The notes under the pieces: generated by a model
What the model was told of the DNA's origin: nothing
Databases searched by the model: none
The model's input: only the letters and a program-made list of their open reading frames with translations
Translations under genes and position numbers: made by a program
Source of the DNA: a phage
Strand: one strand, 5' to 3'
Assembly (NCBI GenBank): GCA_008273105.1
Contig: GCA_008273105.1_4080.1
DNA: 64,000 bases
Part shown: piece by piece, positions 1 to 64,000 of the stretch
Layout of the letters: every line of letters starts with the position of its first letter
How positions within the stretch are numbered: position 1 is the stretch's first letter

Positions 1-251
1 ATTAATCTTCAAATCAGACCCAGGGCAATATGAAATGTATTCTGCTTTGTAATGAAAGTCATTATCATCAAAGTACTCCGCGTAGATTTGATTACCTCTA
101 CCATTAGTAAATGCTAGTCTTCCTTTAGATGAACTGAACTCATCGTATTGAAACATACCACCAAAAGGTTTAGGACTTCTGAACTCCTTTGCAATGCGAT
201 AGATATTTTCTGCAAATTCTAAAACACCATCGTAATCATATTCTATAGTAA
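1..251 (-). CDS. hypothetical protein, 3' end beyond window
   Basis: Minus-strand frame open from ATG at 251 to window edge (MITIEYDYDGVLEF...); abuts stop of next gene. Confidence 0.4.
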
Positions 252-728
252 TCATAAACCATTTTTCTCCAGGTACTCAATAATACAATCGACATTGTTC
301 AGGTCCAAGTAGAAATGATCACTATCGGAATTTAGTTCATTTTTAAGGGCTGTTAAAATCACTGAACTGAAAACAATCCTCTCTGGATACACAGTACTGT
401 ACTGGAAGAACTCTTCTTCAGTGTTAATTACAATCGTATCAAATGCTTCATTTATAAGAAGATGATTGTAGTATTTGAAATTATCTGAACTTGGGAAATG
501 GTATGAAATAAAATCACCACTTGGTACTTCATCAAGCACTCTAATACTACAAGTTGATTCATCTGAGCTATAGAGTAACCCATCCATAAAGGAAAGATAT
601 CCATTTCGTTTAATAACTTTATTTTTATCAATTAAAAAATCTTCAGTAACATTCGCAAGGAATTTATAAACCCTGATAATGTCTTTTGCTATTTTTTGTG
701 CATTGCTAAATGATAGGTCTTTGGACAT
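252..728 (-). CDS. family-A small protein (F-Q core motif)
   Basis: ORF 158 aa; core motif TEEEFFQYSTVY then FYLD, shared with array paralogs. Confidence 0.6.
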   Translation of the reverse strand: MSKDLSFSNAQKIAKDIIRVYKFLANVTEDFLIDKNKVIKRNGYLSFMDGLLYSSDESTCSIRVLDEVPSGDFISYHFPSSDNFKYYNHLLINEAFDTIVINTEEEFFQYSTVYPERIVFSSVILTALKNELNSDSDHFYLDLNNVDCIIEYLEKNGL

Positions 729-787
729 TGTGTTATAACCCTTTACAATTAATATAAAGGGATTATATCACAAAAAATCGGTGGGTG

Positions 788-1372
788 TCAAGAGTGGTTG
801 CGAAGTTCTACCATTTCTTCCCAAACTAATTGGTAATCTTCTAAGTCCAGATAGAAGTCTTCATTCCAGTGCACATGAAAGTACTTATACATGAATAGAA
901 CTCCTAAATCGTATGCAGGAAACAATAATGATAGTTGAAAGTAGTATTCCTGATTTAAAACTATATCAATAAACTCTAATGTACGTATGCCACCTTTCGA
1001 TGAACGTATCTCAATGTGTGAGGTATCCTTCATACTGTAACACATGAAACCACCTCTAAATTCTGGATCATATTCACATTCGAACTGCTCACTGTTGTTA
1101 TAGAAATCTCTCCCACTTTCTTGATCTTTCGGTCTACGTACTGATACATGAATATTTTTATCACGGTACATTGAACGATTTAGTATTTTCAAACATTTGA
1201 ACTTATCTTCTTTAATGAACTTGATAATATCAATTATATCTTGTGCTGTACTGATAGCTGATTCGAATGTATCCAACTTAAGATGATTATATTGGGTTCC
1301 AGAGTTCATTTTTTTATCTAACATATAAACCTCATAATTCATACATTTTTGATTTGAACTGCATATGACCAC
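788..1372 (-). CDS. family-A small protein (divergent)
   Basis: ORF 194 aa; motif QEYYFQLSLLF ... FYLDLEDY; true start may be internal (about 1324). Confidence 0.5.
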   Translation of the reverse strand: MVICSSNQKCMNYEVYMLDKKMNSGTQYNHLKLDTFESAISTAQDIIDIIKFIKEDKFKCLKILNRSMYRDKNIHVSVRRPKDQESGRDFYNNSEQFECEYDPEFRGGFMCYSMKDTSHIEIRSSKGGIRTLEFIDIVLNQEYYFQLSLLFPAYDLGVLFMYKYFHVHWNEDFYLDLEDYQLVWEEMVELRNHS

Positions 1373-1667
1373 CTATTTCACATGGATAACAATTCATAAT
1401 TTTGTTCAATAGAATCTGGTATTTTTTAATAACTTCTATATCAATTTTTATATTACTATTAAAAACTAATGATTCTTGAAATAATTCCCCCTCGTCAAGT
1501 GAAGTAAAATCATTTATCTTCAAGGGTATATTGTTGCATCGCAAGGAGAATGTATTTTCATCACGAATTAAAGTATAGAAATCATTATGTTTTTTATTAT
1601 AATCAAATTTAACAAGTAGTAGTTTAATATGAGTAGCGTACATTACTTTAACTAATTCAGTCTTCAT
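1332..1667 (-). CDS. family-A small protein
   Basis: ORF 111 aa; motif DEGELFQESLVFN. Confidence 0.55.
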   Translation of the reverse strand: MKTELVKVMYATHIKLLLVKFDYNKKHNDFYTLIRDENTFSLRCNNIPLKINDFTSLDEGELFQESLVFNSNIKIDIEVIKKYQILLNKIMNCYPCEIGGHMQFKSKMYEL

Positions 1668-2019
1668 AACGGAATAAAATTCTCCTGTACTGCTCCGGTC
1701 CAGTACTCAATCTCTTCACTGGATAATTATCAAAGATTCTTTTCATTTCTTTCTGGATTAAACATAAGAAATCAAAGTTACAATCGTACTTATTATCCCA
1801 TACTAAACTTTCTTGGAATAACTCATCCTCTTGCATTAGTGTAGTGTCAATTACATCTTCACGAACATAGCTATATACTTCATAGCTCTTGAAGCCATCT
1901 TCTGATAATTCTAATTCATATGCAGCCATATCAAACATATCATCATGGTTTGTCTTCAATGATATTAAACAAGTAACTAATTTTTTAGTTGTATAGTATG
2001 TAATACTTAATGTGTTCAT
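1657..2019 (-). CDS. family-A small protein
   Basis: ORF 120 aa; motif QEDELFQESLVWD. Confidence 0.55.
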   Translation of the reverse strand: MNTLSITYYTTKKLVTCLISLKTNHDDMFDMAAYELELSEDGFKSYEVYSYVREDVIDTTLMQEDELFQESLVWDNKYDCNFDFLCLIQKEMKRIFDNYPVKRLSTGPEQYRRILFRYED

Positions 2020-2024
2020 TTGTT

Positions 2025-2627
2025 TTATACCTCAGTATAAAGCTTACAATAGCTTTCATCAAAATCACAAACACTTCTCAAGTACTGACACAGGTCATTG
2101 AAAATATTTACATTTGATATATATACATTATCAAATTCTGTTCGTTGAAAGAATGTATGCATAGAATTTGTAATATATCGCATTGCATCTTCACGTCCCA
2201 TAGTTATATCATTTGTGAACATTGCATCTTCATCAGTACTGATGTGTTCTATTTTAAATGATTTCATAAATGGAATACTCTTTCCTAGGGCATAACCATC
2301 ACCATATGATGCTTCTACTGCACCTTTAGAATAAAGGAATTGATATAAGTCCGAATCACGATTATAAAAAGTACGACATACGGAGGAACATAATTTATTA
2401 TCTATATGAAATAAAAATCTTTTAGCATTTTTGTCTAATACTATTCGCAATGCATCACTCTCTAGAAATATATCACCATCAAGCATAAATGAGAACTGTA
2501 CTAATGCTTTTTCTAAATCCGCTCGTTTGTGATAAATCATTTCCTGCATATATATAATATCATTTGCTAATTTCTTAAAAAACAAATGCACATCTGCACT
2601 ACAACATTTATTTGCATTTATTGACAT
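2025..2627 (-). CDS. hypothetical protein
   Basis: ORF 200 aa, co-oriented and abutting neighbours; no clear family motif. Confidence 0.5.
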   Translation of the reverse strand: MSINANKCCSADVHLFFKKLANDIIYMQEMIYHKRADLEKALVQFSFMLDGDIFLESDALRIVLDKNAKRFLFHIDNKLCSSVCRTFYNRDSDLYQFLYSKGAVEASYGDGYALGKSIPFMKSFKIEHISTDEDAMFTNDITMGREDAMRYITNSMHTFFQRTEFDNVYISNVNIFNDLCQYLRSVCDFDESYCKLYTEV

Positions 2628-3178
2628 AATAGTTCCTTATACATATGATGTACTTTACAAATCTCATTATAGTATTTCATATCAATGTCATTTGTATTAA
2701 AAACGGAAACAGACAATACTGCTAACTTATCAATTAAGTAATTATTATCGGCGTACTCTTTTAACTTATTGAACATATAGATGCATTTTATACTTAATTC
2801 ATCATGCAACACACTGTTCTGAAAAATATTCTCTTCAGTATTAGGAGATAAGTAATCTTCAATTATATACGATAAACTACTATCGCAATCTTTATAGATT
2901 GAAATTGATGGATGTAATGTGTCATACATTACACTAAACAGATCACCGTCATATGTGGATATTAAACTATTATTGGAAACAGTAGGATGATAATATTTCA
3001 GTACTGAAAACTTTGAACAATCAGTGCAGTAAAAATGATCCATCCCTCGACGACTTTCGTATGAGAATAGTTTACTTGTATATTCAATCCCTTTGGTGCG
3101 ACGGATTGTTTCATGCATTTCTGCACATTGCATTAAAATTACCATACGTTCAAACGCAATATCTAAATCATCGTACAT
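2618..3178 (-). CDS. family-A small protein
   Basis: ORF 186 aa; motif TEENIFQNSVLHD. Confidence 0.55.
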   Translation of the reverse strand: MYDDLDIAFERMVILMQCAEMHETIRRTKGIEYTSKLFSYESRRGMDHFYCTDCSKFSVLKYYHPTVSNNSLISTYDGDLFSVMYDTLHPSISIYKDCDSSLSYIIEDYLSPNTEENIFQNSVLHDELSIKCIYMFNKLKEYADNNYLIDKLAVLSVSVFNTNDIDMKYYNEICKVHHMYKELLCQ

Positions 3179-3359
3179 AACGGATATCCTTCTTCAGCGA
3201 ATTAATATATTCCAAAATAACTTGTTCCTGATATTGGGTTCCCAAGTACATCAGGACTTTCAACTCTTTGAATTCAGTACTATATGAGTCTGTTTGCATC
3301 ATTCTAGTAGAATATATATTGAATAGTTTAGCAATGTCATTTTGGTCTATTATTTTCAT
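3168..3359 (-). CDS. family-B small protein (LGTxxQ core)
   Basis: ORF 63 aa; motif YLGTQYQEQVI; outlying member of the 16-24 kb array family. Confidence 0.5.
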   Translation of the reverse strand: MKIIDQNDIAKLFNIYSTRMMQTDSYSTEFKELKVLMYLGTQYQEQVILEYINSLKKDIRYVR

Positions 3360-3558
3360 ATATTCTCTTCTGGATTAGTTCCTGTAAGTGCTGAATATAA
3401 CCCTTCATTGCAACATCCTGTTTGTTAGAGCCAACGAAGAACAAGAGCTTAAAGTCATGGTAATCCATTTTTGGTTTAGTAGTGAACCATATGTCCCACA
3501 CTGCACTCACAGTTCTCATGTATTCAATTCGATTAAATGTTTTTGAATACTTCATCAA
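3337..3558 (-). CDS. family-B-like small protein
   Basis: ORF 73 aa; degenerate motif FVGSNKQDVAM. Confidence 0.45.
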   Translation of the reverse strand: MMKYSKTFNRIEYMRTVSAVWDIWFTTKPKMDYHDFKLLFFVGSNKQDVAMKGYIQHLQELIQKRIYENNRPK

Positions 3559-4069
3559 TGTTAATCGCCAATAAGTTAATATACAAATTACTGTTAAATG
3601 CTATCTGCAATTCCATATAGAACTGAATGATAGCATAGTCAGGGTCAGTACACGATAGTTGAAAACACTGTTCGTCAAATGCATTGTAATTGTACTTAGG
3701 GATGTGAATTTCACGCTTCAAATCAGGTTGACCCCACTTCATCGCATACACACCAATGTTATTGTTCTTTTTCCTTTTCTTAAATGTTAATTGTTGAATA
3801 TTTCCAGCGTTGTCTAGGAAAATAGTATTATTCGACACAGGTGCACCAATAGAAAACAATGATGTATCAATTACGTGTGTCTCACGCACCTCACACTTCT
3901 GGAATGCCCCAGTACCCTGTAATACATAATGAAAATTGTACTTCTCATTAACAACAGTACTAGGATCGATTAAACCAGTACTGCATTTTTTGAGTACTGG
4001 TACAATGGTGCGAATCTTTTTTGATAAATCTTGTAATGCATCAAAGTCATTGATGTTAACTTTCATCAC
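3533..4069 (-). CDS. hypothetical protein (weak family-A signal)
   Basis: ORF 178 aa; GTGAFQKCEV weak match to F-Q core. Confidence 0.5.
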   Translation of the reverse strand: MMKVNINDFDALQDLSKKIRTIVPVLKKCSTGLIDPSTVVNEKYNFHYVLQGTGAFQKCEVRETHVIDTSLFSIGAPVSNNTIFLDNAGNIQQLTFKKRKKNNNIGVYAMKWGQPDLKREIHIPKYNYNAFDEQCFQLSCTDPDYAIIQFYMELQIAFNSNLYINLLAINIDEVFKNI

Positions 4070-4515
4070 TCGAATGTAGCCTCTTCAGTAGTAACAAAAT
4101 TGGTTAGTGTATCCAGTTCAGCAGTGTCAAGATAAAATACATCTAGTACAGATTTCTGATATATTACACTGAATGTGCATAGATTGTCAAGTGTCCCTTG
4201 TTCATAAACAGTACTACCCTGGAAGTACCCTTCTTCAGTACTCAGGGATAAAATATCTGAAATTTTAAAAGATTCTTCAGTTGCATGTCTTTCTATATTA
4301 ACTATATTGCCGTTTCGGTTCAATGAAATATAATCGTATGCTAACTCAATTAGACTATAATTATCCGCATTAGTGTCAAATAAAGCGACAATTTTTCGTC
4401 TCAATCTCTCATCGTGATCATGGTTTTCATCAGCTAAGTATTCAGGATTTTCTTTGAAGAATTTAACGACGCGTAGAATATCATTTGCTTTCTTGATTGC
4501 ACTTTCGTAACTCAT
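4066..4515 (-). CDS. family-A small protein
   Basis: ORF 149 aa; motif STEEGYFQGSTVY ... FYLD; ATGA overlap with neighbour. Confidence 0.55.
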   Translation of the reverse strand: MSYESAIKKANDILRVVKFFKENPEYLADENHDHDERLRRKIVALFDTNADNYSLIELAYDYISLNRNGNIVNIERHATEESFKISDILSLSTEEGYFQGSTVYEQGTLDNLCTFSVIYQKSVLDVFYLDTAELDTLTNFVTTEEATFE

Positions 4516-4820
4516 AATAATTCAACCACTCCATCTCTAAAGTACATATAACTACCACCATTGGATACTGTGAATTCTATTGTCCCCAATAATATATTAT
4601 ATTTTTTTATTTCACATGTAGTACTTGTAGTGTAAGGCTCACCATCTCCTAAGTACATTGACATATGACATAGAACTTTTCTACCAGCATATTTCTCTTC
4701 AAACGATTGTTCAAAACTATGCATAATTTGATTTAAAGCTGAAATGTAATTAATAAAGTCAGGTATTTCTGTCAATGAATTATAAACCGTACAAAGTGAA
4801 TCAAATTCATTTTTAGTCAT
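4512..4820 (-). CDS. hypothetical protein
   Basis: ORF 102 aa in operon context; no family motif. Confidence 0.45.
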   Translation of the reverse strand: MTKNEFDSLCTVYNSLTEIPDFINYISALNQIMHSFEQSFEEKYAGRKVLCHMSMYLGDGEPYTTSTTCEIKKYNILLGTIEFTVSNGGSYMYFRDGVVELL

Positions 4821-5134
4821 TATATTTCTATCTCAATGTAATCCTGTGTGATTAAATAATCCCAATGATACTTCACCTGCTTTTGTAATTCAATTAACGT
4901 AAAGAAGTTGATCGATTTATCCCATACGAGAGATTCCTGGAAAATAAATGATTCATGTTCATCGTAATAATCACACTCTAAAAAATCAGGTATATATTCA
5001 CTATCGTGAATGTATTCAACAAACGAACTAGCTTGGCATTTCTTTACTACTAGTAATAATGAATTATCATGATCAAACAGATACAATAAACTAATTTCAC
5101 CAGGGACGTACTGAACACTGAATAAGTTTTTCAT
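4820..5134 (-). CDS. family-A small protein
   Basis: ORF 104 aa; motif ESFIFQESLVWD. Confidence 0.55.
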   Translation of the reverse strand: MKNLFSVQYVPGEISLLYLFDHDNSLLLVVKKCQASSFVEYIHDSEYIPDFLECDYYDEHESFIFQESLVWDKSINFFTLIELQKQVKYHWDYLITQDYIEIEI

Positions 5135-5583
5135 TCTATACCTTCTGGATCTTTACGAAGTTCTTCGAAATCCAAATAAAATCGAGGACAGTTAACACTC
5201 TTTAAGTACCACATAATAACTAATGCTTCAAGTACTTCATCATCGTAAACAGTACTGTTTTGGAAGTAATACTCTTCACTATCCCACGGACCTTCCAGTA
5301 CTTCATAATTCAAAATTAATGGTTTTTTGCGATTAATAAAACGAATGCTACCATTTTCAACATAACTAATAAATTCTGCATCTCTATTGTATTCAGAAAA
5401 CGATATAGGACTATTGGAATTCAACCCAAGAATAACCCTTACACCAACGGAGTTATTATACATTTCATCCTTGTAGTAGTTGCCGTTCTCGGCTTTGTAC
5501 ACTTCTTTGAACTTTCCTGCCTTTATATCGTCAAAGTATCCATGTAGTTCTTTTGCTTTTTCAAGAGCACTTTGTAATGACAT
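5131..5583 (-). CDS. family-A1 protein (MSLQSAL... GPWDSEEYYFQ subfamily)
   Basis: ORF 150 aa; N-term MSLQSALEKAK, core GPWDSEEYYFQNSTVY, MWYLKS, FYLDF. Confidence 0.65.
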   Translation of the reverse strand: MSLQSALEKAKELHGYFDDIKAGKFKEVYKAENGNYYKDEMYNNSVGVRVILGLNSNSPISFSEYNRDAEFISYVENGSIRFINRKKPLILNYEVLEGPWDSEEYYFQNSTVYDDEVLEALVIMWYLKSVNCPRFYLDFEELRKDPEGIE

Positions 5584-6049
5584 TACCTTCTCCTACAGTA
5601 TTCTCTACATATTCATAATCAAAATAGAAACTACTGGAGTCAATACTTTTGAAATACCACATAATTACAATAACATCTAATTCTTCTTCATTGTACAACG
5701 TACTATTCTGGAAGTAATATTCTTCACTATCCCACGGTCCTTCCAGTACTGAATAAGGAATGATAGTGTCATCAGCATCACTATCTGTGTTGTAGATGGT
5801 AATATCTTCATTACGGCAATAACTAATGTACTGATTGTACATATGATATTCACAGTTATCACTGTCACCAGTATCAGTGTGCAGTACTAATGTTTCTGCA
5901 CATATCTCGGACTCGTCATAATCGTCACGGTCTTTTACAAAAAATTCAGTATCAGATGTTTTATATACACCTGGTACTGAACCTTCCTGTACCATAATCA
6001 TGTACTCATGAATCTTCTTTGCTTCTTTCAATGCACTTTGTAATGACAT
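5561..6049 (-). CDS. family-A1 protein
   Basis: ORF 162 aa; MSLQSALKEAK ... GPWDSEEYYFQNSTLY ... MWYFKS. Confidence 0.65.
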   Translation of the reverse strand: MSLQSALKEAKKIHEYMIMVQEGSVPGVYKTSDTEFFVKDRDDYDESEICAETLVLHTDTGDSDNCEYHMYNQYISYCRNEDITIYNTDSDADDTIIPYSVLEGPWDSEEYYFQNSTLYNEEELDVIVIMWYFKSIDSSSFYFDYEYVENTVGEGNVITKCS

Positions 6050-6492
6050 TACAAATCCCCTGTACTTAAATATTCACATGCTCCCCAGTCAAGAAAGAAT
6101 GGTTCAAAATTCAATTCCTTAAAGTACCACAACACAACCAAGGAATCAAGAATTTCTTGGTTAAAAATGAGACTCTGTTGGAAGTAATACTCTTCAGAAC
6201 CCCACGGGCCATCAAGTACCCCGAAGTCAACAGGTGTATTTGTTGTGTCAAAAGTAATCTTAGTACCTGGAATATATACAAAAAAATTAGTATATTGACT
6301 ACATGAAGAGTACTGTATAGTATTGTCTTTATCCTGTCCCATAAGTAAAATATCATCAGAGTATGTCTTTATACCTGATAGATAATACTCATTACCAAAT
6401 GCACTTACTTTATCACCATAGAAACCACTTTTTATGTTATCGTGGAAGTGATGTATTCTGTGTGCTAGTTCAAGTGCACTTGCTAAACTCAT
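6049..6492 (-). CDS. family-A1 protein
   Basis: ORF 147 aa; MSLASALELAH ... GPWGSEEYYFQQSLIF ... LWYFKE. Confidence 0.65.
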   Translation of the reverse strand: MSLASALELAHRIHHFHDNIKSGFYGDKVSAFGNEYYLSGIKTYSDDILLMGQDKDNTIQYSSCSQYTNFFVYIPGTKITFDTTNTPVDFGVLDGPWGSEEYYFQQSLIFNQEILDSLVVLWYFKELNFEPFFLDWGACEYLSTGDL

Positions 6493-6959
6493 ATATCCTC
6501 TTTAATAACTCGTAGTAGATCCAAGTCCAAATAGAAGCTAGGACAATCTGTATTATTAAAGTACCACAGAATGACAAGCTTGTCAAGTACATCTTCCTCG
6601 TAGATAGTATTCTGCTGGAAGTAGTACTCTTCACTTCCCCAGTCATTATCCAGTACTGAATACGGAAGATGTTTCTCTGCTGCACCAGATATAATGTCAG
6701 AATCTTGTATTAAAATATCAGCATCACGACAGAAGTACATGTAATTATCTTCCAAATTAACATCACACCCATTGAGTGTTGTTTCAGAAGAATCTAAGTT
6801 TTCTTCATACATGTGAATGTACTCACTACTGTCATCGTATCTCATTCGACAATATGATTTACCTTCCTTGAATAGATATCCATTAAGACAATTTGCTACA
6901 ATTTCTTTGCTGCATAAATCAATTAACTTCGCAATCTCTAATGCTCTTTCTAAACTCAT
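6489..6959 (-). CDS. family-A1 protein
   Basis: ORF 156 aa; MSLERALEIAK ... DWGSEEYYFQQNTIY ... LWYFNN. Confidence 0.65.
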   Translation of the reverse strand: MSLERALEIAKLIDLCSKEIVANCLNGYLFKEGKSYCRMRYDDSSEYIHMYEENLDSSETTLNGCDVNLEDNYMYFCRDADILIQDSDIISGAAEKHLPYSVLDNDWGSEEYYFQQNTIYEEDVLDKLVILWYFNNTDCPSFYLDLDLLRVIKEDI

Positions 6960-6960
6960 T

Positions 6961-7452
6961 TCAACCCCTGTTAATACCGTTATCTACAGTTTTCTTTACG
7001 TATTTGTAATCGAAATAGAAGTTCCCAGAACCAATACTTTTAAAGTACCACATAATTATAATAACATCAAGTACTTCATTATCATATACAGTACTTTGTT
7101 GGAAGTAATACTCTTCACTATCCCACGGACCTTCCAGTACTTCACTCGGAATTATAATGTCATTGGAATCGCTGTCAGTACTGTTGATGGTATCTGTATC
7201 ATTAATATAGACCATGTACTCATTATGCATATTAATGAAGCATTCATAATCATTAGGGTCGGTATCTAGTATGCACGTTTCTGTATCCAGTACGCACGTT
7301 TCTGTATCTGAGCAGTCATTATAAAGGAGGTTATCCGGTACATAATATTGAGTACTTGTGTCTTTGAAAACACCGTAAACTGAACCTTCTTTTGCCATAT
7401 TCATGTACTCATGAATCTTCTTTGCTTTTTCCAATGAACTCTGTAATGTCAT
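6961..7452 (-). CDS. family-A1 protein
   Basis: ORF 163 aa; MTLQSSLEKAK ... GPWDSEEYYFQQSTVY ... MWYFKS. Confidence 0.65.
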   Translation of the reverse strand: MTLQSSLEKAKKIHEYMNMAKEGSVYGVFKDTSTQYYVPDNLLYNDCSDTETCVLDTETCILDTDPNDYECFINMHNEYMVYINDTDTINSTDSDSNDIIIPSEVLEGPWDSEEYYFQQSTVYDNEVLDVIIIMWYFKSIGSGNFYFDYKYVKKTVDNGINRG

Positions 7453-7461
7453 TTTATAATC

Positions 7462-7821
7462 TCATATATTGAAATAATAATTATTCGTTCTTGATGGGGA
7501 TGGATTAAATACGTTTTCTTTTTCAAATCTCTTCATTTCATTTTGCAAAGAAACCATTTCTTCAAATGTACAGGAGTACTTATTCTTATCAAACACTAAT
7601 GCAGCCTGAAATAGTTCACCATCGTCCAGTACTGTATAATCTATAAGACTCTCAGATTCATAGTCATAGTCGTCATGTGATACATGAATAAATTTAAAAC
7701 AAGAATCTTTGTAATGCATATATAAACTCAACTCATGTTCCGAGTCGCCCTTAATAAGATTACAGCACAAGTCCCATCCTTTAGGTAACTTATAATAGTA
7801 CATAGAATAATCATATGTCAT
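7462..7821 (-). CDS. family-A small protein
   Basis: ORF 119 aa; motif DDGELFQAALVFD. Confidence 0.55.
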   Translation of the reverse strand: MTYDYSMYYYKLPKGWDLCCNLIKGDSEHELSLYMHYKDSCFKFIHVSHDDYDYESESLIDYTVLDDGELFQAALVFDKNKYSCTFEEMVSLQNEMKRFEKENVFNPSPSRTNNYYFNI

Positions 7822-8174
7822 TCTTGAATTCCTAAATTGAATTTGTATTCTTGATTAATACTTGCATTGGGTTTATGCAAAGCAGCATACTCTTTCATTT
7901 CATTTTGTATTGCAATAACTTCTTCAAATGTACACAAGTACTTCTTATCAAATACTAATGATTCTTGGAATAGTTCTGCGGTATCCATTAATGTATAGTC
8001 CGGCATATCTTGGTGTGGATACTGTAATGAACTGTAATCAATGAATGTAAATTTACCCTGAGTGTAATGAATATACTCATTTGCACTGTGCATTAAATCA
8101 CCTTTGTTTAAATTACAAAAGTACTGATAACTGTGCTTGAAAGTATGTACTGATATTAAAAAATCAAATTCCAT
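7818..8174 (-). CDS. family-A small protein
   Basis: ORF 118 aa; motif DTAELFQESLVFD; its N-terminal 79 bp is duplicated at 8625-8703. Confidence 0.55.
   Translation of the reverse strand: MEFDFLISVHTFKHSYQYFCNLNKGDLMHSANEYIHYTQGKFTFIDYSSLQYPHQDMPDYTLMDTAELFQESLVFDKKYLCTFEEVIAIQNEMKEYAALHKPNASINQEYKFNLGIQE
8096..8174. repeat. 79-bp direct repeat, copy 1 (5' end of gene 7818..8174)
   Basis: aatcacctttgtttaaattacaaaagtactgataactgtgctt...ccat, near-identical (2 mismatches) to 8625-8703. Confidence 0.8.
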
Positions 8175-8545
8175 CAGTACTCAACCTCTACATAAATAGA
8201 TTCAGGAAACTTAGTCATATAATCTTCTGGATAGTTCTGCATTACTTTGATCATTTCTGCCTGTGTAGCACGGACGTATTCAATTGGTGCTCCTGGTAAA
8301 TTCCAGACAGTACTTTCCTGAAAGAATTCCTCTTCTGACAGTACTGTCAGATTTACAAAATCATTACGGTAATTTTTTGAATCATCATATGTGAAGATTT
8401 TAAAAGACCCATTTTCATATAGTACAAGAACAAAATGGGAGAATTTTTGTAATGCACCACCAAGGCTTTCCACGACCGCATGATTCAGTGTACAGATGAC
8501 CTCTTTTTTCCTCATACCGAATTGAATTCTAATTTCTTTTTTCAT
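8174..8545 (-). CDS. family-A small protein
   Basis: ORF 123 aa; motif SEEEFFQESTVWN. Confidence 0.55.
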   Translation of the reverse strand: MKKEIRIQFGMRKKEVICTLNHAVVESLGGALQKFSHFVLVLYENGSFKIFTYDDSKNYRNDFVNLTVLSEEEFFQESTVWNLPGAPIEYVRATQAEMIKVMQNYPEDYMTKFPESIYVEVEY

Positions 8546-8703
8546 AAAATCTCCTTCAGATTAGTACTGAATTTGTACAGAATATTAGAACTGTATACAG
8601 CCTCTGTATCTGTATCCATAATCAAATCACCTTTGTTTAAATTACAAAAGTACTGATAACTGTGCTTAAAAGAATGTACTGATATTAAAAAATCAAATTC
8701 CAT
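8542..8703 (-). CDS. chimeric ORF / gene fragment from partial duplication
   Basis: 53-codon frame; first 27 aa duplicate N-terminus of 7818..8174 then diverge; ATGA overlaps at both ends. Confidence 0.3.
   Translation of the reverse strand: MEFDFLISVHSFKHSYQYFCNLNKGDLIMDTDTEAVYSSNILYKFSTNLKEIL
8625..8703. repeat. 79-bp direct repeat, copy 2
   Basis: Near-identical to 8096-8174. Confidence 0.8.
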
Positions 8704-9080
8704 CACTCTTCCCCTAGATTGAAATGATTACAAAAATCATCTTCACCAGTACTGCACCAGATGTCTATACATTCTCTGTGAATACATTTAATTCTACGCT
8801 GTAATTCAATCATCTCTTCTAATGTACAGATGTACTTCTTATCAAATACTAATGCCGCCTGAAACAGTGCAGCATCATCAAGTACTGTATAGTCCAACAT
8901 CTCGGTTGCTTTACCCCTAAACCCAGTACTAAAATCCATCAAATAAAAGTCAGCATTCCAGTACTTTAAAATCTTGTCCCTAGCGTAGTTTAAATCACCC
9001 TTGTATAAGTTAGAGTGCGTAACTAACTCACCAGTGTACATCCATGTCCTTGCACAAAATTCATTATATTTTATTTCCAT
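8703..9080 (-). CDS. family-A small protein
   Basis: Motif DDAALFQAALVFD; start set at MEIKYNEF (9080) because upstream 47 aa of the six-frame ORF look like translated non-coding sequence. Confidence 0.5.
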   Translation of the reverse strand: MEIKYNEFCARTWMYTGELVTHSNLYKGDLNYARDKILKYWNADFYLMDFSTGFRGKATEMLDYTVLDDAALFQAALVFDKKYICTLEEMIELQRRIKCIHRECIDIWCSTGEDDFCNHFNLGEE

Positions 9081-9276
9081 CTTAATCTCTACTATAATTA
9101 ATAAGGTAAACTCCAATATAAGGAGAACGTTCGGCGGCGGGGTATTTTTTGTTTCAAGAAACATGAACTGTACTCTGAAAAACACAATATAAAACTTTAT
9201 ATTAAACATATACCTTAGCATGTTTTTCAGCGGAAATTTTTTTGACCCCCCTGCGGCCTGTCAAAATGAAACGTCT

Positions 9277-9501
9277 CTATTTATTCAGCCTAGAAACCTT
9301 GATTTCTTCAATCCTTTTCATTGCACAAAGCCTTCGACTCGTCCTCTCGTATATATTCAATACTCGCTGTAATGCATTATCTGTATTATCTGCAACTGCA
9401 ATCTGAACCAAATATGTATCCTTCAAAATAGAATCCATCATGAATTCAAAACCTTTCACACTAAAGCAATATGCCACTTCCGGCTCTTCAAACGTAATCA
9501 T
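9277..9501 (-). CDS. hypothetical protein
   Basis: ORF 74 aa, co-oriented. Confidence 0.45.
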   Translation of the reverse strand: MITFEEPEVAYCFSVKGFEFMMDSILKDTYLVQIAVADNTDNALQRVLNIYERTSRRLCAMKRIEEIKVSRLNK

Positions 9502-9691
9502 AATTCCAATCCCCTATTCCCTCTAACCTTCTAAGATATCTTGCGTAAATTATTTCGAAATATCTGTGCAACGAAATTACGGATTGCTCATAATCATCAT
9601 TCCTGTACATTGTGCATGTCAGAAAATCATTTAACCCAAAATCTAAACTGCACTTGAACTTCTCCTTAGCAACATCTCTAAAATTATTCAT
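9488..9691 (-). CDS. hypothetical protein
   Basis: ORF 67 aa, overlaps neighbour stop. Confidence 0.45.
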   Translation of the reverse strand: MNNFRDVAKEKFKCSLDFGLNDFLTCTMYRNDDYEQSVISLHRYFEIIYARYLRRLEGIGDWNYDYV

Positions 9692-9845
9692 AATATGTCC
9701 TCTGTACAGCGTAGGTGTACTGTGAACTCAGCACCACTAATAGGTAATCTATATTGTAAGCACGATTTCCTCGTTGACTAGCACGGCTGGAATAAAGAAT
9801 ATTATCCACATATGTATTGAACTGATCTTCAAATAACTCTTTCAT
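9684..9845 (-). CDS. hypothetical small protein (53 aa, below ORF-track cutoff)
   Basis: Manual translation MKELFEDQFNTYVDN...; stop overlaps next ATG (ATGAATAA). Confidence 0.35.
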   Translation of the reverse strand: MKELFEDQFNTYVDNILYSSRASQRGNRAYNIDYLLVVLSSQYTYAVQRTYYE

Positions 9846-9873
9846 CAGCATTATACCATCACATAATCATACA

Positions 9874-10425
9874 TCATACATTAACAACTTTATCGATGTA
9901 ATCTTCTAACATATCAATATATCTGGTATTGGTTCTAACTAAAAGGTATGCAAATCCAGAGAACTCCTGTGTATAATGCTTTACAGCGTACATACAACGA
10001 AGCTTATCATTGTCATACATTGTACTGTACTGAAACAAACTCTCGTCTGATAGCTCTAATAACGCTTGGGCTTCACTTCTCGTGAACTTCATAGGGTCAT
10101 GTACTGCATCACAAAAACAAACCTGTGTCTCGCTATTGAAACCCTGTGATAGATATATACCTTCACACTCTGAACGCACCGATACTGCATTATAACTATG
10201 TGTTGCCCCCATCATATCTGAACTCAAAACTAAAATCAACCCATTTTTATTTTTAATCAACAAATCTGACTTAAGGGATTTGATCTCCGTATGGGAAATA
10301 TCACCAAATCTTCCTGGGACTTCAAACTTATCAACGTTGTATACAATCTTTTGTACTTGCTCTTTTAAACGCTTAATTGCACTTCTGTCTTTTTCTAATG
10401 TATCTAATAAACTCATTGAACTCAT
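9874..10425 (-). CDS. family-A small protein
   Basis: Motif SDESLFQYSTMYD; start set at MSSMSLL preceded by AAGGAAAG. Confidence 0.5.
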   Translation of the reverse strand: MSSMSLLDTLEKDRSAIKRLKEQVQKIVYNVDKFEVPGRFGDISHTEIKSLKSDLLIKNKNGLILVLSSDMMGATHSYNAVSVRSECEGIYLSQGFNSETQVCFCDAVHDPMKFTRSEAQALLELSDESLFQYSTMYDNDKLRCMYAVKHYTQEFSGFAYLLVRTNTRYIDMLEDYIDKVVNV

Positions 10426-10435
10426 TGTACTTTCC

Positions 10436-10780
10436 TTACATATTTGTACCGAACAAAACGGAACTTTGAATGCCATTAATCGACACTTCATGTACATATA
10501 TATTTTGTCTGAACAAAGGAACTAATTGAACTAAACTCGTTTGCATAATAATATGCATATGTACATTGTCATATGCCGTTTCGTATTGGAATCGTGCAGC
10601 TTCATCTTCTATGAAATTCGGAACTTGGACTGGATTCTCAAAATTTGTCCTTGTACTGAACTGTACATCATTGTCCTGTACCTTAATACCATATGAATTA
10701 TCATTGTTATCAACTACATCAAATTCAATTAAACTACCATCTTTACTGACGTTTACTATATAAACCGAAAATCGACTCAT
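10436..10780 (-). CDS. family-A small protein (divergent)
   Basis: ORF 114 aa; motif EDEAARFQYETAYD. Confidence 0.5.
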   Translation of the reverse strand: MSRFSVYIVNVSKDGSLIEFDVVDNNDNSYGIKVQDNDVQFSTRTNFENPVQVPNFIEDEAARFQYETAYDNVHMHIIMQTSLVQLVPLFRQNIYVHEVSINGIQSSVLFGTNM

Positions 10781-11295
10781 AAACCTATTTCCTCTAAATC
10801 TTTGACAAATGTATCATAATCCGATAATGACAAAAATATGTCTGTACTGATGTTTTGACGTAATGTATTAAACAAATTATGTACCTGTAATAAATCAGGT
10901 GCATAAATCAGGGATTGCTGGAAATACGATTCTTCTGTATCTAATATATCCCTGCACTCAATTTCACGAACTCGTTGGTATATTGAATTTAATAATACAT
11001 TTTCATCTTTGAGCATTGGAAGGTATCTGATGTACATGTGCTCCATCAACTCATCCTGGATTGAACCCCTGAACTGCAACACGTATTCAAAACACATCAC
11101 TACATCTTGTAGGTAATTGGCACTGTAATTATTGCTGTAAACAATCTTATGACTTCTGAACTCATCATCATCATTTCTGAACCAATTGTCACCCACTTTG
11201 GTGTACTTATGACTAAGCTTCCCATCCTCCAACGCTCGAATGAACTTCATAATGTTAATTGCAAAATCATATGAATGATGCTTGTGTTGATGCAT
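10777..11295 (-). CDS. family-A small protein
   Basis: ORF 172 aa; motif DTEESYFQQSLIY. Confidence 0.55.
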   Translation of the reverse strand: MHQHKHHSYDFAINIMKFIRALEDGKLSHKYTKVGDNWFRNDDDEFRSHKIVYSNNYSANYLQDVVMCFEYVLQFRGSIQDELMEHMYIRYLPMLKDENVLLNSIYQRVREIECRDILDTEESYFQQSLIYAPDLLQVHNLFNTLRQNISTDIFLSLSDYDTFVKDLEEIGL

Positions 11296-11303
11296 TTTTT
11301 ACC

Positions 11304-11498
11304 TCAATTCTGTCCGAAAAAATAACCAAAATGTTTAAAGCAAGAAAGCATTACTATGTTCATCACTCTATCATCAAATTCATCTTGTGTTTCTGCACAT
11401 AATGTTTCACAGATATTCAAATGTAATAATTCAAGCTGGAAACTGTCGGTGAACCAATCAAACTTACGGTATTTTTGTTTAACATCAACTGTAAGCAT
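11304..11498 (-). CDS. hypothetical protein
   Basis: ORF 64 aa. Confidence 0.4.
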   Translation of the reverse strand: MLTVDVKQKYRKFDWFTDSFQLELLHLNICETLCAETQDEFDDRVMNIVMLSCFKHFGYFFGQN

Positions 11499-11499
11499 A

Positions 11500-12123
11500 C
11501 TATATATCCAACCCTTTTACAACATCTACGAAATGTTCAAACACTTCTTTTGAAAAATAACCACCTTCACAAAAAAGCATACTAAACGGTGGCAGCATGT
11601 CCGATAACTCTTTAGCTAAATTGATTTCTGCTCTTAACTCTTGAACATCAATGATATCATGTACTAAAGATAATTGAAACATGAATGCATCTACATCTTC
11701 ATTCATTTCTGAATTGTAATATAACTCTTCAGGGAATTTGTCGGTTTCGTAATAATAAAAAACTTTATTGTTGAACACACCACTAATAGGAACATCATTT
11801 TCATCTTTCTTTGAAATGTTTGTTTCCCATGACTCTATATTATTAGGAACAAAAAAATCATAGGCTGATTTTGAACCCTGTACTGAATCCAACTTTATTC
11901 CATAATATTCCGTATCCATGTATTTCTGCTGTAATGTAATACCACGTGTACTGACATTCACTTGGAATATATCATCTTTATCTGGAACACTAAATGGAAT
12001 ACATAACACTGAATTCTCAGGGTATTTGGCAATGAATGCATCCAGCACTTTATTAAGCACCGGAATGGCAATTTTACTGTACTGCATCAAATCATACATT
12101 TTAATTCTGGTCATATCATTCAC
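11500..12123 (-). CDS. family-A protein
   Basis: ORF 207 aa; motif EDVDAFMFQLSLVHD. Confidence 0.55.
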   Translation of the reverse strand: MNDMTRIKMYDLMQYSKIAIPVLNKVLDAFIAKYPENSVLCIPFSVPDKDDIFQVNVSTRGITLQQKYMDTEYYGIKLDSVQGSKSAYDFFVPNNIESWETNISKKDENDVPISGVFNNKVFYYYETDKFPEELYYNSEMNEDVDAFMFQLSLVHDIIDVQELRAEINLAKELSDMLPPFSMLFCEGGYFSKEVFEHFVDVVKGLDI

Positions 12124-12655
12124 CTGTGTATGTTTTCACCCTTAGCGATTCAAAATCCCATACATCACTGATTGTACCATTGTGCCTGTAATCATAATAT
12201 TCTACTAATACATTATACAATAACTTCAACGATACAAATTCATGATTCCACGGAGCTTTATTCTCATGAACACATTTGGTGATATAAGGTATAATATATA
12301 AACTAAACAACACTAATGGTGAATGTATACATTGCATTTGAAAATATTCTTCTTCTTGCATACAATGCTCAGGAATAATCAATTCCGTATGTGACCCTAA
12401 GCTATACGAACCTGCTGTGTATTTTTTCGTATCACATGCGTACCATATTGTACTATCCGAAATAAATGGAATGATACCATTATTGTTTGCAATGTACATC
12501 ATATGGTAAGAGCGATTTGTCTTGTTAAATATCTCGATACTTTCGATATTACTACAAATCATGTATTCAAGGCAATCAATGATCTTATCTTTAAATGTAC
12601 CAATTTCATTGAATGACATTGCTTTCTGTACTTTTGATACTGTTGTACTGCTCAT
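12116..12655 (-). CDS. family-A protein (divergent)
   Basis: ORF 179 aa; motif QEEEYFQMQCIH. Confidence 0.5.
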   Translation of the reverse strand: MSSTTVSKVQKAMSFNEIGTFKDKIIDCLEYMICSNIESIEIFNKTNRSYHMMYIANNNGIIPFISDSTIWYACDTKKYTAGSYSLGSHTELIIPEHCMQEEEYFQMQCIHSPLVLFSLYIIPYITKCVHENKAPWNHEFVSLKLLYNVLVEYYDYRHNGTISDVWDFESLRVKTYTGE

Positions 12656-13326
12656 ATGTTATCCTTAAAAAAATCCAAATACTCTTCATTGAAAGCATAT
12701 GTATCATCTTTTTTGTTATGCACCACATAATCATAAAGAGCTATGAATGCAGGGATTATGATCTTACATGATTTATTATTGTATTTGTGGTACTCCAAAT
12801 CAACGGTGTTCAATTTAGCAATAAGCATAGCAACAAAGATATCTTCATGGCGATGTACTGTACTGTACTGAAAATACTCATCCTCTCCAATATCTGGATG
12901 ATATAACGGTATAACCAAATTATTACGAATTGACATCTTATATTTTTGTAATGCAGCTAAATGTATGAACCACAATCTATCTTCATTGAAATATGGAAAA
13001 ATAATTTTGTCTGTGCTAATAAAAATTTCTTCATTTCGATTATTTGTCACAAGAGGTGCATACATTTTAATTTTTGCAGATCTAATAATTAAATTAAAAA
13101 TATAATGAATCTTATGAACTGCACTTGATGCATCTTCGTATGTACTTGGGATTATGAAACTCACTATATGTTCTCCTTTAAAATGATTACACATGATAAC
13201 AGCTTTGCACTTCTTTGTCAATACCAAAACGAAAAAAGCCCATATCTTACGATACAGGCGTGCTGGGCATGTTGATTTGAATTTCATTGTACAAATCATC
13301 AATATATAGACATGAAAAAAACACAC
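12652..13326 (-). CDS. family-A protein
   Basis: ORF 224 aa; motif GEDEYFQYSTVH; start probably internal (overlap with upstream gene). Confidence 0.5.
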   Translation of the reverse strand: MCFFHVYILMICTMKFKSTCPARLYRKIWAFFVLVLTKKCKAVIMCNHFKGEHIVSFIIPSTYEDASSAVHKIHYIFNLIIRSAKIKMYAPLVTNNRNEEIFISTDKIIFPYFNEDRLWFIHLAALQKYKMSIRNNLVIPLYHPDIGEDEYFQYSTVHRHEDIFVAMLIAKLNTVDLEYHKYNNKSCKIIIPAFIALYDYVVHNKKDDTYAFNEEYLDFFKDNI

Positions 13327-13753
13327 TATCTTGTACTATATTGTTGTGATAAAGCATTTTAAATACTACATAAAAAAATAAATCAATATCATCGTGGACT
13401 AAATTCTGCTGGAACCACCACTCGTCTGTTAAATCTTGTGCATTAAAATCATCAGGAACTTCAATGAACGACATATCACAATCTTCTTTGTACTCAAACC
13501 ACATGTCGTCATTCGGATAACGTTCATGCTTCTCTGGGTAACAATTGCTGGGATTAAATGTTAAAATATTAAACCCCGTAGAGCAACGTTCTTTATTTAA
13601 AAATGTATTATTCCATACCTGATATTTTTCACCAACATCAAGCTCTTCTGTTACTGATTTTATTGCACATAATGTACTGTATATTGTTTCTATCTTGTGA
13701 ACATATTTAAATGCAGCATCTAAGCTGAACTCTAAATCATACATGTACTGCAT
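13247..13753 (-). CDS. family-A protein
   Basis: ORF 168 aa; motif TDEWWFQQNLVHD. Confidence 0.55.
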   Translation of the reverse strand: MQYMYDLEFSLDAAFKYVHKIETIYSTLCAIKSVTEELDVGEKYQVWNNTFLNKERCSTGFNILTFNPSNCYPEKHERYPNDDMWFEYKEDCDMSFIEVPDDFNAQDLTDEWWFQQNLVHDDIDLFFYVVFKMLYHNNIVQDSVFFSCLYIDDLYNEIQINMPSTPVS

Positions 13754-14073
13754 AAAATTACCTCAACTAAAGCAAGGACTGTATTGAATTCCACTATACT
13801 TGTAATTCCTTGAAGGTACATGTACTTTGCTACTACATATTTCTGTACTAAATTATAATTTTTAAATTCCTCAAAATTGTAATTTAGAACAAAATCTGTA
13901 CTCAAAAATAACTTATGCATCTCTAATGCACTTTGATAATACGCGTACAACTCACTGATATCAATACTGGTTAAATTATATTGTTCATATCTATGATACG
14001 GGATGGCTTCAATTTCAATACTATAAAACCATTCTCTTAACTTATTAATATCAAATGTATTATTCAGCTTCAT
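13732..14073 (-). CDS. hypothetical protein
   Basis: ORF 113 aa. Confidence 0.45.
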   Translation of the reverse strand: MKLNNTFDINKLREWFYSIEIEAIPYHRYEQYNLTSIDISELYAYYQSALEMHKLFLSTDFVLNYNFEEFKNYNLVQKYVVAKYMYLQGITSIVEFNTVLALVEVILCSTCMI

Positions 14074-14626
14074 AACTCAATACCTCCATTAAACACTCAT
14101 ACACACCATCAATCGCATAAGCACAAAAATTGAAATTAATTTTGTGATTCTTGTGTAATGGACTATTGTGTACTGTACTCATTATGACATTATAAAATAA
14201 CAAACGCACTGGTACAAGCATTGAACCTTGGAAAAATTCTTCCTCTGATTTATATGTATTGTACTCTATTGTTTTGTTCGTTTCTTTATCATATGTTACC
14301 ATTACTAATGGGGCATTTTTATTATACCATGCGTACTCTAAATCATTCTTTCCAATAACAGCACCAGGTGCGAAATCCAAAAGACCAATAACACTACGGG
14401 AATTTGGGGTATCAGGTGTATTGAATCGTTTATCAAAATGACTCGTGCACGCAATATATGTATTGTACTTCGATGGAATAATACCAATACATTTGTGGAA
14501 ATGACGCTTGTGATATTTCTGGGCATTATATAAGGCTGCAACAATACAAGCTAACTTTTGTCCCATAAGGATTGCATTAGCGTAGGTGTACTGAATTTCA
14601 TTGCTGGTACGGTACTTCGAGGTCAT
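14060..14626 (-). CDS. family-A protein
   Basis: ORF 188 aa; motif SEEEFFQGSMLV. Confidence 0.55.
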   Translation of the reverse strand: MTSKYRTSNEIQYTYANAILMGQKLACIVAALYNAQKYHKRHFHKCIGIIPSKYNTYIACTSHFDKRFNTPDTPNSRSVIGLLDFAPGAVIGKNDLEYAWYNKNAPLVMVTYDKETNKTIEYNTYKSEEEFFQGSMLVPVRLLFYNVIMSTVHNSPLHKNHKINFNFCAYAIDGVYECLMEVLSYEAE

Positions 14627-14909
14627 AATATTTCCTTTGCCATATCATGGGCTTAAAATCAATAACAGCTTTCTGTATCTTTTTTAATAATAAGACATCA
14701 TAACCACCCGTGTCAATCACTAATTGCTGTTGGAACAATTCTTCATCGGATAATGTATTGAAATCTACAAAATAATCTGTAACTATCGAATCATTTAAAT
14801 GTGCCATGTACCAACCTGAACTTCTTGAATAAATCAAATTCCACCCATCGTCATCATCTTCTAATTCAACATAAATCATATCTGGGGTATACATCATTTT
14901 ATACTTCAT
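14598..14909 (-). CDS. family-A small protein
   Basis: ORF 103 aa; motif SDEELFQQQLVID. Confidence 0.55.
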   Translation of the reverse strand: MKYKMMYTPDMIYVELEDDDDGWNLIYSRSSGWYMAHLNDSIVTDYFVDFNTLSDEELFQQQLVIDTGGYDVLLLKKIQKAVIDFKPMIWQRKYYDLEVPYQQ

Positions 14910-15447
14910 AACTATATCCTTGCATTAATAAATCATAAACTACATGGACTAAATTTAATTGAATATAAAATTTTAAACCTTTAATTAATGGATTCAAATG
15001 CATTGTACTGAATAACATTAGATACATCATCTCATGCGGTTTTGTGATTAATGATTGTTGGAATACGCCAGCTTCATCATAAGGGTCTATGAACTGAAAT
15101 TTGTCTTCATCATAATTTGTATTGGAATGCTGATATATAAAATAATCATCATTGGTATTGTACCACAAATACCCTTCGAATCCTGTACTAACACCTTTGG
15201 TCAATGGGGATGCTGATACTGGATTTGAACTGATTAATGCACCTACATCAACAATCCCCGTTGTATCATATTCGATTTCAACATCAATATCAATGTATTT
15301 CCTTGCGATATCTGCGTTTATGGACAAATATAAACTACCACCTGTCCTCTGACTCAGGATTCCATCTATATGCGATATAGGATGGTTGTTATTGAGGATA
15401 AGCATTATTGTACTTATCTTGTGTGCTAATAACTCTATCTCATTCAT
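14899..15447 (-). CDS. family-A protein
   Basis: ORF 182 aa; motif DEAGVFQQSLIT. Confidence 0.5.
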   Translation of the reverse strand: MNEIELLAHKISTIMLILNNNHPISHIDGILSQRTGGSLYLSINADIARKYIDIDVEIEYDTTGIVDVGALISSNPVSASPLTKGVSTGFEGYLWYNTNDDYFIYQHSNTNYDEDKFQFIDPYDEAGVFQQSLITKPHEMMYLMLFSTMHLNPLIKGLKFYIQLNLVHVVYDLLMQGYSYEV

Positions 15448-15647
15448 AATTTACCTATCGATGGATACCTAGGATTTGTAGGATGTAAAATCCTGTCCTG
15501 TACTGAAAGGTGCTCAAATGTAATTAAACTCAAATAATAATCGTAATTATCAATACCACCCTTCAAATGTATATTGTAATACATCTTAATACTATCTAAT
15601 AATGAATCCTGTAATGCATTTAATGTTATCGTATTAATCTTTTGCAT
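15444..15647 (-). CDS. hypothetical protein
   Basis: ORF 67 aa. Confidence 0.45.
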   Translation of the reverse strand: MQKINTITLNALQDSLLDSIKMYYNIHLKGGIDNYDYYLSLITFEHLSVQDRILHPTNPRYPSIGKL

Positions 15648-15810
15648 TAATGTTCTTCTCTTAAAAATCGTTTGATAGCATAATCTAAATAAAATTCATA
15701 ACACATGCTATCTCTGTTCTTTATCCATATTTTGTAATCGGATTTTATATTACGCAACAAATAATTTGTATTAATTGTGTAATAATCTAATCGCCCTAAT
15801 CTTTCCATTT
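15646..15810 (-). CDS. hypothetical small protein (54 aa, below ORF-track cutoff)
   Basis: Manual translation MERLGRLDYYTINTNYLLRN...; TAATG overlap with downstream gene start. Confidence 0.4.
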
Positions 15811-16185
15811 AATAGGATACTCCTTTCCTTGTACTATGTACGACAAAATCCATCCGTAATGAATAGGATGATTTTTGTCTGAATCAGGAATAAAATATAA
15901 AGCTGTACTTGGATTGTGACTGAATAAATCTTTATTGTCAAATGTAAAATGATCTAATTTTATTATACGCGTTGATAAAGAACGTAATACATTTTTAACA
16001 CTGAACTCTGTTCCTTTGTATTTTTCCGATAATTCAAATAATGCATCTGTAATTAAATCACTGAACTCTTGAATTACAAAATTCTGATAAAATGCATTAA
16101 TCTCTTTAAACTCTGTATACATTTCACTTCTTGTATTCAAAAGGAATATTACTTGTTTAAGATCCTGTACTATTGTTGGGTTCAT
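15796..16185 (-). CDS. hypothetical protein
   Basis: ORF 129 aa. Confidence 0.5.
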   Translation of the reverse strand: MNPTIVQDLKQVIFLLNTRSEMYTEFKEINAFYQNFVIQEFSDLITDALFELSEKYKGTEFSVKNVLRSLSTRIIKLDHFTFDNKDLFSHNPSTALYFIPDSDKNHPIHYGWILSYIVQGKEYPIKWKD

Positions 16186-16423
16186 ATTTGTTTATCTCAT
16201 TATGTACCTTAAGCATCAAAATTTGCATATGAATTTTTTGTTCAAGGTGCTTGATAAATTTCTGTGCCATTTCTTCTTGTTCCGATGTACCAAGATAAAA
16301 TAACAGATTAAATTCTGATAATCGCAAAGAAAAATCTTCATCACCACCCTTTAAACAAAAATCCCTGTACTTCGATGCGTACAAATATTGGTTTACTTTT
16401 TTATAATACCCTGTGTTTTGCAT
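16157..16423 (-). CDS. family-B small protein
   Basis: ORF 88 aa; motif YLGTSEQEEMA. Confidence 0.55.
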   Translation of the reverse strand: MQNTGYYKKVNQYLYASKYRDFCLKGGDEDFSLRLSEFNLLFYLGTSEQEEMAQKFIKHLEQKIHMQILMLKVHNEINKYEPNNSTGS

Positions 16424-16608
16424 ACGATCTCCGTTCGCAATGAACTTATATAATAATGAATGTATTGTTCCTGTGAACGTGTTCCAAGAAAAATAAACAT
16501 ATCAAACTCTGTTCTTTTTAAATTCAATTCATCTTTTGTTAAACTAGTACTGAATTCCCTGTACTTTTGGGTCTTCCATTCTTGATTAATTGTCTTGTAC
16601 ATTGACAT
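16393..16608 (-). CDS. family-B small protein
   Basis: ORF 71 aa; motif FLGTRSQEQYI. Confidence 0.55.
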   Translation of the reverse strand: MSMYKTINQEWKTQKYREFSTSLTKDELNLKRTEFDMFIFLGTRSQEQYIHYYISSLRTEIVCKTQGIIKK

Positions 16609-16912
16609 ATATGGTTCTTCCTTGTGTGCCTTGTATTAGCCTATCAAACACATCGAGCATCACTTTTTGAATATTAATTAGTACTGGCATCGTGCAAATA
16701 TCAATGTCGTATACTAAGCTGTACTGGAATAATTCATCTTCCTGCATTTGTACTAAATTAGGTAAAGGATAATTGTCTGCCTCTTCATCCTGGTACTTGA
16801 AATGCATAACACCATCCTTTTTGTACAAAAGAATGTCAATATCACCTAACTCTTCTGCATAACCAAAAATACATATACTCGATGTTTTTGCTATATTAAA
16901 TTTCATCTCCAC
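16586..16912 (-). CDS. family-A small protein
   Basis: ORF 108 aa; motif QEDELFQYSLVYD. Confidence 0.55.
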   Translation of the reverse strand: MEMKFNIAKTSSICIFGYAEELGDIDILLYKKDGVMHFKYQDEEADNYPLPNLVQMQEDELFQYSLVYDIDICTMPVLINIQKVMLDVFDRLIQGTQGRTIYVNVQDN

Positions 16913-17148
16913 CTCTCTCCGTCAGCACAAGAGTACTGGTACGTTGTCGTTAGGGTAGGGACCATGTTTGTAATGGGCATGTTGTTAACAATAACCGTAA
17001 CAGGCATAAGAATCGTCTCTTCTCTACTCTGTCCTGTCCTTGTGCAATTCATCTTCTGCATTTCATCTGAATCCATGAAATACAATACAAATGGTGCAAT
17101 CCCAAGAACAATACACAAAACGATAAGGAAATTTAAAAAATTTAACAT
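16903..17148 (-). CDS. hypothetical small membrane protein
   Basis: ORF 81 aa with hydrophobic N-terminus (LNFLNFLIVLCIVLGIAPFVLYF); sigma70-like promoter directly upstream. Confidence 0.45.
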   Translation of the reverse strand: MLNFLNFLIVLCIVLGIAPFVLYFMDSDEMQKMNCTRTGQSREETILMPVTVIVNNMPITNMVPTLTTTYQYSCADGERWR

Positions 17149-17177
17149 AATTTTTACCCTATGATTAACGTTAGTGT

Positions 17178-17206
17178 ACTATATCAGTAATGAAAAGTAC
17201 TGTCAA
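17178..17206 (-). promoter_or_regulatory. sigma70-type promoter (TTGACA-N17-TATAGT)
   Basis: Minus-strand TTGACA gtacttttcattactga TATAGT upstream of 16903..17148. Confidence 0.45.
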
Positions 17207-17207
17207 G

Positions 17208-17612
17208 CTAGTATTGCACTGTTCTAATGAAAGTACCTGAACTCATGGATTTAAGCTTATGAACCTCTTCCTGCATACCCTTGATTAACCCTAAAGGTAT
17301 AGGTACATCATGTACTAAGCTGTACTGAAAGTATTCTTCTTCAGATAAAGTACTAACATCTGGAACGCCAATTTTAGTTATATAATCTTGATGTGTTGAC
17401 CAATAAATTATATCTTCAGTAGAATTGTACTCCCCATATACTGAACAGTATTGATGAATATCTTTCCTGTACCCTTGAGCAATAAAGAACTTATCTACTG
17501 CATTACCAGCATTAATAGAATTCACTTCGATTGTCACAGTACTTGAGCTTGTATAACTCTTAGTATTATCAGTACTTTTAATACTCAACTGTGTGTTCTT
17601 CATAATCACCAT
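17208..17612 (-). CDS. family-A small protein
   Basis: ORF 134 aa; motif SEEEYFQYSLVHD. Confidence 0.55.
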   Translation of the reverse strand: MVIMKNTQLSIKSTDNTKSYTSSSTVTIEVNSINAGNAVDKFFIAQGYRKDIHQYCSVYGEYNSTEDIIYWSTHQDYITKIGVPDVSTLSEEEYFQYSLVHDVPIPLGLIKGMQEEVHKLKSMSSGTFIRTVQY

Positions 17613-17922
17613 TAGGCTCCTGTTTAGATTCTTTCATTAGTACTATCATCTTATGTACTAATGGCATAGGAAACTCTAAATCCCATACTAATGATTCCTG
17701 AAAGTATTCCTCTGGTGATAAAGTACTTAAATCTTTAATATCAACGTGCTTGTATATTTTATTTTCGTAATTAACAAATGATATATATAAATCACTAACA
17801 TAAGAATCATAGGTAATTGTGAATGGCTTACCCTTGTAATCCATTACATCTCTACATAGACTACTTTTGATATATGTATGTTCAAATGATTTATATACCT
17901 TGAGTTGTATATTAGTTTTCAT
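17578..17922 (-). CDS. family-A small protein
   Basis: ORF 114 aa; motif SPEEYFQESLVWD. Confidence 0.55.
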   Translation of the reverse strand: MKTNIQLKVYKSFEHTYIKSSLCRDVMDYKGKPFTITYDSYVSDLYISFVNYENKIYKHVDIKDLSTLSPEEYFQESLVWDLEFPMPLVHKMIVLMKESKQEPNGDYEEHTVEY

Positions 17923-18187
17923 ATTTCTCTTTATTAGCTTGTTTGGTTTTATAGTGAATTAAATCTATTAATGTAATCAAGTACAACGTCAAATAGTACT
18001 CTTGTTGATCTGTACCTAATGATACAAAGAACTTGTGCTCATAGATTAAAACCTGTTTCTCTTCAAATGGACATTTAATCCTCTGTATAGGCTTAAGTAA
18101 ATGATAGTACTTATTAAATCTATGATACATTTCTAGTTCTGTCAGTACTTTCATATTAAACACATACTCCATTAGCTGTAGCATCAC
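17912..18187 (-). CDS. family-B small protein
   Basis: ORF 91 aa; motif VSLGTDQQEYY. Confidence 0.55.
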   Translation of the reverse strand: MMLQLMEYVFNMKVLTELEMYHRFNKYYHLLKPIQRIKCPFEEKQVLIYEHKFFVSLGTDQQEYYLTLYLITLIDLIHYKTKQANKEKYEN

Positions 18188-18377
18188 GTAAAGCTGTCAA
18201 ATACTTCTGTACGGCTTGCTCTTGCTTATTTGTACCTAAAAGTATATACATCCATAATTCACTGTAATGTACATCTTGTGTATAAGGGTCATTGTAACTT
18301 TTTGATAATATAGCATCAAATTCAGATGCATGAACCCTTGTGAACTTAAGAATATCTTGTTGTGTTATGATTCTCAT
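18156..18377 (-). CDS. family-B small protein
   Basis: ORF 73 aa; motif LLGTNKQEQAV. Confidence 0.55.
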   Translation of the reverse strand: MRIITQQDILKFTRVHASEFDAILSKSYNDPYTQDVHYSELWMYILLGTNKQEQAVQKYLTALRDATANGVCV

Positions 18378-18589
18378 ATCTTTTCCTGTACTATCTGTAT
18401 AAGAATCCCTATGTGTGAATTAACAGTTCTCTCTTGGTGCTGTGTTCCTAAGAGTGTCAGTACTATCATATCTGAACGCAAAAGATTTTTTTCAAGTTCA
18501 CTTATATCAGTTCTTGAATCAAGTGCCATATATTTGTGATTATTCTTCCTGAATAGTGCCAAGTACTCTTGGTTTGATATTATCTTCAT
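18374..18589 (-). CDS. family-B small protein
   Basis: ORF 71 aa; motif LLGTQHQERTV. Confidence 0.55.
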   Translation of the reverse strand: MKIISNQEYLALFRKNNHKYMALDSRTDISELEKNLLRSDMIVLTLLGTQHQERTVNSHIGILIQIVQEKI

Positions 18590-18801
18590 AGTTTACTTTT
18601 AATTTCCATTAAAAGTGCTCTAATATGCTCATTGACAAATCGCTCTTGGGAATCTGTGTCTAGGGTGAGAAGCATTCTTAAATCGGAACCTCTGATGGTA
18701 TATTCTAAATCATTCTTTGATTCTCGCATAAGTTTCTGAAAGGATGAGAAGTGTAATCCCATGAGTTCAATGTATTCTGCTGTTCCTAGTGGTTTTGGCA
18801 T
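18586..18801 (-). CDS. family-B small protein
   Basis: ORF 71 aa; motif LTLDTDSQERFV. Confidence 0.55.
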   Translation of the reverse strand: MPKPLGTAEYIELMGLHFSSFQKLMRESKNDLEYTIRGSDLRMLLTLDTDSQERFVNEHIRALLMEIKSKL

Positions 18802-19019
18802 TTTAGTTCAATAGCTCGTTTAAGTGTATTAATATAATCTTTAATGTCGTGTTCTTGATAGTTCGTTCCAAGGGTAGCTAGAACATAGACTTCATTTCTC
18901 TTAATAATTTTATCCATATCTGGTATATCTGATGTGTTAATGACGAAGAGCTTCAAAAACAGTCCATTTATGATTGTTAGGTATTCTACATCGGTAATGA
19001 TTTTCATTTGCATTTGCAT
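18786..19019 (-). CDS. family-B small protein
   Basis: ORF 77 aa; motif ATLGTNYQEHDI. Confidence 0.55.
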   Translation of the reverse strand: MQMQMKIITDVEYLTIINGLFLKLFVINTSDIPDMDKIIKRNEVYVLATLGTNYQEHDIKDYINTLKRAIELKCQNH

Positions 19020-19225
19020 TTTCTCAGTACTGATTCTTTAAGTTCATTGATGTAGCACTCTACATATTCTTCTTGTAGGTTTGTTCCGATATGTAACAGT
19101 ACTCTTAAATCTGCTCTCAGTACTTCTTTGTCATCTTCATCTATATCAGACAGTGTTATGTTTAAGAATTTACTTGAACTCTCTATAAGTAATATTACTG
19201 AATCACCTTTGCTTAAAATTTTCAT
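19004..19225 (-). CDS. family-B small protein
   Basis: ORF 73 aa; motif HIGTNLQEEYV. Confidence 0.55.
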   Translation of the reverse strand: MKILSKGDSVILLIESSSKFLNITLSDIDEDDKEVLRADLRVLLHIGTNLQEEYVECYINELKESVLRKCKCK

Positions 19226-19433
19226 AATCTCTTTTTGCTTTCCTCGCCAAAAGGTACATATACGATTCTTCGTATTGTGCTTGGTAGTTTGTGTTTAAGA
19301 GTCGAAACAACTTCTGTTCTGCTAGAACGAGTTGCTTATCTTCATAACAACGATAGCGTATCAACTTTTTGTATTCGATGTTGATTACATCCATTACTAT
19401 AAGCCCATGTTCATCATCTGTCAAGTGTTTCAT
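19203..19433 (-). CDS. family-B small protein
   Basis: ORF 76 aa; motif LLNTNYQAQYE. Confidence 0.55.
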   Translation of the reverse strand: MKHLTDDEHGLIVMDVINIEYKKLIRYRCYEDKQLVLAEQKLFRLLNTNYQAQYEESYMYLLARKAKRDYENFKQR

Positions 19434-19672
19434 GCATTTTTTCTTTTTCTTATATGTTTAGTTAAAAGGTATATTAGTTTTCTATTGTATTCTTCCTGAT
19501 AGTTTGTTCCTAATAGTGCAAGAAGTTTTGCTTCAACTAAAGCTAATTGACGTTCTTCAAATGTGTGTTCCAGTATGTACTTTGGGTTTGATTTTTTAGC
19601 GTAATCACTATTAGTTTTCATTACAATCTTATGATATTCATTAACTGTTAGGATTTTTAAATACTTGATCAT
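19430..19672 (-). CDS. family-B small protein
   Basis: ORF 80 aa; motif LLGTNYQEEYN. Confidence 0.55.
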   Translation of the reverse strand: MIKYLKILTVNEYHKIVMKTNSDYAKKSNPKYILEHTFEERQLALVEAKLLALLGTNYQEEYNRKLIYLLTKHIRKRKNA

Positions 19673-19892
19673 GTATCTTTTCCTTTATAGAGAATTTAAG
19701 ATATCGAAGCATACTTTCAATGTAATACTCTTGTCTGTCAGTGCCAAGAAAGTACATGAGTTGAATGTATAAAACTTCTGCACTCCTTTCCGCTGGAGAC
19801 TTGTTTGTGTCGTTTGGAAGTTGATTTGTATGTTTTCTTGATTTAATTAGTCGTTCTTTTAACTCATCGTCTGTTAAGTATTTCATTTGCAT
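19641..19892 (-). CDS. family-B small protein
   Basis: ORF 83 aa; motif FLGTDRQEYYI. Confidence 0.55.
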   Translation of the reverse strand: MQMKYLTDDELKERLIKSRKHTNQLPNDTNKSPAERSAEVLYIQLMYFLGTDRQEYYIESMLRYLKFSIKEKIHDQVFKNPNS

Positions 19893-20118
19893 TTACTTTT
19901 TCCTTAATAGTGATTTTAAGATATCTAATCATACGTGCAACATATTCCTCTTGTCTATCAGTTCCCAGAAGATATGGTAGTGATTGGAATAATACTTCTG
20001 CACTCCTTTCTGCTGGGGTTTGGTTTAGGTCAATTGGACGTTTATTGGTATATCTCTTGGCACGAACTAATCTCTCGACGTATTCATTATAGGTTAAGTA
20101 TATCATTTCATTTTGCAT
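19864..20118 (-). CDS. family-B small protein
   Basis: ORF 84 aa; motif LLGTDRQEEYV. Confidence 0.55.
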   Translation of the reverse strand: MQNEMIYLTYNEYVERLVRAKRYTNKRPIDLNQTPAERSAEVLFQSLPYLLGTDRQEEYVARMIRYLKITIKEKVNANEILNRR

Positions 20119-20338
20119 TAACTTTTTCCTTAATACTCATTATAAGATGTTCAATCATATTTTGAACCATAAATTCTTGTTTATCAGTTCCAAGAACGTA
20201 TGGTAGCTTCTGAAACAATACATTTGCAGATACTTCAGATATTGATTGATTTGGAACGAACTTAAGAGTAATGTTTTTGGTTTTTAACATCTTCTCTTGA
20301 AATTCTTCATTCGTTAAGTATATCATTTCATTTTGCAT
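20108..20338 (-). CDS. family-B small protein
   Basis: ORF 76 aa; motif VLGTDKQEFMV. Confidence 0.55.
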   Translation of the reverse strand: MQNEMIYLTNEEFQEKMLKTKNITLKFVPNQSISEVSANVLFQKLPYVLGTDKQEFMVQNMIEHLIMSIKEKVNAK

Positions 20339-20554
20339 TTACATTCTCTCATATATATTTTGGGTTAAAAGGTCAATCCAGATTTCCACATATCGTTGTT
20401 GGTGTTGCGTCCCTAACAGTACACCCAACTTAGCTTCACACTCTAATAACAATCTGGTTTTGTATGGTAGACTTTGGAATCCTATAGTAGCATCTAATTT
20501 GGTAATTGCATAGTTGATTCGGATGAATCTTTCTTGCAATGTGATGTTGATCAT
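20339..20554 (-). CDS. family-B small protein
   Basis: ORF 71 aa; motif LLGTQHQQRYV. Confidence 0.55.
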   Translation of the reverse strand: MINITLQERFIRINYAITKLDATIGFQSLPYKTRLLLECEAKLGVLLGTQHQQRYVEIWIDLLTQNIYERM

Positions 20555-20841
20555 TTCTTAGTACACCTCAGTGGTTGGGTCATTTGATGAAAGTACAGCT
20601 TACCTCTGATTTCCAGTAGTAACTCCGCGATTAAGCGATTTACTTCTGTATCTTGATAGTTTGTTCCTAAGAATACACCCATCTTTAACTCACGCATCAT
20701 AATCATTTTCTTACTGTGTTGAATTTCTGGGTTGTGATAGATTGTATTACGTTTGTGCGTAATTTTTGTCATACGCTCGGTATATTCATCTTTACTTAAA
20801 TTGATCATTTGCATGTTCATCAACCTCACATTTATTTTCAA
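20551..20841 (-). CDS. family-B small protein
   Basis: ORF 96 aa; motif FLGTNYQDTEV. Confidence 0.55.
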   Translation of the reverse strand: MKINVRLMNMQMINLSKDEYTERMTKITHKRNTIYHNPEIQHSKKMIMMRELKMGVFLGTNYQDTEVNRLIAELLLEIRGKLYFHQMTQPLRCTKK

Positions 20842-20843
20842 TA

Positions 20844-21110
20844 CTATTCTTTAGTTTGTAGATATAGTTTTCTTCCAATGTATCTCTTAAGTGCGATTAT
20901 GTATTCATCTACATAATACTCCTGATAGTTTGTTCCTATGAATGCACCCACCTTTAACTCAAGTTTCATAATCATCTTATTTCCGTGTTTAATGACTTCT
21001 CCGTGATGGATTTCATTAAGTCCAGGTGCAATTTTCACCAGGCGTTCTTTATATTTTGCTTGAGATAATTTAATCATTTTCATGTTAATTACCCTTACAT
21101 TTATTTTCAA
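20844..21110 (-). CDS. family-B small protein
   Basis: ORF 88 aa; motif FIGTNYQEYYV. Confidence 0.55.
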   Translation of the reverse strand: MKINVRVINMKMIKLSQAKYKERLVKIAPGLNEIHHGEVIKHGNKMIMKLELKVGAFIGTNYQEYYVDEYIIALKRYIGRKLYLQTKE

Positions 21111-21315
21111 TACTATTCATTAGTTCTCTAAGATAGTTTTTTACCTTACCTGCCTGATAGTTGGTCCCTAGAAAGTTGCATAACTCTGCTTCTATAATTT
21201 TGATTTTTCTGATATCAGGCTTCAATCTTTTGTTATTGAATATTTGAATCCTTATATCTCTGGATGCATTTAAACGTTTTTGATATTCATGGTAAGTTAA
21301 ATGAATCATTTTCAT
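21085..21315 (-). CDS. family-B small protein
   Basis: ORF 76 aa; motif FLGTNYQAGKV. Confidence 0.55.
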   Translation of the reverse strand: MKMIHLTYHEYQKRLNASRDIRIQIFNNKRLKPDIRKIKIIEAELCNFLGTNYQAGKVKNYLRELMNSIENKCKGN

Positions 21316-21530
21316 TTACGTTTAACCTCTCGCTGGAGGGCATCAATTAACATCAGTACAGCATTCTCTTGATAGTTTGTTCCTAAGACTGAAAGCATCT
21401 TTATCTCATTTACTAAAATCAACTTCTTTGAGGGTTCAATAATGTTACTATCATAAACGGCCTTACGTGCTGGATAAGTTTTCGCCAGTATAACATAAAA
21501 TTCGTCTTTACTTAAATTAATCATTTGCAT
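21312..21530 (-). CDS. family-B small protein
   Basis: ORF 72 aa; motif VLGTNYQENAV. Confidence 0.55.
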   Translation of the reverse strand: MQMINLSKDEFYVILAKTYPARKAVYDSNIIEPSKKLILVNEIKMLSVLGTNYQENAVLMLIDALQREVKRK

Positions 21531-21739
21531 TTACTTTTAACCTCTTTCTGTAGAGCGTCAATCCATAGATCTACATACATTTGTTGATAGTTTGTGCCTA
21601 AGAGTGCACCTACATAGAGTTCAGTTACTAGTGCGTGCTTAAGGTTAGCTTGGATGCTCTTATCGCTTGATATCATTCTCCTTCTGCTTCCACATGTTTT
21701 CAGGAGTCTGATGTATTCAAAGCCTTGTAAATTTCTCAT
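21521..21739 (-). CDS. family-B small protein
   Basis: ORF 72 aa; motif LLGTNYQQMYV. Confidence 0.55.
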   Translation of the reverse strand: MRNLQGFEYIRLLKTCGSRRRMISSDKSIQANLKHALVTELYVGALLGTNYQQMYVDLWIDALQKEVKSKCK

Positions 21740-21951
21740 ATTTTGGATACCACCTTGTTACGTAAGGAACTTAATAATACGTCAGTGTAGATGTTTTGAT
21801 AGTTTGTCCCTACGAATACACCCAACTTCATTTCAGCTATTATAACACATTTGTCCTCTTGTGCAATAGATTTGTTTAACACAATACTATACACTTTTGA
21901 TTTGATAGTTTGTAACCTCCAATGATACTGATACTCATTAAGAATTATCAT
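21736..21951 (-). CDS. family-B small protein
   Basis: ORF 71 aa; motif FVGTNYQNIYT. Confidence 0.55.
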   Translation of the reverse strand: MIILNEYQYHWRLQTIKSKVYSIVLNKSIAQEDKCVIIAEMKLGVFVGTNYQNIYTDVLLSSLRNKVVSKI

Positions 21952-22186
21952 TCTCTTTCCTCCAGATTTCGGTTCTCATGTGTTGGCAGTGTGCATCAAT
22001 ATATTGCTCTATCGATCTGGCGATTGCTGTTTTATCAGTGCCTGTCATCAGTACAAGCATCTCGGCCTCACAGTGAAGTAAACGCATGATATCATAGGGT
22101 AATATTTCAGATACCGTGTCATAGTGTTTCTGTGCCAGTGTCTGCAATAGTTTACAATACATTTTGTGATTTAGTCTTTGTCGCAT
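21938..22186 (-). CDS. family-B-like small protein (divergent)
   Basis: ORF 82 aa; degenerate motif LMTGTDKTAIA. Confidence 0.45.
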   Translation of the reverse strand: MRQRLNHKMYCKLLQTLAQKHYDTVSEILPYDIMRLLHCEAEMLVLMTGTDKTAIARSIEQYIDAHCQHMRTEIWRKENDNS

Positions 22187-22443
22187 TGTTTATTCCATTC
22201 TTTTTTGGCTCTCTGGGTTTTATATTGGATTTGGTTTCTTAATGCTGCCAAGTATCGTTGAATGAACAGATCTTGATAGTTTGTTCCAATGAATTTCATA
22301 AGATAAACATCACCGTTGATAACATCCACTTCAGGTGCACCATGTAATGCATTGTTTTTTCTAAGGGTGTTAATAAGAGAGAAGAGGGCAGTTTGATACT
22401 CAACTCCTGATAAAGTCTTCATGTTTTGCGAGCCAATATTCAT
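22171..22443 (-). CDS. family-B small protein
   Basis: ORF 90 aa; motif FIGTNYQDLFI. Confidence 0.55.
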   Translation of the reverse strand: MNIGSQNMKTLSGVEYQTALFSLINTLRKNNALHGAPEVDVINGDVYLMKFIGTNYQDLFIQRYLAALRNQIQYKTQRAKKEWNKQCDKD

Positions 22444-22663
22444 CTAGTTTATCCTGTATAACATTCATTAATTGATCGACAAATTCTTTGCAAAACTTAT
22501 CTTGATATTGAGTCCCCATAAAGTACAGCAACCATAGCTCATTAACTTTAGCTCGCATTTGGTTCCATGTAAGGGTGGGGTCATCGTAGATTACTCTTGC
22601 TTCTGGGGTGAGCTTTCGAATTCTAAGTGAATATTCATCTTGTGTTAAGTATTTCATTTGCAT
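22400..22663 (-). CDS. family-B small protein
   Basis: ORF 87 aa; motif FMGTQYQDKFC. Confidence 0.55.
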   Translation of the reverse strand: MQMKYLTQDEYSLRIRKLTPEARVIYDDPTLTWNQMRAKVNELWLLYFMGTQYQDKFCKEFVDQLMNVIQDKLDEYWLAKHEDFIRS

Positions 22664-22812
22664 TTGTCCATAATGTAATTCTTGAGTGCAACTATGTGTT
22701 CATGGATATAAAAATTCTGATGAGAAGTTCCAAGAAAGTACAGCATCCATCCCTCACTCTGCTCGACTTCTAGTTTAGTATCGAGTTGGTCAGATATGTT
22801 AATGAAAACCAT
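22657..22812 (-). CDS. family-B small protein (51 aa, below ORF-track cutoff)
   Basis: Manual translation MVFINISDQLDTKLEVEQSEGWMLYFLGTSHQNFYIHEH...; motif FLGTSHQNFYI. Confidence 0.5.
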
Positions 22813-23036
22813 TAGTTCTTTTCCTTTCTTTCTATTTGTTTCATAAGAACATTGATATACTCACCCGCAAACCTATTCTGATACTGCGTCCCCATGAATT
22901 CCAACATCCATACTTCAGCAACCTTTTCTTCAATTTCAGTTCATTGTAAGTACATCATAGTGAAGTAAATGGTGTTCTCTTTTTTTCTGGCACTCTTAGC
23001 ACGGGCCTCGTATTCAAAGTTATTAATGATGTTCAT
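22812..23036 (-). pseudogene. family-B member disrupted by frameshift
   Basis: ATG at 23036 gives MNIINNFEYEARAKSA... ending at in-frame TGA after 32 aa; family motif FMGTQYQNRFAGEYINVLMKQIERK continues in another frame to TAA at 22812. Confidence 0.45.
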
Positions 23037-23250
23037 TACATTTGTCCATTATGTAATTAGTGAGTGCAACTATGTGTGCAACAACATACTCTTCCTGAAA
23101 GTTCGTCCCCAGTACAGCCAACATGCGTACATCGGTGGTGTTTATCTTGTGTTCCAATCGAGTTAAACCTTTTATTTGTAAAAGGGTATCGTATTTGTTT
23201 AATGCATCAATGATAATTCTCATCTTCTCAATATTACTTAAATGTTTCAT
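23023..23250 (-). CDS. family-B small protein
   Basis: ORF 75 aa; motif VLGTNFQEEYV. Confidence 0.55.
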   Translation of the reverse strand: MKHLSNIEKMRIIIDALNKYDTLLQIKGLTRLEHKINTTDVRMLAVLGTNFQEEYVVAHIVALTNYIMDKCNEHH

Positions 23251-23459
23251 AGTTTACTCTTAATGTAGTTCTGAAGTTCAATTAAGTATTTCCCTACATA
23301 ATACTCCTGAAAGTCTGTATCCAAAAATGCACCCATAAGTAAATCCTTCTCCATTGCCCTTGATAAGTTAAGGTCTGCATTTGAAAGGTATATAAGTAAT
23401 ATTTCAGTCTGGACAGAATTGAAACGTTTCTTATATTCTTCTGGTGTTAATATAATCAT
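23247..23459 (-). CDS. family-B small protein
   Basis: ORF 70 aa; motif FLDTDFQEYYV. Confidence 0.55.
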   Translation of the reverse strand: MIILTPEEYKKRFNSVQTEILLIYLSNADLNLSRAMEKDLLMGAFLDTDFQEYYVGKYLIELQNYIKSKL

Positions 23460-23671
23460 AATTTGATCCTGATGTATTTCTCAAGAGATGACAAATACTT
23501 TTCCTCATAATACTCCTGATAGTCTGTTCCCAAGAATGCACCCAAAAGTATTTCATTTTCCAATACCTCGGCTAAGTTTAAATCAGAAGTCTCTTCGTAT
23601 ATTATGAGGATTTCAAGTTGTCTGGCAGCGATGCGTTTAGTATATTGATATGAGTTTTCTATAATAATCAT
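23456..23671 (-). CDS. family-B small protein
   Basis: ORF 71 aa; motif FLGTDYQEYYE. Confidence 0.55.
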   Translation of the reverse strand: MIIIENSYQYTKRIAARQLEILIIYEETSDLNLAEVLENEILLGAFLGTDYQEYYEEKYLSSLEKYIRIKL

Positions 23672-23877
23672 AGTTTACTCTTTATATCTTGAATTAAAAA
23701 TCGAATCCATTCTTCAACATAATCTTCCTGATGGTTTGTGTTCAGTACAGCCAACATGCGGATCTCTGCTCTTGCAACTTCAATTTCAGTTTTAGGCAGG
23801 TCTTTGCTGATATCCACCATTAAGTCCATGTATTTCAAGATAAGACCGTATGATTGGGTTCGTGTTATAGTTTTCAT
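23668..23877 (-). CDS. family-B small protein
   Basis: ORF 69 aa; motif VLNTNHQEDYV. Confidence 0.55.
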   Translation of the reverse strand: MKTITRTQSYGLILKYMDLMVDISKDLPKTEIEVARAEIRMLAVLNTNHQEDYVEEWIRFLIQDIKSKL

Positions 23878-24074
23878 TGTTTCCTCGTGGACAATATTTT
23901 ATTTTTCAATGTATCCATATATTGCCACACCCATCTACCCTGATAGTTTGTTCCCAATGTAATCAAAAGGTATAACTCCATTCGTTCTACGTGTGTGTCT
24001 GTATTATAAATCTTTGTGAAGTTTTTACGTAACAGTGATTGATATTCTTCTTTATTTAAAATACGCATTTTCAT
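23874..24074 (-). CDS. family-B small protein
   Basis: ORF 66 aa; motif TLGTNYQGRWV. Confidence 0.55.
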   Translation of the reverse strand: MKMRILNKEEYQSLLRKNFTKIYNTDTHVERMELYLLITLGTNYQGRWVWQYMDTLKNKILSTRKQ

Positions 24075-24268
24075 AGTTTACTCGTTATATCTTCAATTAA
24101 ATACCAAATCCAATCGTTGACATACCTTTCCTGAAAGTTAGTTCCAATGAATAGTGCCATAATTAATTCACGCTTATAGGCAATACCACGGTCATGTGAC
24201 TTATACATTATCATAGCCATGTTATTGATAAGTCTTTCGTGGTGTTCTGCTTGAGTTAAAATACGCAT
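24071..24268 (-). CDS. family-B small protein (first gene of array)
   Basis: Motif FIGTNFQERYV; start set at MRILTQ preceded by AAGGGAG; promoter-like TTGACT...TAAAAT upstream. Confidence 0.5.
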   Translation of the reverse strand: MRILTQAEHHERLINNMAMIMYKSHDRGIAYKRELIMALFIGTNFQERYVNDWIWYLIEDITSKL

Positions 24269-24517
24269 AGGGACTCCCTTGAAAATAATATCAATCATAT
24301 TTTATACGATTCATATAAAAAGTCAATAACATTTTATTCGTAATACCCCTTTATCGAAGTCGCTAAGGTTACCCGCCCTTTAGCCCCCTACGCATTTTGC
24401 CATAGTCCAATCCCTTTTATTTCAAAAAAGTCAAGGGATTACCTATGCATTTTTTTAACGCATAATTTTAAAAACGCCTTGACTTTTTTCTGAATCAGTA
24501 CTAGATCCCTTTACGCA

Positions 24518-24727
24518 TTAATCCTTCGTTACGCTAACGATTATCTGTGTATCCCCGTAGTCCTGCCATACTTCCACGCCATCGGTCGCCCTGGTTAGTC
24601 GTGCTGTCATCTGCTTAATGGTCTTAGGCTTTAGTGGAACCTGTTGCAGTACTGTACGCATAGCATCATTGACGTTATCATGTACGCCTGCAATAGTACC
24701 TAGAACGCTGTATACTGTATAGAACAT
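24518..24727 (-). CDS. hypothetical early protein
   Basis: ORF 69 aa; AGGAGGG SD 7 nt upstream of ATG. Confidence 0.55.
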   Translation of the reverse strand: MFYTVYSVLGTIAGVHDNVNDAMRTVLQQVPLKPKTIKQMTARLTRATDGVEVWQDYGDTQIIVSVTKD

Positions 24728-24795
24728 ATGTATGCCCTCCTGATATAGTTAAGGCCGCTACAAGGCGGCCTATGATGTTTGGTGATGTGTAACGC

Positions 24796-25197
24796 TTACA
24801 GTCCTAAGATAGTGCGTGCTTCGTTACGTTCCGTACACAGCTGCATGATGTGAGCAAGTAAGTCCTTGCTAATGTATCCGGTGTTCATAGCTTCACGAAT
24901 AGATACATCATAAGCACCGAACCCCGTGCGAACGATACGCACATCATTCAGGTTAGTATTATAGATACCGCCGAGATCAACGGCTTCGAATACTACATCA
25001 ACAGAATATTCATTGTTGCCATCGTGGAAGTTTTCCAGTGCAATAGTATTGGATACCGCCCAACGTTTGCAGTTTCCAATGATGCGGCACTGTTCCGGTT
25101 GGATAGTACCATTACTTACAGCGTACTCCAGTGCATCTTTACCGAAAGTCCGAGCCAGTACTAAAACGTCAGCGAAGGAATTGATTGAGAAGGTCAT
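24796..25197 (-). CDS. hypothetical early protein
   Basis: Start set at MTFSINSF after AAGGAG; six-frame N-terminal extension MVLPPKLRSFI is the translated 5'-UTR hairpin. Confidence 0.55.
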   Translation of the reverse strand: MTFSINSFADVLVLARTFGKDALEYAVSNGTIQPEQCRIIGNCKRWAVSNTIALENFHDGNNEYSVDVVFEAVDLGGIYNTNLNDVRIVRTGFGAYDVSIREAMNTGYISKDLLAHIMQLCTERNEARTILGL

Positions 25198-25250
25198 GAT
25201 AAAACTCCTTAATTTAGGAGGGAGAACCATTTCCCCCTCTCTATGTAAAA

Positions 25251-25278
25251 CATTATACTTGATTCTAAGTACTATGCA
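25251..25278 (-). promoter_or_regulatory. sigma70-type early promoter (TTGCAT-N16-TATAAT)
   Basis: Minus strand: aaaaagtac TTGCAT ... TATAAT gttttacat, followed by GC hairpin and SD. Confidence 0.6.
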
Positions 25279-25286
25279 AGTACTTT

Positions 25287-25619
25287 TTACATTTTAATAC
25301 CTGGATTCAGGTAGCGGTGAGATCCATATTCTGGATCGGTTTCGGTCCAGTACTGTAAATCGATAGTACCTTTCGCGTTAATCTTGTCTACCAGCTTATT
25401 CATCTTAGTGTATACTACGTCAGCATCGATGCGTTTAAAGCCAGTAGCTTTAGTGAAGTAGTAGTGATTTGCTTCACTATCATTAAGGATATACCGAGCA
25501 CCGTTTGCAGTCTGTGCGATAATGATTGAGTATTCTACTTCCCGATCCAGACCGTCGATGAATACAGATGAAACATTGGTACGGATGAAAGCTTTAACGA
25601 TAGCGATTGAAGTACTCAT
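25287..25619 (-). CDS. hypothetical early protein
   Basis: ORF 110 aa; AGGAG SD; TTGACA-N17 promoter upstream. Confidence 0.55.
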   Translation of the reverse strand: MSTSIAIVKAFIRTNVSSVFIDGLDREVEYSIIIAQTANGARYILNDSEANHYYFTKATGFKRIDADVVYTKMNKLVDKINAKGTIDLQYWTETDPEYGSHRYLNPGIKM

Positions 25620-25825
25620 TTTGAATCTCCTAACTTTGTGGGCCGTCGCACCATTGCCGCCCTACGAGATACATTATTGCAGTACTGATATACTTTGTCA
25701 ATACTTTTTTTATTAATAGTTTTCACTTCACCAGCAGATAGTTACTCACCGTTATTAACTATATATTTTGGATACACTTATGCACCCTGTGGGCTAGTTT
25801 TTGTCTATGCGTATATAATAGCAAA

Positions 25826-25858
25826 GGAACTGACCGGAGTCAATCCCTTTTTTATTCT
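25826..25858 (-). terminator. intrinsic terminator hairpin (in repeated intergenic module)
   Basis: ggaactgaccggagtcaatccc hairpin with flanking A/T runs immediately downstream of gene 25861..26118; overlaps a TTGACT -35-like hexamer. Confidence 0.45.
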
Positions 25859-25860
25859 TT

Positions 25861-26118
25861 TTATGAAATATCTTCGATGTAGTCGGCCCATTTCATTTTT
25901 TCAGTACTGTCAATGGCTACCGGATTATTTGGATCAAACCATTCACCATTCCCGCAATACATACCCACGGCAACGGTTTTATAGCCATCCTGTGCAGTAC
26001 TCCACGACATAGCACGATAGATATGGCCTTTAACTGGTTGCAGTACTGGTAATGTTTTATGGTCTTCTACGTAGGCCATAGCTTGAGGATTTACCCGATA
26101 TTGTGTGAACTGTTCCAT
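25861..26118 (-). CDS. hypothetical early protein
   Basis: ORF 85 aa; AGGGGA SD. Confidence 0.55.
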   Translation of the reverse strand: MEQFTQYRVNPQAMAYVEDHKTLPVLQPVKGHIYRAMSWSTAQDGYKTVAVGMYCGNGEWFDPNNPVAIDSTEKMKWADYIEDIS

Positions 26119-26194
26119 TATGTTTCCCCTTGTAGTTAGTAAAGTTATTACATCAGTACTATCAAGCTATGTCAATAGTACTGAAATAAAACTT

Positions 26195-26419
26195 TTAGAT
26201 TAGATTATTGATGCCGTTGATGGTAGACTCGCTTTCTTCTTTCTCCCATTGGCGGTAGTACTTCCATGCTTCATGATATGTGGCGATTAGTTCATCTTTT
26301 TGATCCTGAGTACATGCCAGTACTGAATCACGATGAGCGGTGTTATAGATAGAATCGAATGATTTCTTCTCTTCTGCCAGGTTAGCTACTTCCCGCATTA
26401 GTTCATCAAAGTTAGCCAT
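26195..26419 (-). CDS. hypothetical early protein
   Basis: ORF 74 aa (MANFDEL...); AAGGAG SD; 5'-UTR hairpin gggggaggatatctccccc. Confidence 0.6.
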   Translation of the reverse strand: MANFDELMREVANLAEEKKSFDSIYNTAHRDSVLACTQDQKDELIATYHEAWKYYRQWEKEESESTINGINNLI

Positions 26420-26466
26420 TTTATTACTCCTTTTAGTGGGGGAGGATATCTCCCCCTATGCAAAAC

Positions 26467-26494
26467 ATTATACTTTGTTTTAGTTATTATGCAA
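26467..26494 (-). promoter_or_regulatory. sigma70-type early promoter (TTGCAT-N16-TATAAT)
   Basis: Minus strand TTGCAT aataactaaaacaaag TATAAT, then UTR hairpin 26438-26456. Confidence 0.6.
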
Positions 26495-26750
26495 GTACTT
26501 TTTTCATATAAAGATTATATTCTACACCGCCGTAACCTTCTACGATGATATGTTTTGCGTTATCACGTTTGCACATAGTGAAACCGTTGTTGATGTGTTC
26601 TGCATTTTCCAGGGCGACATCACCGATAGCGGCACATACGGCACTAATAACAGTATTCCGCAAAGTACTGGTATCATTAGCGGTCATAGTAGTTTGCAGT
26701 ACTACGTTGTCGTATACGTGTGCATTGATAGTGATTTCGATAGTGTTCAT
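26487..26750 (-). CDS. hypothetical early protein
   Basis: ORF 87 aa; AGGAG SD. Confidence 0.55.
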   Translation of the reverse strand: MNTIEITINAHVYDNVVLQTTMTANDTSTLRNTVISAVCAAIGDVALENAEHINNGFTMCKRDNAKHIIVEGYGGVEYNLYMKKVLA

Positions 26751-26836
26751 GGTGTATCTCCTGGACTGGCGGGAGAACTATTCCCCCGCTCTATGTAAAA
26801 CATTATACGTTAATCTAACTACAATGCAAGTACTTT

Positions 26837-27028
26837 TTAAATTTTATTTCCGATATAGTCCGGTCTATTCTTTTCGGTCATACGCTTTGCTAATGTTTGC
26901 ATATGGCTTATTGCGTTTAATGTGTCTTCCTCCAGGGATGAATCAACATAATCAGGATCATTCTTCACCTTGCAATGATTATGATAGCGTAGTACTGCCA
27001 GTACTTTTTTAACTTCTTCTACTGTCAT
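26837..27028 (-). CDS. hypothetical early protein
   Basis: ORF 63 aa; ATGA overlap with upstream gene (coupled). Confidence 0.5.
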   Translation of the reverse strand: MTVEEVKKVLAVLRYHNHCKVKNDPDYVDSSLEEDTLNAISHMQTLAKRMTEKNRPDYIGNKI

Positions 27029-27297
27029 AATAAGTACCCCACTTCGTTAGCTTTCAGGTTAGTATCAATCATCAGTGGATTTTTGTAGTTCACAAAACGA
27101 TTAGTTTTCTCGATAGCGAATCCCATATAATCCAGCTTACTAACAGTACATTCATTCTTAAAAACTTCTTTCGCTGCATCGATGGCTGATTGCATGGATA
27201 ACCGACCATCTAAATTAATGTTTCCAAATGATCCACCAGCAGAAGTAGGATTACCGTTCATATCTTTAATGATCATAGTAGCGGAGTAGCTGGACAT
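27025..27297 (-). CDS. hypothetical early protein
   Basis: ORF 90 aa; AGGAA SD; hairpin ggggagaactattctcccc in 5' UTR. Confidence 0.55.
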   Translation of the reverse strand: MSSYSATMIIKDMNGNPTSAGGSFGNINLDGRLSMQSAIDAAKEVFKNECTVSKLDYMGFAIEKTNRFVNYKNPLMIDTNLKANEVGYLL

Positions 27298-27381
27298 AAT
27301 TTTGTTTCCTTTTAGTATCGGGGAGAACTATTCTCCCCTTGATGTAAACTATTATACAGTACTGATATACTTTGTCAATAC

Positions 27382-27603
27382 TTAATTACGTTTAAAATGA
27401 TATGTGCCTTTATCATCCTGTACGCCCCATACTGATTTACCATCAACACCAGTGAAACCGGATTGTAATTCAATATGGAAACCATTATTATCAACTACAA
27501 AAACTTTTTTATTTTCATCCCGATAACATTGATATTCTGAATCAACATTAAAGGCCGCATCATTCAGAAGATTGGAAGCGTAAATGCAAGTCATTGTAGT
27601 CAT
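27382..27603 (-). CDS. hypothetical early protein
   Basis: Start set at MTTMTCIY after AAGGAA; upstream extension is translated UTR hairpin. Confidence 0.5.
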   Translation of the reverse strand: MTTMTCIYASNLLNDAAFNVDSEYQCYRDENKKVFVVDNNGFHIELQSGFTGVDGKSVWGVQDDKGTYHFKRN

Positions 27604-27657
27604 GATTTTATTCCTTATTCTTTGAGGGAGAACCATTTCCCCCTCTCGATATAAAAC

Positions 27658-27685
27658 ATTATACTTGATTCTAAGTACAATGCAA
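27658..27685 (-). promoter_or_regulatory. sigma70-type early promoter (TTGCAT-N16-TATAAT)
   Basis: Minus strand TTGCAT tgtacttagaatcaag TATAAT. Confidence 0.6.
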
Positions 27686-27779
27686 GTACTTTTTAAAAAA
27701 TAGTTTTCAGTACTGAATACTTATATAATAGATACATTTATGCACCCTGTGGGTCAGTGAGCTATCTCTCAATGAATAT

Positions 27780-27828
27780 ATAATAGCAAAGGGACTGACC
27801 GAAGTCAATCCCTTTTTTAATCTTTTTT
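27780..27828 (-). terminator. terminator hairpin overlapping a promoter-like TTGACT-N17-TATTAT element
   Basis: gggactgaccgaagtcaatccc hairpin with A/T flanks just downstream of kinase-like gene; same module at 25.8, 30.7 and 34.4 kb. Confidence 0.45.
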
Positions 27829-28411
27829 ATCGTGTTATAGTTACGGCTTTTACATCCCGCTTTTTATAGTACTGATTCCAGATATTGCGGGTTAAACCGT
27901 AATCAAGTACTTTAATAAGGCCGTTGCGATCCTGGCCGATATTCTGTTTTCTGATATCTCTTATCGTTAGTGTTGACAGTGTATCATCAACGTGTTGTAG
28001 TGCATCAGCAAAGCGGTGCTGGCGTTCAATTGCATTACGTTTAATATTGTACTTTAATTCGTTGCACGCGTTAACGTGCTTTACACTGCCTTTGCTTGCA
28101 GTACTCAACCGATCCATAACGATAAACATATTATCAGGATCGCTTAAATGCATATGCACTTTAGCAAAGTACTGTTTCAATTGAGGGCGGTCATAGTCTA
28201 AAAAATTCCATACCTTACATTCAGTTTCATTTTGTTCTACACCCGCATCACAATTGGCGACCTTAATCACTAACCGATCATTTAAAGCGAAAACTATACG
28301 GGAAGAACCTGCACCGATGATCTCCAAGCCAGCTAACCGACAAGCTGAAAGGATCTCTTTGTTGGTTTCCATTTCTGACAGTGTACGGATGAATTTAGTA
28401 TAATTACGCAT
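27827..28411 (-). CDS. protein kinase-like protein (truncated ePK-like fold)
   Basis: Gly-rich loop IGAGSSRIVF, VIK lysine, catalytic-loop-like IRDIRKQNIG, DYG (DFG-like) with typical spacing; start set at MRNYTKF after AAGGAGA. Confidence 0.6.
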   Translation of the reverse strand: MRNYTKFIRTLSEMETNKEILSACRLAGLEIIGAGSSRIVFALNDRLVIKVANCDAGVEQNETECKVWNFLDYDRPQLKQYFAKVHMHLSDPDNMFIVMDRLSTASKGSVKHVNACNELKYNIKRNAIERQHRFADALQHVDDTLSTLTIRDIRKQNIGQDRNGLIKVLDYGLTRNIWNQYYKKRDVKAVTITR

Positions 28412-28442
28412 TGCATGTTCTCCTTGAGTTAATGAAACTATA

Positions 28443-28685
28443 TTACAGTACTTTACTATCAATGGCAACTACTTTTTTAACATTAACGGCGTGGATCACT
28501 TCCTTCGTGTTTTTAGTACTGAATACTTTTGCCGTACCTTGTTCGACCGCAATACGATAGCGACCGTTAACGTCCACCATGTTGATAAAGTCCGGGGTAC
28601 TGAATGGAGTTACCCGGCATTTAAGAACGGTTAACAGTTCCACCAGCGTTGTAGTCTCTTTGATACGTTTTTCTAAAGTAATCAT
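28443..28685 (-). CDS. hypothetical early protein (paralog of 28743..28961)
   Basis: Start set at MITLEKRIK downstream of TTGACA-N17-TACTAT; six-frame extension MTVLKCFS is translated promoter. Confidence 0.5.
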   Translation of the reverse strand: MITLEKRIKETTTLVELLTVLKCRVTPFSTPDFINMVDVNGRYRIAVEQGTAKVFSTKNTKEVIHAVNVKKVVAIDSKVL

Positions 28686-28742
28686 TTTGTTTTCCCCGTG
28701 TTGGTATGCGTACATAGTACTAAAACATTTGAGTACTGTCAA

Positions 28743-28961
28743 TTAGATAATAGAATATTTCTTTAGTGATAATGCGTCTTCTGTCGGTTGATATTCTACA
28801 CCGTTCCCGTTATCTACCTTAGTGAGTAAACCTTTATCAATGAGTTTTTTGATGGTACGGTTTCCCTGTTGAAAACTGGTGAAGTGTGAATCATTACGAA
28901 AGGTATAACCGTGCTTCACTGCTTCATCAATAGTTTTCTTTTCGATTTTAGATAATTTCAT
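28743..28961 (-). CDS. hypothetical early protein, possible HTH DNA-binding
   Basis: Start set at MKLSKIEKK downstream of TTGACA-N17-TATTAT; HTH assignment is a guess from sequence appearance. Confidence 0.45.
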   Translation of the reverse strand: MKLSKIEKKTIDEAVKHGYTFRNDSHFTSFQQGNRTIKKLIDKGLLTKVDNGNGVEYQPTEDALSLKKYSII

Positions 28962-29017
28962 TTTGTTTCTCTCTCTGTGTTGGTATAGATACATAATACT
29001 AAAACATTTGAGTACTG

Positions 29018-29272
29018 TCAACGTGATATTAGTTTTATTTTTTTATTGTATTGTTGGTGTTCATATAGATTAATTTTTCCAGTACTCTCGATCACTATTC
29101 TATTGTTAGTGTCTACGTCGATTACACGTAGTTTCCCGTTGCTTAACTTCCTAGGCAATAGACTACCATTAATAAACTCATTAGCAAGCTGTACGGCCTT
29201 TGAGATGATTCTCTGTGGGGCTTTATAGTGTACCCGTAATACATTATCGTTTGATAGTTGAACCTTAATCAT
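29018..29272 (-). CDS. hypothetical early protein
   Basis: ORF 84 aa. Confidence 0.5.
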   Translation of the reverse strand: MIKVQLSNDNVLRVHYKAPQRIISKAVQLANEFINGSLLPRKLSNGKLRVIDVDTNNRIVIESTGKINLYEHQQYNKKIKLISR

Positions 29273-29285
29273 TTTGTTTATCCTA

Positions 29286-29311
29286 TAAAAAAGGCGGGAA
29301 CAGTTCCCGCC
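29286..29311 (-). terminator. intrinsic terminator
   Basis: Hairpin ggcgggaacagttcccgcc followed on minus strand by TTTTTTAT, just downstream of 29335..29730. Confidence 0.6.
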
Positions 29312-29334
29312 GTGTTGTTAGTACTGCAATGTTA

Positions 29335-29730
29335 TTAGATAACCTGGCGGCGTTTACTGTATACTGTTACACGGTTTCCTTTACGGTCATGACGGATCTC
29401 TTTCTGGTTACGAATCAGTTCACTTGGACGCTTAAGGTTTGCCAGGTGATCCGCGTGAGTCCATGCATTTGCGTTAACTGTAACTTCAATATCAGAACCT
29501 TCCAAGAAGTCATCTTGAGCGTTCAGTACTTCAGCCAGTTCTTGAGCTTTCTTCAGTTCTGCTTCAGTAAGTACAGGCTCAGGTGAATTCACAATATCAG
29601 AGATCTCTTTGAACTGTACCGCCCAGCGTTGTCCTTTCGGTGCATCTTTGCCCATGTCTTTAAATGTTTCACCTTCTTCACGAGCAACGATGCGAGCTTG
29701 TTCACGGGTAGCGAAGAATTTAGTAATCAT
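29335..29730 (-). CDS. hypothetical early protein (paralog of 41617..41880)
   Basis: Shares KFFATREQARI, TFKDMG, RWAV, DRKGNRVTVY with 41617 gene. Confidence 0.55.
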   Translation of the reverse strand: MITKFFATREQARIVAREEGETFKDMGKDAPKGQRWAVQFKEISDIVNSPEPVLTEAELKKAQELAEVLNAQDDFLEGSDIEVTVNANAWTHADHLANLKRPSELIRNQKEIRHDRKGNRVTVYSKRRQVI

Positions 29731-29829
29731 GGTGTACATCCTATTAGTTAAGTTAATTAGTACTACAAGTTAGAGTCTATTATAAAGTACTATCTGGGCA
29801 ATGTCAAATAGTACTTTAAATGGATTCTA

Positions 29830-30153
29830 TTACATGTCTTTCTTACGTTTTACATCGTAGTAACGAACTGTAATTTCTTTGTTGATCTCTTCCTCGATGC
29901 GGTGAATAACTTTTTCTTTCGGGTTGAAACCTATTACAGTTTCTTTAATGATCTCCAAGCCCGTGTATTCGCCTTGTGTACCGTAACCGTAAGTAAAGGT
30001 TTCATGTCCCAGGTCTTCCCAGCGGTCACCAATCAATGCAGACACGTAGCATGAGTGGTAAGTATTGCCGTGGCTATCAGTCCACCGATTAACTTTAATG
30101 TCAAAGGAAGTTACAATTTTCATTTCTACTTTCTGGGTAAGGATCATAGCCAT
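29830..30153 (-). CDS. hypothetical early protein (paralog of 35992..36315)
   Basis: Shares RWTDSxGNTYHSC, FTYGY and C-terminal VKRKKD. Confidence 0.55.
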   Translation of the reverse strand: MAMILTQKVEMKIVTSFDIKVNRWTDSHGNTYHSCYVSALIGDRWEDLGHETFTYGYGTQGEYTGLEIIKETVIGFNPKEKVIHRIEEEINKEITVRYYDVKRKKDM

Positions 30154-30242
30154 TTTAATTTCTCTCTTTGTTAGGTGGGGAACTATTCCCCACTTGATGT
30201 AAAATATTATACAGTACTAAAAACTATTGTCAAACTATTTTA

Positions 30243-30443
30243 TCAAATTGTTTCCCATTTCATGTTACCCGCTTTACGCTGTGAAACAGGAATAAACATG
30301 TTATTAATGTTACTAATATAACCGACCTGTAAGTCACGCTGTGAACCATACGCCCGACTTGCTGCATTTTTAGCACCGCGTTCTGATTTATAAACGCCGC
30401 TGGATACTGTAAAGCCTACTACACCGAAAGTAAAATGTTTCAT
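30243..30443 (-). CDS. hypothetical early protein
   Basis: ORF 66 aa; TTGACA-N16-TATAAT and AGAGGAA SD upstream; long duplicated leader further upstream. Confidence 0.55.
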   Translation of the reverse strand: MKHFTFGVVGFTVSSGVYKSERGAKNAASRAYGSQRDLQVGYISNINNMFIPVSQRKAGNMKWETI

Positions 30444-30493
30444 TTTGTATTCCTCTTTGTGGTTGATGTAAGTATTATACTCGTTTAATTTCT

Positions 30494-30600
30494 ATTGTCA
30501 AACTATTTTATCAGGGGAGGTTTTCGTATGTCTTACTCCTGGACTACTTAACGGGGAGTTACTTGTTTCGTTCCCCGTCCTGATGTAAAACATTATACGC
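30494..30600 (-). repeat. about 107-bp structured leader repeat (copy 1)
   Basis: Near-identical to 40926-41035; contains hairpin acggggag...ctccccgt and the early promoter -10 region. Confidence 0.7.
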
Positions 30601-30766
30601 TTATCGTGATACTTTGCAAGTACTTTTTAAAAATAGTTTTCAGTACTATCAAATACTAGCCGCCAGCATATAATAGATACATTTATGCACCCTGTGGGCT
30701 GATTTGTTTCTATGCGTATATAATAGCAAAGGGACTGACCGGAGTCAATCCCTTTTTTAATTCTTT

Positions 30767-30916
30767 TTAAACTTGTTTTGGGTTGCGATATGTGATAGCG
30801 TTCGGGTACATTTGTTTAATGTTATTCCATGCCTGGTTAACATTGTAACCACTTGAGCGAATCAGTTGGTTACTACCGACACCTTGAAACACTACTTCGA
30901 ATAAGAATTCTTTCAT
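30767..30916 (-). CDS. hypothetical small protein (49 aa, below ORF-track cutoff)
   Basis: Manual translation MKEFLFEVVFQGVGSNQLIR...; AGGTGA SD; ATGA overlap with upstream gene. Confidence 0.4.
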   Translation of the reverse strand: MKEFLFEVVFQGVGSNQLIRSSGYNVNQAWNNIKQMYPNAITYRNPKQV

Positions 30917-31086
30917 GCTTTCACCTCGCGATCTGCTTTACCTTTACGCCACGACATTACTAATTGTTCGCGTTGCCATAAGTCGAGTGATACAAAAAGT
31001 TTTGCGGTATCACTTTTAGGATACTCGCCATTAGTACCTAACCGATAAAACAGATCTTTCAGTACTGATAATTCTACTTGAATCAT
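30913..31086 (-). CDS. hypothetical small protein (57 aa, below ORF-track cutoff)
   Basis: Manual translation MIQVELSVLKDLFYRLGTNGEYPK...; AGGAG SD; ATGA overlaps both ends. Confidence 0.45.
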   Translation of the reverse strand: MIQVELSVLKDLFYRLGTNGEYPKSDTAKLFVSLDLWQREQLVMSWRKGKADREVKA

Positions 31087-31175
31087 TTTATTACTCCTGA
31101 TTGCGTTAATACTTCTACTATTGCATGAATGATCATAAGTACAGCTAAAACAATAATCATCGGATTCATTTGCAT
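31083..31175 (-). CDS. hypothetical small hydrophobic peptide (30 aa)
   Basis: MQMNPMIIVLAVLMIIHAIVEVLTQSGVIK; AAGGAG SD 8 nt upstream; first gene of a 3-gene mini-operon. Confidence 0.35.
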   Translation of the reverse strand: MQMNPMIIVLAVLMIIHAIVEVLTQSGVIK

Positions 31176-31192
31176 AAGCTGTACTCCTTATA

Positions 31193-31405
31193 TTAATCTT
31201 TCAGCCAATGATCTTGAATGAATTTTTCACAGAATCCCTGTTTCATGGATTCTAACAGGCGTTCGCGGTGAGCGGCGGCATATTGCTCAGTACTATGCGT
31301 TACGCCAGGCTGATAACGTGATACCCCATCCGGTCCGATGTATTGTACATCCCACGGTTTTTCGTTAGTATCAGACCATTTACGAACGATTAGTTGACCT
31401 TGCAT
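31193..31405 (-). CDS. hypothetical early protein
   Basis: ORF 70 aa; AGGAAA SD; UTR hairpin. Confidence 0.55.
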   Translation of the reverse strand: MQGQLIVRKWSDTNEKPWDVQYIGPDGVSRYQPGVTHSTEQYAAAHRERLLESMKQGFCEKFIQDHWLKD

Positions 31406-31489
31406 TTTTCTTTCCTCTTAGTGGGGAGAATCATTTCTCCCCTTCATGTAACTTATTATACAGTACTATAATCTATTGTCAAATACTTT

Positions 31490-31678
31490 TTAAAGTTTAT
31501 GAATCAATTCTTTATCTAAGCGATAGCGTACATTATTAATGGTAACAGCATTATTTTTAATGCTACGCTGTACAGGTCCACCAGCAATAACAAACGTTGC
31601 TTTATTACCCCGAACAATGATAGCACTTCCAGGATTACCGAAATCATCTTGTACTAAAATACTTGATAAGTTTTCCAT
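31490..31678 (-). CDS. hypothetical early protein
   Basis: ORF 62 aa; AGGAAA SD; UTR hairpin aggggaagatgtttcccct. Confidence 0.55.
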   Translation of the reverse strand: MENLSSILVQDDFGNPGSAIIVRGNKATFVIAGGPVQRSIKNNAVTINNVRYRLDKELIHKL

Positions 31679-31756
31679 TTTTATTTCCTCTTAGTAGGGG
31701 AAGATGTTTCCCCTTGATGTAAGTACTATAACAGTACTTAAAACTAAATGCAAGTA

Positions 31757-32113
31757 CTATGATAAAATCATGATAGGATATTCACTATCGATCAGTACCT
31801 CGAATCCGAACCCTTCGTACCATTCTTTAAGATTAAAGGCGTTATCTTCTCCCGTATCGCATTCTAAGATGATACAATCTGAATCATCGGCGGCATCGAT
31901 AAAGGCATTCATTAATTCGTTACCTTCACCATTGCCCCGACTATCAGGATCAACATAAAGAGAATCAATAAACGCTACACGGTCATAATCAAGATCCGGT
32001 GCAATGATTCCACGTTTAACAAACCAGTACTGCAACTGTGCTACTTTGCCCTGTACTTGATAGCCAGTGATCTCGCCATTGTCAGTAGTACGCGTGATAT
32101 GTTGTATTCCCAT
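31757..32113 (-). CDS. GNAT-like acetyltransferase (tentative)
   Basis: VAFIDSLYVDPDSRGNGEGNELMNAF resembles GNAT motif A (R-x-x-G-x-G); short for a GNAT. Confidence 0.35.
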   Translation of the reverse strand: MGIQHITRTTDNGEITGYQVQGKVAQLQYWFVKRGIIAPDLDYDRVAFIDSLYVDPDSRGNGEGNELMNAFIDAADDSDCIILECDTGEDNAFNLKEWYEGFGFEVLIDSEYPIMILS

Positions 32114-32142
32114 GATTTCAATCCTCAGTTAAGATATAAAAT

Positions 32143-32170
32143 ATTATACACTATCTTTCAGTACTGTCAA
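32143..32170 (-). promoter_or_regulatory. sigma70-type promoter (TTGACA-N16-TATAAT)
   Basis: Minus strand TTGACA gtactgaaagatagtg TATAAT upstream of 31757 gene. Confidence 0.6.
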
Positions 32171-32176
32171 TACTTT

Positions 32177-32434
32177 TTATCTCATAGATCTATGCCAACA
32201 ATTACGCGGATCTCTTTTAAAAGTACTATCATGATCCTCCTGGCAAGTAATACAATACATGCACCCTATAACGGCCTGGCGTCGATTCTCAGGGATTTTA
32301 TCGCCGCAGTCGAGGCAATGTACTAGTGATTCTCTTTGTGCGTTAATTTGCTTTCTAGCGTGGTTAACGGCGGCCTGAATCACTGCGTTAATCTCGTCTT
32401 GTTCGGCCCCGTCTTTCGCGAATCCTACAGCCAT
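32177..32434 (-). CDS. traR: TraR/DksA-family C4 zinc-finger protein
   Basis: CLDCGDKIPENRRQAVIGCMYCITCQ matches the TraR/DksA zinc-finger pattern C-x2-C-G-x2-I-P-x2-R ... C-x2-C-Q. Confidence 0.65.
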   Translation of the reverse strand: MAVGFAKDGAEQDEINAVIQAAVNHARKQINAQRESLVHCLDCGDKIPENRRQAVIGCMYCITCQEDHDSTFKRDPRNCWHRSMR

Positions 32435-32763
32435 TATTTTAACCTCATTATAAAAATACTATAGTACTGTAATGCTACAATAATACTACTAGTGCTAATC
32501 TTATTCAAACCACATGATACTACATATCCACCAGCATTACCACGGATAGTAACGCCTTTGTACTGTCTATATAAATTCAACTGCGTATATTGCCTTTGAT
32601 CAAGAATTGATCAGAATTATACGCCTTATGCTAAATTGATCCAGTACTTTTTTGATCATTTATTGATCGATATTATATAGTTACATTTGTGCACCCTATG
32701 GGTTAGTGACGTTCTCGTCTTGATGTAAGTATTATGCCAGTACTGGAGGATATTGTCAATAGA

Positions 32764-32961
32764 TTATTTTAATTTTTTTCTGTCATTGATTAATGCTTTC
32801 AGTACTATACTAATGATTTGCAATGATTCATCAATGACTATAAAATTATTCTCTTTCATTAGATGATAGTTACCATTGATTGTATATTCTAAGGAGTACT
32901 GTTTACGTTTAATTTTTGATAATGTTTCTATTTGTTTTTGTACTGATTTCATGCTAATCAT
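32764..32961 (-). CDS. hypothetical early protein
   Basis: ORF 65 aa. Confidence 0.5.
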   Translation of the reverse strand: MISMKSVQKQIETLSKIKRKQYSLEYTINGNYHLMKENNFIVIDESLQIISIVLKALINDRKKLK

Positions 32962-33066
32962 TGTTAAACGTCCTGTAACGCATTCTAACGAGATAAACGG
33001 TTTAGTACTGACATTGTATAGGGTAATGAATTAAAGCCCACCAGCGTTAACTAGTGGGCTATAATC

Positions 33067-33210
33067 TTACATCTTGCGGATAATCTTAACAGTATCTTTC
33101 ACCGATTTACCGTCTTGCTGGCATTGCTCGATCATTGCGTATTGTTCTGCGGTCAGATCCTCGCCAGTTTTTGCCAGTACTGCGTCGATGAATGAATCCA
33201 GTGCGATCAT
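33067..33210 (-). CDS. hypothetical small protein (47 aa, below ORF-track cutoff)
   Basis: Manual translation MIALDSFIDAVLAKTGEDLTAEQYAMIEQCQQDGK...; hairpin downstream. Confidence 0.4.
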   Translation of the reverse strand: MIALDSFIDAVLAKTGEDLTAEQYAMIEQCQQDGKSVKDTVKIIRKM

Positions 33211-33309
33211 TTTGTTTCTCTCTTAGGTTAAGTTAACTACTGTTGATAAAACTTATTATACAGTACTATCAAACTATGTCAATAACTTTAATAGTACTGG
33301 TAATATATT

Positions 33310-33489
33310 TTAGCGGTAGTCGTCGTATGCTTTATTCACCTGGCGAATGTAACTTTCAAAGGCTTCGTCTACCGTTTCATACTCCCGAACATAATCACCA
33401 TAGGAAACCACATACATACCTTTTTGATCTTCAAACGACATGATGATAGAATCCAGGCCGATGATTTCAGTTTTTGCGATGATAGCCAT
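33310..33489 (-). CDS. hypothetical small protein (59 aa, below ORF-track cutoff)
   Basis: MAIIAKTEIIGLDSIIMSFEDQKG...; preceded by TTGACA-N17-CATAAT and AAGGA SD. Confidence 0.5.
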   Translation of the reverse strand: MAIIAKTEIIGLDSIIMSFEDQKGMYVVSYGDYVREYETVDEAFESYIRQVNKAYDDYR

Positions 33490-33523
33490 TTTTAATTCCT
33501 TAGTAGTGTAGTTGATAAAAGTT

Positions 33524-33552
33524 ATTATGTCAGTACTATCAAACTATGTCAA
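33524..33552 (-). promoter_or_regulatory. sigma70-type promoter (TTGACA-N17-CATAAT)
   Basis: Minus strand TTGACA tagtttgatagtactga CATAAT; AGTACTG sits just upstream of the -10, as in several other promoters. Confidence 0.55.
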
Positions 33553-33571
33553 TAGTACTGTGATAATATTT

Positions 33572-33784
33572 TTAGTTAATGATAGTCAGTGTAAAATTGT
33601 AATCCCCTGCCTGGTATAGTACTTTGTCGCCGAACGTTCCAACACGTTTCATATTGCAATAGATACCCATAACACTTTTTACATCTTTGATATTCCGAAC
33701 GCCAGTAATATCCTTGTTGAAAGTATCATGATCAGAAAATAAAACTTGTTTTGCATTTTTCAGTACAGTGCGGATATTAGCCAT
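33572..33784 (-). CDS. hypothetical early protein
   Basis: ORF 70 aa; UTR hairpin ggggagaactattctcccc upstream. Confidence 0.55.
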   Translation of the reverse strand: MANIRTVLKNAKQVLFSDHDTFNKDITGVRNIKDVKSVMGIYCNMKRVGTFGDKVLYQAGDYNFTLTIIN

Positions 33785-33876
33785 TTTGTTTTTTCTCTGT
33801 TAGTGGGGAGAACTATTCTCCCCTTGATGTAAACTATTATACAGTACTATAATCTATTGTCAAACTATTTTTTATA

Positions 33877-34218
33877 TTATTCGAAATCTTCCGGTACTGA
33901 CTGATAATCATCTTCACCATAAGCACTTTCTAACCGCTCACCAGTGTAATCATCAGTTAGTGAGTCATCCTCATAGTTCACGTCTACGCCAGTGATGTAA
34001 AACTGGCTATCGTCTGGATCATTGAAATTAATTTTTTGGATGTTTACAATAACTGTATTGATGCCCAGGACACCGCCATCAGCCGTTACAAAGTACTGAT
34101 AGTTTTCACAACCGCCTGAATTGAAACCGTAATTAATTTCGGCCCGACCATCATTTAAACGCAGTACCTGGGCGATGATTTCATTTTCAAAGTTAGATTG
34201 AGCAATTGAGATAGTCAT
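33877..34218 (-). CDS. hypothetical early protein, acidic C-terminus
   Basis: ORF 113 aa. Confidence 0.55.
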   Translation of the reverse strand: MTISIAQSNFENEIIAQVLRLNDGRAEINYGFNSGGCENYQYFVTADGGVLGINTVIVNIQKINFNDPDDSQFYITGVDVNYEDDSLTDDYTGERLESAYGEDDYQSVPEDFE

Positions 34219-34428
34219 GATTCGTTTCCTTATTACCAGGGGAAACCGTTTCCCCTTGCGATGTAAAACATTATACGCTTATTGAGATAGTTTGCAAGTA
34301 CTTTTTAAAAATAGTTTTCAGTACTCAAACATTATACAATAGATACACTCCTGCACCCTGTGGGCTAGTGAGCTATCTCTCAATGAATATATAATAGCAA
34401 AATGGCTGACCGAAGTCAACCACTTTTT

Positions 34429-34566
34429 TCATTTATTTTTAGCTTTTAGAATCGCCGCCTTTCGCGTCATGCCTTGCTTGATGTACTCCTTTACTTTCGC
34501 TTTTTTAGCGTTTACCTTGTCTGCTTTCGTTTTAGGAGTACTGTAAATTATACTGTTAGGATTCAT
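34429..34566 (-). CDS. hypothetical small basic protein (45 aa)
   Basis: MNPNSIIYSTPKTKADKVNAKKAKVKEYIKQGMTRKAAILKAKNK; Lys-rich; GGTGA SD; abuts upstream gene stop. Confidence 0.4.
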   Translation of the reverse strand: MNPNSIIYSTPKTKADKVNAKKAKVKEYIKQGMTRKAAILKAKNK

Positions 34567-34656
34567 TTAAATCACCATAAAGAATAGATAGGTTACTAAC
34601 AACGCCGCGATCAATGCACCGACCAGGGCCGAACTGTAATAAGCTAATGATTTCAT
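34567..34656 (-). CDS. hypothetical small hydrophobic peptide (29 aa)
   Basis: MKSLAYYSSALVGALIAALLVTYLFFMVI; ATGA overlap with upstream gene. Confidence 0.3.
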   Translation of the reverse strand: MKSLAYYSSALVGALIAALLVTYLFFMVI

Positions 34657-34805
34657 TTTTTAGCCTGAAAATAATGTTTAATTTGAGCGGCGGTCAGTGC
34701 ACAATTACGCAGGAAGTTTTCTGTATAACTGCGTCGAGTACTGAAAGAAAATTGACCTTTGCCGTTACCGATAGTAACATCAAACCGAGCATTATATTGT
34801 TTCAT
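34656..34805 (-). CDS. hypothetical small protein (49 aa)
   Basis: MKQYNARFDVTIGNGKGQFSF...; AGGAG SD; UTR hairpin ggggagaaccatttccccc. Confidence 0.5.
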
Positions 34806-34886
34806 TTTGATTCTCCTTGTATCAGGGGAGAACCATTTCCCCCTCTATGTAAACAATTATACAGTACTAAAAACTAATTGCAAGTA

Positions 34887-35033
34887 TTATTTTTTAGATT
34901 TACGCAAACTTTCTACCATCTCAGGAGTAAGGCCCGGTGGGTAGGAAACCACTTCATCAACGAAACGTAAAGGGAATACCCCAGCGAAAGGTGAACATGC
35001 TTTCTTAGTATTACTCTTTTTTGATGCTTTCAT
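34887..35033 (-). CDS. hypothetical small protein (48 aa)
   Basis: MKASKKSNTKKACSPFAGVFPLRFVDEVV...; AAGGAA SD; UTR hairpin. Confidence 0.45.
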   Translation of the reverse strand: MKASKKSNTKKACSPFAGVFPLRFVDEVVSYPPGLTPEMVESLRKSKK

Positions 35034-35102
35034 TTCATATTCCTTAATTAGTGGGGAGAATCATTTCTCCCCTTCATGTAAAACATTATACAGTACTGAA
35101 AA

Positions 35103-35312
35103 CTAATTGCAAGTACTATTTGAAAGTAAATGCTCATACGCTGCATTAACTACATTTTCAATAACCGACTGTACAGAAAGATCCCCCACGTCCTGGCTAT
35201 AGTAGAAATTGCTTACAGTGGTGTCATCGTATGCAAATACTTTACCAGGTACTGCATCAATCACATACATATTAACCTTTAAGATGTCGATCTTATCCTG
35301 TACAGTAAGCAT
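35103..35312 (-). CDS. hypothetical early protein
   Basis: ORF 69 aa. Confidence 0.5.
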   Translation of the reverse strand: MLTVQDKIDILKVNMYVIDAVPGKVFAYDDTTVSNFYYSQDVGDLSVQSVIENVVNAAYEHLLSNSTCN

Positions 35313-35317
35313 ATTAA

Positions 35318-35590
35318 TTAACCTTTTAAGTACTGGCTTAAGTAGTCTTTTTGATCTTCGGTGATTGCAGTCATCTTCCCTAGTACTGGATTAATGATAT
35401 AATCCCCTGTAACGTCCTGTAACGCATTCTCAGGCGGTGAAACGGCTGGGGTAGCCATAGCCATTGCCTGGACTTGTTCGACGCTGTAACGCTCATAAAG
35501 GCGGCATTCTTCCGGTGTTAACATAGCATCAGTACGCTTCATCGGTTTAATGATGCTTTCGATCTCATTCAGTACTTGATTAACGTTCAT
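35318..35590 (-). CDS. hypothetical early protein
   Basis: ORF 90 aa. Confidence 0.5.
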   Translation of the reverse strand: MNVNQVLNEIESIIKPMKRTDAMLTPEECRLYERYSVEQVQAMAMATPAVSPPENALQDVTGDYIINPVLGKMTAITEDQKDYLSQYLKG

Positions 35591-35641
35591 GGTATAATCC
35601 CCAATATAAGCGGCCTAAATCGACCGCTAACGATGTTTTGA

Positions 35642-35911
35642 TTAATAGGTGTAAGGTTGACGCTCAAACAATGATTGTACGCTGTACGCCCCGCTAATGG
35701 GCTTCGCTGGCAAATCAATTTTATATTGTTCACGCTTAAAGATAATAAAACGGCAATTGTTTTTAACATCAAAATTGATTGAACGTTCCAGGAGTTTTCC
35801 ATCGTGCACAAATACAAGATAACCGCTTGGTACTTGTTTTGTAGAACTGGTTGCAACCATAGACCGACGAACATGTGTACCTGCATCGATTAAAGTACTG
35901 ATATTTTTCAT
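35642..35911 (-). CDS. hypothetical early protein
   Basis: ORF 89 aa with AGAGGA SD; preferred over overlapping low-complexity frame 35587..35886. Confidence 0.5.
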   Translation of the reverse strand: MKNISTLIDAGTHVRRSMVATSSTKQVPSGYLVFVHDGKLLERSINFDVKNNCRFIIFKREQYKIDLPAKPISGAYSVQSLFERQPYTY

Positions 35912-35991
35912 TTTACTATCCTCTTAAGTTGATTTAATTTCTTTCCCCTATGCAGACACTGTATCAAAGTATCTGCATAAAGTAAAGCTAA

Positions 35992-36315
35992 TTAAAGATC
36001 TTTTTTACGTTTTACATCCTGTACAGTACAATGCAACGGGATAGACAAATCATTACACAAACGAGTAAGGGAGGTTTCAACAGTATCAAGCCCGTCTACT
36101 GATTCCTTTAAGAGATCAAACGCCGTTTGTTGATATGCATCTTCATAGCCATAAGTAAATGATTCAACCGCCAGATCATTCAAACCGTTATCCAGTTCAA
36201 CGCTTACATGACAAGAATGATAAGTATTGCCATATGAATCAGTCCAACGTTTACCGTCAACATTGATTGCATGGATTGCAGCCAGGGAAACGGTGTTGAT
36301 GATAGTTTTAGCCAT
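35992..36315 (-). CDS. hypothetical early protein (paralog of 29830..30153)
   Basis: Shares RWTDSYGNTYHSC, FTYGY, VKRKKD; AAGGAA SD. Confidence 0.55.
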   Translation of the reverse strand: MAKTIINTVSLAAIHAINVDGKRWTDSYGNTYHSCHVSVELDNGLNDLAVESFTYGYEDAYQQTAFDLLKESVDGLDTVETSLTRLCNDLSIPLHCTVQDVKRKKDL

Positions 36316-36406
36316 TTTAGTATTCCTTAAATTAATATGTGTCGTCTTGATAAAATCTATTATGCCAGTACTATCAAACTATGTCAATAGTACTGTGATA
36401 ATATTT

Positions 36407-36619
36407 TTACTTACTTTCTTTCGCTGCTTTATATGTTGCCACTGCCATAACCACATCAGCACGAACAAAGTTTTTAACCGTGTCACTGTAATAATTGATC
36501 GCATCATCTATATCTGCGAACGTCCGATACATACCGCACCAAGATACTTTATAACCTTCTTTCACTTCTGCCAGTTTAACGATAGTCTTGTTAACTTTGA
36601 TTTTAGTAATGATAGCCAT
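36407..36619 (-). CDS. hypothetical early protein
   Basis: ORF 70 aa; AGGAAA SD; UTR hairpin. Confidence 0.55.
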   Translation of the reverse strand: MAIITKIKVNKTIVKLAEVKEGYKVSWCGMYRTFADIDDAINYYSDTVKNFVRADVVMAVATYKAAKESK

Positions 36620-36705
36620 TTTAGTTTCCTTGTAGTGGGGAGAATCATTTCTCCCCTTGATGTAATGTATTATACTTTATTCGATTTACTTTGCAAGTAC
36701 TTTTT

Positions 36706-36933
36706 TTAATTTAATTCATCCAGGCAAAGGATACGCTCAACGCCCAAATCAGTTAAACTAATCGACGGCACTTGATAGGTTTCAATGTATGCTACACTTG
36801 CCCACTGACCGAACTCATTAACGGCCCAGGTATTCATTGCATTTTGCAATTCCGCACCTGCCTTGTTAGTAATGACTGCAACTACTTGTTCGTTGCCAGT
36901 AGTACCAGATACGCGAGTAATGATAATAGCCAT
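36706..36933 (-). CDS. hypothetical early protein
   Basis: Start set at MAIIITRV after AAGGAA; six-frame extension MFYIERG is the translated -10 region. Confidence 0.5.
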   Translation of the reverse strand: MAIIITRVSGTTGNEQVVAVITNKAGAELQNAMNTWAVNEFGQWASVAYIETYQVPSISLTDLGVERILCLDELN

Positions 36934-37170
36934 TGTTTTGATTCCTTTGATTTGGAAGGAGAACCGTTTCCCCCTCTCGATGTAAAACATTATACGCTAA
37001 TCTCTTAATCGTGCAAGTACTTTTTATTACTTTTTGCAAAATACTTTAAACGCTCTCAATCGCATTCTAACGACCTTAACGCCACCAGCTAGGGCGATGT
37101 ATCAGATAATCAGTTTAATGCGTTAGAATCGATTCTAGGCGGTGCTGGTGGACTGGAATACTACAGACAC

Positions 37171-37197
37171 AAAAAAGCCCACTGTTTAAGGTGGGCT
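37171..37197 (-). terminator. intrinsic terminator
   Basis: Hairpin agcccacc ttaaacag tgggct followed on minus strand by TTTTTT; identical copy at 37906-37932. Confidence 0.65.
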
Positions 37198-37218
37198 AGT
37201 GATTCAGTACTTTAATTG

Positions 37219-37701
37219 TTATGCTTCAACTTTGCGATGAGCTTCGATCCATTCCTCGCGAGTCATACCGCTTTCTTTGATAGCGTCCAGTACTACCGCA
37301 ATGCAGTTACCGCGTACAGGAATCATATGTTCTTCCCCGTTATCAAGTACTACAGTAACACGTTCTTGAATCCATTTTTTAGGTTTAGATTCTGGCTTAT
37401 CTTCACCATACTTAACCGCCAGGGCTTTATGTGCCATTTCTACAACTACTTCCAGATCCAATCCAGCCACCGCCGCCTGGATACTTTCGATTGTTGCTTG
37501 CAGTTCGGCTTCACGGGCTTTTTTCTGTTCTTCCAGTTCTGCTACCTTTTTGGCTTGCAGTTCTTTAGCTTCACTGTACGCAATGTTAAAATTGTTGCGT
37601 ACTGCTTTCATGGTATCGTTATCCAGGTCAGCCAACAATTCAGCAGCAATAACAGTATCGTTTGAAATCAGTGCTTTCAGGAATGATTTTACATTAGCCA
37701 T
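37219..37701 (-). CDS. H-NS-like nucleoid-associated protein (tentative)
   Basis: Helical charged N-terminal region (AKELQAKKVAELEEQKKAREAELQ); C-terminus VVLDNGEEH...PVRGNC...AIKESGMTREEWI loosely resembles, from memory, the H-NS C-terminal DNA-binding region; start at MANVKSF after GAGGA. Confidence 0.35.
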   Translation of the reverse strand: MANVKSFLKALISNDTVIAAELLADLDNDTMKAVRNNFNIAYSEAKELQAKKVAELEEQKKAREAELQATIESIQAAVAGLDLEVVVEMAHKALAVKYGEDKPESKPKKWIQERVTVVLDNGEEHMIPVRGNCIAVVLDAIKESGMTREEWIEAHRKVEA

Positions 37702-37905
37702 TTTATAAATCCTCAATTAAAGTTTAGTTTACGTTTATTAGTGTATCAAAGTTTTATCGACGTGTCCAGTTTTTCGTTCGACTTACTGGCGGTCTACTTA
37801 GTGCTCCCCGTCTTGATGTAATACATTCTACGCCTTTTTGTGGTAATGTCAACTACTATTTTAAAACTATTTTTAAAGTATGCAGTACTACGATAATACA
37901 AAAAC

Positions 37906-37932
37906 AAAAAAGCCCACTGTTTAAGGTGGGCT
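37906..37932 (-). terminator. intrinsic terminator (second copy)
   Basis: Same hairpin agcccacc...tgggct + T-run downstream of 37950..38249. Confidence 0.65.
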
Positions 37933-37949
37933 AGTGATTCAGTACTATA

Positions 37950-38249
37950 TTATAAACAGTTAATTACTCCGGTGTGCGTTACTTTCTCAGTATCCATAAC
38001 CGTGACCGATCCACGCTTAGTACTTACATCGTAATAAATTGTCGTGCTACCTTTTTCGTCTTCTTCATGGAACGGGCCGCTTTTAAATGCTTCTGGCTGG
38101 ATCTCTAAATCCTTTAAAACAATCTCGCCAGTACTTTCATCTGTCATCGCAACAGTGCACTGAATGAATTTTTCACTACTTACATCTAACGACGCATTAA
38201 CAGCGAAAGAGGAAACAGATAAAGCCAGGGCGATGATTGCAATTTTCAT
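37950..38249 (-). CDS. secreted/periplasmic protein with N-terminal signal peptide
   Basis: MKIAIIALALSVSSFAVNA-SLD: n-region, hydrophobic core and AxA-like cleavage site; AAGGA SD. Confidence 0.55.
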   Translation of the reverse strand: MKIAIIALALSVSSFAVNASLDVSSEKFIQCTVAMTDESTGEIVLKDLEIQPEAFKSGPFHEEDEKGSTTIYYDVSTKRGSVTVMDTEKVTHTGVINCL

Positions 38250-38333
38250 TTGATTATCCTTAGTTACCAGGGGGAACCGCTCCCCCGTGCGATGTAAAAT
38301 ATTGTACAGTACTAAAAACTAATTGCAAGTACT

Positions 38334-38570
38334 TTATGATTTTTTATAAAACATTTCGGCAGTAATATTTTTACCCGTTGGTTGTACTTTATCCAGAATT
38401 TTTTGATGCCCTGGCCGTCCAAATGAATATGATCCGTAAACCGTAAACCAGTAGTTACCCTCAGTGTTTACATGTACAGCACAATAGGGAACGCCCCGCG
38501 ATTCATCACCAATAAAGTGTGATACCGTTCCCGTTACATTAGCAGACGTTGATTTGATTTGTTCAAGCAT
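38334..38570 (-). CDS. hypothetical early protein
   Basis: ORF 78 aa; AAGGAA SD; UTR hairpin gggggaaccgctccccc. Confidence 0.55.
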   Translation of the reverse strand: MLEQIKSTSANVTGTVSHFIGDESRGVPYCAVHVNTEGNYWFTVYGSYSFGRPGHQKILDKVQPTGKNITAEMFYKKS

Positions 38571-38679
38571 TTTCTTATTCCTTAGTTACCAGGGGGAACC
38601 GCTCCCCCTATGCAAAACATTATACGCGTTTAAAAACTAATAGCAAGTATTTTAATAAAAAGTATTTGAAAAATAATTG

Positions 38680-38708
38680 TTGACAACTGCATCCAGTACT
38701 GGCATAAT
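38680..38708 (+). promoter_or_regulatory. plus-strand sigma70-type promoter (TTGACA-N17-CATAAT), antisense to early genes
   Basis: TTGACA actgcatccagtactgg CATAAT, followed about 28 nt later by CCCACAGGGTGCA at 38737-38749. Confidence 0.45.
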
Positions 38709-38788
38709 TACTACATAAAGACGATACAGTCACTAACCCACAGGGTGCATAGATCCGTCTATTAAATGATTCAGTACTTAACAATAAA

Positions 38789-38806
38789 GGGGATCAATCG
38801 ATCCCC
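38789..38806 (-). terminator. hairpin terminator downstream of 38813..39034
   Basis: ggggatcaatcgatcccc followed on minus strand by TTTATTGTT. Confidence 0.45.
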
Positions 38807-38812
38807 TATGTA

Positions 38813-39034
38813 TTACTTAGTAAGGTATAAACAGAAGTCACCTTTATTTGCTACGCCGCCAGTGTAACGCGATGAATAGTTAGAAACGTCCTGGACTTCT
38901 GCTATTACCAGTGTATCATCATTCAATTCGTCGCAGAAGCAAACGGCTGGATCTTTTACGCCGATCTTGTCGGCATGTTCCCGCATAGATTTAACCAGTG
39001 CTTCCAGTTGAGAAAGAGTAGTGATATTAGCCAT
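38813..39034 (-). CDS. hypothetical early protein
   Basis: Start set at MANITTL after GAGGA; upstream extension is translated hairpin. Confidence 0.5.
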   Translation of the reverse strand: MANITTLSQLEALVKSMREHADKIGVKDPAVCFCDELNDDTLVIAEVQDVSNYSSRYTGGVANKGDFCLYLTK

Positions 39035-39118
39035 TGTATTTTCCTCATTACCAGGGAGAACCATTTCTCCCCTCTATGTAAACTATTATACAGTACTGAA
39101 AACTAATTGCAAGTACTT

Positions 39119-39307
39119 TTAATTAAATTCCATAAAATCATTCTCAACGTGCACAACAATTTGATTGTTTTTAAAGTCCGCAGCGAACTCGATGCAATCA
39201 TAAACCGCTTTTTGTGTTACAATGCTATGAGTACCAATCGGATTAATAGGGGATTGAATTGTTTCAATCTCGTTCCCTTGCTCATTAACAATTAAAATAT
39301 TAAACAT
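39119..39307 (-). CDS. hypothetical early protein
   Basis: ORF 62 aa; AGGAG SD. Confidence 0.5.
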   Translation of the reverse strand: MFNILIVNEQGNEIETIQSPINPIGTHSIVTQKAVYDCIEFAADFKNNQIVVHVENDFMEFN

Positions 39308-39363
39308 CGCTGTTACTCCTGGGTAGTGTTAACTCGATATAAAGTATTATACGCCTTTATTGC

Positions 39364-39567
39364 TTAGTGTCCAGTACTTTTTAAAACATATTCATAAACA
39401 CTACGCACATCATTGATCATCGCCTGGCGGTTAGCAGGTAACGCACCAGGATCGCCACTATCCCAGGCATTGATAAAACTCCCCAAATCATGAAAGATTT
39501 TATTCTGTAAGCCGATTAACTGCAATTCTTTTTCTTCAAGCTCTTTGATACGGTCAATTAAAAGACT
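39364..39567 (-). CDS. hypothetical early protein
   Basis: Start set at MSLLIDRIK after GAGGA. Confidence 0.45.
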   Translation of the reverse strand, partial: SLLIDRIKELEEKELQLIGLQNKIFHDLGSFINAWDSGDPGALPANRQAMINDVRSVYEYVLKSTGH

Positions 39568-39587
39568 CATTAGATAATCCTCAGTAC

Positions 39588-39875
39588 TTAATTGTAAGAT
39601 CCGCAACGGTTACAATAGTGCCCGTCTTCCTCGTCATCGTCAACGAATTGACCGACGAAATTATCTACTTTCTCTTTGAGATTCTGATAATTGTTTTCAA
39701 CTTCCTTTAGACGTTCCTGGTAGTATTCCAGGGCTTGCACATACGCCGCCTCAGCCGTTTTCGCTCTTAAGGCTAAATTCATGCCACGCGTTTCATCGTA
39801 CATCCAAAAGCCATCGGTGCACTCACTGATTGACAATGATTTGGTTAACACTTTATAGTCAATTACTTTGCTCAT
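39588..39875 (-). CDS. hypothetical early protein with C-terminal Cys pair
   Basis: Start set at MSKVIDYKVL after GAGGA; C-terminus HYCNRCGSYN. Confidence 0.45.
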   Translation of the reverse strand: MSKVIDYKVLTKSLSISECTDGFWMYDETRGMNLALRAKTAEAAYVQALEYYQERLKEVENNYQNLKEKVDNFVGQFVDDDEEDGHYCNRCGSYN

Positions 39876-39931
39876 TAGATAATCCTCAGTAAAGGCGGGA
39901 ACCACACCCGCCATTGATTCAGTACTGAATG

Positions 39932-40171
39932 TTACATTCCAACCATTGCAGCACGGATCGCCGTAGTGCTATACTTGAATCCGTCCGGTGTTGTAGTAGT
40001 ACCGTTGGCTTTTAATCTGCGGTACATACATTGGGCCGCAATATCTTTAGTTTTACATTGTGCGATGCAACTTTGAGCAAGCCGATATAATGACTCACCG
40101 TTATTAATCCACAATGAAACATTCCAATGAGTTTTGTTTTTGTGTCCGTTGTAAGTTTTAGTACTAGCCAT
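39932..40171 (-). CDS. hypothetical early protein (paralog of 41972..42211)
   Basis: Shares GHKNKTHWNVSLWINN.ESLYRLAQ and TPDGFKYSTTAIRAAMVGM. Confidence 0.55.
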   Translation of the reverse strand: MASTKTYNGHKNKTHWNVSLWINNGESLYRLAQSCIAQCKTKDIAAQCMYRRLKANGTTTTPDGFKYSTTAIRAAMVGM

Positions 40172-40261
40172 TTTTAAATCCTCGTTTGAGCGGGGAACCA
40201 TTCCCCGCCTCGATATAAAGTATTATACGCTTTTAAACTTAGTTTGCAAGTACTTTTTAAA

Positions 40262-40873
40262 TTAATATGCGATTGATTCTACTACGTCATCAATAACATT
40301 GAATTGATATTCGTTACCCTCAATCAGTGCCGTAATGTTTTCAGTAGTGAATTGATCCTCATATGCATTCTCTAAATCACGGTACAACTTGCGGGATAAT
40401 TCACGAATAGTTTCAGTGAGTAGTTCCTCAAGCTCATTAACTAACGTTTCTTGTTTTGCGGTTAAATCAGTGTAAGCCGATTCAATGTACCCGCTTACAG
40501 TATTCTCATGTGAGTACAAAGAATGAGAACGCTTTACACTCATCGCCAAATCATCTTCATTCAGCAGGTGACGGATTGAGCGATACTTAGTTAATGCTCT
40601 TACCTTGCGTAAAAACTTCACTGCGTCAACGTGGTCAGTACTGATTGATGCACCGTCACCCTGGGACCAAAAACCACTGAATTGTATTTCAGCGTCATTA
40701 ATGCCATATTCCGGTAGTACTGTTTCTTTATAGTATTCAATTTCACTTTCAGAAAAATAATTGTCGTTTGAGTTTTTTTCACGTTCCCGAACCAGTTCGA
40801 TAGCCGCCGCTTGTTGTTCTGCGTTCAGTTCAGAAAAAGCCATAACGAAAGTAGTAGTAGTGATAGTTTTCAT
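40262..40873 (-). CDS. acidic hypothetical protein
   Basis: ORF 203 aa, many D/E residues, motif FSGFWSQGDGASI; GAGGG SD. Confidence 0.55.
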   Translation of the reverse strand: MKTITTTTFVMAFSELNAEQQAAAIELVREREKNSNDNYFSESEIEYYKETVLPEYGINDAEIQFSGFWSQGDGASISTDHVDAVKFLRKVRALTKYRSIRHLLNEDDLAMSVKRSHSLYSHENTVSGYIESAYTDLTAKQETLVNELEELLTETIRELSRKLYRDLENAYEDQFTTENITALIEGNEYQFNVIDDVVESIAY

Positions 40874-40925
40874 TTTGTAACCCTCATTCAGTAGTTTATG
40901 TAAGTATTATACGCTTTTAAAAACA

Positions 40926-41035
40926 TTTGTCAAACTATTTTATCAGGGGAGTTTTTCGTGTGCCTTACTCCTGGGCTACTTAACGGGGAGTTACTTATTT
41001 CGTTCCCCGTCCTGATGTAAAACATTATACGCCTT
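40926..41035 (-). repeat. about 107-bp structured leader repeat (copy 2)
   Basis: Near-identical to 30494-30600. Confidence 0.7.
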
Positions 41036-41095
41036 TAAACATAGTTTGCAAGTACTTTTTAAAAATAGTTTTCAGTACTGAATATTAAAAAAGTA

Positions 41096-41124
41096 TTGAC
41101 AGCATTATCAAGTACTGGCATAAT
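41096..41124 (+). promoter_or_regulatory. plus-strand sigma70-type promoter (TTGACA-N17-CATAAT)
   Basis: Followed by CCCACCGGGTGCA at 41146-41158; convergent with an inverted copy at 41203-41216. Confidence 0.45.
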
Positions 41125-41298
41125 ATACCCCATGACAACAGCTAACCCACCGGGTGCACAATTGTAACTATACTAAACTAATTTTTCTATAGATACACTC
41201 CCGCACCCTATGGGCTACGGCTTATCTGCCAATGAATACATTATGCCAGTACTGACAAAATAAGTCAATACCGGCAATTGTAAAGATTTGTAAACTGC

Positions 41299-41529
41299 TT
41301 ATACTGCAATCGCGTCCAGGCTATAATAATAATAAGTGCCGTATTGGTGTACTTTATTACCTTTTATTTCAGTACTGAATGAATCCGAACGGTTTGCATA
41401 TGATGTTAATTTAAAGTACTTTGATTTGCTGATACGTTGCCATACACCGCAGATCCGCTGTAAGTAAGTAGTTTTATTAGTGGTAGTATCTTTTACGGTT
41501 TTAACTTCAGTCATATACATATTAGTCAT
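41299..41529 (-). CDS. hypothetical early protein
   Basis: ORF 76 aa. Confidence 0.5.
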   Translation of the reverse strand: MTNMYMTEVKTVKDTTTNKTTYLQRICGVWQRISKSKYFKLTSYANRSDSFSTEIKGNKVHQYGTYYYYSLDAIAV

Positions 41530-41616
41530 TTTTATTACTCCAGGTTATAGGCGGGAAGTGTTCCCGCTCTCGATGTAAAACATTATACGCCATTAAACAT
41601 AGTTTGCAAGTACTTT

Positions 41617-41880
41617 TTATTCAAGTACTGCAATCTTTTTAGTACGGTACACGGTCACGCGGTTGCCCTTTCGGTCGAGCTTTATTTCTACCACTCGACG
41701 CGATACACTATCGGGACTTTTTAAGGCCGCTAACCAGTACTGTAATGATCTGGCGGTACTACGCTTTACAATGGCCCAACGTTTACCACGTTCCGATTGT
41801 ACGCCCATATCTTTAAACGTTGCCCCGGCGTGGCGTGCGGCGATCCGAGCTTGTTCACGCGTCGCAAAATACTTAATATT
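41617..41880 (-). CDS. hypothetical early protein (paralog of 29335..29730)
   Basis: Start set at MNIKYFATREQ; shared motifs with 29335 gene. Confidence 0.5.
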   Translation of the reverse strand, partial: NIKYFATREQARIAARHAGATFKDMGVQSERGKRWAIVKRSTARSLQYWLAALKSPDSVSRRVVEIKLDRKGNRVTVYRTKKIAVLE

Positions 41881-41971
41881 CATGCTGTTGCCCTTATCGT
41901 TGGTGTATGAATAAAACACTATTATAAAGTACTATCCCCGTGCAATAGTACTTTAAATAAATTCTATTCTA

Positions 41972-42211
41972 TTACATTCCAACCATTGCCGCACGGATCG
42001 CAGTAGTGCTATATTTGAATCCGTCCGGTGTTTTATCTTGTCCAGTCTGTTCTAAAAATAACATCATATGACGGGCCGCATCATTGCGATTAGTGCTATC
42101 GTTAATAAAGTCCTGGGCCAACCGGTATAATGATTCATCGTTATTAATCCAAAGGCTTACATTCCAATGAGTTTTGTTTTTGTGACCTAAGAACATTTTT
42201 GATTTAGCCAT
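41972..42211 (-). CDS. hypothetical early protein (paralog of 39932..40171)
   Basis: ORF 79 aa; GAGGA SD. Confidence 0.55.
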   Translation of the reverse strand: MAKSKMFLGHKNKTHWNVSLWINNDESLYRLAQDFINDSTNRNDAARHMMLFLEQTGQDKTPDGFKYSTTAIRAAMVGM

Positions 42212-42306
42212 TTTTTTTTAATCCTCTTATATAGTGGGGAACTATTCCCCACCTGATGTAAAACATTATACGCCATTAAACATAGTTTGCAAGTACTTTA
42301 TTAAAC

Positions 42307-42669
42307 TTATTTGTAAATTTTACCACTGTCAGCCCATACCAGGAAACGAGGCATATTATCCCATGCATCTTGTTTTAAGTTTAAGCCGTGCAATTCCTCA
42401 GTTGTTGCCATCCCTGGTACTGGCTTACTACACACCGCGAAATTTTCGCCCATATACTGATAAACCATCGTCAAATCATTTGAGATCATTATATGGATCA
42501 TTGAATCCAGCATCAAAGTAGCGGCGTATTGTTCACGCTTAAGCGGCAACATTGCAATAAGTTCCCGATAAGCTGCAATGTGAATTTTTACAGTTTCAGC
42601 CGGAAGACCTTTCATCTCATCGCGGAAGTTTACCAGGTTAAGCATGATTTTATTGATTTGAGTCGCCAT
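42307..42669 (-). CDS. hypothetical early protein
   Basis: Start set at MATQINKIM; six-frame extension MFYIESG is the translated -10 region. Confidence 0.5.
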   Translation of the reverse strand: MATQINKIMLNLVNFRDEMKGLPAETVKIHIAAYRELIAMLPLKREQYAATLMLDSMIHIMISNDLTMVYQYMGENFAVCSKPVPGMATTEELHGLNLKQDAWDNMPRFLVWADSGKIYK

Positions 42670-42724
42670 CGTTTTAATCTCTCTTAATGTGTAGCGGGAA
42701 GTGTTCCCGCTCTCGATGTAAAAC

Positions 42725-42752
42725 ATTATACGCTTTTATCAGTACGGTGCAA
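42725..42752 (-). promoter_or_regulatory. sigma70-type early promoter (TTGCAC-N16-TATAAT)
   Basis: Minus strand TTGCAC ... TATAAT gttttacatcgag, then hairpin gcgggaagtgttcccgc. Confidence 0.55.
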
Positions 42753-42784
42753 GTACTTTCTACAAATACTTTTAAAATAGTTTT

Positions 42785-42876
42785 CTTTCTATATAGGAGT
42801 ACTATTATTCAGTACTGAATCAATCCAGGGGAACTATCTTTCTATATAGGAGTACTATTATTCAGTACTGAATCAA
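42785..42876. repeat. 39-bp direct repeat x2 (14-bp spacer)
   Basis: ctttctatataggagtactattattcagtactgaatcaa at 42785-42823 and 42838-42876; contains palindrome ttcagtactgaa. Confidence 0.8.
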
Positions 42877-43028
42877 CCAAATCACTACTACACCCCATAA
42901 AACGGCCTCAGACGCATTCTAACGCATTAATACACATAAGCTATACATTTGCACCATTCCAATCATTCCAGGGCTTTACAGGCCGTTTAAACGCGTTAAA
43001 TTATTTTCAATTATTTTGTTTTTAGGTA

Positions 43029-43056
43029 TTGACTTGATCCTGAAAAAGCGTATAAT
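43029..43056 (+). promoter_or_regulatory. plus-strand sigma70-type promoter (TTGACT-N16-TATAAT)
   Basis: Initial transcribed sequence tactacatagacg matches the 38.7 kb copy; CCCAGAGGGTGCG at 43084-43097. Confidence 0.45.
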
Positions 43057-43495
43057 TACTACATAGACGCGAGAAAGCGGAAACCCCAGAGGGTGCGGAA
43101 TTACGCCCAAAATTCAAGATATAAAAAAAGGATACACTCCCGCACCCTAGCAGGTAAACGCACTTTCTCAGTACTGAAATATAGTACCATAGTCCGGCCC
43201 AGGATAGCAAGCAAATTAATTAAAACTTTTTTGCTTCCAGGGTATTGCTTTATTTTTTCAGTACTGTATAATAGTTCCATCAAGTCGAGAAAGACTCAAG
43301 CCCACCGGGTGCATAGTTACGCCCAAAATTCAGTACTGAAAAAAATTTTAAAAATATCCGTCCAGGCCGTTGACATTGCCCCCAGTTTATAAGATAATGA
43401 TTCCAGATTCAGAAAAATCTAACGTTCGATACTGCTGGGGAATTTACCCCGACGCGGTAGGGGAACTATTGGAAAAAACAAAATAAAATTTTGAT

Positions 43496-43600
43496 TTAGC
43501 CGTCTATACTTCCAGACGTGTAACCATCTAGCCGTTTAGCCGTCCAGAAATCTAGCCGTTTAGCCGTCTAGATGGATAGCCATCTTTACTTCCAGACTTC
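43496..43600. repeat. iteron-like cluster (AGCCGT x6, CTTCCAGAC x2, CCATCTAG/CTAGATGG inverted pair)
   Basis: tagccgtttagccgtc repeated; visible by eye in the non-coding hub. Confidence 0.7.
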
Positions 43601-44657
43601 TGGAGGGCTAGACATATCTACGCCCAAAATCCATCCAGGGTAACTACACCCAAAATCCGTCAGTACTATACCATAGATCTATCTTTTGAAAGGGAGTATT
43701 CAGTACTGCCATCATAGCCCTCACTATGTTACCCTAGGAGGATGAAGACCATCATGTAGTACTGAATACTGTTAGAGGGAATCCACCAGCTTGTGCTGGT
43801 GGCATAATGCTTTAGATTAAAATCAGTACTAATACCATTCTGTTAATATCAGTACTGTTATTACGATTTTCATATGAGGTTCAAAAAGATGTACCACCAC
43901 AGGAGGAACTATCTTTTCTGTACTGTACTGTCTCACGACAGGAGGTAGAGTAAATGAATTGTTCGCAGCAACTCATCTCTCTATGTAGAACATTATACAG
44001 TACTGAATCATAATGTCAATAACTTTCTTTCATCTTTCAGTACTGATATTCTTGAGAACTACCCGACTACAATCATCATTATATCCCACAAATCATAAAC
44101 GTCCCAACGTAAATTTCAACTTTCGAAGATCCAACTTTTATTTCATAGGTACTCCAAAATTTTTAGGATCGAGATTTAGGATGGAGTACTAACCAACTTT
44201 TTGCTGGAGCCTCAAGGGGTAATTGAATTTTACCCCGAAGGGTAAAAGGGTAATTGTAATTAAGGTGAAAGTAATAATTCAGTACTAATCATTGCGTGAT
44301 TACTTTTGATTACATTTGATGTAATTTGCAAAATGGAAAAGGAGCTTGGAAACTAAAAAGTACGGCAGACTTCCTCTGCCTACTTAGTGGCATATCAGTA
44401 CTGAATCATTCACACACATTTCCGTGCATTCTTGAGCAATCTTGTCTATACTAATCAGTACTGAATCATATATAATCATTCTGTGATTCTACGGTGCTCA
44501 TATAAATGTTTATATATGATTACTTATGACTACCTATGATTACGGGGTTTAGCCTGGGGAGAATCCTAGTGATCGCATTTGTCCAGGCTGAATTTTAACA
44601 ATTCGCCTGTACATAAAGGTTGTTCACTAGGAGCTTCCCCTGTCTCTATGTGTTTAA

Positions 44658-44849
44658 TTACTTTCTATATATAAGCATTAAGATATAGTAGTACTGATTA
44701 TACTGTACATTCTCTTTAATATTATAAGGGTCTATAGCAATCTCGGTACATCTGTTAAATGCATATCTATTAAATGCCAGTGGAATTATAGATCTAATCC
44801 ATACTTGTTCATTTTCTTTTAGTTTACTTATATAGAAGTTTTTATACAT
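44658..44849 (-). CDS. family-C small protein
   Basis: ORF 63 aa; MYKNFYISKL ... YYILMLIYRK. Confidence 0.55.
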   Translation of the reverse strand: MYKNFYISKLKENEQVWIRSIIPLAFNRYAFNRCTEIAIDPYNIKENVQYNQYYYILMLIYRK

Positions 44850-44864
44850 AGTATTCTCTATTAA

Positions 44865-45047
44865 TTAATATGATAGTACTAGTGTTAGTACTGAGCACAA
44901 TTGTTCTTTATAGTTCTTATGGTATATAGAATCTTTTATGCACTCATTGAAGTGCCATAGGTATAATCTTGGGTCGCATTCTTTATATATTCTTACGGGG
45001 ACGAATGTTAGTTTTCGTATATAGAATTCTTTATGTTCTTTATTCAT
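44865..45047 (-). CDS. family-C small protein
   Basis: ORF 60 aa; MNKEHKEFYIRKL ... LTLVLSY. Confidence 0.55.
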   Translation of the reverse strand: MNKEHKEFYIRKLTFVPVRIYKECDPRLYLWHFNECIKDSIYHKNYKEQLCSVLTLVLSY

Positions 45048-45048
45048 A

Positions 45049-45237
45049 TTAGTACCTGAATATAAGTAGGATTATGTTATAGTACTGGTTAGTACTGCAA
45101 TGATTCTCTATACATCGATTAACAGTTATGGAATAGCTATATCTGGCGTAAGCATTATCCAGGGGGATTTTACATTGAGCACTTAGAGAAAGTACAGTAG
45201 GTAGTGTATTCAAATAGAAGTCTTTGTAATTATTCAT
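45049..45237 (-). CDS. family-C small protein
   Basis: ORF 62 aa; MNNYKDFYLNTL ... ILLIFRY; 1-nt gap to next gene. Confidence 0.55.
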   Translation of the reverse strand: MNNYKDFYLNTLPTVLSLSAQCKIPLDNAYARYSYSITVNRCIENHCSTNQYYNIILLIFRY

Positions 45238-45439
45238 ACAGGAATAGTATACCTATGATACCTGAGTACAGGTTAGTACTGTTACCATCTTCGTTTGCGT
45301 TTAAAGTCATTTGAATACAATTATTGTAGCATACTCTGCCGAAAAATGTATTAGTACTTAAAGGTGGAGTAGTCCTTAGAAACATTTGTTCTGAGGGGCT
45401 TATGTATTTGGAGTAGAATTCTTTATGTTCTTTATTCAT
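45230..45439 (-). CDS. family-C small protein
   Basis: ORF 69 aa; MNKEHKEFYSKY ... IGILFLYE. Confidence 0.55.
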   Translation of the reverse strand: MNKEHKEFYSKYISPSEQMFLRTTPPLSTNTFFGRVCYNNCIQMTLNANEDGNSTNLYSGIIGILFLYE

Positions 45440-45444
45440 ATTAG

Positions 45445-45630
45445 TTAGTGTCTGTATATAAGTAATAGTAAGAATACGTACTGCACATCTTCATCTTTAG
45501 TATTGAGTACTGTACGTATTGCGTCATTAAACAAGAATATAGTACTTGGGTCATGAGAATTTAAAGGGGTTCTGGGTACGGCACATTTGTAGTTCCCTTT
45601 AACAAATTGTGTGTAGTATTCTCTATGCAT
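45445..45630 (-). CDS. family-C small protein
   Basis: ORF 61 aa; MHREYYTQF ... LLLLIYRH. Confidence 0.55.
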   Translation of the reverse strand: MHREYYTQFVKGNYKCAVPRTPLNSHDPSTIFLFNDAIRTVLNTKDEDVQYVFLLLLIYRH

Positions 45631-45631
45631 A

Positions 45632-45817
45632 TTAGTACCTATATATTAGGGCGATAATGTAGTACAATTCATATGGAATGTAATTTGGGGTGATCGCACA
45701 CTGTGTATGGTAAATGAATTGTTCGGTATTTTTCTTATCCTTGATATCTATTGGGATTAGTGGTATAAGCATTTGGGAGTTTAGATCGAGATGGCTTAAG
45801 TAGAATTCTTTATGCAT
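45632..45817 (-). CDS. family-C small protein
   Basis: ORF 61 aa; MHKEFYLSHL ... IIALIYRY. Confidence 0.55.
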   Translation of the reverse strand: MHKEFYLSHLDLNSQMLIPLIPIDIKDKKNTEQFIYHTQCAITPNYIPYELYYIIALIYRY

Positions 45818-45826
45818 ATTGTTCTT

Positions 45827-46015
45827 TTAGAATACGAAAGCTAGGTACAGGGTATGATACAGTACTCGATGATAGCTGTCAAAATCTAGTATACATGCTT
45901 TAGTGCACATAGTAAAGTACACTTTATCGTTTTGTGCATTGATACCGCGAGGTTTATCTAATAGATTAGTACTGAGGTACATTGGGAAATATTTTGTGTA
46001 GTATTCTTTATGCAT
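45827..46015 (-). CDS. family-C small protein
   Basis: Start set at MHKEYYTKY (family N-terminus); ... HTLYLAFVF. Confidence 0.5.
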   Translation of the reverse strand: MHKEYYTKYFPMYLSTNLLDKPRGINAQNDKVYFTMCTKACILDFDSYHRVLYHTLYLAFVF

Positions 46016-46016
46016 A

Positions 46017-46199
46017 TTAGTACCTGAATATAAGTAGGATAGTGTTATATAGCTGGTCATAACTACTACTATTTTCTATACTTCGTTCTATGCAGTTATT
46101 GAATCCCAGTACTACCAAATCGTTATCCATAGGGACTTTGTATCTGGCGTAGTGTTCAAAAATGCTGGGGAGAAATTGTGTGTAGTATTCTTTGTGCAT
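46017..46199 (-). CDS. family-C small protein
   Basis: ORF 60 aa; MHKEYYTQF ... TILLIFRY. Confidence 0.55.
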   Translation of the reverse strand: MHKEYYTQFLPSIFEHYARYKVPMDNDLVVLGFNNCIERSIENSSSYDQLYNTILLIFRY

Positions 46200-46200
46200 A

Positions 46201-46392
46201 TTAGTACCTATATATTAGTAAAAGGATGTGATACAGTACTCGATTATAGTCTTCAATATATATCGAGGATTTAGTGCACTGAATGAAGTAGTCTTTTTCG
46301 TAGTTTTTTTCTATACCCAATGCAACGTTTGGTACAAGGTGTTGGAGATACATTGGGAGTTTCTCTATGTAGTATTCTTTGTGGTTATTCAT
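46201..46392 (-). CDS. family-C small protein
   Basis: ORF 63 aa; MNNHKEYYIEKL ... ILLLIYRY. Confidence 0.55.
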   Translation of the reverse strand: MNNHKEYYIEKLPMYLQHLVPNVALGIEKNYEKDYFIQCTKSSIYIEDYNRVLYHILLLIYRY

Positions 46393-46393
46393 A

Positions 46394-46576
46394 TTAGTAC
46401 CTGAATGTTAGCATTACTACGTAGTACAGCATATATGGATTATCATCGTATATGAGCGTGTACTTAGTACATTATTGGAACATTATCTTTGCGTGATCTT
46501 TTATGCCTATTGGTTCTGTTGGTATATGGTGCTGGAGATGCATAGGGATTTTATCCCTGTAGTATTCTTTGTGCAT
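46394..46576 (-). pseudogene. family-C member with in-frame TAA nonsense codon
   Basis: MHKEYYRDKIPMHLQHHIPTEPIGIKDHAKIMFQ-stop, same frame continues CTKYTLIYDDNPYMLYYVVMLTFRY-stop giving the family C-terminus. Confidence 0.5.
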
Positions 46577-46586
46577 GTTGTTCTCT

Positions 46587-46769
46587 TTAGTACTTATATA
46601 TTAGGAGTAAAATGTTATAGTACTGGTTCATTGTATCATCATTTTCTATAGCACGTTTTACGCTATTCATGTAGTTAGATCGAGCGGCACGAGTTATGAG
46701 AAGAACTTTGTATGCAGCAAAGTATTTTTGCTGCACGGGTAGTTTAGAGATATAGTATTCTTTATACAT
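46587..46769 (-). CDS. family-C small protein
   Basis: Start set at MYKEYYISKL; ... ILLLIYKY. Confidence 0.5.
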   Translation of the reverse strand: MYKEYYISKLPVQQKYFAAYKVLLITRAARSNYMNSVKRAIENDDTMNQYYNILLLIYKY

Positions 46770-47433
46770 AGTTTGTAATATACGTAATGAGGTGATGCAT
46801 TTTCTTATTAGTACTGATAATTTCCTGTACATGTTTTGTCAGATTGTACGCGTTTTTATAGAGTACTGGATTATCGATTACAGTACTGTACATGAATAGT
46901 TCTTCTTCCTGTAGTTCTTTGTGTTCTAGTTCTTTGAGGAATTGCAGTACTGTATCAGTTTCTTCTGTACGTTGTGCTTGCCAGAAGTGCATATTCTCGT
47001 GTACTTTTTCTGCATCAGTAGAGTATATGCCACCCATTTGGAATTGTGCTGTATTGACATCGTGGGAGGTGTTACAATTCCCGAAGAAGTATGTATTCCC
47101 GAAGTATAGCATTAAAGTGCACGGGGTATTATCCAACTGCATATTGATGATGAAGGATGCGTTCTTTAGTACCTTTGTGCTCGTATTAGTACTCAATACT
47201 TTTAAATCAGTATTATAGATATTCATATAATGAACAGCTATATTATTTTTCTTCATGTACAATTCAAGGTTCTTTGATACGTTAACTCCATTTGTACTGG
47301 ATTTTTCCTTTTTATTTCGTTTCTTTAGTACATTCGGGTGATACGTATATGCAGATGTAACTGATTCTGCCTGAATACTATTGAGGTACTTAAAGTGCTT
47401 AAGGTATTGTTTGCTGTGTGCATTAAGTTTCAT
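46762..47433 (-). CDS. hypothetical protein with family-A-like core, embedded in family-C array
   Basis: ORF 223 aa; contains QEEELFMYSTVIDN resembling the family-A F-Q core. Confidence 0.5.
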   Translation of the reverse strand: MKLNAHSKQYLKHFKYLNSIQAESVTSAYTYHPNVLKKRNKKEKSSTNGVNVSKNLELYMKKNNIAVHYMNIYNTDLKVLSTNTSTKVLKNASFIINMQLDNTPCTLMLYFGNTYFFGNCNTSHDVNTAQFQMGGIYSTDAEKVHENMHFWQAQRTEETDTVLQFLKELEHKELQEEELFMYSTVIDNPVLYKNAYNLTKHVQEIISTNKKMHHLITYITNYV

Positions 47434-47443
47434 TTGGTTTCCT

Positions 47444-47623
47444 TTATATAGATGCCAGGGCGAGGATTTCCCTGTAGGGATTATCTTGTGTTAGTACAGC
47501 ATAAATGCAGCTATTGAGATTAATATTTTTAGTACTTTTTGTTCCTAGTTTGTAGTAATCAACGAATGTGTCGTACATGAAACGGTCTTTAATGCTTATG
47601 TGTTCTCTATAGAATTGTTGCAT
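47444..47623 (-). CDS. family-C small protein (59 aa, below ORF-track cutoff)
   Basis: Manual translation MQQFYREHISIKDRFMYDTF ... YREILALASI. Confidence 0.45.
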   Translation of the reverse strand: MQQFYREHISIKDRFMYDTFVDYYKLGTKSTKNINLNSCIYAVLTQDNPYREILALASI

Positions 47624-47631
47624 AGTATTCC

Positions 47632-47820
47632 TTACATAGAGATGAGTTTCAGTACATCAATATACATATAACGTTCAGATGACTGTACACGGGTAGTGAT
47701 AATCTCAATCGATATGTTTTTAATTAGAGGTGAAGATGATTGATGGTTCTGAATAAATGTGTGGTGCATACTTTGTTCTATGTGGTTTAGTTTATTGAAG
47801 TAGTACTCAAAAGTGTTCAT
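47632..47820 (-). CDS. family-C small protein (subtype 2)
   Basis: ORF 62 aa; MNTFEYYFNKL ... YIDVLKLISM. Confidence 0.55.
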   Translation of the reverse strand: MNTFEYYFNKLNHIEQSMHHTFIQNHQSSSPLIKNISIEIITTRVQSSERYMYIDVLKLISM

Positions 47821-47827
47821 GTCTACC

Positions 47828-48007
47828 TTAGATTGAGATTAGTTTAAGTACTTCTCTGTACGTGTACTTTTCGTTTTGTGCTTCTACTGTACACGAGAGT
47901 AGATAACGTTTTTTATCTCTTTTGTTCCCGACTGTGTAGTACCTTTGGAATTTATTATAGTTGTATCTATCTTTGTGCTGGAGGTTATAGATATAGAATT
48001 CTTGCAT
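47828..48007 (-). CDS. family-C small protein (59 aa, below ORF-track cutoff)
   Basis: Manual translation MQEFYIYNLQHKDRYNYNKFQRYY ... YREVLKLISI. Confidence 0.5.
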   Translation of the reverse strand: MQEFYIYNLQHKDRYNYNKFQRYYTVGNKRDKKRYLLSCTVEAQNEKYTYREVLKLISI

Positions 48008-48015
48008 AGAGTACC

Positions 48016-48201
48016 TTATATTGCTATCAGTTTGAGTACTTCAATATATGTGCGGTACTCTGCTTTAATTAAATTTGTACACACTGTAAGGGAATTTCTT
48101 TGTATAAGTTTATTGCCGCTTTTATACGCATTTCTCCACACATAGAGATGAGATCTTTCAGGCATAGATAGTTTATTGGTATAGTACTCAAATGTATTCA
48201 T
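48016..48201 (-). CDS. family-C small protein (subtype 2)
   Basis: ORF 61 aa; MNTFEYYTNKL ... YIEVLKLIAI. Confidence 0.55.
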   Translation of the reverse strand: MNTFEYYTNKLSMPERSHLYVWRNAYKSGNKLIQRNSLTVCTNLIKAEYRTYIEVLKLIAI

Positions 48202-48209
48202 ATATTACC

Positions 48210-48392
48210 TCAAATAGAGATTAGTTTAAGTACTTCTCTGTATGTGTACTTTTCGTTTTGTGCATCTCTTGTGCTTGTATATAGGTATCCTCGACGATAT
48301 TTGTTGCTCCCGTTCTTGTAGTGGAATTCGAACTTATTGTAGATGAATCTATCGCCAGGCTGTAATTTACTTAAGTACAATTCAATGCTCAT
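48210..48392 (-). CDS. family-C small protein (subtype 2)
   Basis: Start set at MSIELYLSKL; ... YREVLKLISI. Confidence 0.5.
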   Translation of the reverse strand: MSIELYLSKLQPGDRFIYNKFEFHYKNGSNKYRRGYLYTSTRDAQNEKYTYREVLKLISI

Positions 48393-48402
48393 AGTATTCT
48401 CT

Positions 48403-48588
48403 TTACATATCAATAAGTTTCAGTACTGCTCGGTACGTGTACTTAGTTGTCAGTGCTTCTTTAATAGAAATACAGAAGTAATGTTGTTTGTCTCTTATAC
48501 TGCCGCGTTTGTAGTACCACACATGGGAGTTGTGACTGTACTTGTCTCTGTCGGATAGTTGTTGGTAGTAGTAGCTTATATGATTCAT
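48403..48588 (-). CDS. family-C small protein (subtype 2)
   Basis: ORF 61 aa; MNHISYYYQQL ... YRAVLKLIDM. Confidence 0.55.
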   Translation of the reverse strand: MNHISYYYQQLSDRDKYSHNSHVWYYKRGSIRDKQHYFCISIKEALTTKYTYRAVLKLIDM

Positions 48589-48640
48589 TATAATGTAATT
48601 AGCCTTACTATATTAAAGTACTCGGTCCCTGGTGTACCTT

Positions 48641-48835
48641 TTAGAACTTAAAGATGAGGTTCAGGATAGAGCGGTACTTAGTTTCAGGGAACTGATGTTC
48701 TATTGCATAACGTGTCACCATCCTGAAATCGTAATTATAATACAGATTATCCTTTCTCATAGGTGGTGCTAAAGAGAATGATAGCTGTTCTTGTTTGGGT
48801 AGTTTACTACAATAGAAATCTTTATGATTATTCAT
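48641..48835 (-). CDS. family-C small protein
   Basis: ORF 64 aa; MNNHKDFYCSKL ... ILNLIFKF. Confidence 0.55.
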   Translation of the reverse strand: MNNHKDFYCSKLPKQEQLSFSLAPPMRKDNLYYNYDFRMVTRYAIEHQFPETKYRSILNLIFKF

Positions 48836-49037
48836 AGAAATATATTAGTCCTATTAAACCTGAGTACATAATATTTTTGTTATTGCATTCGATTGCTTCT
48901 AGAGTACTACGTATACAATTATTAAAGCAATCTCTACCGAATTGAGTATTGGTACTTACAGGTGATACACTCCTTAGAAACAATTGTTCTTCGTTGCTAA
49001 GGTATTTGGTGTAGAATTCTTTATGTTCAGTATTCAT
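48828..49037 (-). CDS. family-C small protein
   Basis: ORF 69 aa; MNTEHKEFYTKYL ... IGLIYFYE; near-duplicate architecture of 45230..45439. Confidence 0.55.
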   Translation of the reverse strand: MNTEHKEFYTKYLSNEEQLFLRSVSPVSTNTQFGRDCFNNCIRSTLEAIECNNKNIMYSGLIGLIYFYE

Positions 49038-49038
49038 A

Positions 49039-49242
49039 TTAGTACTCGATTAATAGGGTAAGGATGTAATAGTATTGCATACATTCTACCCCTTGTAAAG
49101 CATTTCTTATGTTATTATTCCTGTACGAGTTCAGGAGTTTAGGGCTACGTTTGAGGTGTTTGAAATTAGTTTGTGTATGCAGTAGGCTTTCACGTAGACC
49201 TTTTGTTGGTAGTGCATCGATGTAGTACTGTTCGATATTCAT
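49039..49242 (-). CDS. family-C small protein
   Basis: ORF 67 aa; MNIEQYYIDAL ... ILTLLIEY. Confidence 0.55.
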   Translation of the reverse strand: MNIEQYYIDALPTKGLRESLLHTQTNFKHLKRSPKLLNSYRNNNIRNALQGVECMQYYYILTLLIEY

Positions 49243-49466
49243 ATAGATAGCAGTACTAAGATTTTTGATAATTGTTTATTGCTATCCCCGCAGATGTTGC
49301 TGTGTAAAATACTCACAATGAGGGTATCAATTGCATTGTTCATCATAAGGGTGCATCCTGGACTATTATAATTTTTTAGCTCAATTAGCCACGAACTATC
49401 CGCGAGAAATTCCCCGTACTCTAGTTCATTTAGAGTATTGAGGTAGTACTTAAGAGTATTTGTCAT
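49239..49466 (-). CDS. family-C small protein (first gene of operon)
   Basis: ORF 75 aa; MTNTLKYYLNTL; AAGGAGA SD and sigma70-type promoter upstream. Confidence 0.55.
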   Translation of the reverse strand: MTNTLKYYLNTLNELEYGEFLADSSWLIELKNYNSPGCTLMMNNAIDTLIVSILHSNICGDSNKQLSKILVLLSI

Positions 49467-49491
49467 GTGTAGTTCTCCTTATATTCCTTCT

Positions 49492-49520
49492 ATAGTACAC
49501 CAGTACTGAAAGGATGTCAA
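49492..49520 (-). promoter_or_regulatory. sigma70-type promoter for family-C operon (TTGACA-N17-TACTAT)
   Basis: Minus strand TTGACA tcctttcagtactggtg TACTAT, then AAGGAGA SD and ATG at 49466. Confidence 0.55.
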
Positions 49521-49539
49521 GGGTTTTCTTTATGGGGTA

Positions 49540-49568
49540 AATATGATATAATGAATAAGGAGGGATTT
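49540..49568 (+). promoter_or_regulatory. promoter -10 (TATAAT) and SD of first leader-tagged cassette
   Basis: aaatatgatataatgaataaggaggg then ATG at 49569; no good -35. Confidence 0.5.
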
Positions 49569-50678
49569 ATGTTACCTTTTGGAAGAATGTTAAAGTATGG
49601 GAATGTAGCACCTGTACCCAAAAAAATAAAGAAAGTTATTGCAGGATATGATAATTTATATGTACTATATGGTGATGGATCGCTATATGGTTGTGGAATC
49701 AATAACTATCAACAGTTAAATATTACTGGAACTACTACACAAAATAAATGGGTACTGATTACAAATGGCGTTAATAATGCATGGGCTGGTGGATATAATA
49801 TTTTATATTTTAAAGAAGATAAATTTATAATGCACGGAACTAATGTCTCATTAGGTTTAGGAAATAATACAATTCCACTAGGTGGAGTAGATGTAACTTC
49901 TTCATTTCCAGATATATCTGATATTAAAATGATATCCATTGGTTTTGATTCAATGCACTATGTTAGTGCTGATGGTAAAATTGTATATGGAAGAGGTATG
50001 AACACAAATGGTTCTGTTGGTTCAGGTAGTACTTACTCACAGAGTACTTTTACTTCAGTACTGAATAATGGCACTAATCAGGTTATTGATATATTTGGTA
50101 ACGTTAATAATACAGTGCTTCTAACGTCAAATGGCGAGCTTCGTGCGTGTGGTACAAGTGCTTATGGTTCCATAGGAAATGAAACTGGTAAGTGGACATC
50201 GTTTGGTTTAAAATTATCTGGCACTAAAATAATGGGTGGTAATGCGTATAGTACGCTTGCATATACAAATGCGGGAATGTACCACACAGGGTGGCAGTTA
50301 AATGGGGAACTGGGAAATGGTTTAGATACTAACGTACAGGTATATCCATTTCAATTTAACTCTAAAACAATAGATAGCAAGATAGATAAAATTGCTAAAT
50401 CATCATCTGGGTCATATGTTAATATGTACTCAACAACAGAAGGAAAGATATATACTACAGGTGCATATGGTAAAAACGGCTCAACTACTGCATTGAATTT
50501 GTTCACCAATACACTAACACTTGAAAATTACAATCCAGATGCCGCAGCGTTGTATACGTGCACAAACTTCAGTGTTGTATATGATGGTAATGAAACTATT
50601 GCTGTAAGTGGTAGTCCTACATATGTACCAGGTGACGTTGCCGCAAATAGATGGACCACAATTCCATTACCCAAGTAA
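49569..50678 (+). CDS. MLPF-leader RCC1-like beta-propeller repeat protein 1
   Basis: Start MLPFGRMLKYGN after AAGGAGG; body has repeated G-x-L/V-Y-G-C/R-G-x-N-x-x-G-x-L/V/I-G-x-G units (YGCGINNYQQL, YGRGMNTNGSVGSG, ACGTSAYGSIGN). Confidence 0.75.
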   Translation: MLPFGRMLKYGNVAPVPKKIKKVIAGYDNLYVLYGDGSLYGCGINNYQQLNITGTTTQNKWVLITNGVNNAWAGGYNILYFKEDKFIMHGTNVSLGLGNNTIPLGGVDVTSSFPDISDIKMISIGFDSMHYVSADGKIVYGRGMNTNGSVGSGSTYSQSTFTSVLNNGTNQVIDIFGNVNNTVLLTSNGELRACGTSAYGSIGNETGKWTSFGLKLSGTKIMGGNAYSTLAYTNAGMYHTGWQLNGELGNGLDTNVQVYPFQFNSKTIDSKIDKIAKSSSGSYVNMYSTTEGKIYTTGAYGKNGSTTALNLFTNTLTLENYNPDAAALYTCTNFSVVYDGNETIAVSGSPTYVPGDVAANRWTTIPLPK

Positions 50679-50684
50679 TACGAT

Positions 50685-50714
50685 GCCAGTACTTGATACT
50701 GGCTTTCTTATTTG
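50685..50714 (+). terminator. intrinsic terminator (cassette boundary)
   Basis: gccagta cttga tactggc hairpin + tttcttatttg T-run. Confidence 0.65.
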
Positions 50715-50747
50715 TATTAAATATAGTATAATGATAAAGGAGGAACT
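50715..50747 (+). promoter_or_regulatory. cassette promoter -10 (TATAAT) and SD
   Basis: gtattaaatatagTATAATgataAAGGAGG; weak or absent -35. Confidence 0.5.
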
Positions 50748-51926
50748 ATGTTACCTTTTGGAAGAATGTTGAATTATGGAAATGAAGCACCGGGCGTACC
50801 AACACCAAAAGATTTCTTTTTGGATGTATCATCCGGCAAACCTACTATGTTGATGCTTTTGGATAACGGCGAAGTATGGGGTTGTAGTAATGATGGACAA
50901 CTATTAGGTTTAAACACTACCGCGTCAGCATACGGTAAGCCATACTTTGTTATGGAAAATGTTAAGTTAATGTTCGCGTCAGTGTGGGGGACATTACTTA
51001 TCACTAACGATAATAAAGTGAAGTACACTGGTAGACAAACCATGTTTAATGGTTCATCTAATTATTGGAGTACTTTTCAAGATTTTACAACGAAGTACAC
51101 GACTGTTGGTATTGACATAAGTACTATAGAAAAAGTTGGATTCAATACTGGTACATTATTCCTACGCACAACTAATGGTGATTTATGGGGTCATGGAAAT
51201 AACGCTAATGGTTATTTCGGAAAAGGAAATACCGTGGCGAATTACACACCAACCAAGATCAAGACTAATACATTAGATTTTTGGTTAACTAATGGGAATG
51301 CAATTGTACAAACTGGCCCTAAAGAATTCTATGCTACTGGTGATAATTATTATTATCAAATGGGTGTTACGACTACTGGTAATATAACAACATGGACACA
51401 GATTTTTAAGGACGCTACTGATGATCCTGAGTTTGAATATAATGCAATGCGAACAAGTCAAGCAACATTAATACTTTACGGTAAAGGAACTACATTCTAC
51501 GCAAGTGGGAGAAACTATATGAGTTCATGGGGTGTATCTGGAGCACCAGTGGATGTTAATACTACACTATATAAAGGTACGTTACCATTTGTACCCGGGG
51601 ATTTAACATATTTTTATGCTGGTCGAGAACAAGCATATTGGACTAACTTAATCATTGATACTAATGGAGTTCTGTACATATCTGGAACAAAAGATGGGGG
51701 TGGTGGTTCAAATGCACCTATATTTGAAGTATTACCAACCCCAAGTAGTGCAGTTGGATTCAAATGTGGTACAGCAACACGTTCTTATGCTATAATGGAT
51801 TGTACTGGCAATCAATTTATGTACGCACGTGGTACAGCTTTGTCAGACCCTGCTGGCTTTACACCAATGAGTACACCATTAAATCATACATGGACACACA
51901 TAACAGATTTTAAATTTAACCGATAA
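50748..51926 (+). CDS. MLPF-leader RCC1-like beta-propeller repeat protein 2
   Basis: MLPFGRMLNYGN leader; repeats of WGCSNDGQLLG / WGHGNNANGYFGKG type. Confidence 0.75.
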   Translation: MLPFGRMLNYGNEAPGVPTPKDFFLDVSSGKPTMLMLLDNGEVWGCSNDGQLLGLNTTASAYGKPYFVMENVKLMFASVWGTLLITNDNKVKYTGRQTMFNGSSNYWSTFQDFTTKYTTVGIDISTIEKVGFNTGTLFLRTTNGDLWGHGNNANGYFGKGNTVANYTPTKIKTNTLDFWLTNGNAIVQTGPKEFYATGDNYYYQMGVTTTGNITTWTQIFKDATDDPEFEYNAMRTSQATLILYGKGTTFYASGRNYMSSWGVSGAPVDVNTTLYKGTLPFVPGDLTYFYAGREQAYWTNLIIDTNGVLYISGTKDGGGGSNAPIFEVLPTPSSAVGFKCGTATRSYAIMDCTGNQFMYARGTALSDPAGFTPMSTPLNHTWTHITDFKFNR

Positions 51927-51932
51927 TATTAT

Positions 51933-51966
51933 GCCAGTACTTGATACTGGCATTTCTTTTTGTATT
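51933..51966 (+). terminator. intrinsic terminator (cassette boundary)
   Basis: gccagtacttgatactggc + atttctttttgtatt. Confidence 0.65.
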
Positions 51967-51997
51967 AAATATAATATAATGAATAAAGGAGGGAAAT
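51967..51997 (+). promoter_or_regulatory. cassette promoter -10 and SD
   Basis: aaatataatataatgaataAAGGAGGG. Confidence 0.5.
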
Positions 51998-53191
51998 ATG
52001 TTACCTTTTGCAAGAATGGTTAAATACGGGAATAAACAGCCTATTCCTGAACCAGTTGAGTTCACTGATGTTTTACAGCAACATTATACTAATGCTATGT
52101 ATCTACATAAGCCCACGAATACACTATACGGTTATGGTGGTAATAACTTGAGCCAATTAGGTCTAGGGAATCAATCGACAGTTTCTACTTTTACAGTACT
52201 GGCAACGCACTGTGCAGCCTTTTGGTTAGGCGTTCATGGATCATTGATGATTGACTTGGATAATAGAATATATTTCACAGGGAATACAGTAGCATTCCCC
52301 GATTATGGAGATGCAACTCCAGTTAATGGTTATTTTAGAACATGGACTGATGTTACTGCCGCATTTAACAAAATAAATATACACGCTAATTTAATCAAGA
52401 GTGTACATATAGGTGAAAGTACTAGAATATTACTACACGATGGAAGAGTCGTTGTTTGTGGTAAAAATGCAAATGCCGAATGTGGAACAGGTAACCAAAA
52501 TCCCATTCCAGTACTAACAGTTGTTACTGGTATGGGTGAAGTTTCTCAATTGGCGTGTTCATTACAGGGTACGCACTATCTCAAAACAAATAAAGAAGCA
52601 TGGTTTTGTGGTAAGGATAACTTTGGTGAAAGTGGTGGTGGGACTAGCTCATACGTTTTTACTAATAAATTAATACGAACCAACGTCGATTATATAAGTG
52701 CTACTTATGATGTTACCTGGTGGTTCACTGCCGGTAGGGTGTACTGGAGTGGTAGAAACAATTCTGGACAAGCTGGGAATGGTACTACTTCAACTACAAA
52801 CCAATTAACTACAGTTCAGAATTCACAGGTTATAGTGAATATTAGTGATGGTTTCCTGTGTCCTAGTAATATGGGTAACTCAACAATTGGTGCACCTATG
52901 GCTCAATACCCATCATATGTCAGGAGTGCAGGCATCAATACATATGGTCAAGAAGGGACGGGAAATACAACAGTAATTACTTCGTGGGGGGCGTTTTCTT
53001 TAAGTGCGATACAGGGTGGATATGACAATGTTCTTATGGCATCCAAAGACTGGTCCAGAACAATAATTATAACTAAAGATTATAAATTATATGCATGTGG
53101 GGGCTTTAACGGTTCAGGTGGTAACTTACCGGATGGTACTTCCTTAATTAAAACATTAACATTAATGCCAACGCAGTTATGGCAACAATAG
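51998..53191 (+). CDS. MLPF-leader RCC1-like beta-propeller repeat protein 3
   Basis: MLPFARMVKYGN leader; repeats YGYGGNNLSQLGLG, VCGKNANAECGTG, WSGRNNSGQAGNG. Confidence 0.75.
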   Translation: MLPFARMVKYGNKQPIPEPVEFTDVLQQHYTNAMYLHKPTNTLYGYGGNNLSQLGLGNQSTVSTFTVLATHCAAFWLGVHGSLMIDLDNRIYFTGNTVAFPDYGDATPVNGYFRTWTDVTAAFNKINIHANLIKSVHIGESTRILLHDGRVVVCGKNANAECGTGNQNPIPVLTVVTGMGEVSQLACSLQGTHYLKTNKEAWFCGKDNFGESGGGTSSYVFTNKLIRTNVDYISATYDVTWWFTAGRVYWSGRNNSGQAGNGTTSTTNQLTTVQNSQVIVNISDGFLCPSNMGNSTIGAPMAQYPSYVRSAGINTYGQEGTGNTTVITSWGAFSLSAIQGGYDNVLMASKDWSRTIIITKDYKLYACGGFNGSGGNLPDGTSLIKTLTLMPTQLWQQ

Positions 53192-53199
53192 GAGGGAAT

Positions 53200-54309
53200 A
53201 TGTTACCTTTTGGAAGAATGATTAGGTATGGAAATATTGTCCCTGGTCCTAAAAAAATAATTAAAGTTGGTGCTTCTACCCAAGGCCAATTCTTATTGAC
53301 TGATTCACATGATTTATATTACATAGGTAGAAATCAAGGTGGTGAATCTGGAAATGGTAATACCAACACGGTATCTTCATGGATATTAGTAAGTGCAGAT
53401 GTTTCTAATTTTTTCGTGGGTGATCGTACACTTGTTATTATTAAAAATGATAATACTATATGGACATCAGGTCAAACGTACTGGTTCTCATCTTCTACAA
53501 CTACTTCTTACAGTACTGTATTAGTTGAAAGGACTAGTTGGTTTACCAATGCTATACCAGTCAGTGAAATTGCTAATATTGTATGCACAAATGGTTTAAT
53601 ATTTGTACTTAGCACTAATTCAGTACTCTATGGTGCAGGAGATAATGGATATCGTGGTTCTTTGGGTATTGGTTCCTCATCAATTTACACATTAACTCAA
53701 TGTGCTACGAACGTTCGTAAAGTAATGACCAATGCGAATGATAGTATATATCTTACATTAGATAATAAGCTATATAGTTCTGGATGGAATAGTAGTGGGC
53801 AGCATGGTACGGGGAACCAAACACAAATTAACACTTGGGGATTGCGTAGTTCTGGTGTAATCGATGCAGCCATTGGTGGTAATGCATTAAATTACTATAA
53901 TGGTACATCATATTTCGTATGTGGTCAAACTCCAAACTTTCTTAGTTCAGGTACGACTACATTCCGTGCAGTTCCTTTAAGTACTTTGCCTAATAGTTCT
54001 CCGTTGTTTATGACGAATTCACCTGCCTTAAATACTGCTACACAAATGGTAATTACTAGTACATATCAGAAGGGTGTTGGGGCGAACCGTGGTTTGGGAT
54101 TAAACAATTCTCAAACTGGTGCTATATATAGTGCTACCAATTTACAATTACCCGTTGAAGTTAGTGAGATTAGGGATGTTCTTTTTAGTGATGGTTTGAC
54201 ATCGATATTAACCAAAAATGGAGATGTGTATAGTACTGGATCGTATTACGCCATTCCAGGTGCAATCGAGGATGTTGCAGTCTTTACTAAAATTGATTTA
54301 CCAAAATAA
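53200..54309 (+). CDS. MLPF-leader RCC1-like beta-propeller repeat protein 4
   Basis: Start MLPFGRMIRYGN 8 nt after stop of gene 3 (TAG overlaps AGGAGGG SD); no terminator/promoter cassette, so likely co-transcribed. Confidence 0.75.
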   Translation: MLPFGRMIRYGNIVPGPKKIIKVGASTQGQFLLTDSHDLYYIGRNQGGESGNGNTNTVSSWILVSADVSNFFVGDRTLVIIKNDNTIWTSGQTYWFSSSTTTSYSTVLVERTSWFTNAIPVSEIANIVCTNGLIFVLSTNSVLYGAGDNGYRGSLGIGSSSIYTLTQCATNVRKVMTNANDSIYLTLDNKLYSSGWNSSGQHGTGNQTQINTWGLRSSGVIDAAIGGNALNYYNGTSYFVCGQTPNFLSSGTTTFRAVPLSTLPNSSPLFMTNSPALNTATQMVITSTYQKGVGANRGLGLNNSQTGAIYSATNLQLPVEVSEIRDVLFSDGLTSILTKNGDVYSTGSYYAIPGAIEDVAVFTKIDLPK

Positions 54310-54315
54310 CATAAT

Positions 54316-54346
54316 GCCAGTACACTGTACTGGCTTTCTTATTTGT
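54316..54346 (+). terminator. intrinsic terminator (cassette boundary)
   Basis: gccagtac act gtactggc + tttcttatttg; loop differs from other copies, stem conserved. Confidence 0.65.
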
Positions 54347-54379
54347 ATTAAATATAGTATAACAAATAAAGGAGGGAAT
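54347..54379 (+). promoter_or_regulatory. cassette promoter -10 (TATAAC variant) and SD
   Basis: gtattaaatatagTATAACaaataAAGGAGGG. Confidence 0.45.
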
Positions 54380-55519
54380 ATGTTACCTTTTGCAAGAATG
54401 GTTAAGTACGGGAATATCGCACCTGAACTGATTCTACCTAAAAACAGGTTACAATGTTCTGCTGATGCCAAATTTTATTTACACACAAATGGCAATCTAT
54501 ATTGGTTTGGTTCTTCAGCATATGGACAAAGTGGTAATAGTTCATTGGACTCTTCAACTGAATGGACTCTTGTCAACTCAAATGTTACACGATATTGGGG
54601 TGGGGTACAAGGAACAATTGCTATAAAGAAAGATGGTACTATTTGGTACACTGGTAGACGTACTGTTATTCCAATACTATCTTCAAACACTAACGGCGTT
54701 TGGGTTGATATAACACAGAACTTTACTGATTTCGGTGTCAGTGCAGATGATATTGATAGTGTTGTGATATCTTCGTGTATGCGTGTATTTTTAAAAAATG
54801 GAAAGTGGTTCTACTGTGGTGCTGGTACTGGTGGTGTTTTTGGGAATGGATCAACTTCAAGCGTTTCACGATTCACCTATAGTACAATAGAAAATGTTAT
54901 CAGTGCTGGTTGTGCAATATATAGTACTGGATTAGTACTAAATGATGGTTCATATTGGTATGCAGGTAGAACGTTTGTATCAGGAACGACGACACAAAAC
55001 TTGCTCACATTTACACAAGATACTTCGATTAGTAATGCAATTAAAGCAGTCAATACAAATGAAACTTCTTATATATTTCTTAATGATGGTAATGTTAAAG
55101 TTGCATCTATTAACGACTATGGACAAGCAGGTACAGGAAATAGGTCAGTAGCCCCAATGAGTACATTAATTCCAAATTTATCATTCCAAGGAGAAGTGGA
55201 GTTGGTGGGTGAGCTTGGGACAAACCTTACCGGACCATCCTGTATAATTAATAATAATAATAAGTTATTTTCATGTGGCCTTAATTCAAATGGTCAATGT
55301 GGTATTGGTACAACTGATATGTATATAACATCATTCGCTGAAATGGATCTTACTGCATTAGAAGGTAGTAATCTTAGTAGTTTTTGTAAGAGCTATTCTT
55401 ATACGATGTTAGTTGACGAATATAATAATTTATACACATGTGGTGTACCCAATCTTACTGGAATGTCTTCAACTACTGTACCAACAAGGGTTCCTGATTC
55501 ACTTCTACCGTGGAAATAA
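54380..55519 (+). CDS. MLPF-leader RCC1-like beta-propeller repeat protein 5
   Basis: MLPFARMVKYGN leader; repeats WFGSSAYGQSGN, YCGAGTGGVFGNG, SCGLNSNGQCGIG. Confidence 0.75.
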   Translation: MLPFARMVKYGNIAPELILPKNRLQCSADAKFYLHTNGNLYWFGSSAYGQSGNSSLDSSTEWTLVNSNVTRYWGGVQGTIAIKKDGTIWYTGRRTVIPILSSNTNGVWVDITQNFTDFGVSADDIDSVVISSCMRVFLKNGKWFYCGAGTGGVFGNGSTSSVSRFTYSTIENVISAGCAIYSTGLVLNDGSYWYAGRTFVSGTTTQNLLTFTQDTSISNAIKAVNTNETSYIFLNDGNVKVASINDYGQAGTGNRSVAPMSTLIPNLSFQGEVELVGELGTNLTGPSCIINNNNKLFSCGLNSNGQCGIGTTDMYITSFAEMDLTALEGSNLSSFCKSYSYTMLVDEYNNLYTCGVPNLTGMSSTTVPTRVPDSLLPWK

Positions 55520-55525
55520 TATAAT

Positions 55526-55556
55526 GCCAGTACACTGTACTGGCTTTCTTATTTGT
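55526..55556 (+). terminator. intrinsic terminator (cassette boundary)
   Basis: gccagtacactgtactggc + T-run. Confidence 0.65.
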
Positions 55557-55590
55557 ATTAAATATAGTATAATGAATAAAGGAGGGAAAT
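55557..55590 (+). promoter_or_regulatory. cassette promoter -10 and SD
   Basis: attaaatatagTATAATgaataAAGGAGGG. Confidence 0.5.
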
Positions 55591-56739
55591 ATGTTACCTT
55601 TTGTAAGAATGATGAATTATGGGAATATTGCCCCTGGTAAGGATAGGCGTTTTAAAATATATTCAAGTGATTCTATGTATCTTCATGATACTTATACTAA
55701 TAAGTTGTATGCATCTTCTGCGACGAATTGGGGTACTGGAACAGGTGTAGCATCGAGTAAATTTATTCTTTGTGCAGAGAATGTTAAACGAGTTCTATTG
55801 GAAGATAACAGTAGTAGTTGTCAATTGTATGAAGAGAAAGGTACTGGAAAAGTTTTTATCACTGGTAACACGAAGGCATTCACTGGTGTAACTGATACAA
55901 AAACTTTGTGGACGGACTGTACTACGTGGATAACATCAGGTGGTATTAATGTTTCTGATATAAAATACATGAGTAGTTTTAATGATATGAAGGTGAATTT
56001 GATAACAAACGATGGTACGTTGTATTGTTGTGGAGTTAACAATAACTCGAACCTATCATCATTTGGTGATGGTACAAACATTAATTCTTTTAACACATTC
56101 AAAAGGGTAGATACTATAACTTCGGTTAAAAAGGCAGTTGGTAACATATACCTAAAAGAAGATAATACTTTATGGGGTTGTGGTTTTAACTATTACTATC
56201 AGTTAGGTACAGGTAATCAAACTTCTATTACTGGGGTGACGATGATTTCTTCGGATGTTATAGATTTTGATGTAAGTTATCAGAGTACATTTTTTATTAA
56301 ATCGGATAATAATTTGTACGCTTGTGGTAAACAGTTCGGTGCACAATACGGGAACGAATTTGGCACAGGTGGTACTTCTTCATCTACCGATATACAATAC
56401 AAAACTCCGACATTATTGAGTTCGGGAGTTTATACTCTATATACGTGTGTTAGTAACATGGCATCACATATAGCTAAAGGTGATGAAGTTCTATACGCAT
56501 CTGGGTCGAATGGATTTGGTCAATTAGGTGTTGGTAATAATATTAATCAGTACTCATATACTCCTTCGTATACTTCGTTTAATAGTTCGTGTAATTTGGT
56601 ACGCACTCCATCTGGTTCACTTATACTTACGGACACTGAGCAATTATATTATTGTGGGTATGCTATGGTAGTAATGGGGGGAATTGCTGGACAAAACATT
56701 CTTAGTTATACAGAAGTTGATATGTCATTTATACAATGA
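55591..56739 (+). CDS. MLPF-leader RCC1-like beta-propeller repeat protein 6
   Basis: MLPFVRMMNYGN leader; repeats YCCGVNNNSNLSSFGDG, WGCGFNYYYQLGTG, YASGSNGFGQLGVG. Confidence 0.75.
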   Translation: MLPFVRMMNYGNIAPGKDRRFKIYSSDSMYLHDTYTNKLYASSATNWGTGTGVASSKFILCAENVKRVLLEDNSSSCQLYEEKGTGKVFITGNTKAFTGVTDTKTLWTDCTTWITSGGINVSDIKYMSSFNDMKVNLITNDGTLYCCGVNNNSNLSSFGDGTNINSFNTFKRVDTITSVKKAVGNIYLKEDNTLWGCGFNYYYQLGTGNQTSITGVTMISSDVIDFDVSYQSTFFIKSDNNLYACGKQFGAQYGNEFGTGGTSSSTDIQYKTPTLLSSGVYTLYTCVSNMASHIAKGDEVLYASGSNGFGQLGVGNNINQYSYTPSYTSFNSSCNLVRTPSGSLILTDTEQLYYCGYAMVVMGGIAGQNILSYTEVDMSFIQ

Positions 56740-56745
56740 TTTAAT

Positions 56746-56776
56746 GCCAGTACAGAGTACTGGCTTTCTTATTTGT
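56746..56776 (+). terminator. intrinsic terminator (cassette boundary)
   Basis: gccagtac aga gtactggc + T-run. Confidence 0.65.
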
Positions 56777-56810
56777 ATTAAATATAGTATAATGAATAAA
56801 GGAGGAATTT
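56777..56810 (+). promoter_or_regulatory. cassette promoter -10 and SD
   Basis: attaaatatagTATAATgaataAAGGAGG. Confidence 0.5.
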
Positions 56811-58001
56811 ATGTTACCTTTTGTAAGAATGATGAATTATGGGAATATTGTCCCAGTACCACTTCAAATTAAGAAAATAATCCCAACTGATTTAGATGTT
56901 GTTGTTCTGTATACGGATGGTCAACTATATGCACGTGGGAATAATAGTTTTGGGAAATTTGGTAGGGGAAACAACACTGCATTAAAATCATGGACATTAA
57001 TTAGAGAAAACGTTAACGATTGCTGGGTTACACAAGGAACTTTATTAGTAAAAGATAATGACTCAAATTATTTTTATTGTGGATATGGTGATCATGTTGG
57101 TTTACCAACTAGTACTACTACGTTTTTAAGTTATAACCAATATATTGAAAATTTGTACACGCAAAGTTCAAGTACTTCAATTAAACAGATGTATGGAGGT
57201 ACTACGTGGTTTACGGTATTAATGGATAATAATACAATATGGAGTACTGGTTGGAGTGGGGCTAGACAATTCGCTGATGGTACTGGTAGTACTCAACAAA
57301 TAACAGATGGATCATTTGTAAAAGCTGTCACGCCTAATGTTGATATTGCACAAATACTGTCAACAAATAACTGTGTAATGTTTTTTGATACACAAAATAA
57401 TTTATATATTGGTGGTGGTACGTCAGGTATAAGTACCAGTACCACATGGACACCATTTAATGAATATACTTTATATAAACCAAGTACAACATACACAAAA
57501 ACGTTACAATACACTGGATGCTCAAGTGGTGCAGTCAGTGCTTTGGTTGAGAATCCAAGTACTGGTGCACGTCAGTTTCTAGTTGGTGGTTTAGCGAGTA
57601 ATGGTGCATGGGGTAACAATACCACAACCAGTTCGGCAATTGCTGTATTAGGGAGCAATAGTACGACATTACCAACTGGAACTTTGTATTCAATTCATAC
57701 AGGATACCCAACACAATCTAGTATACTAGTTACGAGTACTGGTGTATATGCAACTGGTTTAAATGCGAGTAGTTATGCTGGTTCGTTGGGTGTTGGTTCT
57801 AATGTTACTATTGGTAGATTTACTATATGTCCAATGCCAGCAGAAATATCATATTCTATGTATGATAAAATAAAAATATATCGCGGTTCGTATCGTACTT
57901 TTCTAACTGCTGATATGAAAAATATATATTCAACCGGAACGTATGATGATGGTGGTCCTAGTACAAATAGATATGTTCTGGATACACCTAGACAATTGTA
58001 A
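56811..58001 (+). CDS. MLPF-leader repeat protein 7 (RCC1-like, more divergent)
   Basis: MLPFVRMMNYGN leader; YARGNNSFGKFGRG and Gly/Thr-rich repeats. Confidence 0.7.
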   Translation: MLPFVRMMNYGNIVPVPLQIKKIIPTDLDVVVLYTDGQLYARGNNSFGKFGRGNNTALKSWTLIRENVNDCWVTQGTLLVKDNDSNYFYCGYGDHVGLPTSTTTFLSYNQYIENLYTQSSSTSIKQMYGGTTWFTVLMDNNTIWSTGWSGARQFADGTGSTQQITDGSFVKAVTPNVDIAQILSTNNCVMFFDTQNNLYIGGGTSGISTSTTWTPFNEYTLYKPSTTYTKTLQYTGCSSGAVSALVENPSTGARQFLVGGLASNGAWGNNTTTSSAIAVLGSNSTTLPTGTLYSIHTGYPTQSSILVTSTGVYATGLNASSYAGSLGVGSNVTIGRFTICPMPAEISYSMYDKIKIYRGSYRTFLTADMKNIYSTGTYDDGGPSTNRYVLDTPRQL

Positions 58002-58008
58002 TAATTTA

Positions 58009-58039
58009 GCCAGTACAAAGTACTGGCTTTCTTATTTGT
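58009..58039 (+). terminator. intrinsic terminator (cassette boundary)
   Basis: gccagtac aaa gtactggc + tttcttatttg. Confidence 0.65.
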
Positions 58040-58072
58040 ATTAAATATAGTATAATGAATAAAGGAGGAAGT
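58040..58072 (+). promoter_or_regulatory. cassette promoter -10 and SD
   Basis: attaaatatagTATAATgaataAAGGAGG. Confidence 0.5.
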
Positions 58073-59206
58073 ATGTTACCTTTTGGAAGAATGGTTAAGT
58101 ACGGAAATAAAAGACCATCTAATAATATCAAAAAGATTTCATGCACAACCAATAACAGTGTTTTGGTGCTCACCGAAAGTGGAGATTTGTATGGTTTTGG
58201 ATTCAATTCAGGTGGTGAACTTGGCACTGGTGCAACAACTAGTGTTACTTCAGTTATTCAAATTGACACTGGAGTTGATGATGTATGGGGTGGCAGTCTA
58301 TGTGCAATGTACAGAAAAGGCGATGAATTCTTTGGTAGCGGGAACGGTTCTTATTATGGTTCAAGTACTGTTAACTCAACCACATTTGTAAATGTAACAC
58401 ACATATTCCAAGATATAGATATTCTTAATATTAAGAAAATTAAAATGACAACAGGTTTGTTTATATTAATGCAAAACGGCAACTTATATGGATGTGGGGT
58501 AAACACCAATTGTCAATTTGGTACTGGTGAGGCAGGGAATTTTCGTTATCCTATAGCTACATTAACACAAACGGATGTTGTTGATTTTGATATTTTAGGA
58601 AACGCTAGTATAATATTAAAGACCGATGGGTACATGTACAGTGCGGGTGATAATGGTCGTGGACAACTTGGTAGTGCTGCCGCAACCACAGTTCTGGTAT
58701 ATACACAAATTAGTAAATTTCCAAATGTAACCAATTTGAATCTGTTCGGATGCACACAATCCTGTTCATTATTCAAAGATAGTGATGGTAAAACGTGGTT
58801 GAGTGGTAATAGTTATGGTATTGATTACCCAGTAGTAGCTACAACATTATTCAGTAAAGAAGCACCAGTACCTGAAGGTACATTTAGATTTATCCACACG
58901 AGATCAGGGGCAAATTCACCAGTAATATGTACACCCACTGGGTATTATGTTGCTGGTACTAACCCTTATGGTGCATATGGTATAGGTACAAATGTAACTC
59001 TGACTGCATACACTAGAATGGATTCAATGGATAATTACATATCAAATTATAATGATGTTCCTGTGTTTGATGGTTGTTTCTATGGGACATATTTTGCAGT
59101 CGGAGAACGTCTGTTTGGTGCAGGTAATGGAAATTTAGGTAATGTTCCAGGATATACTGGAACACAACGTAACTATGTAGAAATTAATTATAAAAATAAA
59201 CCTTAA
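58073..59206 (+). CDS. MLPF-leader RCC1-like beta-propeller repeat protein 8
   Basis: MLPFGRMVKYGN leader; repeats YGFGFNSGGELGTG, YGCGVNTNCQFGTG, YSAGDNGRGQLG. Confidence 0.75.
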   Translation: MLPFGRMVKYGNKRPSNNIKKISCTTNNSVLVLTESGDLYGFGFNSGGELGTGATTSVTSVIQIDTGVDDVWGGSLCAMYRKGDEFFGSGNGSYYGSSTVNSTTFVNVTHIFQDIDILNIKKIKMTTGLFILMQNGNLYGCGVNTNCQFGTGEAGNFRYPIATLTQTDVVDFDILGNASIILKTDGYMYSAGDNGRGQLGSAAATTVLVYTQISKFPNVTNLNLFGCTQSCSLFKDSDGKTWLSGNSYGIDYPVVATTLFSKEAPVPEGTFRFIHTRSGANSPVICTPTGYYVAGTNPYGAYGIGTNVTLTAYTRMDSMDNYISNYNDVPVFDGCFYGTYFAVGERLFGAGNGNLGNVPGYTGTQRNYVEINYKNKP

Positions 59207-59212
59207 TACAAT

Positions 59213-59243
59213 GCCAGTACTTGATACTGGCTTTTCTTTTTGG
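59213..59243 (+). terminator. intrinsic terminator (cassette boundary)
   Basis: gccagtacttgatactggc + ttttctttttg. Confidence 0.65.
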
Positions 59244-59276
59244 TTAAATATAGTATAATGAATAAAGGAGGGAATT
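59244..59276 (+). promoter_or_regulatory. cassette promoter -10 and SD
   Basis: gttaaatatagTATAATgaataAAGGAGGG. Confidence 0.5.
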
Positions 59277-60014
59277 ATGTTACCTTTTGCAAGAATGGTT
59301 AAGTTCGGGAATAAAATTGAATATAAGCCACATGGTGAACAATTAATCACGACAATAGGAACAACACAATTTACAGTTCCTGCTGGCGTTACCGAAATAT
59401 CAGTATGTGTTATTTCGCCGGGTGGTCAACGTGGTGCTGGTGGCGGCTTATCGTGGCGTAATAATATTCCGGTTTCTGGTGGTGAGTACTTAAGTGTTTC
59501 TCTTACACATCCCAACACTACTACAGCAGTTGAAAACGGTTTATATCGTGGAACTGAAAAACTATGTGTTAGCTTCACTGGTGAATATAGGGTTGGTGGA
59601 CTAGGTGGGAAAGCTGCTAACGCTATTAATGATGGTGGTGGTAATGGGGGCAACGCTGGTGTAAGTGGTGGTGCAGTCATTGGTGGTGGTGCTGGTGGCT
59701 ACACTGGTAAAGGTGGTAACGGAGATGCAATCACTGGTGAAAATGGTGCTGGCGGCGGCGGTGGTGGTGGTGCATTCTATAATACCTCGTTCATTGGTAC
59801 GGGTGGTGGTACTGGTATCATTGTTCAAGGTGCTAATGGTATTGGCGGTAGATACGATGGTTCATATAATGGTGGTGCTGGTAGTGGTGGTGCTGGTAAG
59901 ATGTATGGTGGTGGTGGTAGTATATGGGATAATTTTTCTTATACGGCTGCTGGTGGTGGTGCTGTGCGAATAATATGGGGACGTGGGAGATATTATCCTA
60001 ACAATTCAGTCTAA
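59277..60014 (+). CDS. MLPF-leader glycine-rich protein (non-RCC1 cargo)
   Basis: Same leader MLPFARMVKFGN fused to a Gly-rich body (GGGNGGNAGVSGG, GAGGGGGGGAF, GGAGSGGAG) unrelated to the propeller paralogs. Confidence 0.7.
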   Translation: MLPFARMVKFGNKIEYKPHGEQLITTIGTTQFTVPAGVTEISVCVISPGGQRGAGGGLSWRNNIPVSGGEYLSVSLTHPNTTTAVENGLYRGTEKLCVSFTGEYRVGGLGGKAANAINDGGGNGGNAGVSGGAVIGGGAGGYTGKGGNGDAITGENGAGGGGGGGAFYNTSFIGTGGGTGIIVQGANGIGGRYDGSYNGGAGSGGAGKMYGGGGSIWDNFSYTAAGGGAVRIIWGRGRYYPNNSV

Positions 60015-60021
60015 AATATAG

Positions 60022-60052
60022 GCCAGTACTTGATACTGGCTTTCTTATTTGT
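60022..60052 (+). terminator. intrinsic terminator (cassette boundary)
   Basis: gccagtacttgatactggc + tttcttatttg. Confidence 0.65.
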
Positions 60053-60085
60053 ATTAAATATAGTATAATGAATAAGGAGGGAATT
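60053..60085 (+). promoter_or_regulatory. cassette promoter -10 and SD
   Basis: attaaatatagTATAATgaatAAGGAGGG. Confidence 0.5.
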
Positions 60086-61228
60086 ATGTTACCTTTTGGA
60101 AGAATGGTTAAGTACGGGAATATTGCACCAGTTCCGGTAGTTCCTACAATAAAAGATTTTAAGATTGGCTTTTCGCATGAAGTGTTATTGGACAGTGCAG
60201 GTGATGCATGGGGTATTGGATACAATACAGATGGGCAGTTAGGCTTTTTGGATGCAAATACCAATTCACTAGGTGCGTGGTCTAAGATATATACTGATGT
60301 TCGATTAATTGGAGTTACTGCTAGATATACAGTGGTAGTTACTAATAATAATAGAATCCTTTACGCAGGAAATAACTTAATTTCTAGTACTACTACTCTT
60401 GGGTGGACCGATATAACTGCCAGTATGGGTCCGGTTGCGGTGGATAGCATCGATGCATTATATTGCACAGATGGTATGATGCATATTAAAACTTCAGATG
60501 GTTCTTTATATGCATATGGTCGTAACATGAACGCAAACAGTGGTGTTACTGGTGGTGTTATTAGTGTTGCAACTAAGGTTAATTTGCCTTCTGCTGTAAA
60601 TGACATGCGATATACGTTTAGTTATGGTTCAGTACTATGTCGATTGGATACGACTTCTATATACGCATGGGGACGAAACACAAATGGTGAATTAGGCCAG
60701 GGTAATACAACAGCTATCGTTACACCAAAACTATTGTCTGGTGCTTCTATTGCAATGGGTACTTCGTATAATGCTACTGCAATTGTTTCTGGTTCTGCAT
60801 CGTTAGTTACGTGTGGTGGTCAGAACAGTGGTCAGTTGGGTAATGGTATTACTACTGATGGTAATGTTTACGTATATGCTGCTAGAACATACCCTGGCGA
60901 TCTTAATACTATAAGAAGTCCAGTGGATTGTAGTACAACGTACACCTCTGCATTTATGAGTCCAGATGGTATATATTACACTGGTGCTAACCGAAGCATG
61001 TTTGGTGGTATTAGTGGTGCTGCTACCGTTGGTGTATATACTAAATGTAGTGATTTACCAATAACATATTCTAATATAATTCAGTGGGGTAGTGGTACTA
61101 TTGGTGGTGCTATATGTAGTAGTACAGAGTTATACCAATGTGGCATCGGTCGATACATTGCTGGAGATGGTGCGAGCACAACCAGGTATGGATTTAGGAA
61201 GACCCCATTACCTTGGGATGTTTATTGA
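60086..61228 (+). CDS. MLPF-leader RCC1-like beta-propeller repeat protein 10
   Basis: MLPFGRMVKYGN leader; repeats WGIGYNTDGQLG, YAYGRNMNANSG, WGRNTNGELGQG, CGGQNSGQLGNG. Confidence 0.75.
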   Translation: MLPFGRMVKYGNIAPVPVVPTIKDFKIGFSHEVLLDSAGDAWGIGYNTDGQLGFLDANTNSLGAWSKIYTDVRLIGVTARYTVVVTNNNRILYAGNNLISSTTTLGWTDITASMGPVAVDSIDALYCTDGMMHIKTSDGSLYAYGRNMNANSGVTGGVISVATKVNLPSAVNDMRYTFSYGSVLCRLDTTSIYAWGRNTNGELGQGNTTAIVTPKLLSGASIAMGTSYNATAIVSGSASLVTCGGQNSGQLGNGITTDGNVYVYAARTYPGDLNTIRSPVDCSTTYTSAFMSPDGIYYTGANRSMFGGISGAATVGVYTKCSDLPITYSNIIQWGSGTIGGAICSSTELYQCGIGRYIAGDGASTTRYGFRKTPLPWDVY

Positions 61229-61234
61229 AATAAT

Positions 61235-61268
61235 GCCAGTACTCAAGTACTGGCATTTCTTTTTGATT
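61235..61268 (+). terminator. intrinsic terminator (cassette boundary)
   Basis: gccagtac tcaa gtactggc + atttctttttg. Confidence 0.65.
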
Positions 61269-61299
61269 AAATATAGTATAATGAATAAAGGAGGGAAGT
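61269..61299 (+). promoter_or_regulatory. cassette promoter -10 and SD
   Basis: attaaatatagTATAATgaataAAGGAGGG. Confidence 0.5.
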
Positions 61300-62475
61300 A
61301 TGTTACCTTTTGCAAGAATGGTTAAGTATGGGAATATTAAACCTGCACCTTCGGGTGTATTAAAGATTAGTACATCTGTAACACATATGGGTATGTTATT
61401 TGATAGTGGTAACTTATATCTACGTGGGCGTGGTGCATATTATATGCTAGGAAATAATAGTACTGAGTATGTACAAAATGGGTGGGTACTTTGTCCATAT
61501 AAAGTTTCTAATGTTTGGTGTTTATTCGCAGGGACAATTATACTTACGACTGACGGAGAATTTTACTTAGCAGGGCAAATGAACTATCTCGGTGTATCTG
61601 CATCACCTGTTCCTGGATGGACTAATATTACATCTATATTGTCTACAATTCCAAGCCTTACTACAGTTCAAGATATAGCTTCTACCGAAACTACCGCATT
61701 TAATGGTTCTTTATTAATTCTGTTAAGTGATGGTAACTTATATGGGATAGGCCGTAATGCTGGGGGTGAATTGGGTGTTACTGGAATACAATCAACACCT
61801 ATTTTGATTAACACGGGTGTTACTTTAATCGCAGGAACACAGTCGGGTGGTGCTTTCCATTTTGTAAAAAATGGACAATATTACAGATGTGGTAATAATG
61901 CAAGTTATAACCTAGGTACAAGTTCATCTAAACTATCCACATTTACAGTAAGTACTGATATATCAGGAACAGTTATTGGTATTTCATGTACTACTGAAAC
62001 GACTTCAGTACTTACATCGAATAATGGTAATATTACAGTATATACGGCTGGAAAAAACACTGATTATTGTTTAGGAATAGGGTATGGAGACACTACGATT
62101 ATCATGAGTCCATTTAGTGCTACTCCCGCAATTAGTGGGATTATACCAGATGCTGCTTCGATGAATAACCACAGTTTGAATTATTTTATAATGGCAATGA
62201 CACAGAATGGTAAACTTTATACATGTGGTAGTGGTGTTCCTCTGGGTTGGCCTCCTTCTAGTGCATCAGAAAGATCTTCTTACCACCAAGTACAATATGA
62301 GGATATGGATATTGCTCCAGATGTTAATGCATTTGCAGTACAAGGTGGTTCTGGTGTGTTATACGCGTTAGTGGGGACTAATGAGGTGTACTGGTGTGGT
62401 AATGGGTCTATGTTTCAGGAACAGAGTCCGGGTACACAACAAGTTAAAATGAAGAAAATGATTTTACCAGAATAG
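61300..62475 (+). CDS. MLPF-leader RCC1-like beta-propeller repeat protein 11
   Basis: MLPFARMVKYGN leader; repeats YGIGRNAGGELG, RCGNNASYNLG. Confidence 0.75.
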   Translation: MLPFARMVKYGNIKPAPSGVLKISTSVTHMGMLFDSGNLYLRGRGAYYMLGNNSTEYVQNGWVLCPYKVSNVWCLFAGTIILTTDGEFYLAGQMNYLGVSASPVPGWTNITSILSTIPSLTTVQDIASTETTAFNGSLLILLSDGNLYGIGRNAGGELGVTGIQSTPILINTGVTLIAGTQSGGAFHFVKNGQYYRCGNNASYNLGTSSSKLSTFTVSTDISGTVIGISCTTETTSVLTSNNGNITVYTAGKNTDYCLGIGYGDTTIIMSPFSATPAISGIIPDAASMNNHSLNYFIMAMTQNGKLYTCGSGVPLGWPPSSASERSSYHQVQYEDMDIAPDVNAFAVQGGSGVLYALVGTNEVYWCGNGSMFQEQSPGTQQVKMKKMILPE

Positions 62476-62483
62476 GAGTGAAT

Positions 62484-63626
62484 ATGTTACCTTTTGCAAG
62501 AATGGTTAAGTACGGGAATATTATAATCCCCCTTGATATAAAAAAAGTTGATTTAACAATAAATGGTTGTATAATACTTACAAGTGATGGTAAATTATAT
62601 GCAAGTGGGACTCAATCAGCAGGTCAATTTGGATTAGGAAATAGAACAACACTTACAGTACGTACATTAATAGCCGAAAATGTGGTTAATTTTTGGTTTA
62701 GTCAGTCTGGATTAACTATTTTAAAAAATGATAGTTCATATTGGTTTAGTGGAGCAGCATATGCATATGGAGATAGTGGTAATGTTTTTATTAACATTGA
62801 TAGTTTAATCAAAGACAAATTTGACAATGCGAGCGAAATATATGTTGCACGTGATCATGCAACTGTTATTGTAAACGCCGATGGTTCAGTTTGGGTTTTA
62901 GGTTCTAATTTATATGGTATGATTGGGTTAGCAAGTACTACAACATACGCCCCTACATGGACACAAAATACAAACCTTACTGGTGTTTCTAAAATGCAAT
63001 TTGGTCATCTGAACGCATGTGGAATAAGATCGAATGGCGACGTTGTTGCGTGGGGTGAGAACAGATTCAACTGCTTCACAACTGTGGGCGGTACTGGTTA
63101 CCTGACACCAAGAGTAGTTAAGTCAAATGTGATTGATTTTTATTTAACTGCAACATCTTGTTTTATGTGGAGTGATGCTACTTCAGTTTATTTTAGTGGC
63201 TATACTGGGGACACTGGATTATTAAATTCTGCGGCTGGTAGTACCTTTCAGTCATACAATATATACAGTGTAGCTCAACCGGAAACATATGTAAGTTCAG
63301 AGTTTCGTTTTATAAAGCATACAAACTACAACTATGGTAATGCTGTTAACTTACCAGTATACGTTAAATTTAGAATTAATGGTGAAGTTTATAGTAGTGG
63401 ATATAACTTAAGTAGTAGTTTGGGGGTAAATTCCGTTTCCACCAGCGTAAAAAATACAACTTTAGTTCCAGGTGCATCAAAAATGACATCGTGGGTGGCT
63501 GGTGATACTAATGTTAAATTAGCTACTATTGATGGTAGTTTATATGGTGCAGGTAACGTACAATATATTTTAGATAAACCAAGTCAAGAAATATATCCCA
63601 CATATCAAAAATTAAATATAATATAA
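62484..63626 (+). CDS. MLPF-leader RCC1-like beta-propeller repeat protein 12
   Basis: Start MLPFARMVKYGN 8 nt after stop of gene 11 (TAGGAG overlap); no cassette, likely co-transcribed. Confidence 0.75.
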   Translation: MLPFARMVKYGNIIIPLDIKKVDLTINGCIILTSDGKLYASGTQSAGQFGLGNRTTLTVRTLIAENVVNFWFSQSGLTILKNDSSYWFSGAAYAYGDSGNVFINIDSLIKDKFDNASEIYVARDHATVIVNADGSVWVLGSNLYGMIGLASTTTYAPTWTQNTNLTGVSKMQFGHLNACGIRSNGDVVAWGENRFNCFTTVGGTGYLTPRVVKSNVIDFYLTATSCFMWSDATSVYFSGYTGDTGLLNSAAGSTFQSYNIYSVAQPETYVSSEFRFIKHTNYNYGNAVNLPVYVKFRINGEVYSSGYNLSSSLGVNSVSTSVKNTTLVPGASKMTSWVAGDTNVKLATIDGSLYGAGNVQYILDKPSQEIYPTYQKLNII

Positions 63627-63636
63627 AGGAGGGAAT

Positions 63637-64000
63637 ATGTTACCTTTTGGAAGAATGTTAAAGTACGGAAATATTAAACCAACTCTTCCTGAAATAAAGA
63701 AATTGGATGGTAGTCAATTACATGTCGGATTACTTTATAGTACAGGGAATATGTACATGCGTGGTTCTGGTTCGAACTATAAATTAGGTACAGGGGATGC
63801 TAGTGATGTATTCGGTGGTTGGGTACATGTACCCTATGAAGTTGATGATTTTTGGGCGTGTGTATCCGGTACATTAATAAAGACTGTTGATAATAAATTA
63901 TATTGTGCAGGTCTATACATGGGTGGATATTTTGGGGCTAGTGGTTCATATGTTAACTGGACTGAAGTAACTTCATTATTTGTAGGTATTGACGTGTCGC
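63637..64000 (+). CDS. MLPF-leader RCC1-like repeat protein 13 (3' end beyond window)
   Basis: Start MLPFGRMLKYGN 10 nt after stop of gene 12 with AAGGAGGG SD; frame open to window end. Confidence 0.7.
   Translation, partial: MLPFGRMLKYGNIKPTLPEIKKLDGSQLHVGLLYSTGNMYMRGSGSNYKLGTGDASDVFGGWVHVPYEVDDFWACVSGTLIKTVDNKLYCAGLYMGGYFGASGSYVNWTEVTSLFVGIDVS

Follow-up and report, generated by a model that had tools for sequence, protein, structure and literature searches.

A 12-residue N-terminal leader shared by unrelated cargo domains is a candidate virion-docking peptide of 121Q-like jumbo phages

A conserved N-terminal anchor that fixes proteins with differing distal domains to a common site on the particle is known from KP32-type Klebsiella phages, where it is a short peptide on the second depolymerase, and from the adenovirus fiber-tail motif, which docks on the penton base. 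Such anchors of receptor-binding proteins usually serve one or two fiber-type proteins per virus, with homologous shafts. A portable N-terminal peptide that determines particle incorporation is also known from phage T4, whose capsid-targeting sequence (IPI-III and Alt) comprises ~10 residues with a gp21 cleavage site (L/I-x-E) at the end and directs its cargo inside the head. Among the closest known systems, tail fiber gp24 of cyanophage Pam3 (PDB 7YPX; related to the S16/T-even gp38 adhesin tips) carries a TNF-like plus glycine-rich head behind a helical N-terminal domain by which the fiber is attached to the baseplate (PMC9608196). The other close system is that of the tail wing brush gp33 and the tail spike gp29 of mycobacteriophage Bxb1 (PDB 9D93), in which gp33 is recruited via gp30 instead of contacting the tail core directly (PMC12646305). 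The protein studied here has 16% sequence identity to Pam3 gp24; the latter docks and trimerizes by a long N-terminal helical bundle, whereas our protein has in that place a 12-residue leader and an 8-residue linker and, unlike Pam3 gp24, has no apparent chaperone gene next to it. Bxb1 differs in being a siphovirus of Actinobacteria whose proteins neither share a leader nor form a set of alternative heads on one attachment element.

The principle of conserved N-terminal anchors with variable distal parts is already familiar, and it is the scale and economy that differ at the present locus. As in the KP32-type and adenovirus anchors, one N-terminal element stands on differing distal domains, but here it is only 12 residues long and serves 10 to 15 paralogues per genome with at least four unrelated globular folds. 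With the T4 capsid-targeting sequence it shares its shortness, its N-terminal position, and its occurrence on unrelated cargos; it differs in having no Glu in the cassettes of this locus and in heading adhesin- or lectin-like cargos.

The window (the whole 64-kb stretch of DNA analyzed here) can be assigned from its sequence to an Asteriusvirus, i.e., a 121Q-like jumbo coliphage; its region 58000 to 61300 is 91 to 99% identical in nucleotides to Asteriusvirus jumbo coliphages (121Q, JP4, E9.1, phAPEC6, and others). Between 49569 and 64000, the + strand carries an array of 13 ORFs, starting at 49569, 50748, 51998, 53200, 54380, 55591, 56811, 58073, 59277, 60086, 61300, 62484, and 63637 (the last one incomplete, being cut by the window end), all of which open with M-L-P-F-[GAV]-R-M-x-x-[YF]-G-N. 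Twelve of them encode RCC1-like propellers, with Pfam RCC1/RLD matches for three members, and the ninth (59277 to 60014, +) encodes a glycine-rich protein of 245 amino acids beginning MLPFARMVKFGNKIEYKPHGEQ. Its counterpart in 121Q is gene 243, labeled "hypothetical protein" within a run of "regulator of chromosome condensation" genes. Pairwise identity among the 11 complete RCC1 paralogues is only 20 to 26%, and 9 of the 15 invariant columns of their alignment fall within residues 1 to 12. The order and content of the array differ between closely related strains.

In the ninth cassette, the leader MLPFARMVKFGN occupies codons 1 to 12 (59277 to 59312, +). It is followed by a linker (residues 13 to 20, KIEYKPHG; 59313 to 59336, +), which is variable or gapped across 56 aligned family members, and by the cargo (residues 21 to 245 and stop; 59337 to 60014, +). 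The initial annotation had described this leader as identical to that of the neighboring cassettes; it is of the same type, but matches the leader MLPFARMVKYGN of the four RCC1 cassettes 51998, 54380, 61300, and 62484 at 11 and not 12 of 12 positions, having F10 for Y10. The shared surroundings that had been proposed for the cassette are confirmed. A terminator-like hairpin with a T-run (GCCAGTACTTGATACTGGC, 59213 to 59241, +) closes the preceding RCC1 cassette, with the arms GCCAGTAC and GTACTGGC forming the stem at 59213 to 59231, followed by TTTTCTTTTT, and the same hairpin lies ahead of most cassettes. The box TAAATATAGTATAATG (59245 to 59260, +) has 11 matches in the window with at most two mismatches, all 11 upstream of array genes against a chance expectation of 0.31, which suggests that it acts as a promoter. 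A Shine-Dalgarno site read off the sequence, AAGGAGGG (59265 to 59272, +), lies 4 nt ahead of the ATG, and a second terminator-like hairpin with a T-run (60020 to 60052, +; stem 60020 to 60042, then TCTTATTTGT) closes the cassette. From positions -66 to +36, the glycine-rich cassette is identical to the other promoter-bearing cassettes at 89 to 96 of 102 positions, except for the first cassette (49569), with 81 of 102.

The body of the glycine-rich protein is unrelated to its RCC1 neighbors beyond about residue 20, as the initial annotation had claimed in finding it devoid of RCC1-type repeats. A Pfam search of the 245-residue protein returned no family at E ≤ 1, RCC1 included; BLASTP against an RCC1 neighbor aligned residues 1 to 26 only; and profile-profile comparison (hhalign) of the glycine-rich family with the RCC1 paralogue profile gave a probability of 0.14%. 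The protein instead matches phrog_4474 (E = 1e-67) and has 182 database homologues, which form a family of phage proteins of ~250 amino acids. In the 56-member alignment, the conserved family body opens at G-[EQ]-x-x-[FI], at about residue 21, and both its start (G-Q-x-x-F..W.VP.GVTSI) and its end (GAVRIIWG..R.YP) are conserved. Glycine makes up 70 of the 245 residues (29%) and 41% of residues 111 to 232. In the AlphaFold model built on the 56-sequence alignment (pLDDT 92.7, pTM 0.89), a TNF-like beta-sandwich precedes a glycine-rich domain of the polyglycine-II type, in which extended segments with GGGxGG motifs form a lattice. The nearest counterpart of this model is the receptor-binding head of the Pam3 tail fiber, in which TNF-like and glycine-rich parts are likewise combined, and the best structural matches to the body are all peripheral or external tail appendages. 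Thus, while the description as glycine-rich holds, the label "low-complexity" given to this body was misleading, because it is predicted to be a well-folded domain. Gly_rich_2 (PF21722) has no direct match in the window protein and is present in more distant homologues (one paralogue, L002 at 9176 to 10000, has a weak match under the cutoff), so the link to PF21722 runs via the homologues and the fold. On the strength of the model, the glycine-rich protein is predicted to be a tail-fiber-type receptor-binding head, as in Pam3, which adds one more member to an established fold family.

Coding constraint on this gene rests on its distant full-length homologues and on the detection of its homologue CBB_144 by mass spectrometry (below), since the differences among Asteriusvirus strains (1 to 10 synonymous differences, dN/dS ratios of 0.6 to 2.4, leaving out the frameshifted CMSTMSU copy from an "UNVERIFIED" record) are too few to interpret.

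The leader itself is placed outside both folds that were modeled. In the glycine-rich protein, mean pLDDT is 50 for residues 1 to 10 and 67 for residues 11 to 20, and exceeds 94 in the blocks of the body; in the RCC1 protein of cassette 60086, the corresponding values are 52 and 63, with ~80 to 90 in the body. In both cargos, the confident body begins at about residue 20 to 21. The RCC1 model has only a weak helix within the leader, at residues 4 to 9, and the glycine-rich model shows no N-terminal helical docking and trimerization domain like that of Pam3 gp24, residues 1 to 19 having no confident secondary structure before the body starts at about residue 20. Two further readings of the leader were discarded. 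It could have been a Velcro strand, i.e., the last strand closing the propeller, but it lies outside the confident part of the RCC1 model and also occurs on nonpropeller folds. A Sec, Tat, or lipoprotein signal peptide, the secretion option of the initial annotation, was set aside by inspection of MLPFARMVKFGNKIEYKPHGEQ, which lacks both a hydrophobic core and Cys and contains only one Arg.

IMG/VR and a metagenome collection were scanned with a degenerate DNA pattern representing the leader, and in these it was found solely in jumbo phages of ~350 to 380 kb. The carriers are 121Q-type phages, GAP32, CBB, Serratia phage BF and its Erwinia relatives, and four uncultured genomes of ~355 to 371 kb (UViG_3300012988, UViG_2029527005, UViG_3300042256, and UViG_3300031417). 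The leader consensus is M-[LI]-P-F-x-R-[MIL]-x-x-Y-G-N, with the variants MIPFARI[SV]KYGN and MLPF[PST]R[LMI]..Y[GA]N. The survey yielded 92 different proteins that carry the leader and are 150 amino acids long or more. Since a leader pattern served to gather them, their conservation figures at the patterned positions are in part predetermined; F10 occurs in 1 of the 92, and the orthologues of the ninth cassette from 121Q, phAPEC6, and Sharanji have Y10. The bodies fall into 10 BLAST clusters, of which one unites RCC1 and Kelch through an RCC1-Kelch fusion protein, so that the classes were split by Pfam; the fusion L041 (667 amino acids) has a single leader ahead of RCC1 and Kelch. At least four cargo classes stand behind the leader: RCC1 propellers, Kelch propellers (281 to 307 amino acids), and Laminin_G_3/ConA-like domains (~205 to 260 amino acids), all three assigned by Pfam, and the glycine-rich head. 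A search of other genomes for further cargo types, as suggested by the initial annotation, has added Kelch and Laminin_G_3 to RCC1 and the glycine-rich body in related jumbo phages. Pattern hits L018, L019, L026, and L039 (ORFs of 12 to 17 amino acids) and L035/L045 (548 amino acids, no Shine-Dalgarno site, on ~20-kb contigs) were taken as chance. A literature search on the leader strings, and on Asteriusvirus plus RCC1, returned no prior description of the leader; the Sharanji paper is silent on these genes, and the CBB paper lists some of them as paralogues and does not remark on their shared N terminus (PMC5259590).

Comparison of the same cargo in different phages shows that leader type follows the phage lineage and not the cargo, the leader being swapped as a unit between lineages. 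The glycine-rich cargo carries MLPF..YGN in Asteriusvirus and CBB, and M-[LI]-E-[LM]-[LM] in rV5-like and many other phages. Likewise, the LamG-like cargo carries MLPF..YGN in the 121Q/CBB lineage and M-x-E-[LIM]-[LM] in rV5-like phages and other myoviruses. Such a crossing of two cargo families with two leader types is what would be predicted if the leader had coevolved with a lineage-specific partner or acceptor. The cargo of CBB_536 and CBB_537 has no Pfam assignment and is likened in the CBB record to SP19_190 of Salmonella phage 19; its homologues align only from about residue 19 onward, and their N termini read MLEIM or MNEMM in Cronobacter phage CR8, MLESIL in Erwinia phage pEa_SNUABM_37, and MLENLL or MLETIL in Serratia phage PCH45. 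An rV5-like contig carries, upstream of its terminase gene, a run of three neighboring genes that have the second leader M-x-E-[LIM]-[LM] in common, two of them glycine-rich and one with a weak, subthreshold Laminin_G_3 match (E = 0.018). Two glycine-rich homologues of 345 amino acids have MLELL at the extreme N terminus and ~100 extra residues before the glycine-rich body. The glycine-rich homologues in PVP-SE1 and on a 216-kb contig are singletons with no neighbors sharing a leader and are uninformative in this respect.

Published mass spectrometry places leader-bearing proteins of the RCC1, glycine-rich, Laminin_G_3, and Kelch classes, together with CBB_536 and CBB_537, in purified virions; such data give association with purified particles and not external location. 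Among the 62 proteins identified in phAPEC6 virions are gp003, gp005, gp006, gp007, gp009, and gp010 (PMC7247149, Table 1), and all six are RCC1 proteins starting with MLPF. For the RCC1 proteins, peptide counts are low (1 to 4). The glycine-rich ORF of phAPEC6 is intact at 7325 to 8059 and unannotated, a spurious out-of-frame ORF (gp004) being annotated there instead; it was presumably missing from the search database, and its absence from the phAPEC6 list is thus uninformative. In the "hairy" Pectobacterium phage CBB, its homologue CBB_144, with the N terminus MLPFSPLIVYGN, was identified by five unique peptides (34% coverage), along with CBB_536, CBB_537, CBB_551, and CBB_552 (PMC5259590, Table 4). 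The latter four, including CBB_551 (Laminin_G_3) and CBB_552 (Kelch), all start with MLPF, and CBB_548, CBB_549, CBB_550, CBB_553, and CBB_554 are further leader carriers in that genome. The authors of the CBB study listed six MS-verified structural proteins as absent from GAP32 and expected whisker proteins in that class (PMC5259590); five of these six are the leader carriers CBB_144, CBB_536, CBB_537, CBB_551, and CBB_552. The same paper gives GAP32 gp001, an RCC1 protein with the N terminus MLPFSRIIQYGN, as identified by mass spectrometry (PMC5259590).

The initial annotation had argued that a peptide shared by nonhomologous cargos is a functional tag and not part of a fold. This argument is supported by five independent lines, namely, by the at least four fold classes, by the synonymous variation within the leader (see below), by its low pLDDT, by its tracking of phage lineage, and by the virion mass spectrometry. 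The present analysis itself shows the cargo modularity across folds, the selection on the leader at the protein level, and its position outside the predicted folds, whereas the presence of leader-bearing proteins in virions is taken from published mass spectrometry. Among the functions proposed for it, virion attachment appears to be the best supported, and we favor, with moderate confidence, the reading in which the first 12 residues are a modular virion-docking peptide carrying interchangeable binding heads. The leader would then mediate incorporation into the virion, and the proteins would lie on the outside of the particle, with heads that bind structures of the host surface.

Three other explanations have to be weighed against virion docking. 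The peptide could have no function at all, the hairpin, promoter, Shine-Dalgarno site, and first 36 nt being alike through gene conversion, cassette recombination, or selection on translation initiation, and the glycine-rich gene having merely been inserted behind such a 5' end. Codons 1 to 7 of the leader indeed do not vary across this window, 121Q, and phAPEC6, synonymous sites included, and gene conversion could explain the leader identity within Asteriusvirus taken alone; the stretch from -66 to +36 is 89 to 96% identical among most promoter-bearing cassettes, next to bodies of 20 to 26% identity, and the strain differences in array order indicate cassette exchange. However, TAT/TAC and GGA/GGG vary among the leader paralogues even in this window, and cassettes 53200 and 62484 keep the leader without promoter or hairpin. 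Farther away, in UViG_3300012988 and UViG_2029527005 (~360 kb), the conserved leader positions use CCT/CCA/CCG, GCA/GCG/GCT, AGA/AGG/CGA, TAT/TAC, and GGA/GGT/GGG. In these two genomes, the DNA upstream of the leader genes is dissimilar, and many leader genes there, as in CBB, are cassette-free and operon-like, with neither promoter nor hairpin, yet with the peptide conserved. Synonymous codon variation and unconserved upstream DNA around a retained peptide point to selection on the peptide and not on a DNA cassette, and the explanation without a peptide function, which the synonymous variation already largely contradicts, is in our view very improbable.

The leader could also act as a T4-type capsid-targeting sequence, sending the cargos into the prohead core as internal or inner-body proteins that are maybe ejected with the DNA. 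Its size and position match the ~10-residue N-terminal sequence of the T4 internal proteins. Moreover, mass spectrometry tells of virion association and not location, and phAPEC6 has an inner body for which the RCC1 proteins were proposed as candidate components (PMC7247149). Against this, the window-cassette leaders contain no Glu and nothing like the L/I-x-E sites of T4 or the S/A/G-x-E maturation motif of phiKZ (PMC13282480); in the set of 92 proteins, Glu is confined to the variable position 9, where 9 of the 92 have it, and is never followed by a conserved cleavage context. The cargo folds are lectin-like, propeller, and adhesin-tip folds, the nearest structures to the glycine-rich body are all external tail appendages, and the dozens of divergent paralogues and the strain-variable array content look like host-range modules, so that we regard internal targeting as unlikely. 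Less probable again is a leader read by a nonstructural factor (a dedicated chaperone, an enzyme that modifies the protein, or a protease or degradation system), with virion association brought about by the cargo domains. Glycine-rich fiber heads do need dedicated chaperones, such as Pam3 gp25 and T4 gp38/gp57A (PMC9608196), and the invariant F4, R6, Y10, G11, and N12 resemble a linear recognition motif. Nevertheless, the known fiber chaperones bind the distal head and not an N-terminal peptide (PMC9608196), and a separate route into the particle would be required for each of four unrelated folds, yet the CBB-specific virion proteins seen by mass spectrometry are almost exactly the leader-bearing set. 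The switch of leader type with lineage at constant cargo is explained no less well by a structural partner.

Under the virion-docking reading, each protein would consist of a self-contained 12-residue docking peptide, a short, variable, and often Pro-containing linker, and an interchangeable head, which would be the TNF-like plus glycine-rich domain in the ninth cassette, an RCC1 propeller in its neighbors, and a Kelch or Laminin_G_3 lectin-like domain in sister phages. The leader, possibly a short amphipathic element with conserved hydrophobic positions 2, 4, 7, and 10 capped by Pro3 and Gly11-Asn12, would bind one common acceptor site on the virion. One particle could thereby display a mixed repertoire of adhesin-like heads, and new heads could be recruited by being placed behind the leader. 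Hair-like fibers have been described on the head and tail sheath of 121Q, phAPEC6, and CBB (PMC7247149, PMC5259590, and PMC7824862), and these hairs and decorations of both head and tail are candidates for the acceptor. Being globular proteins of 22 to 42 kDa, the leader proteins cannot alone form hairs of ~119 nm. GAP32, for which hairs were not reported, also encodes leader proteins. Both points, like the low peptide counts, are difficulties for the docking reading.

A stronger version, which we put forward only tentatively, is a natural peptide-tag/acceptor display system. The hairs or decorations would bear a dedicated acceptor, loading onto it would require the leader, and the leader alone would suffice, whatever folded protein stands behind it. 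If so, M-x-E-[LIM]-[LM] would be a second, lineage-specific tag with the same role in rV5-like phages and other large myoviruses. The particle would wear a combinatorial coat of lectin-like heads, following a cohesin-dockerin-like logic with a tag of only 12 residues, and the hair-associated proteins of 121Q, phAPEC6, and CBB would be identified. A tag that suffices for loading would also be a naturally occurring handle of very small size, suited to phage display, the display of foreign proteins, and host-range engineering.

The leader offers a concrete and testable mechanism of attachment, and the MLPF-headed proteins constitute a compact candidate set for the hair-like appendages of 121Q-type phages, phAPEC6, and CBB, which are long known from electron microscopy. 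The label "regulator of chromosome condensation" (or DNA condensation) that dozens of these genes bear is probably misleading, and they are probably better read as interchangeable binding heads displayed on the virion. The glycine-rich gene, annotated as hypothetical everywhere and missed in phAPEC6, can now be assigned a predicted tail-fiber-type head.

The order and content of the array of MLPF-leader-headed genes proved variable between strains that are otherwise 91-99% identical. We compared the stretch of the window spanning 56811-60014 with positions 7791-9790 of the 121Q locus. In 121Q, the homologue of cassette 56811 immediately precedes the glycine-rich gene, whereas in the window an additional RCC1 cassette (58073-59206) lies between them. 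A homologue of this additional cassette is carried by a metagenomic contig (L015) and is absent among the 121Q leader ORFs recovered. Such variability in closely related strains suggests that cassettes are exchanged through the conserved junctions of ~100 nt.

Not every member of the array has the usual cassette context. The window genes 53200 and 62484 lack both the hairpin and the promoter-like box, retain only a Shine-Dalgarno site, and begin 6 to 9 nt past the stop codon of the preceding gene; thus, they probably share a transcript with the upstream cassette. For two other cassettes, the mechanical ORF list places the start further upstream, at 58055 and 60068, on an ATG within the promoter/Shine-Dalgarno region, giving the extended N termini MNKGGSMLPF... 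and MNKEGIMLPF.... Both the Shine-Dalgarno position and leader conservation point to the Met of MLPF, rather than these upstream ATGs, as the true start.

Within 59258-59312, two copies of GGGAAT surround the start of the glycine-rich gene, one within the Shine-Dalgarno region (59270-59275) and the other corresponding to leader codons 11 and 12 (59307-59312). P0002, a metagenomic variant of 206 aa that begins MNKGGNKIEYKPH, is exactly what a deletion between both repeats yields, with loss of the leader and in-frame joining of the upstream ATG at 59258. An internal glycine-rich segment is also missing from P0002, which may represent a naturally occurring copy that is leaderless or defective, or else an assembly artifact.

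In UViG_3300031417_000002, the gene at 8416 encodes a 667-aa protein that carries one MLPF-type leader (MLPFQPLLVYGN) in front of two successive propellers, the first RCC1 and the second Kelch.

Glycine-rich and LamG-like accessory proteins (P0005-P0035) of rV5-like phages (CR8, PVP-SE1, and a Plesiomonas contig) and also of the unrelated jumbo phages Erwinia pEa_SNUABM_37 and Serratia PCH45 begin with a second short leader, M-x-E-[LIM]-[LM] (variants MLELL, MIELL, MNEMM, MLEIM, MLESIL, and MLENLL). The genes lie at 8134-10744 in locus L002, 2917-3579 and 4335-5000 in L048, 2935-3576 in L049, and 1304-1948 and 2977-3630 in L050. In other lineages of myoviruses, this leader seems to be the equivalent of MLPF.

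The phAPEC6 record (MK817115) leaves four intact leader-headed ORFs unannotated (positions in locus L013: 3-1145, 2434-3543, 6063-7253, and 7325-8059, the last being the glycine-rich gene), and what it annotates as gp004 (7716-8018) is a spurious ORF, lying out of frame within the glycine-rich gene. If the predicted proteome served as the search database, these four proteins would have been undetectable in the virion mass spectrometry.

Elsewhere in the window, at 1657-9221 and 16586-16906, small paralogous ORFs on the minus strand form two families of six members each (e.g., 4066-7452, in tandem, and 7462-9221), which is further evidence for tandem gene duplication in this genome.
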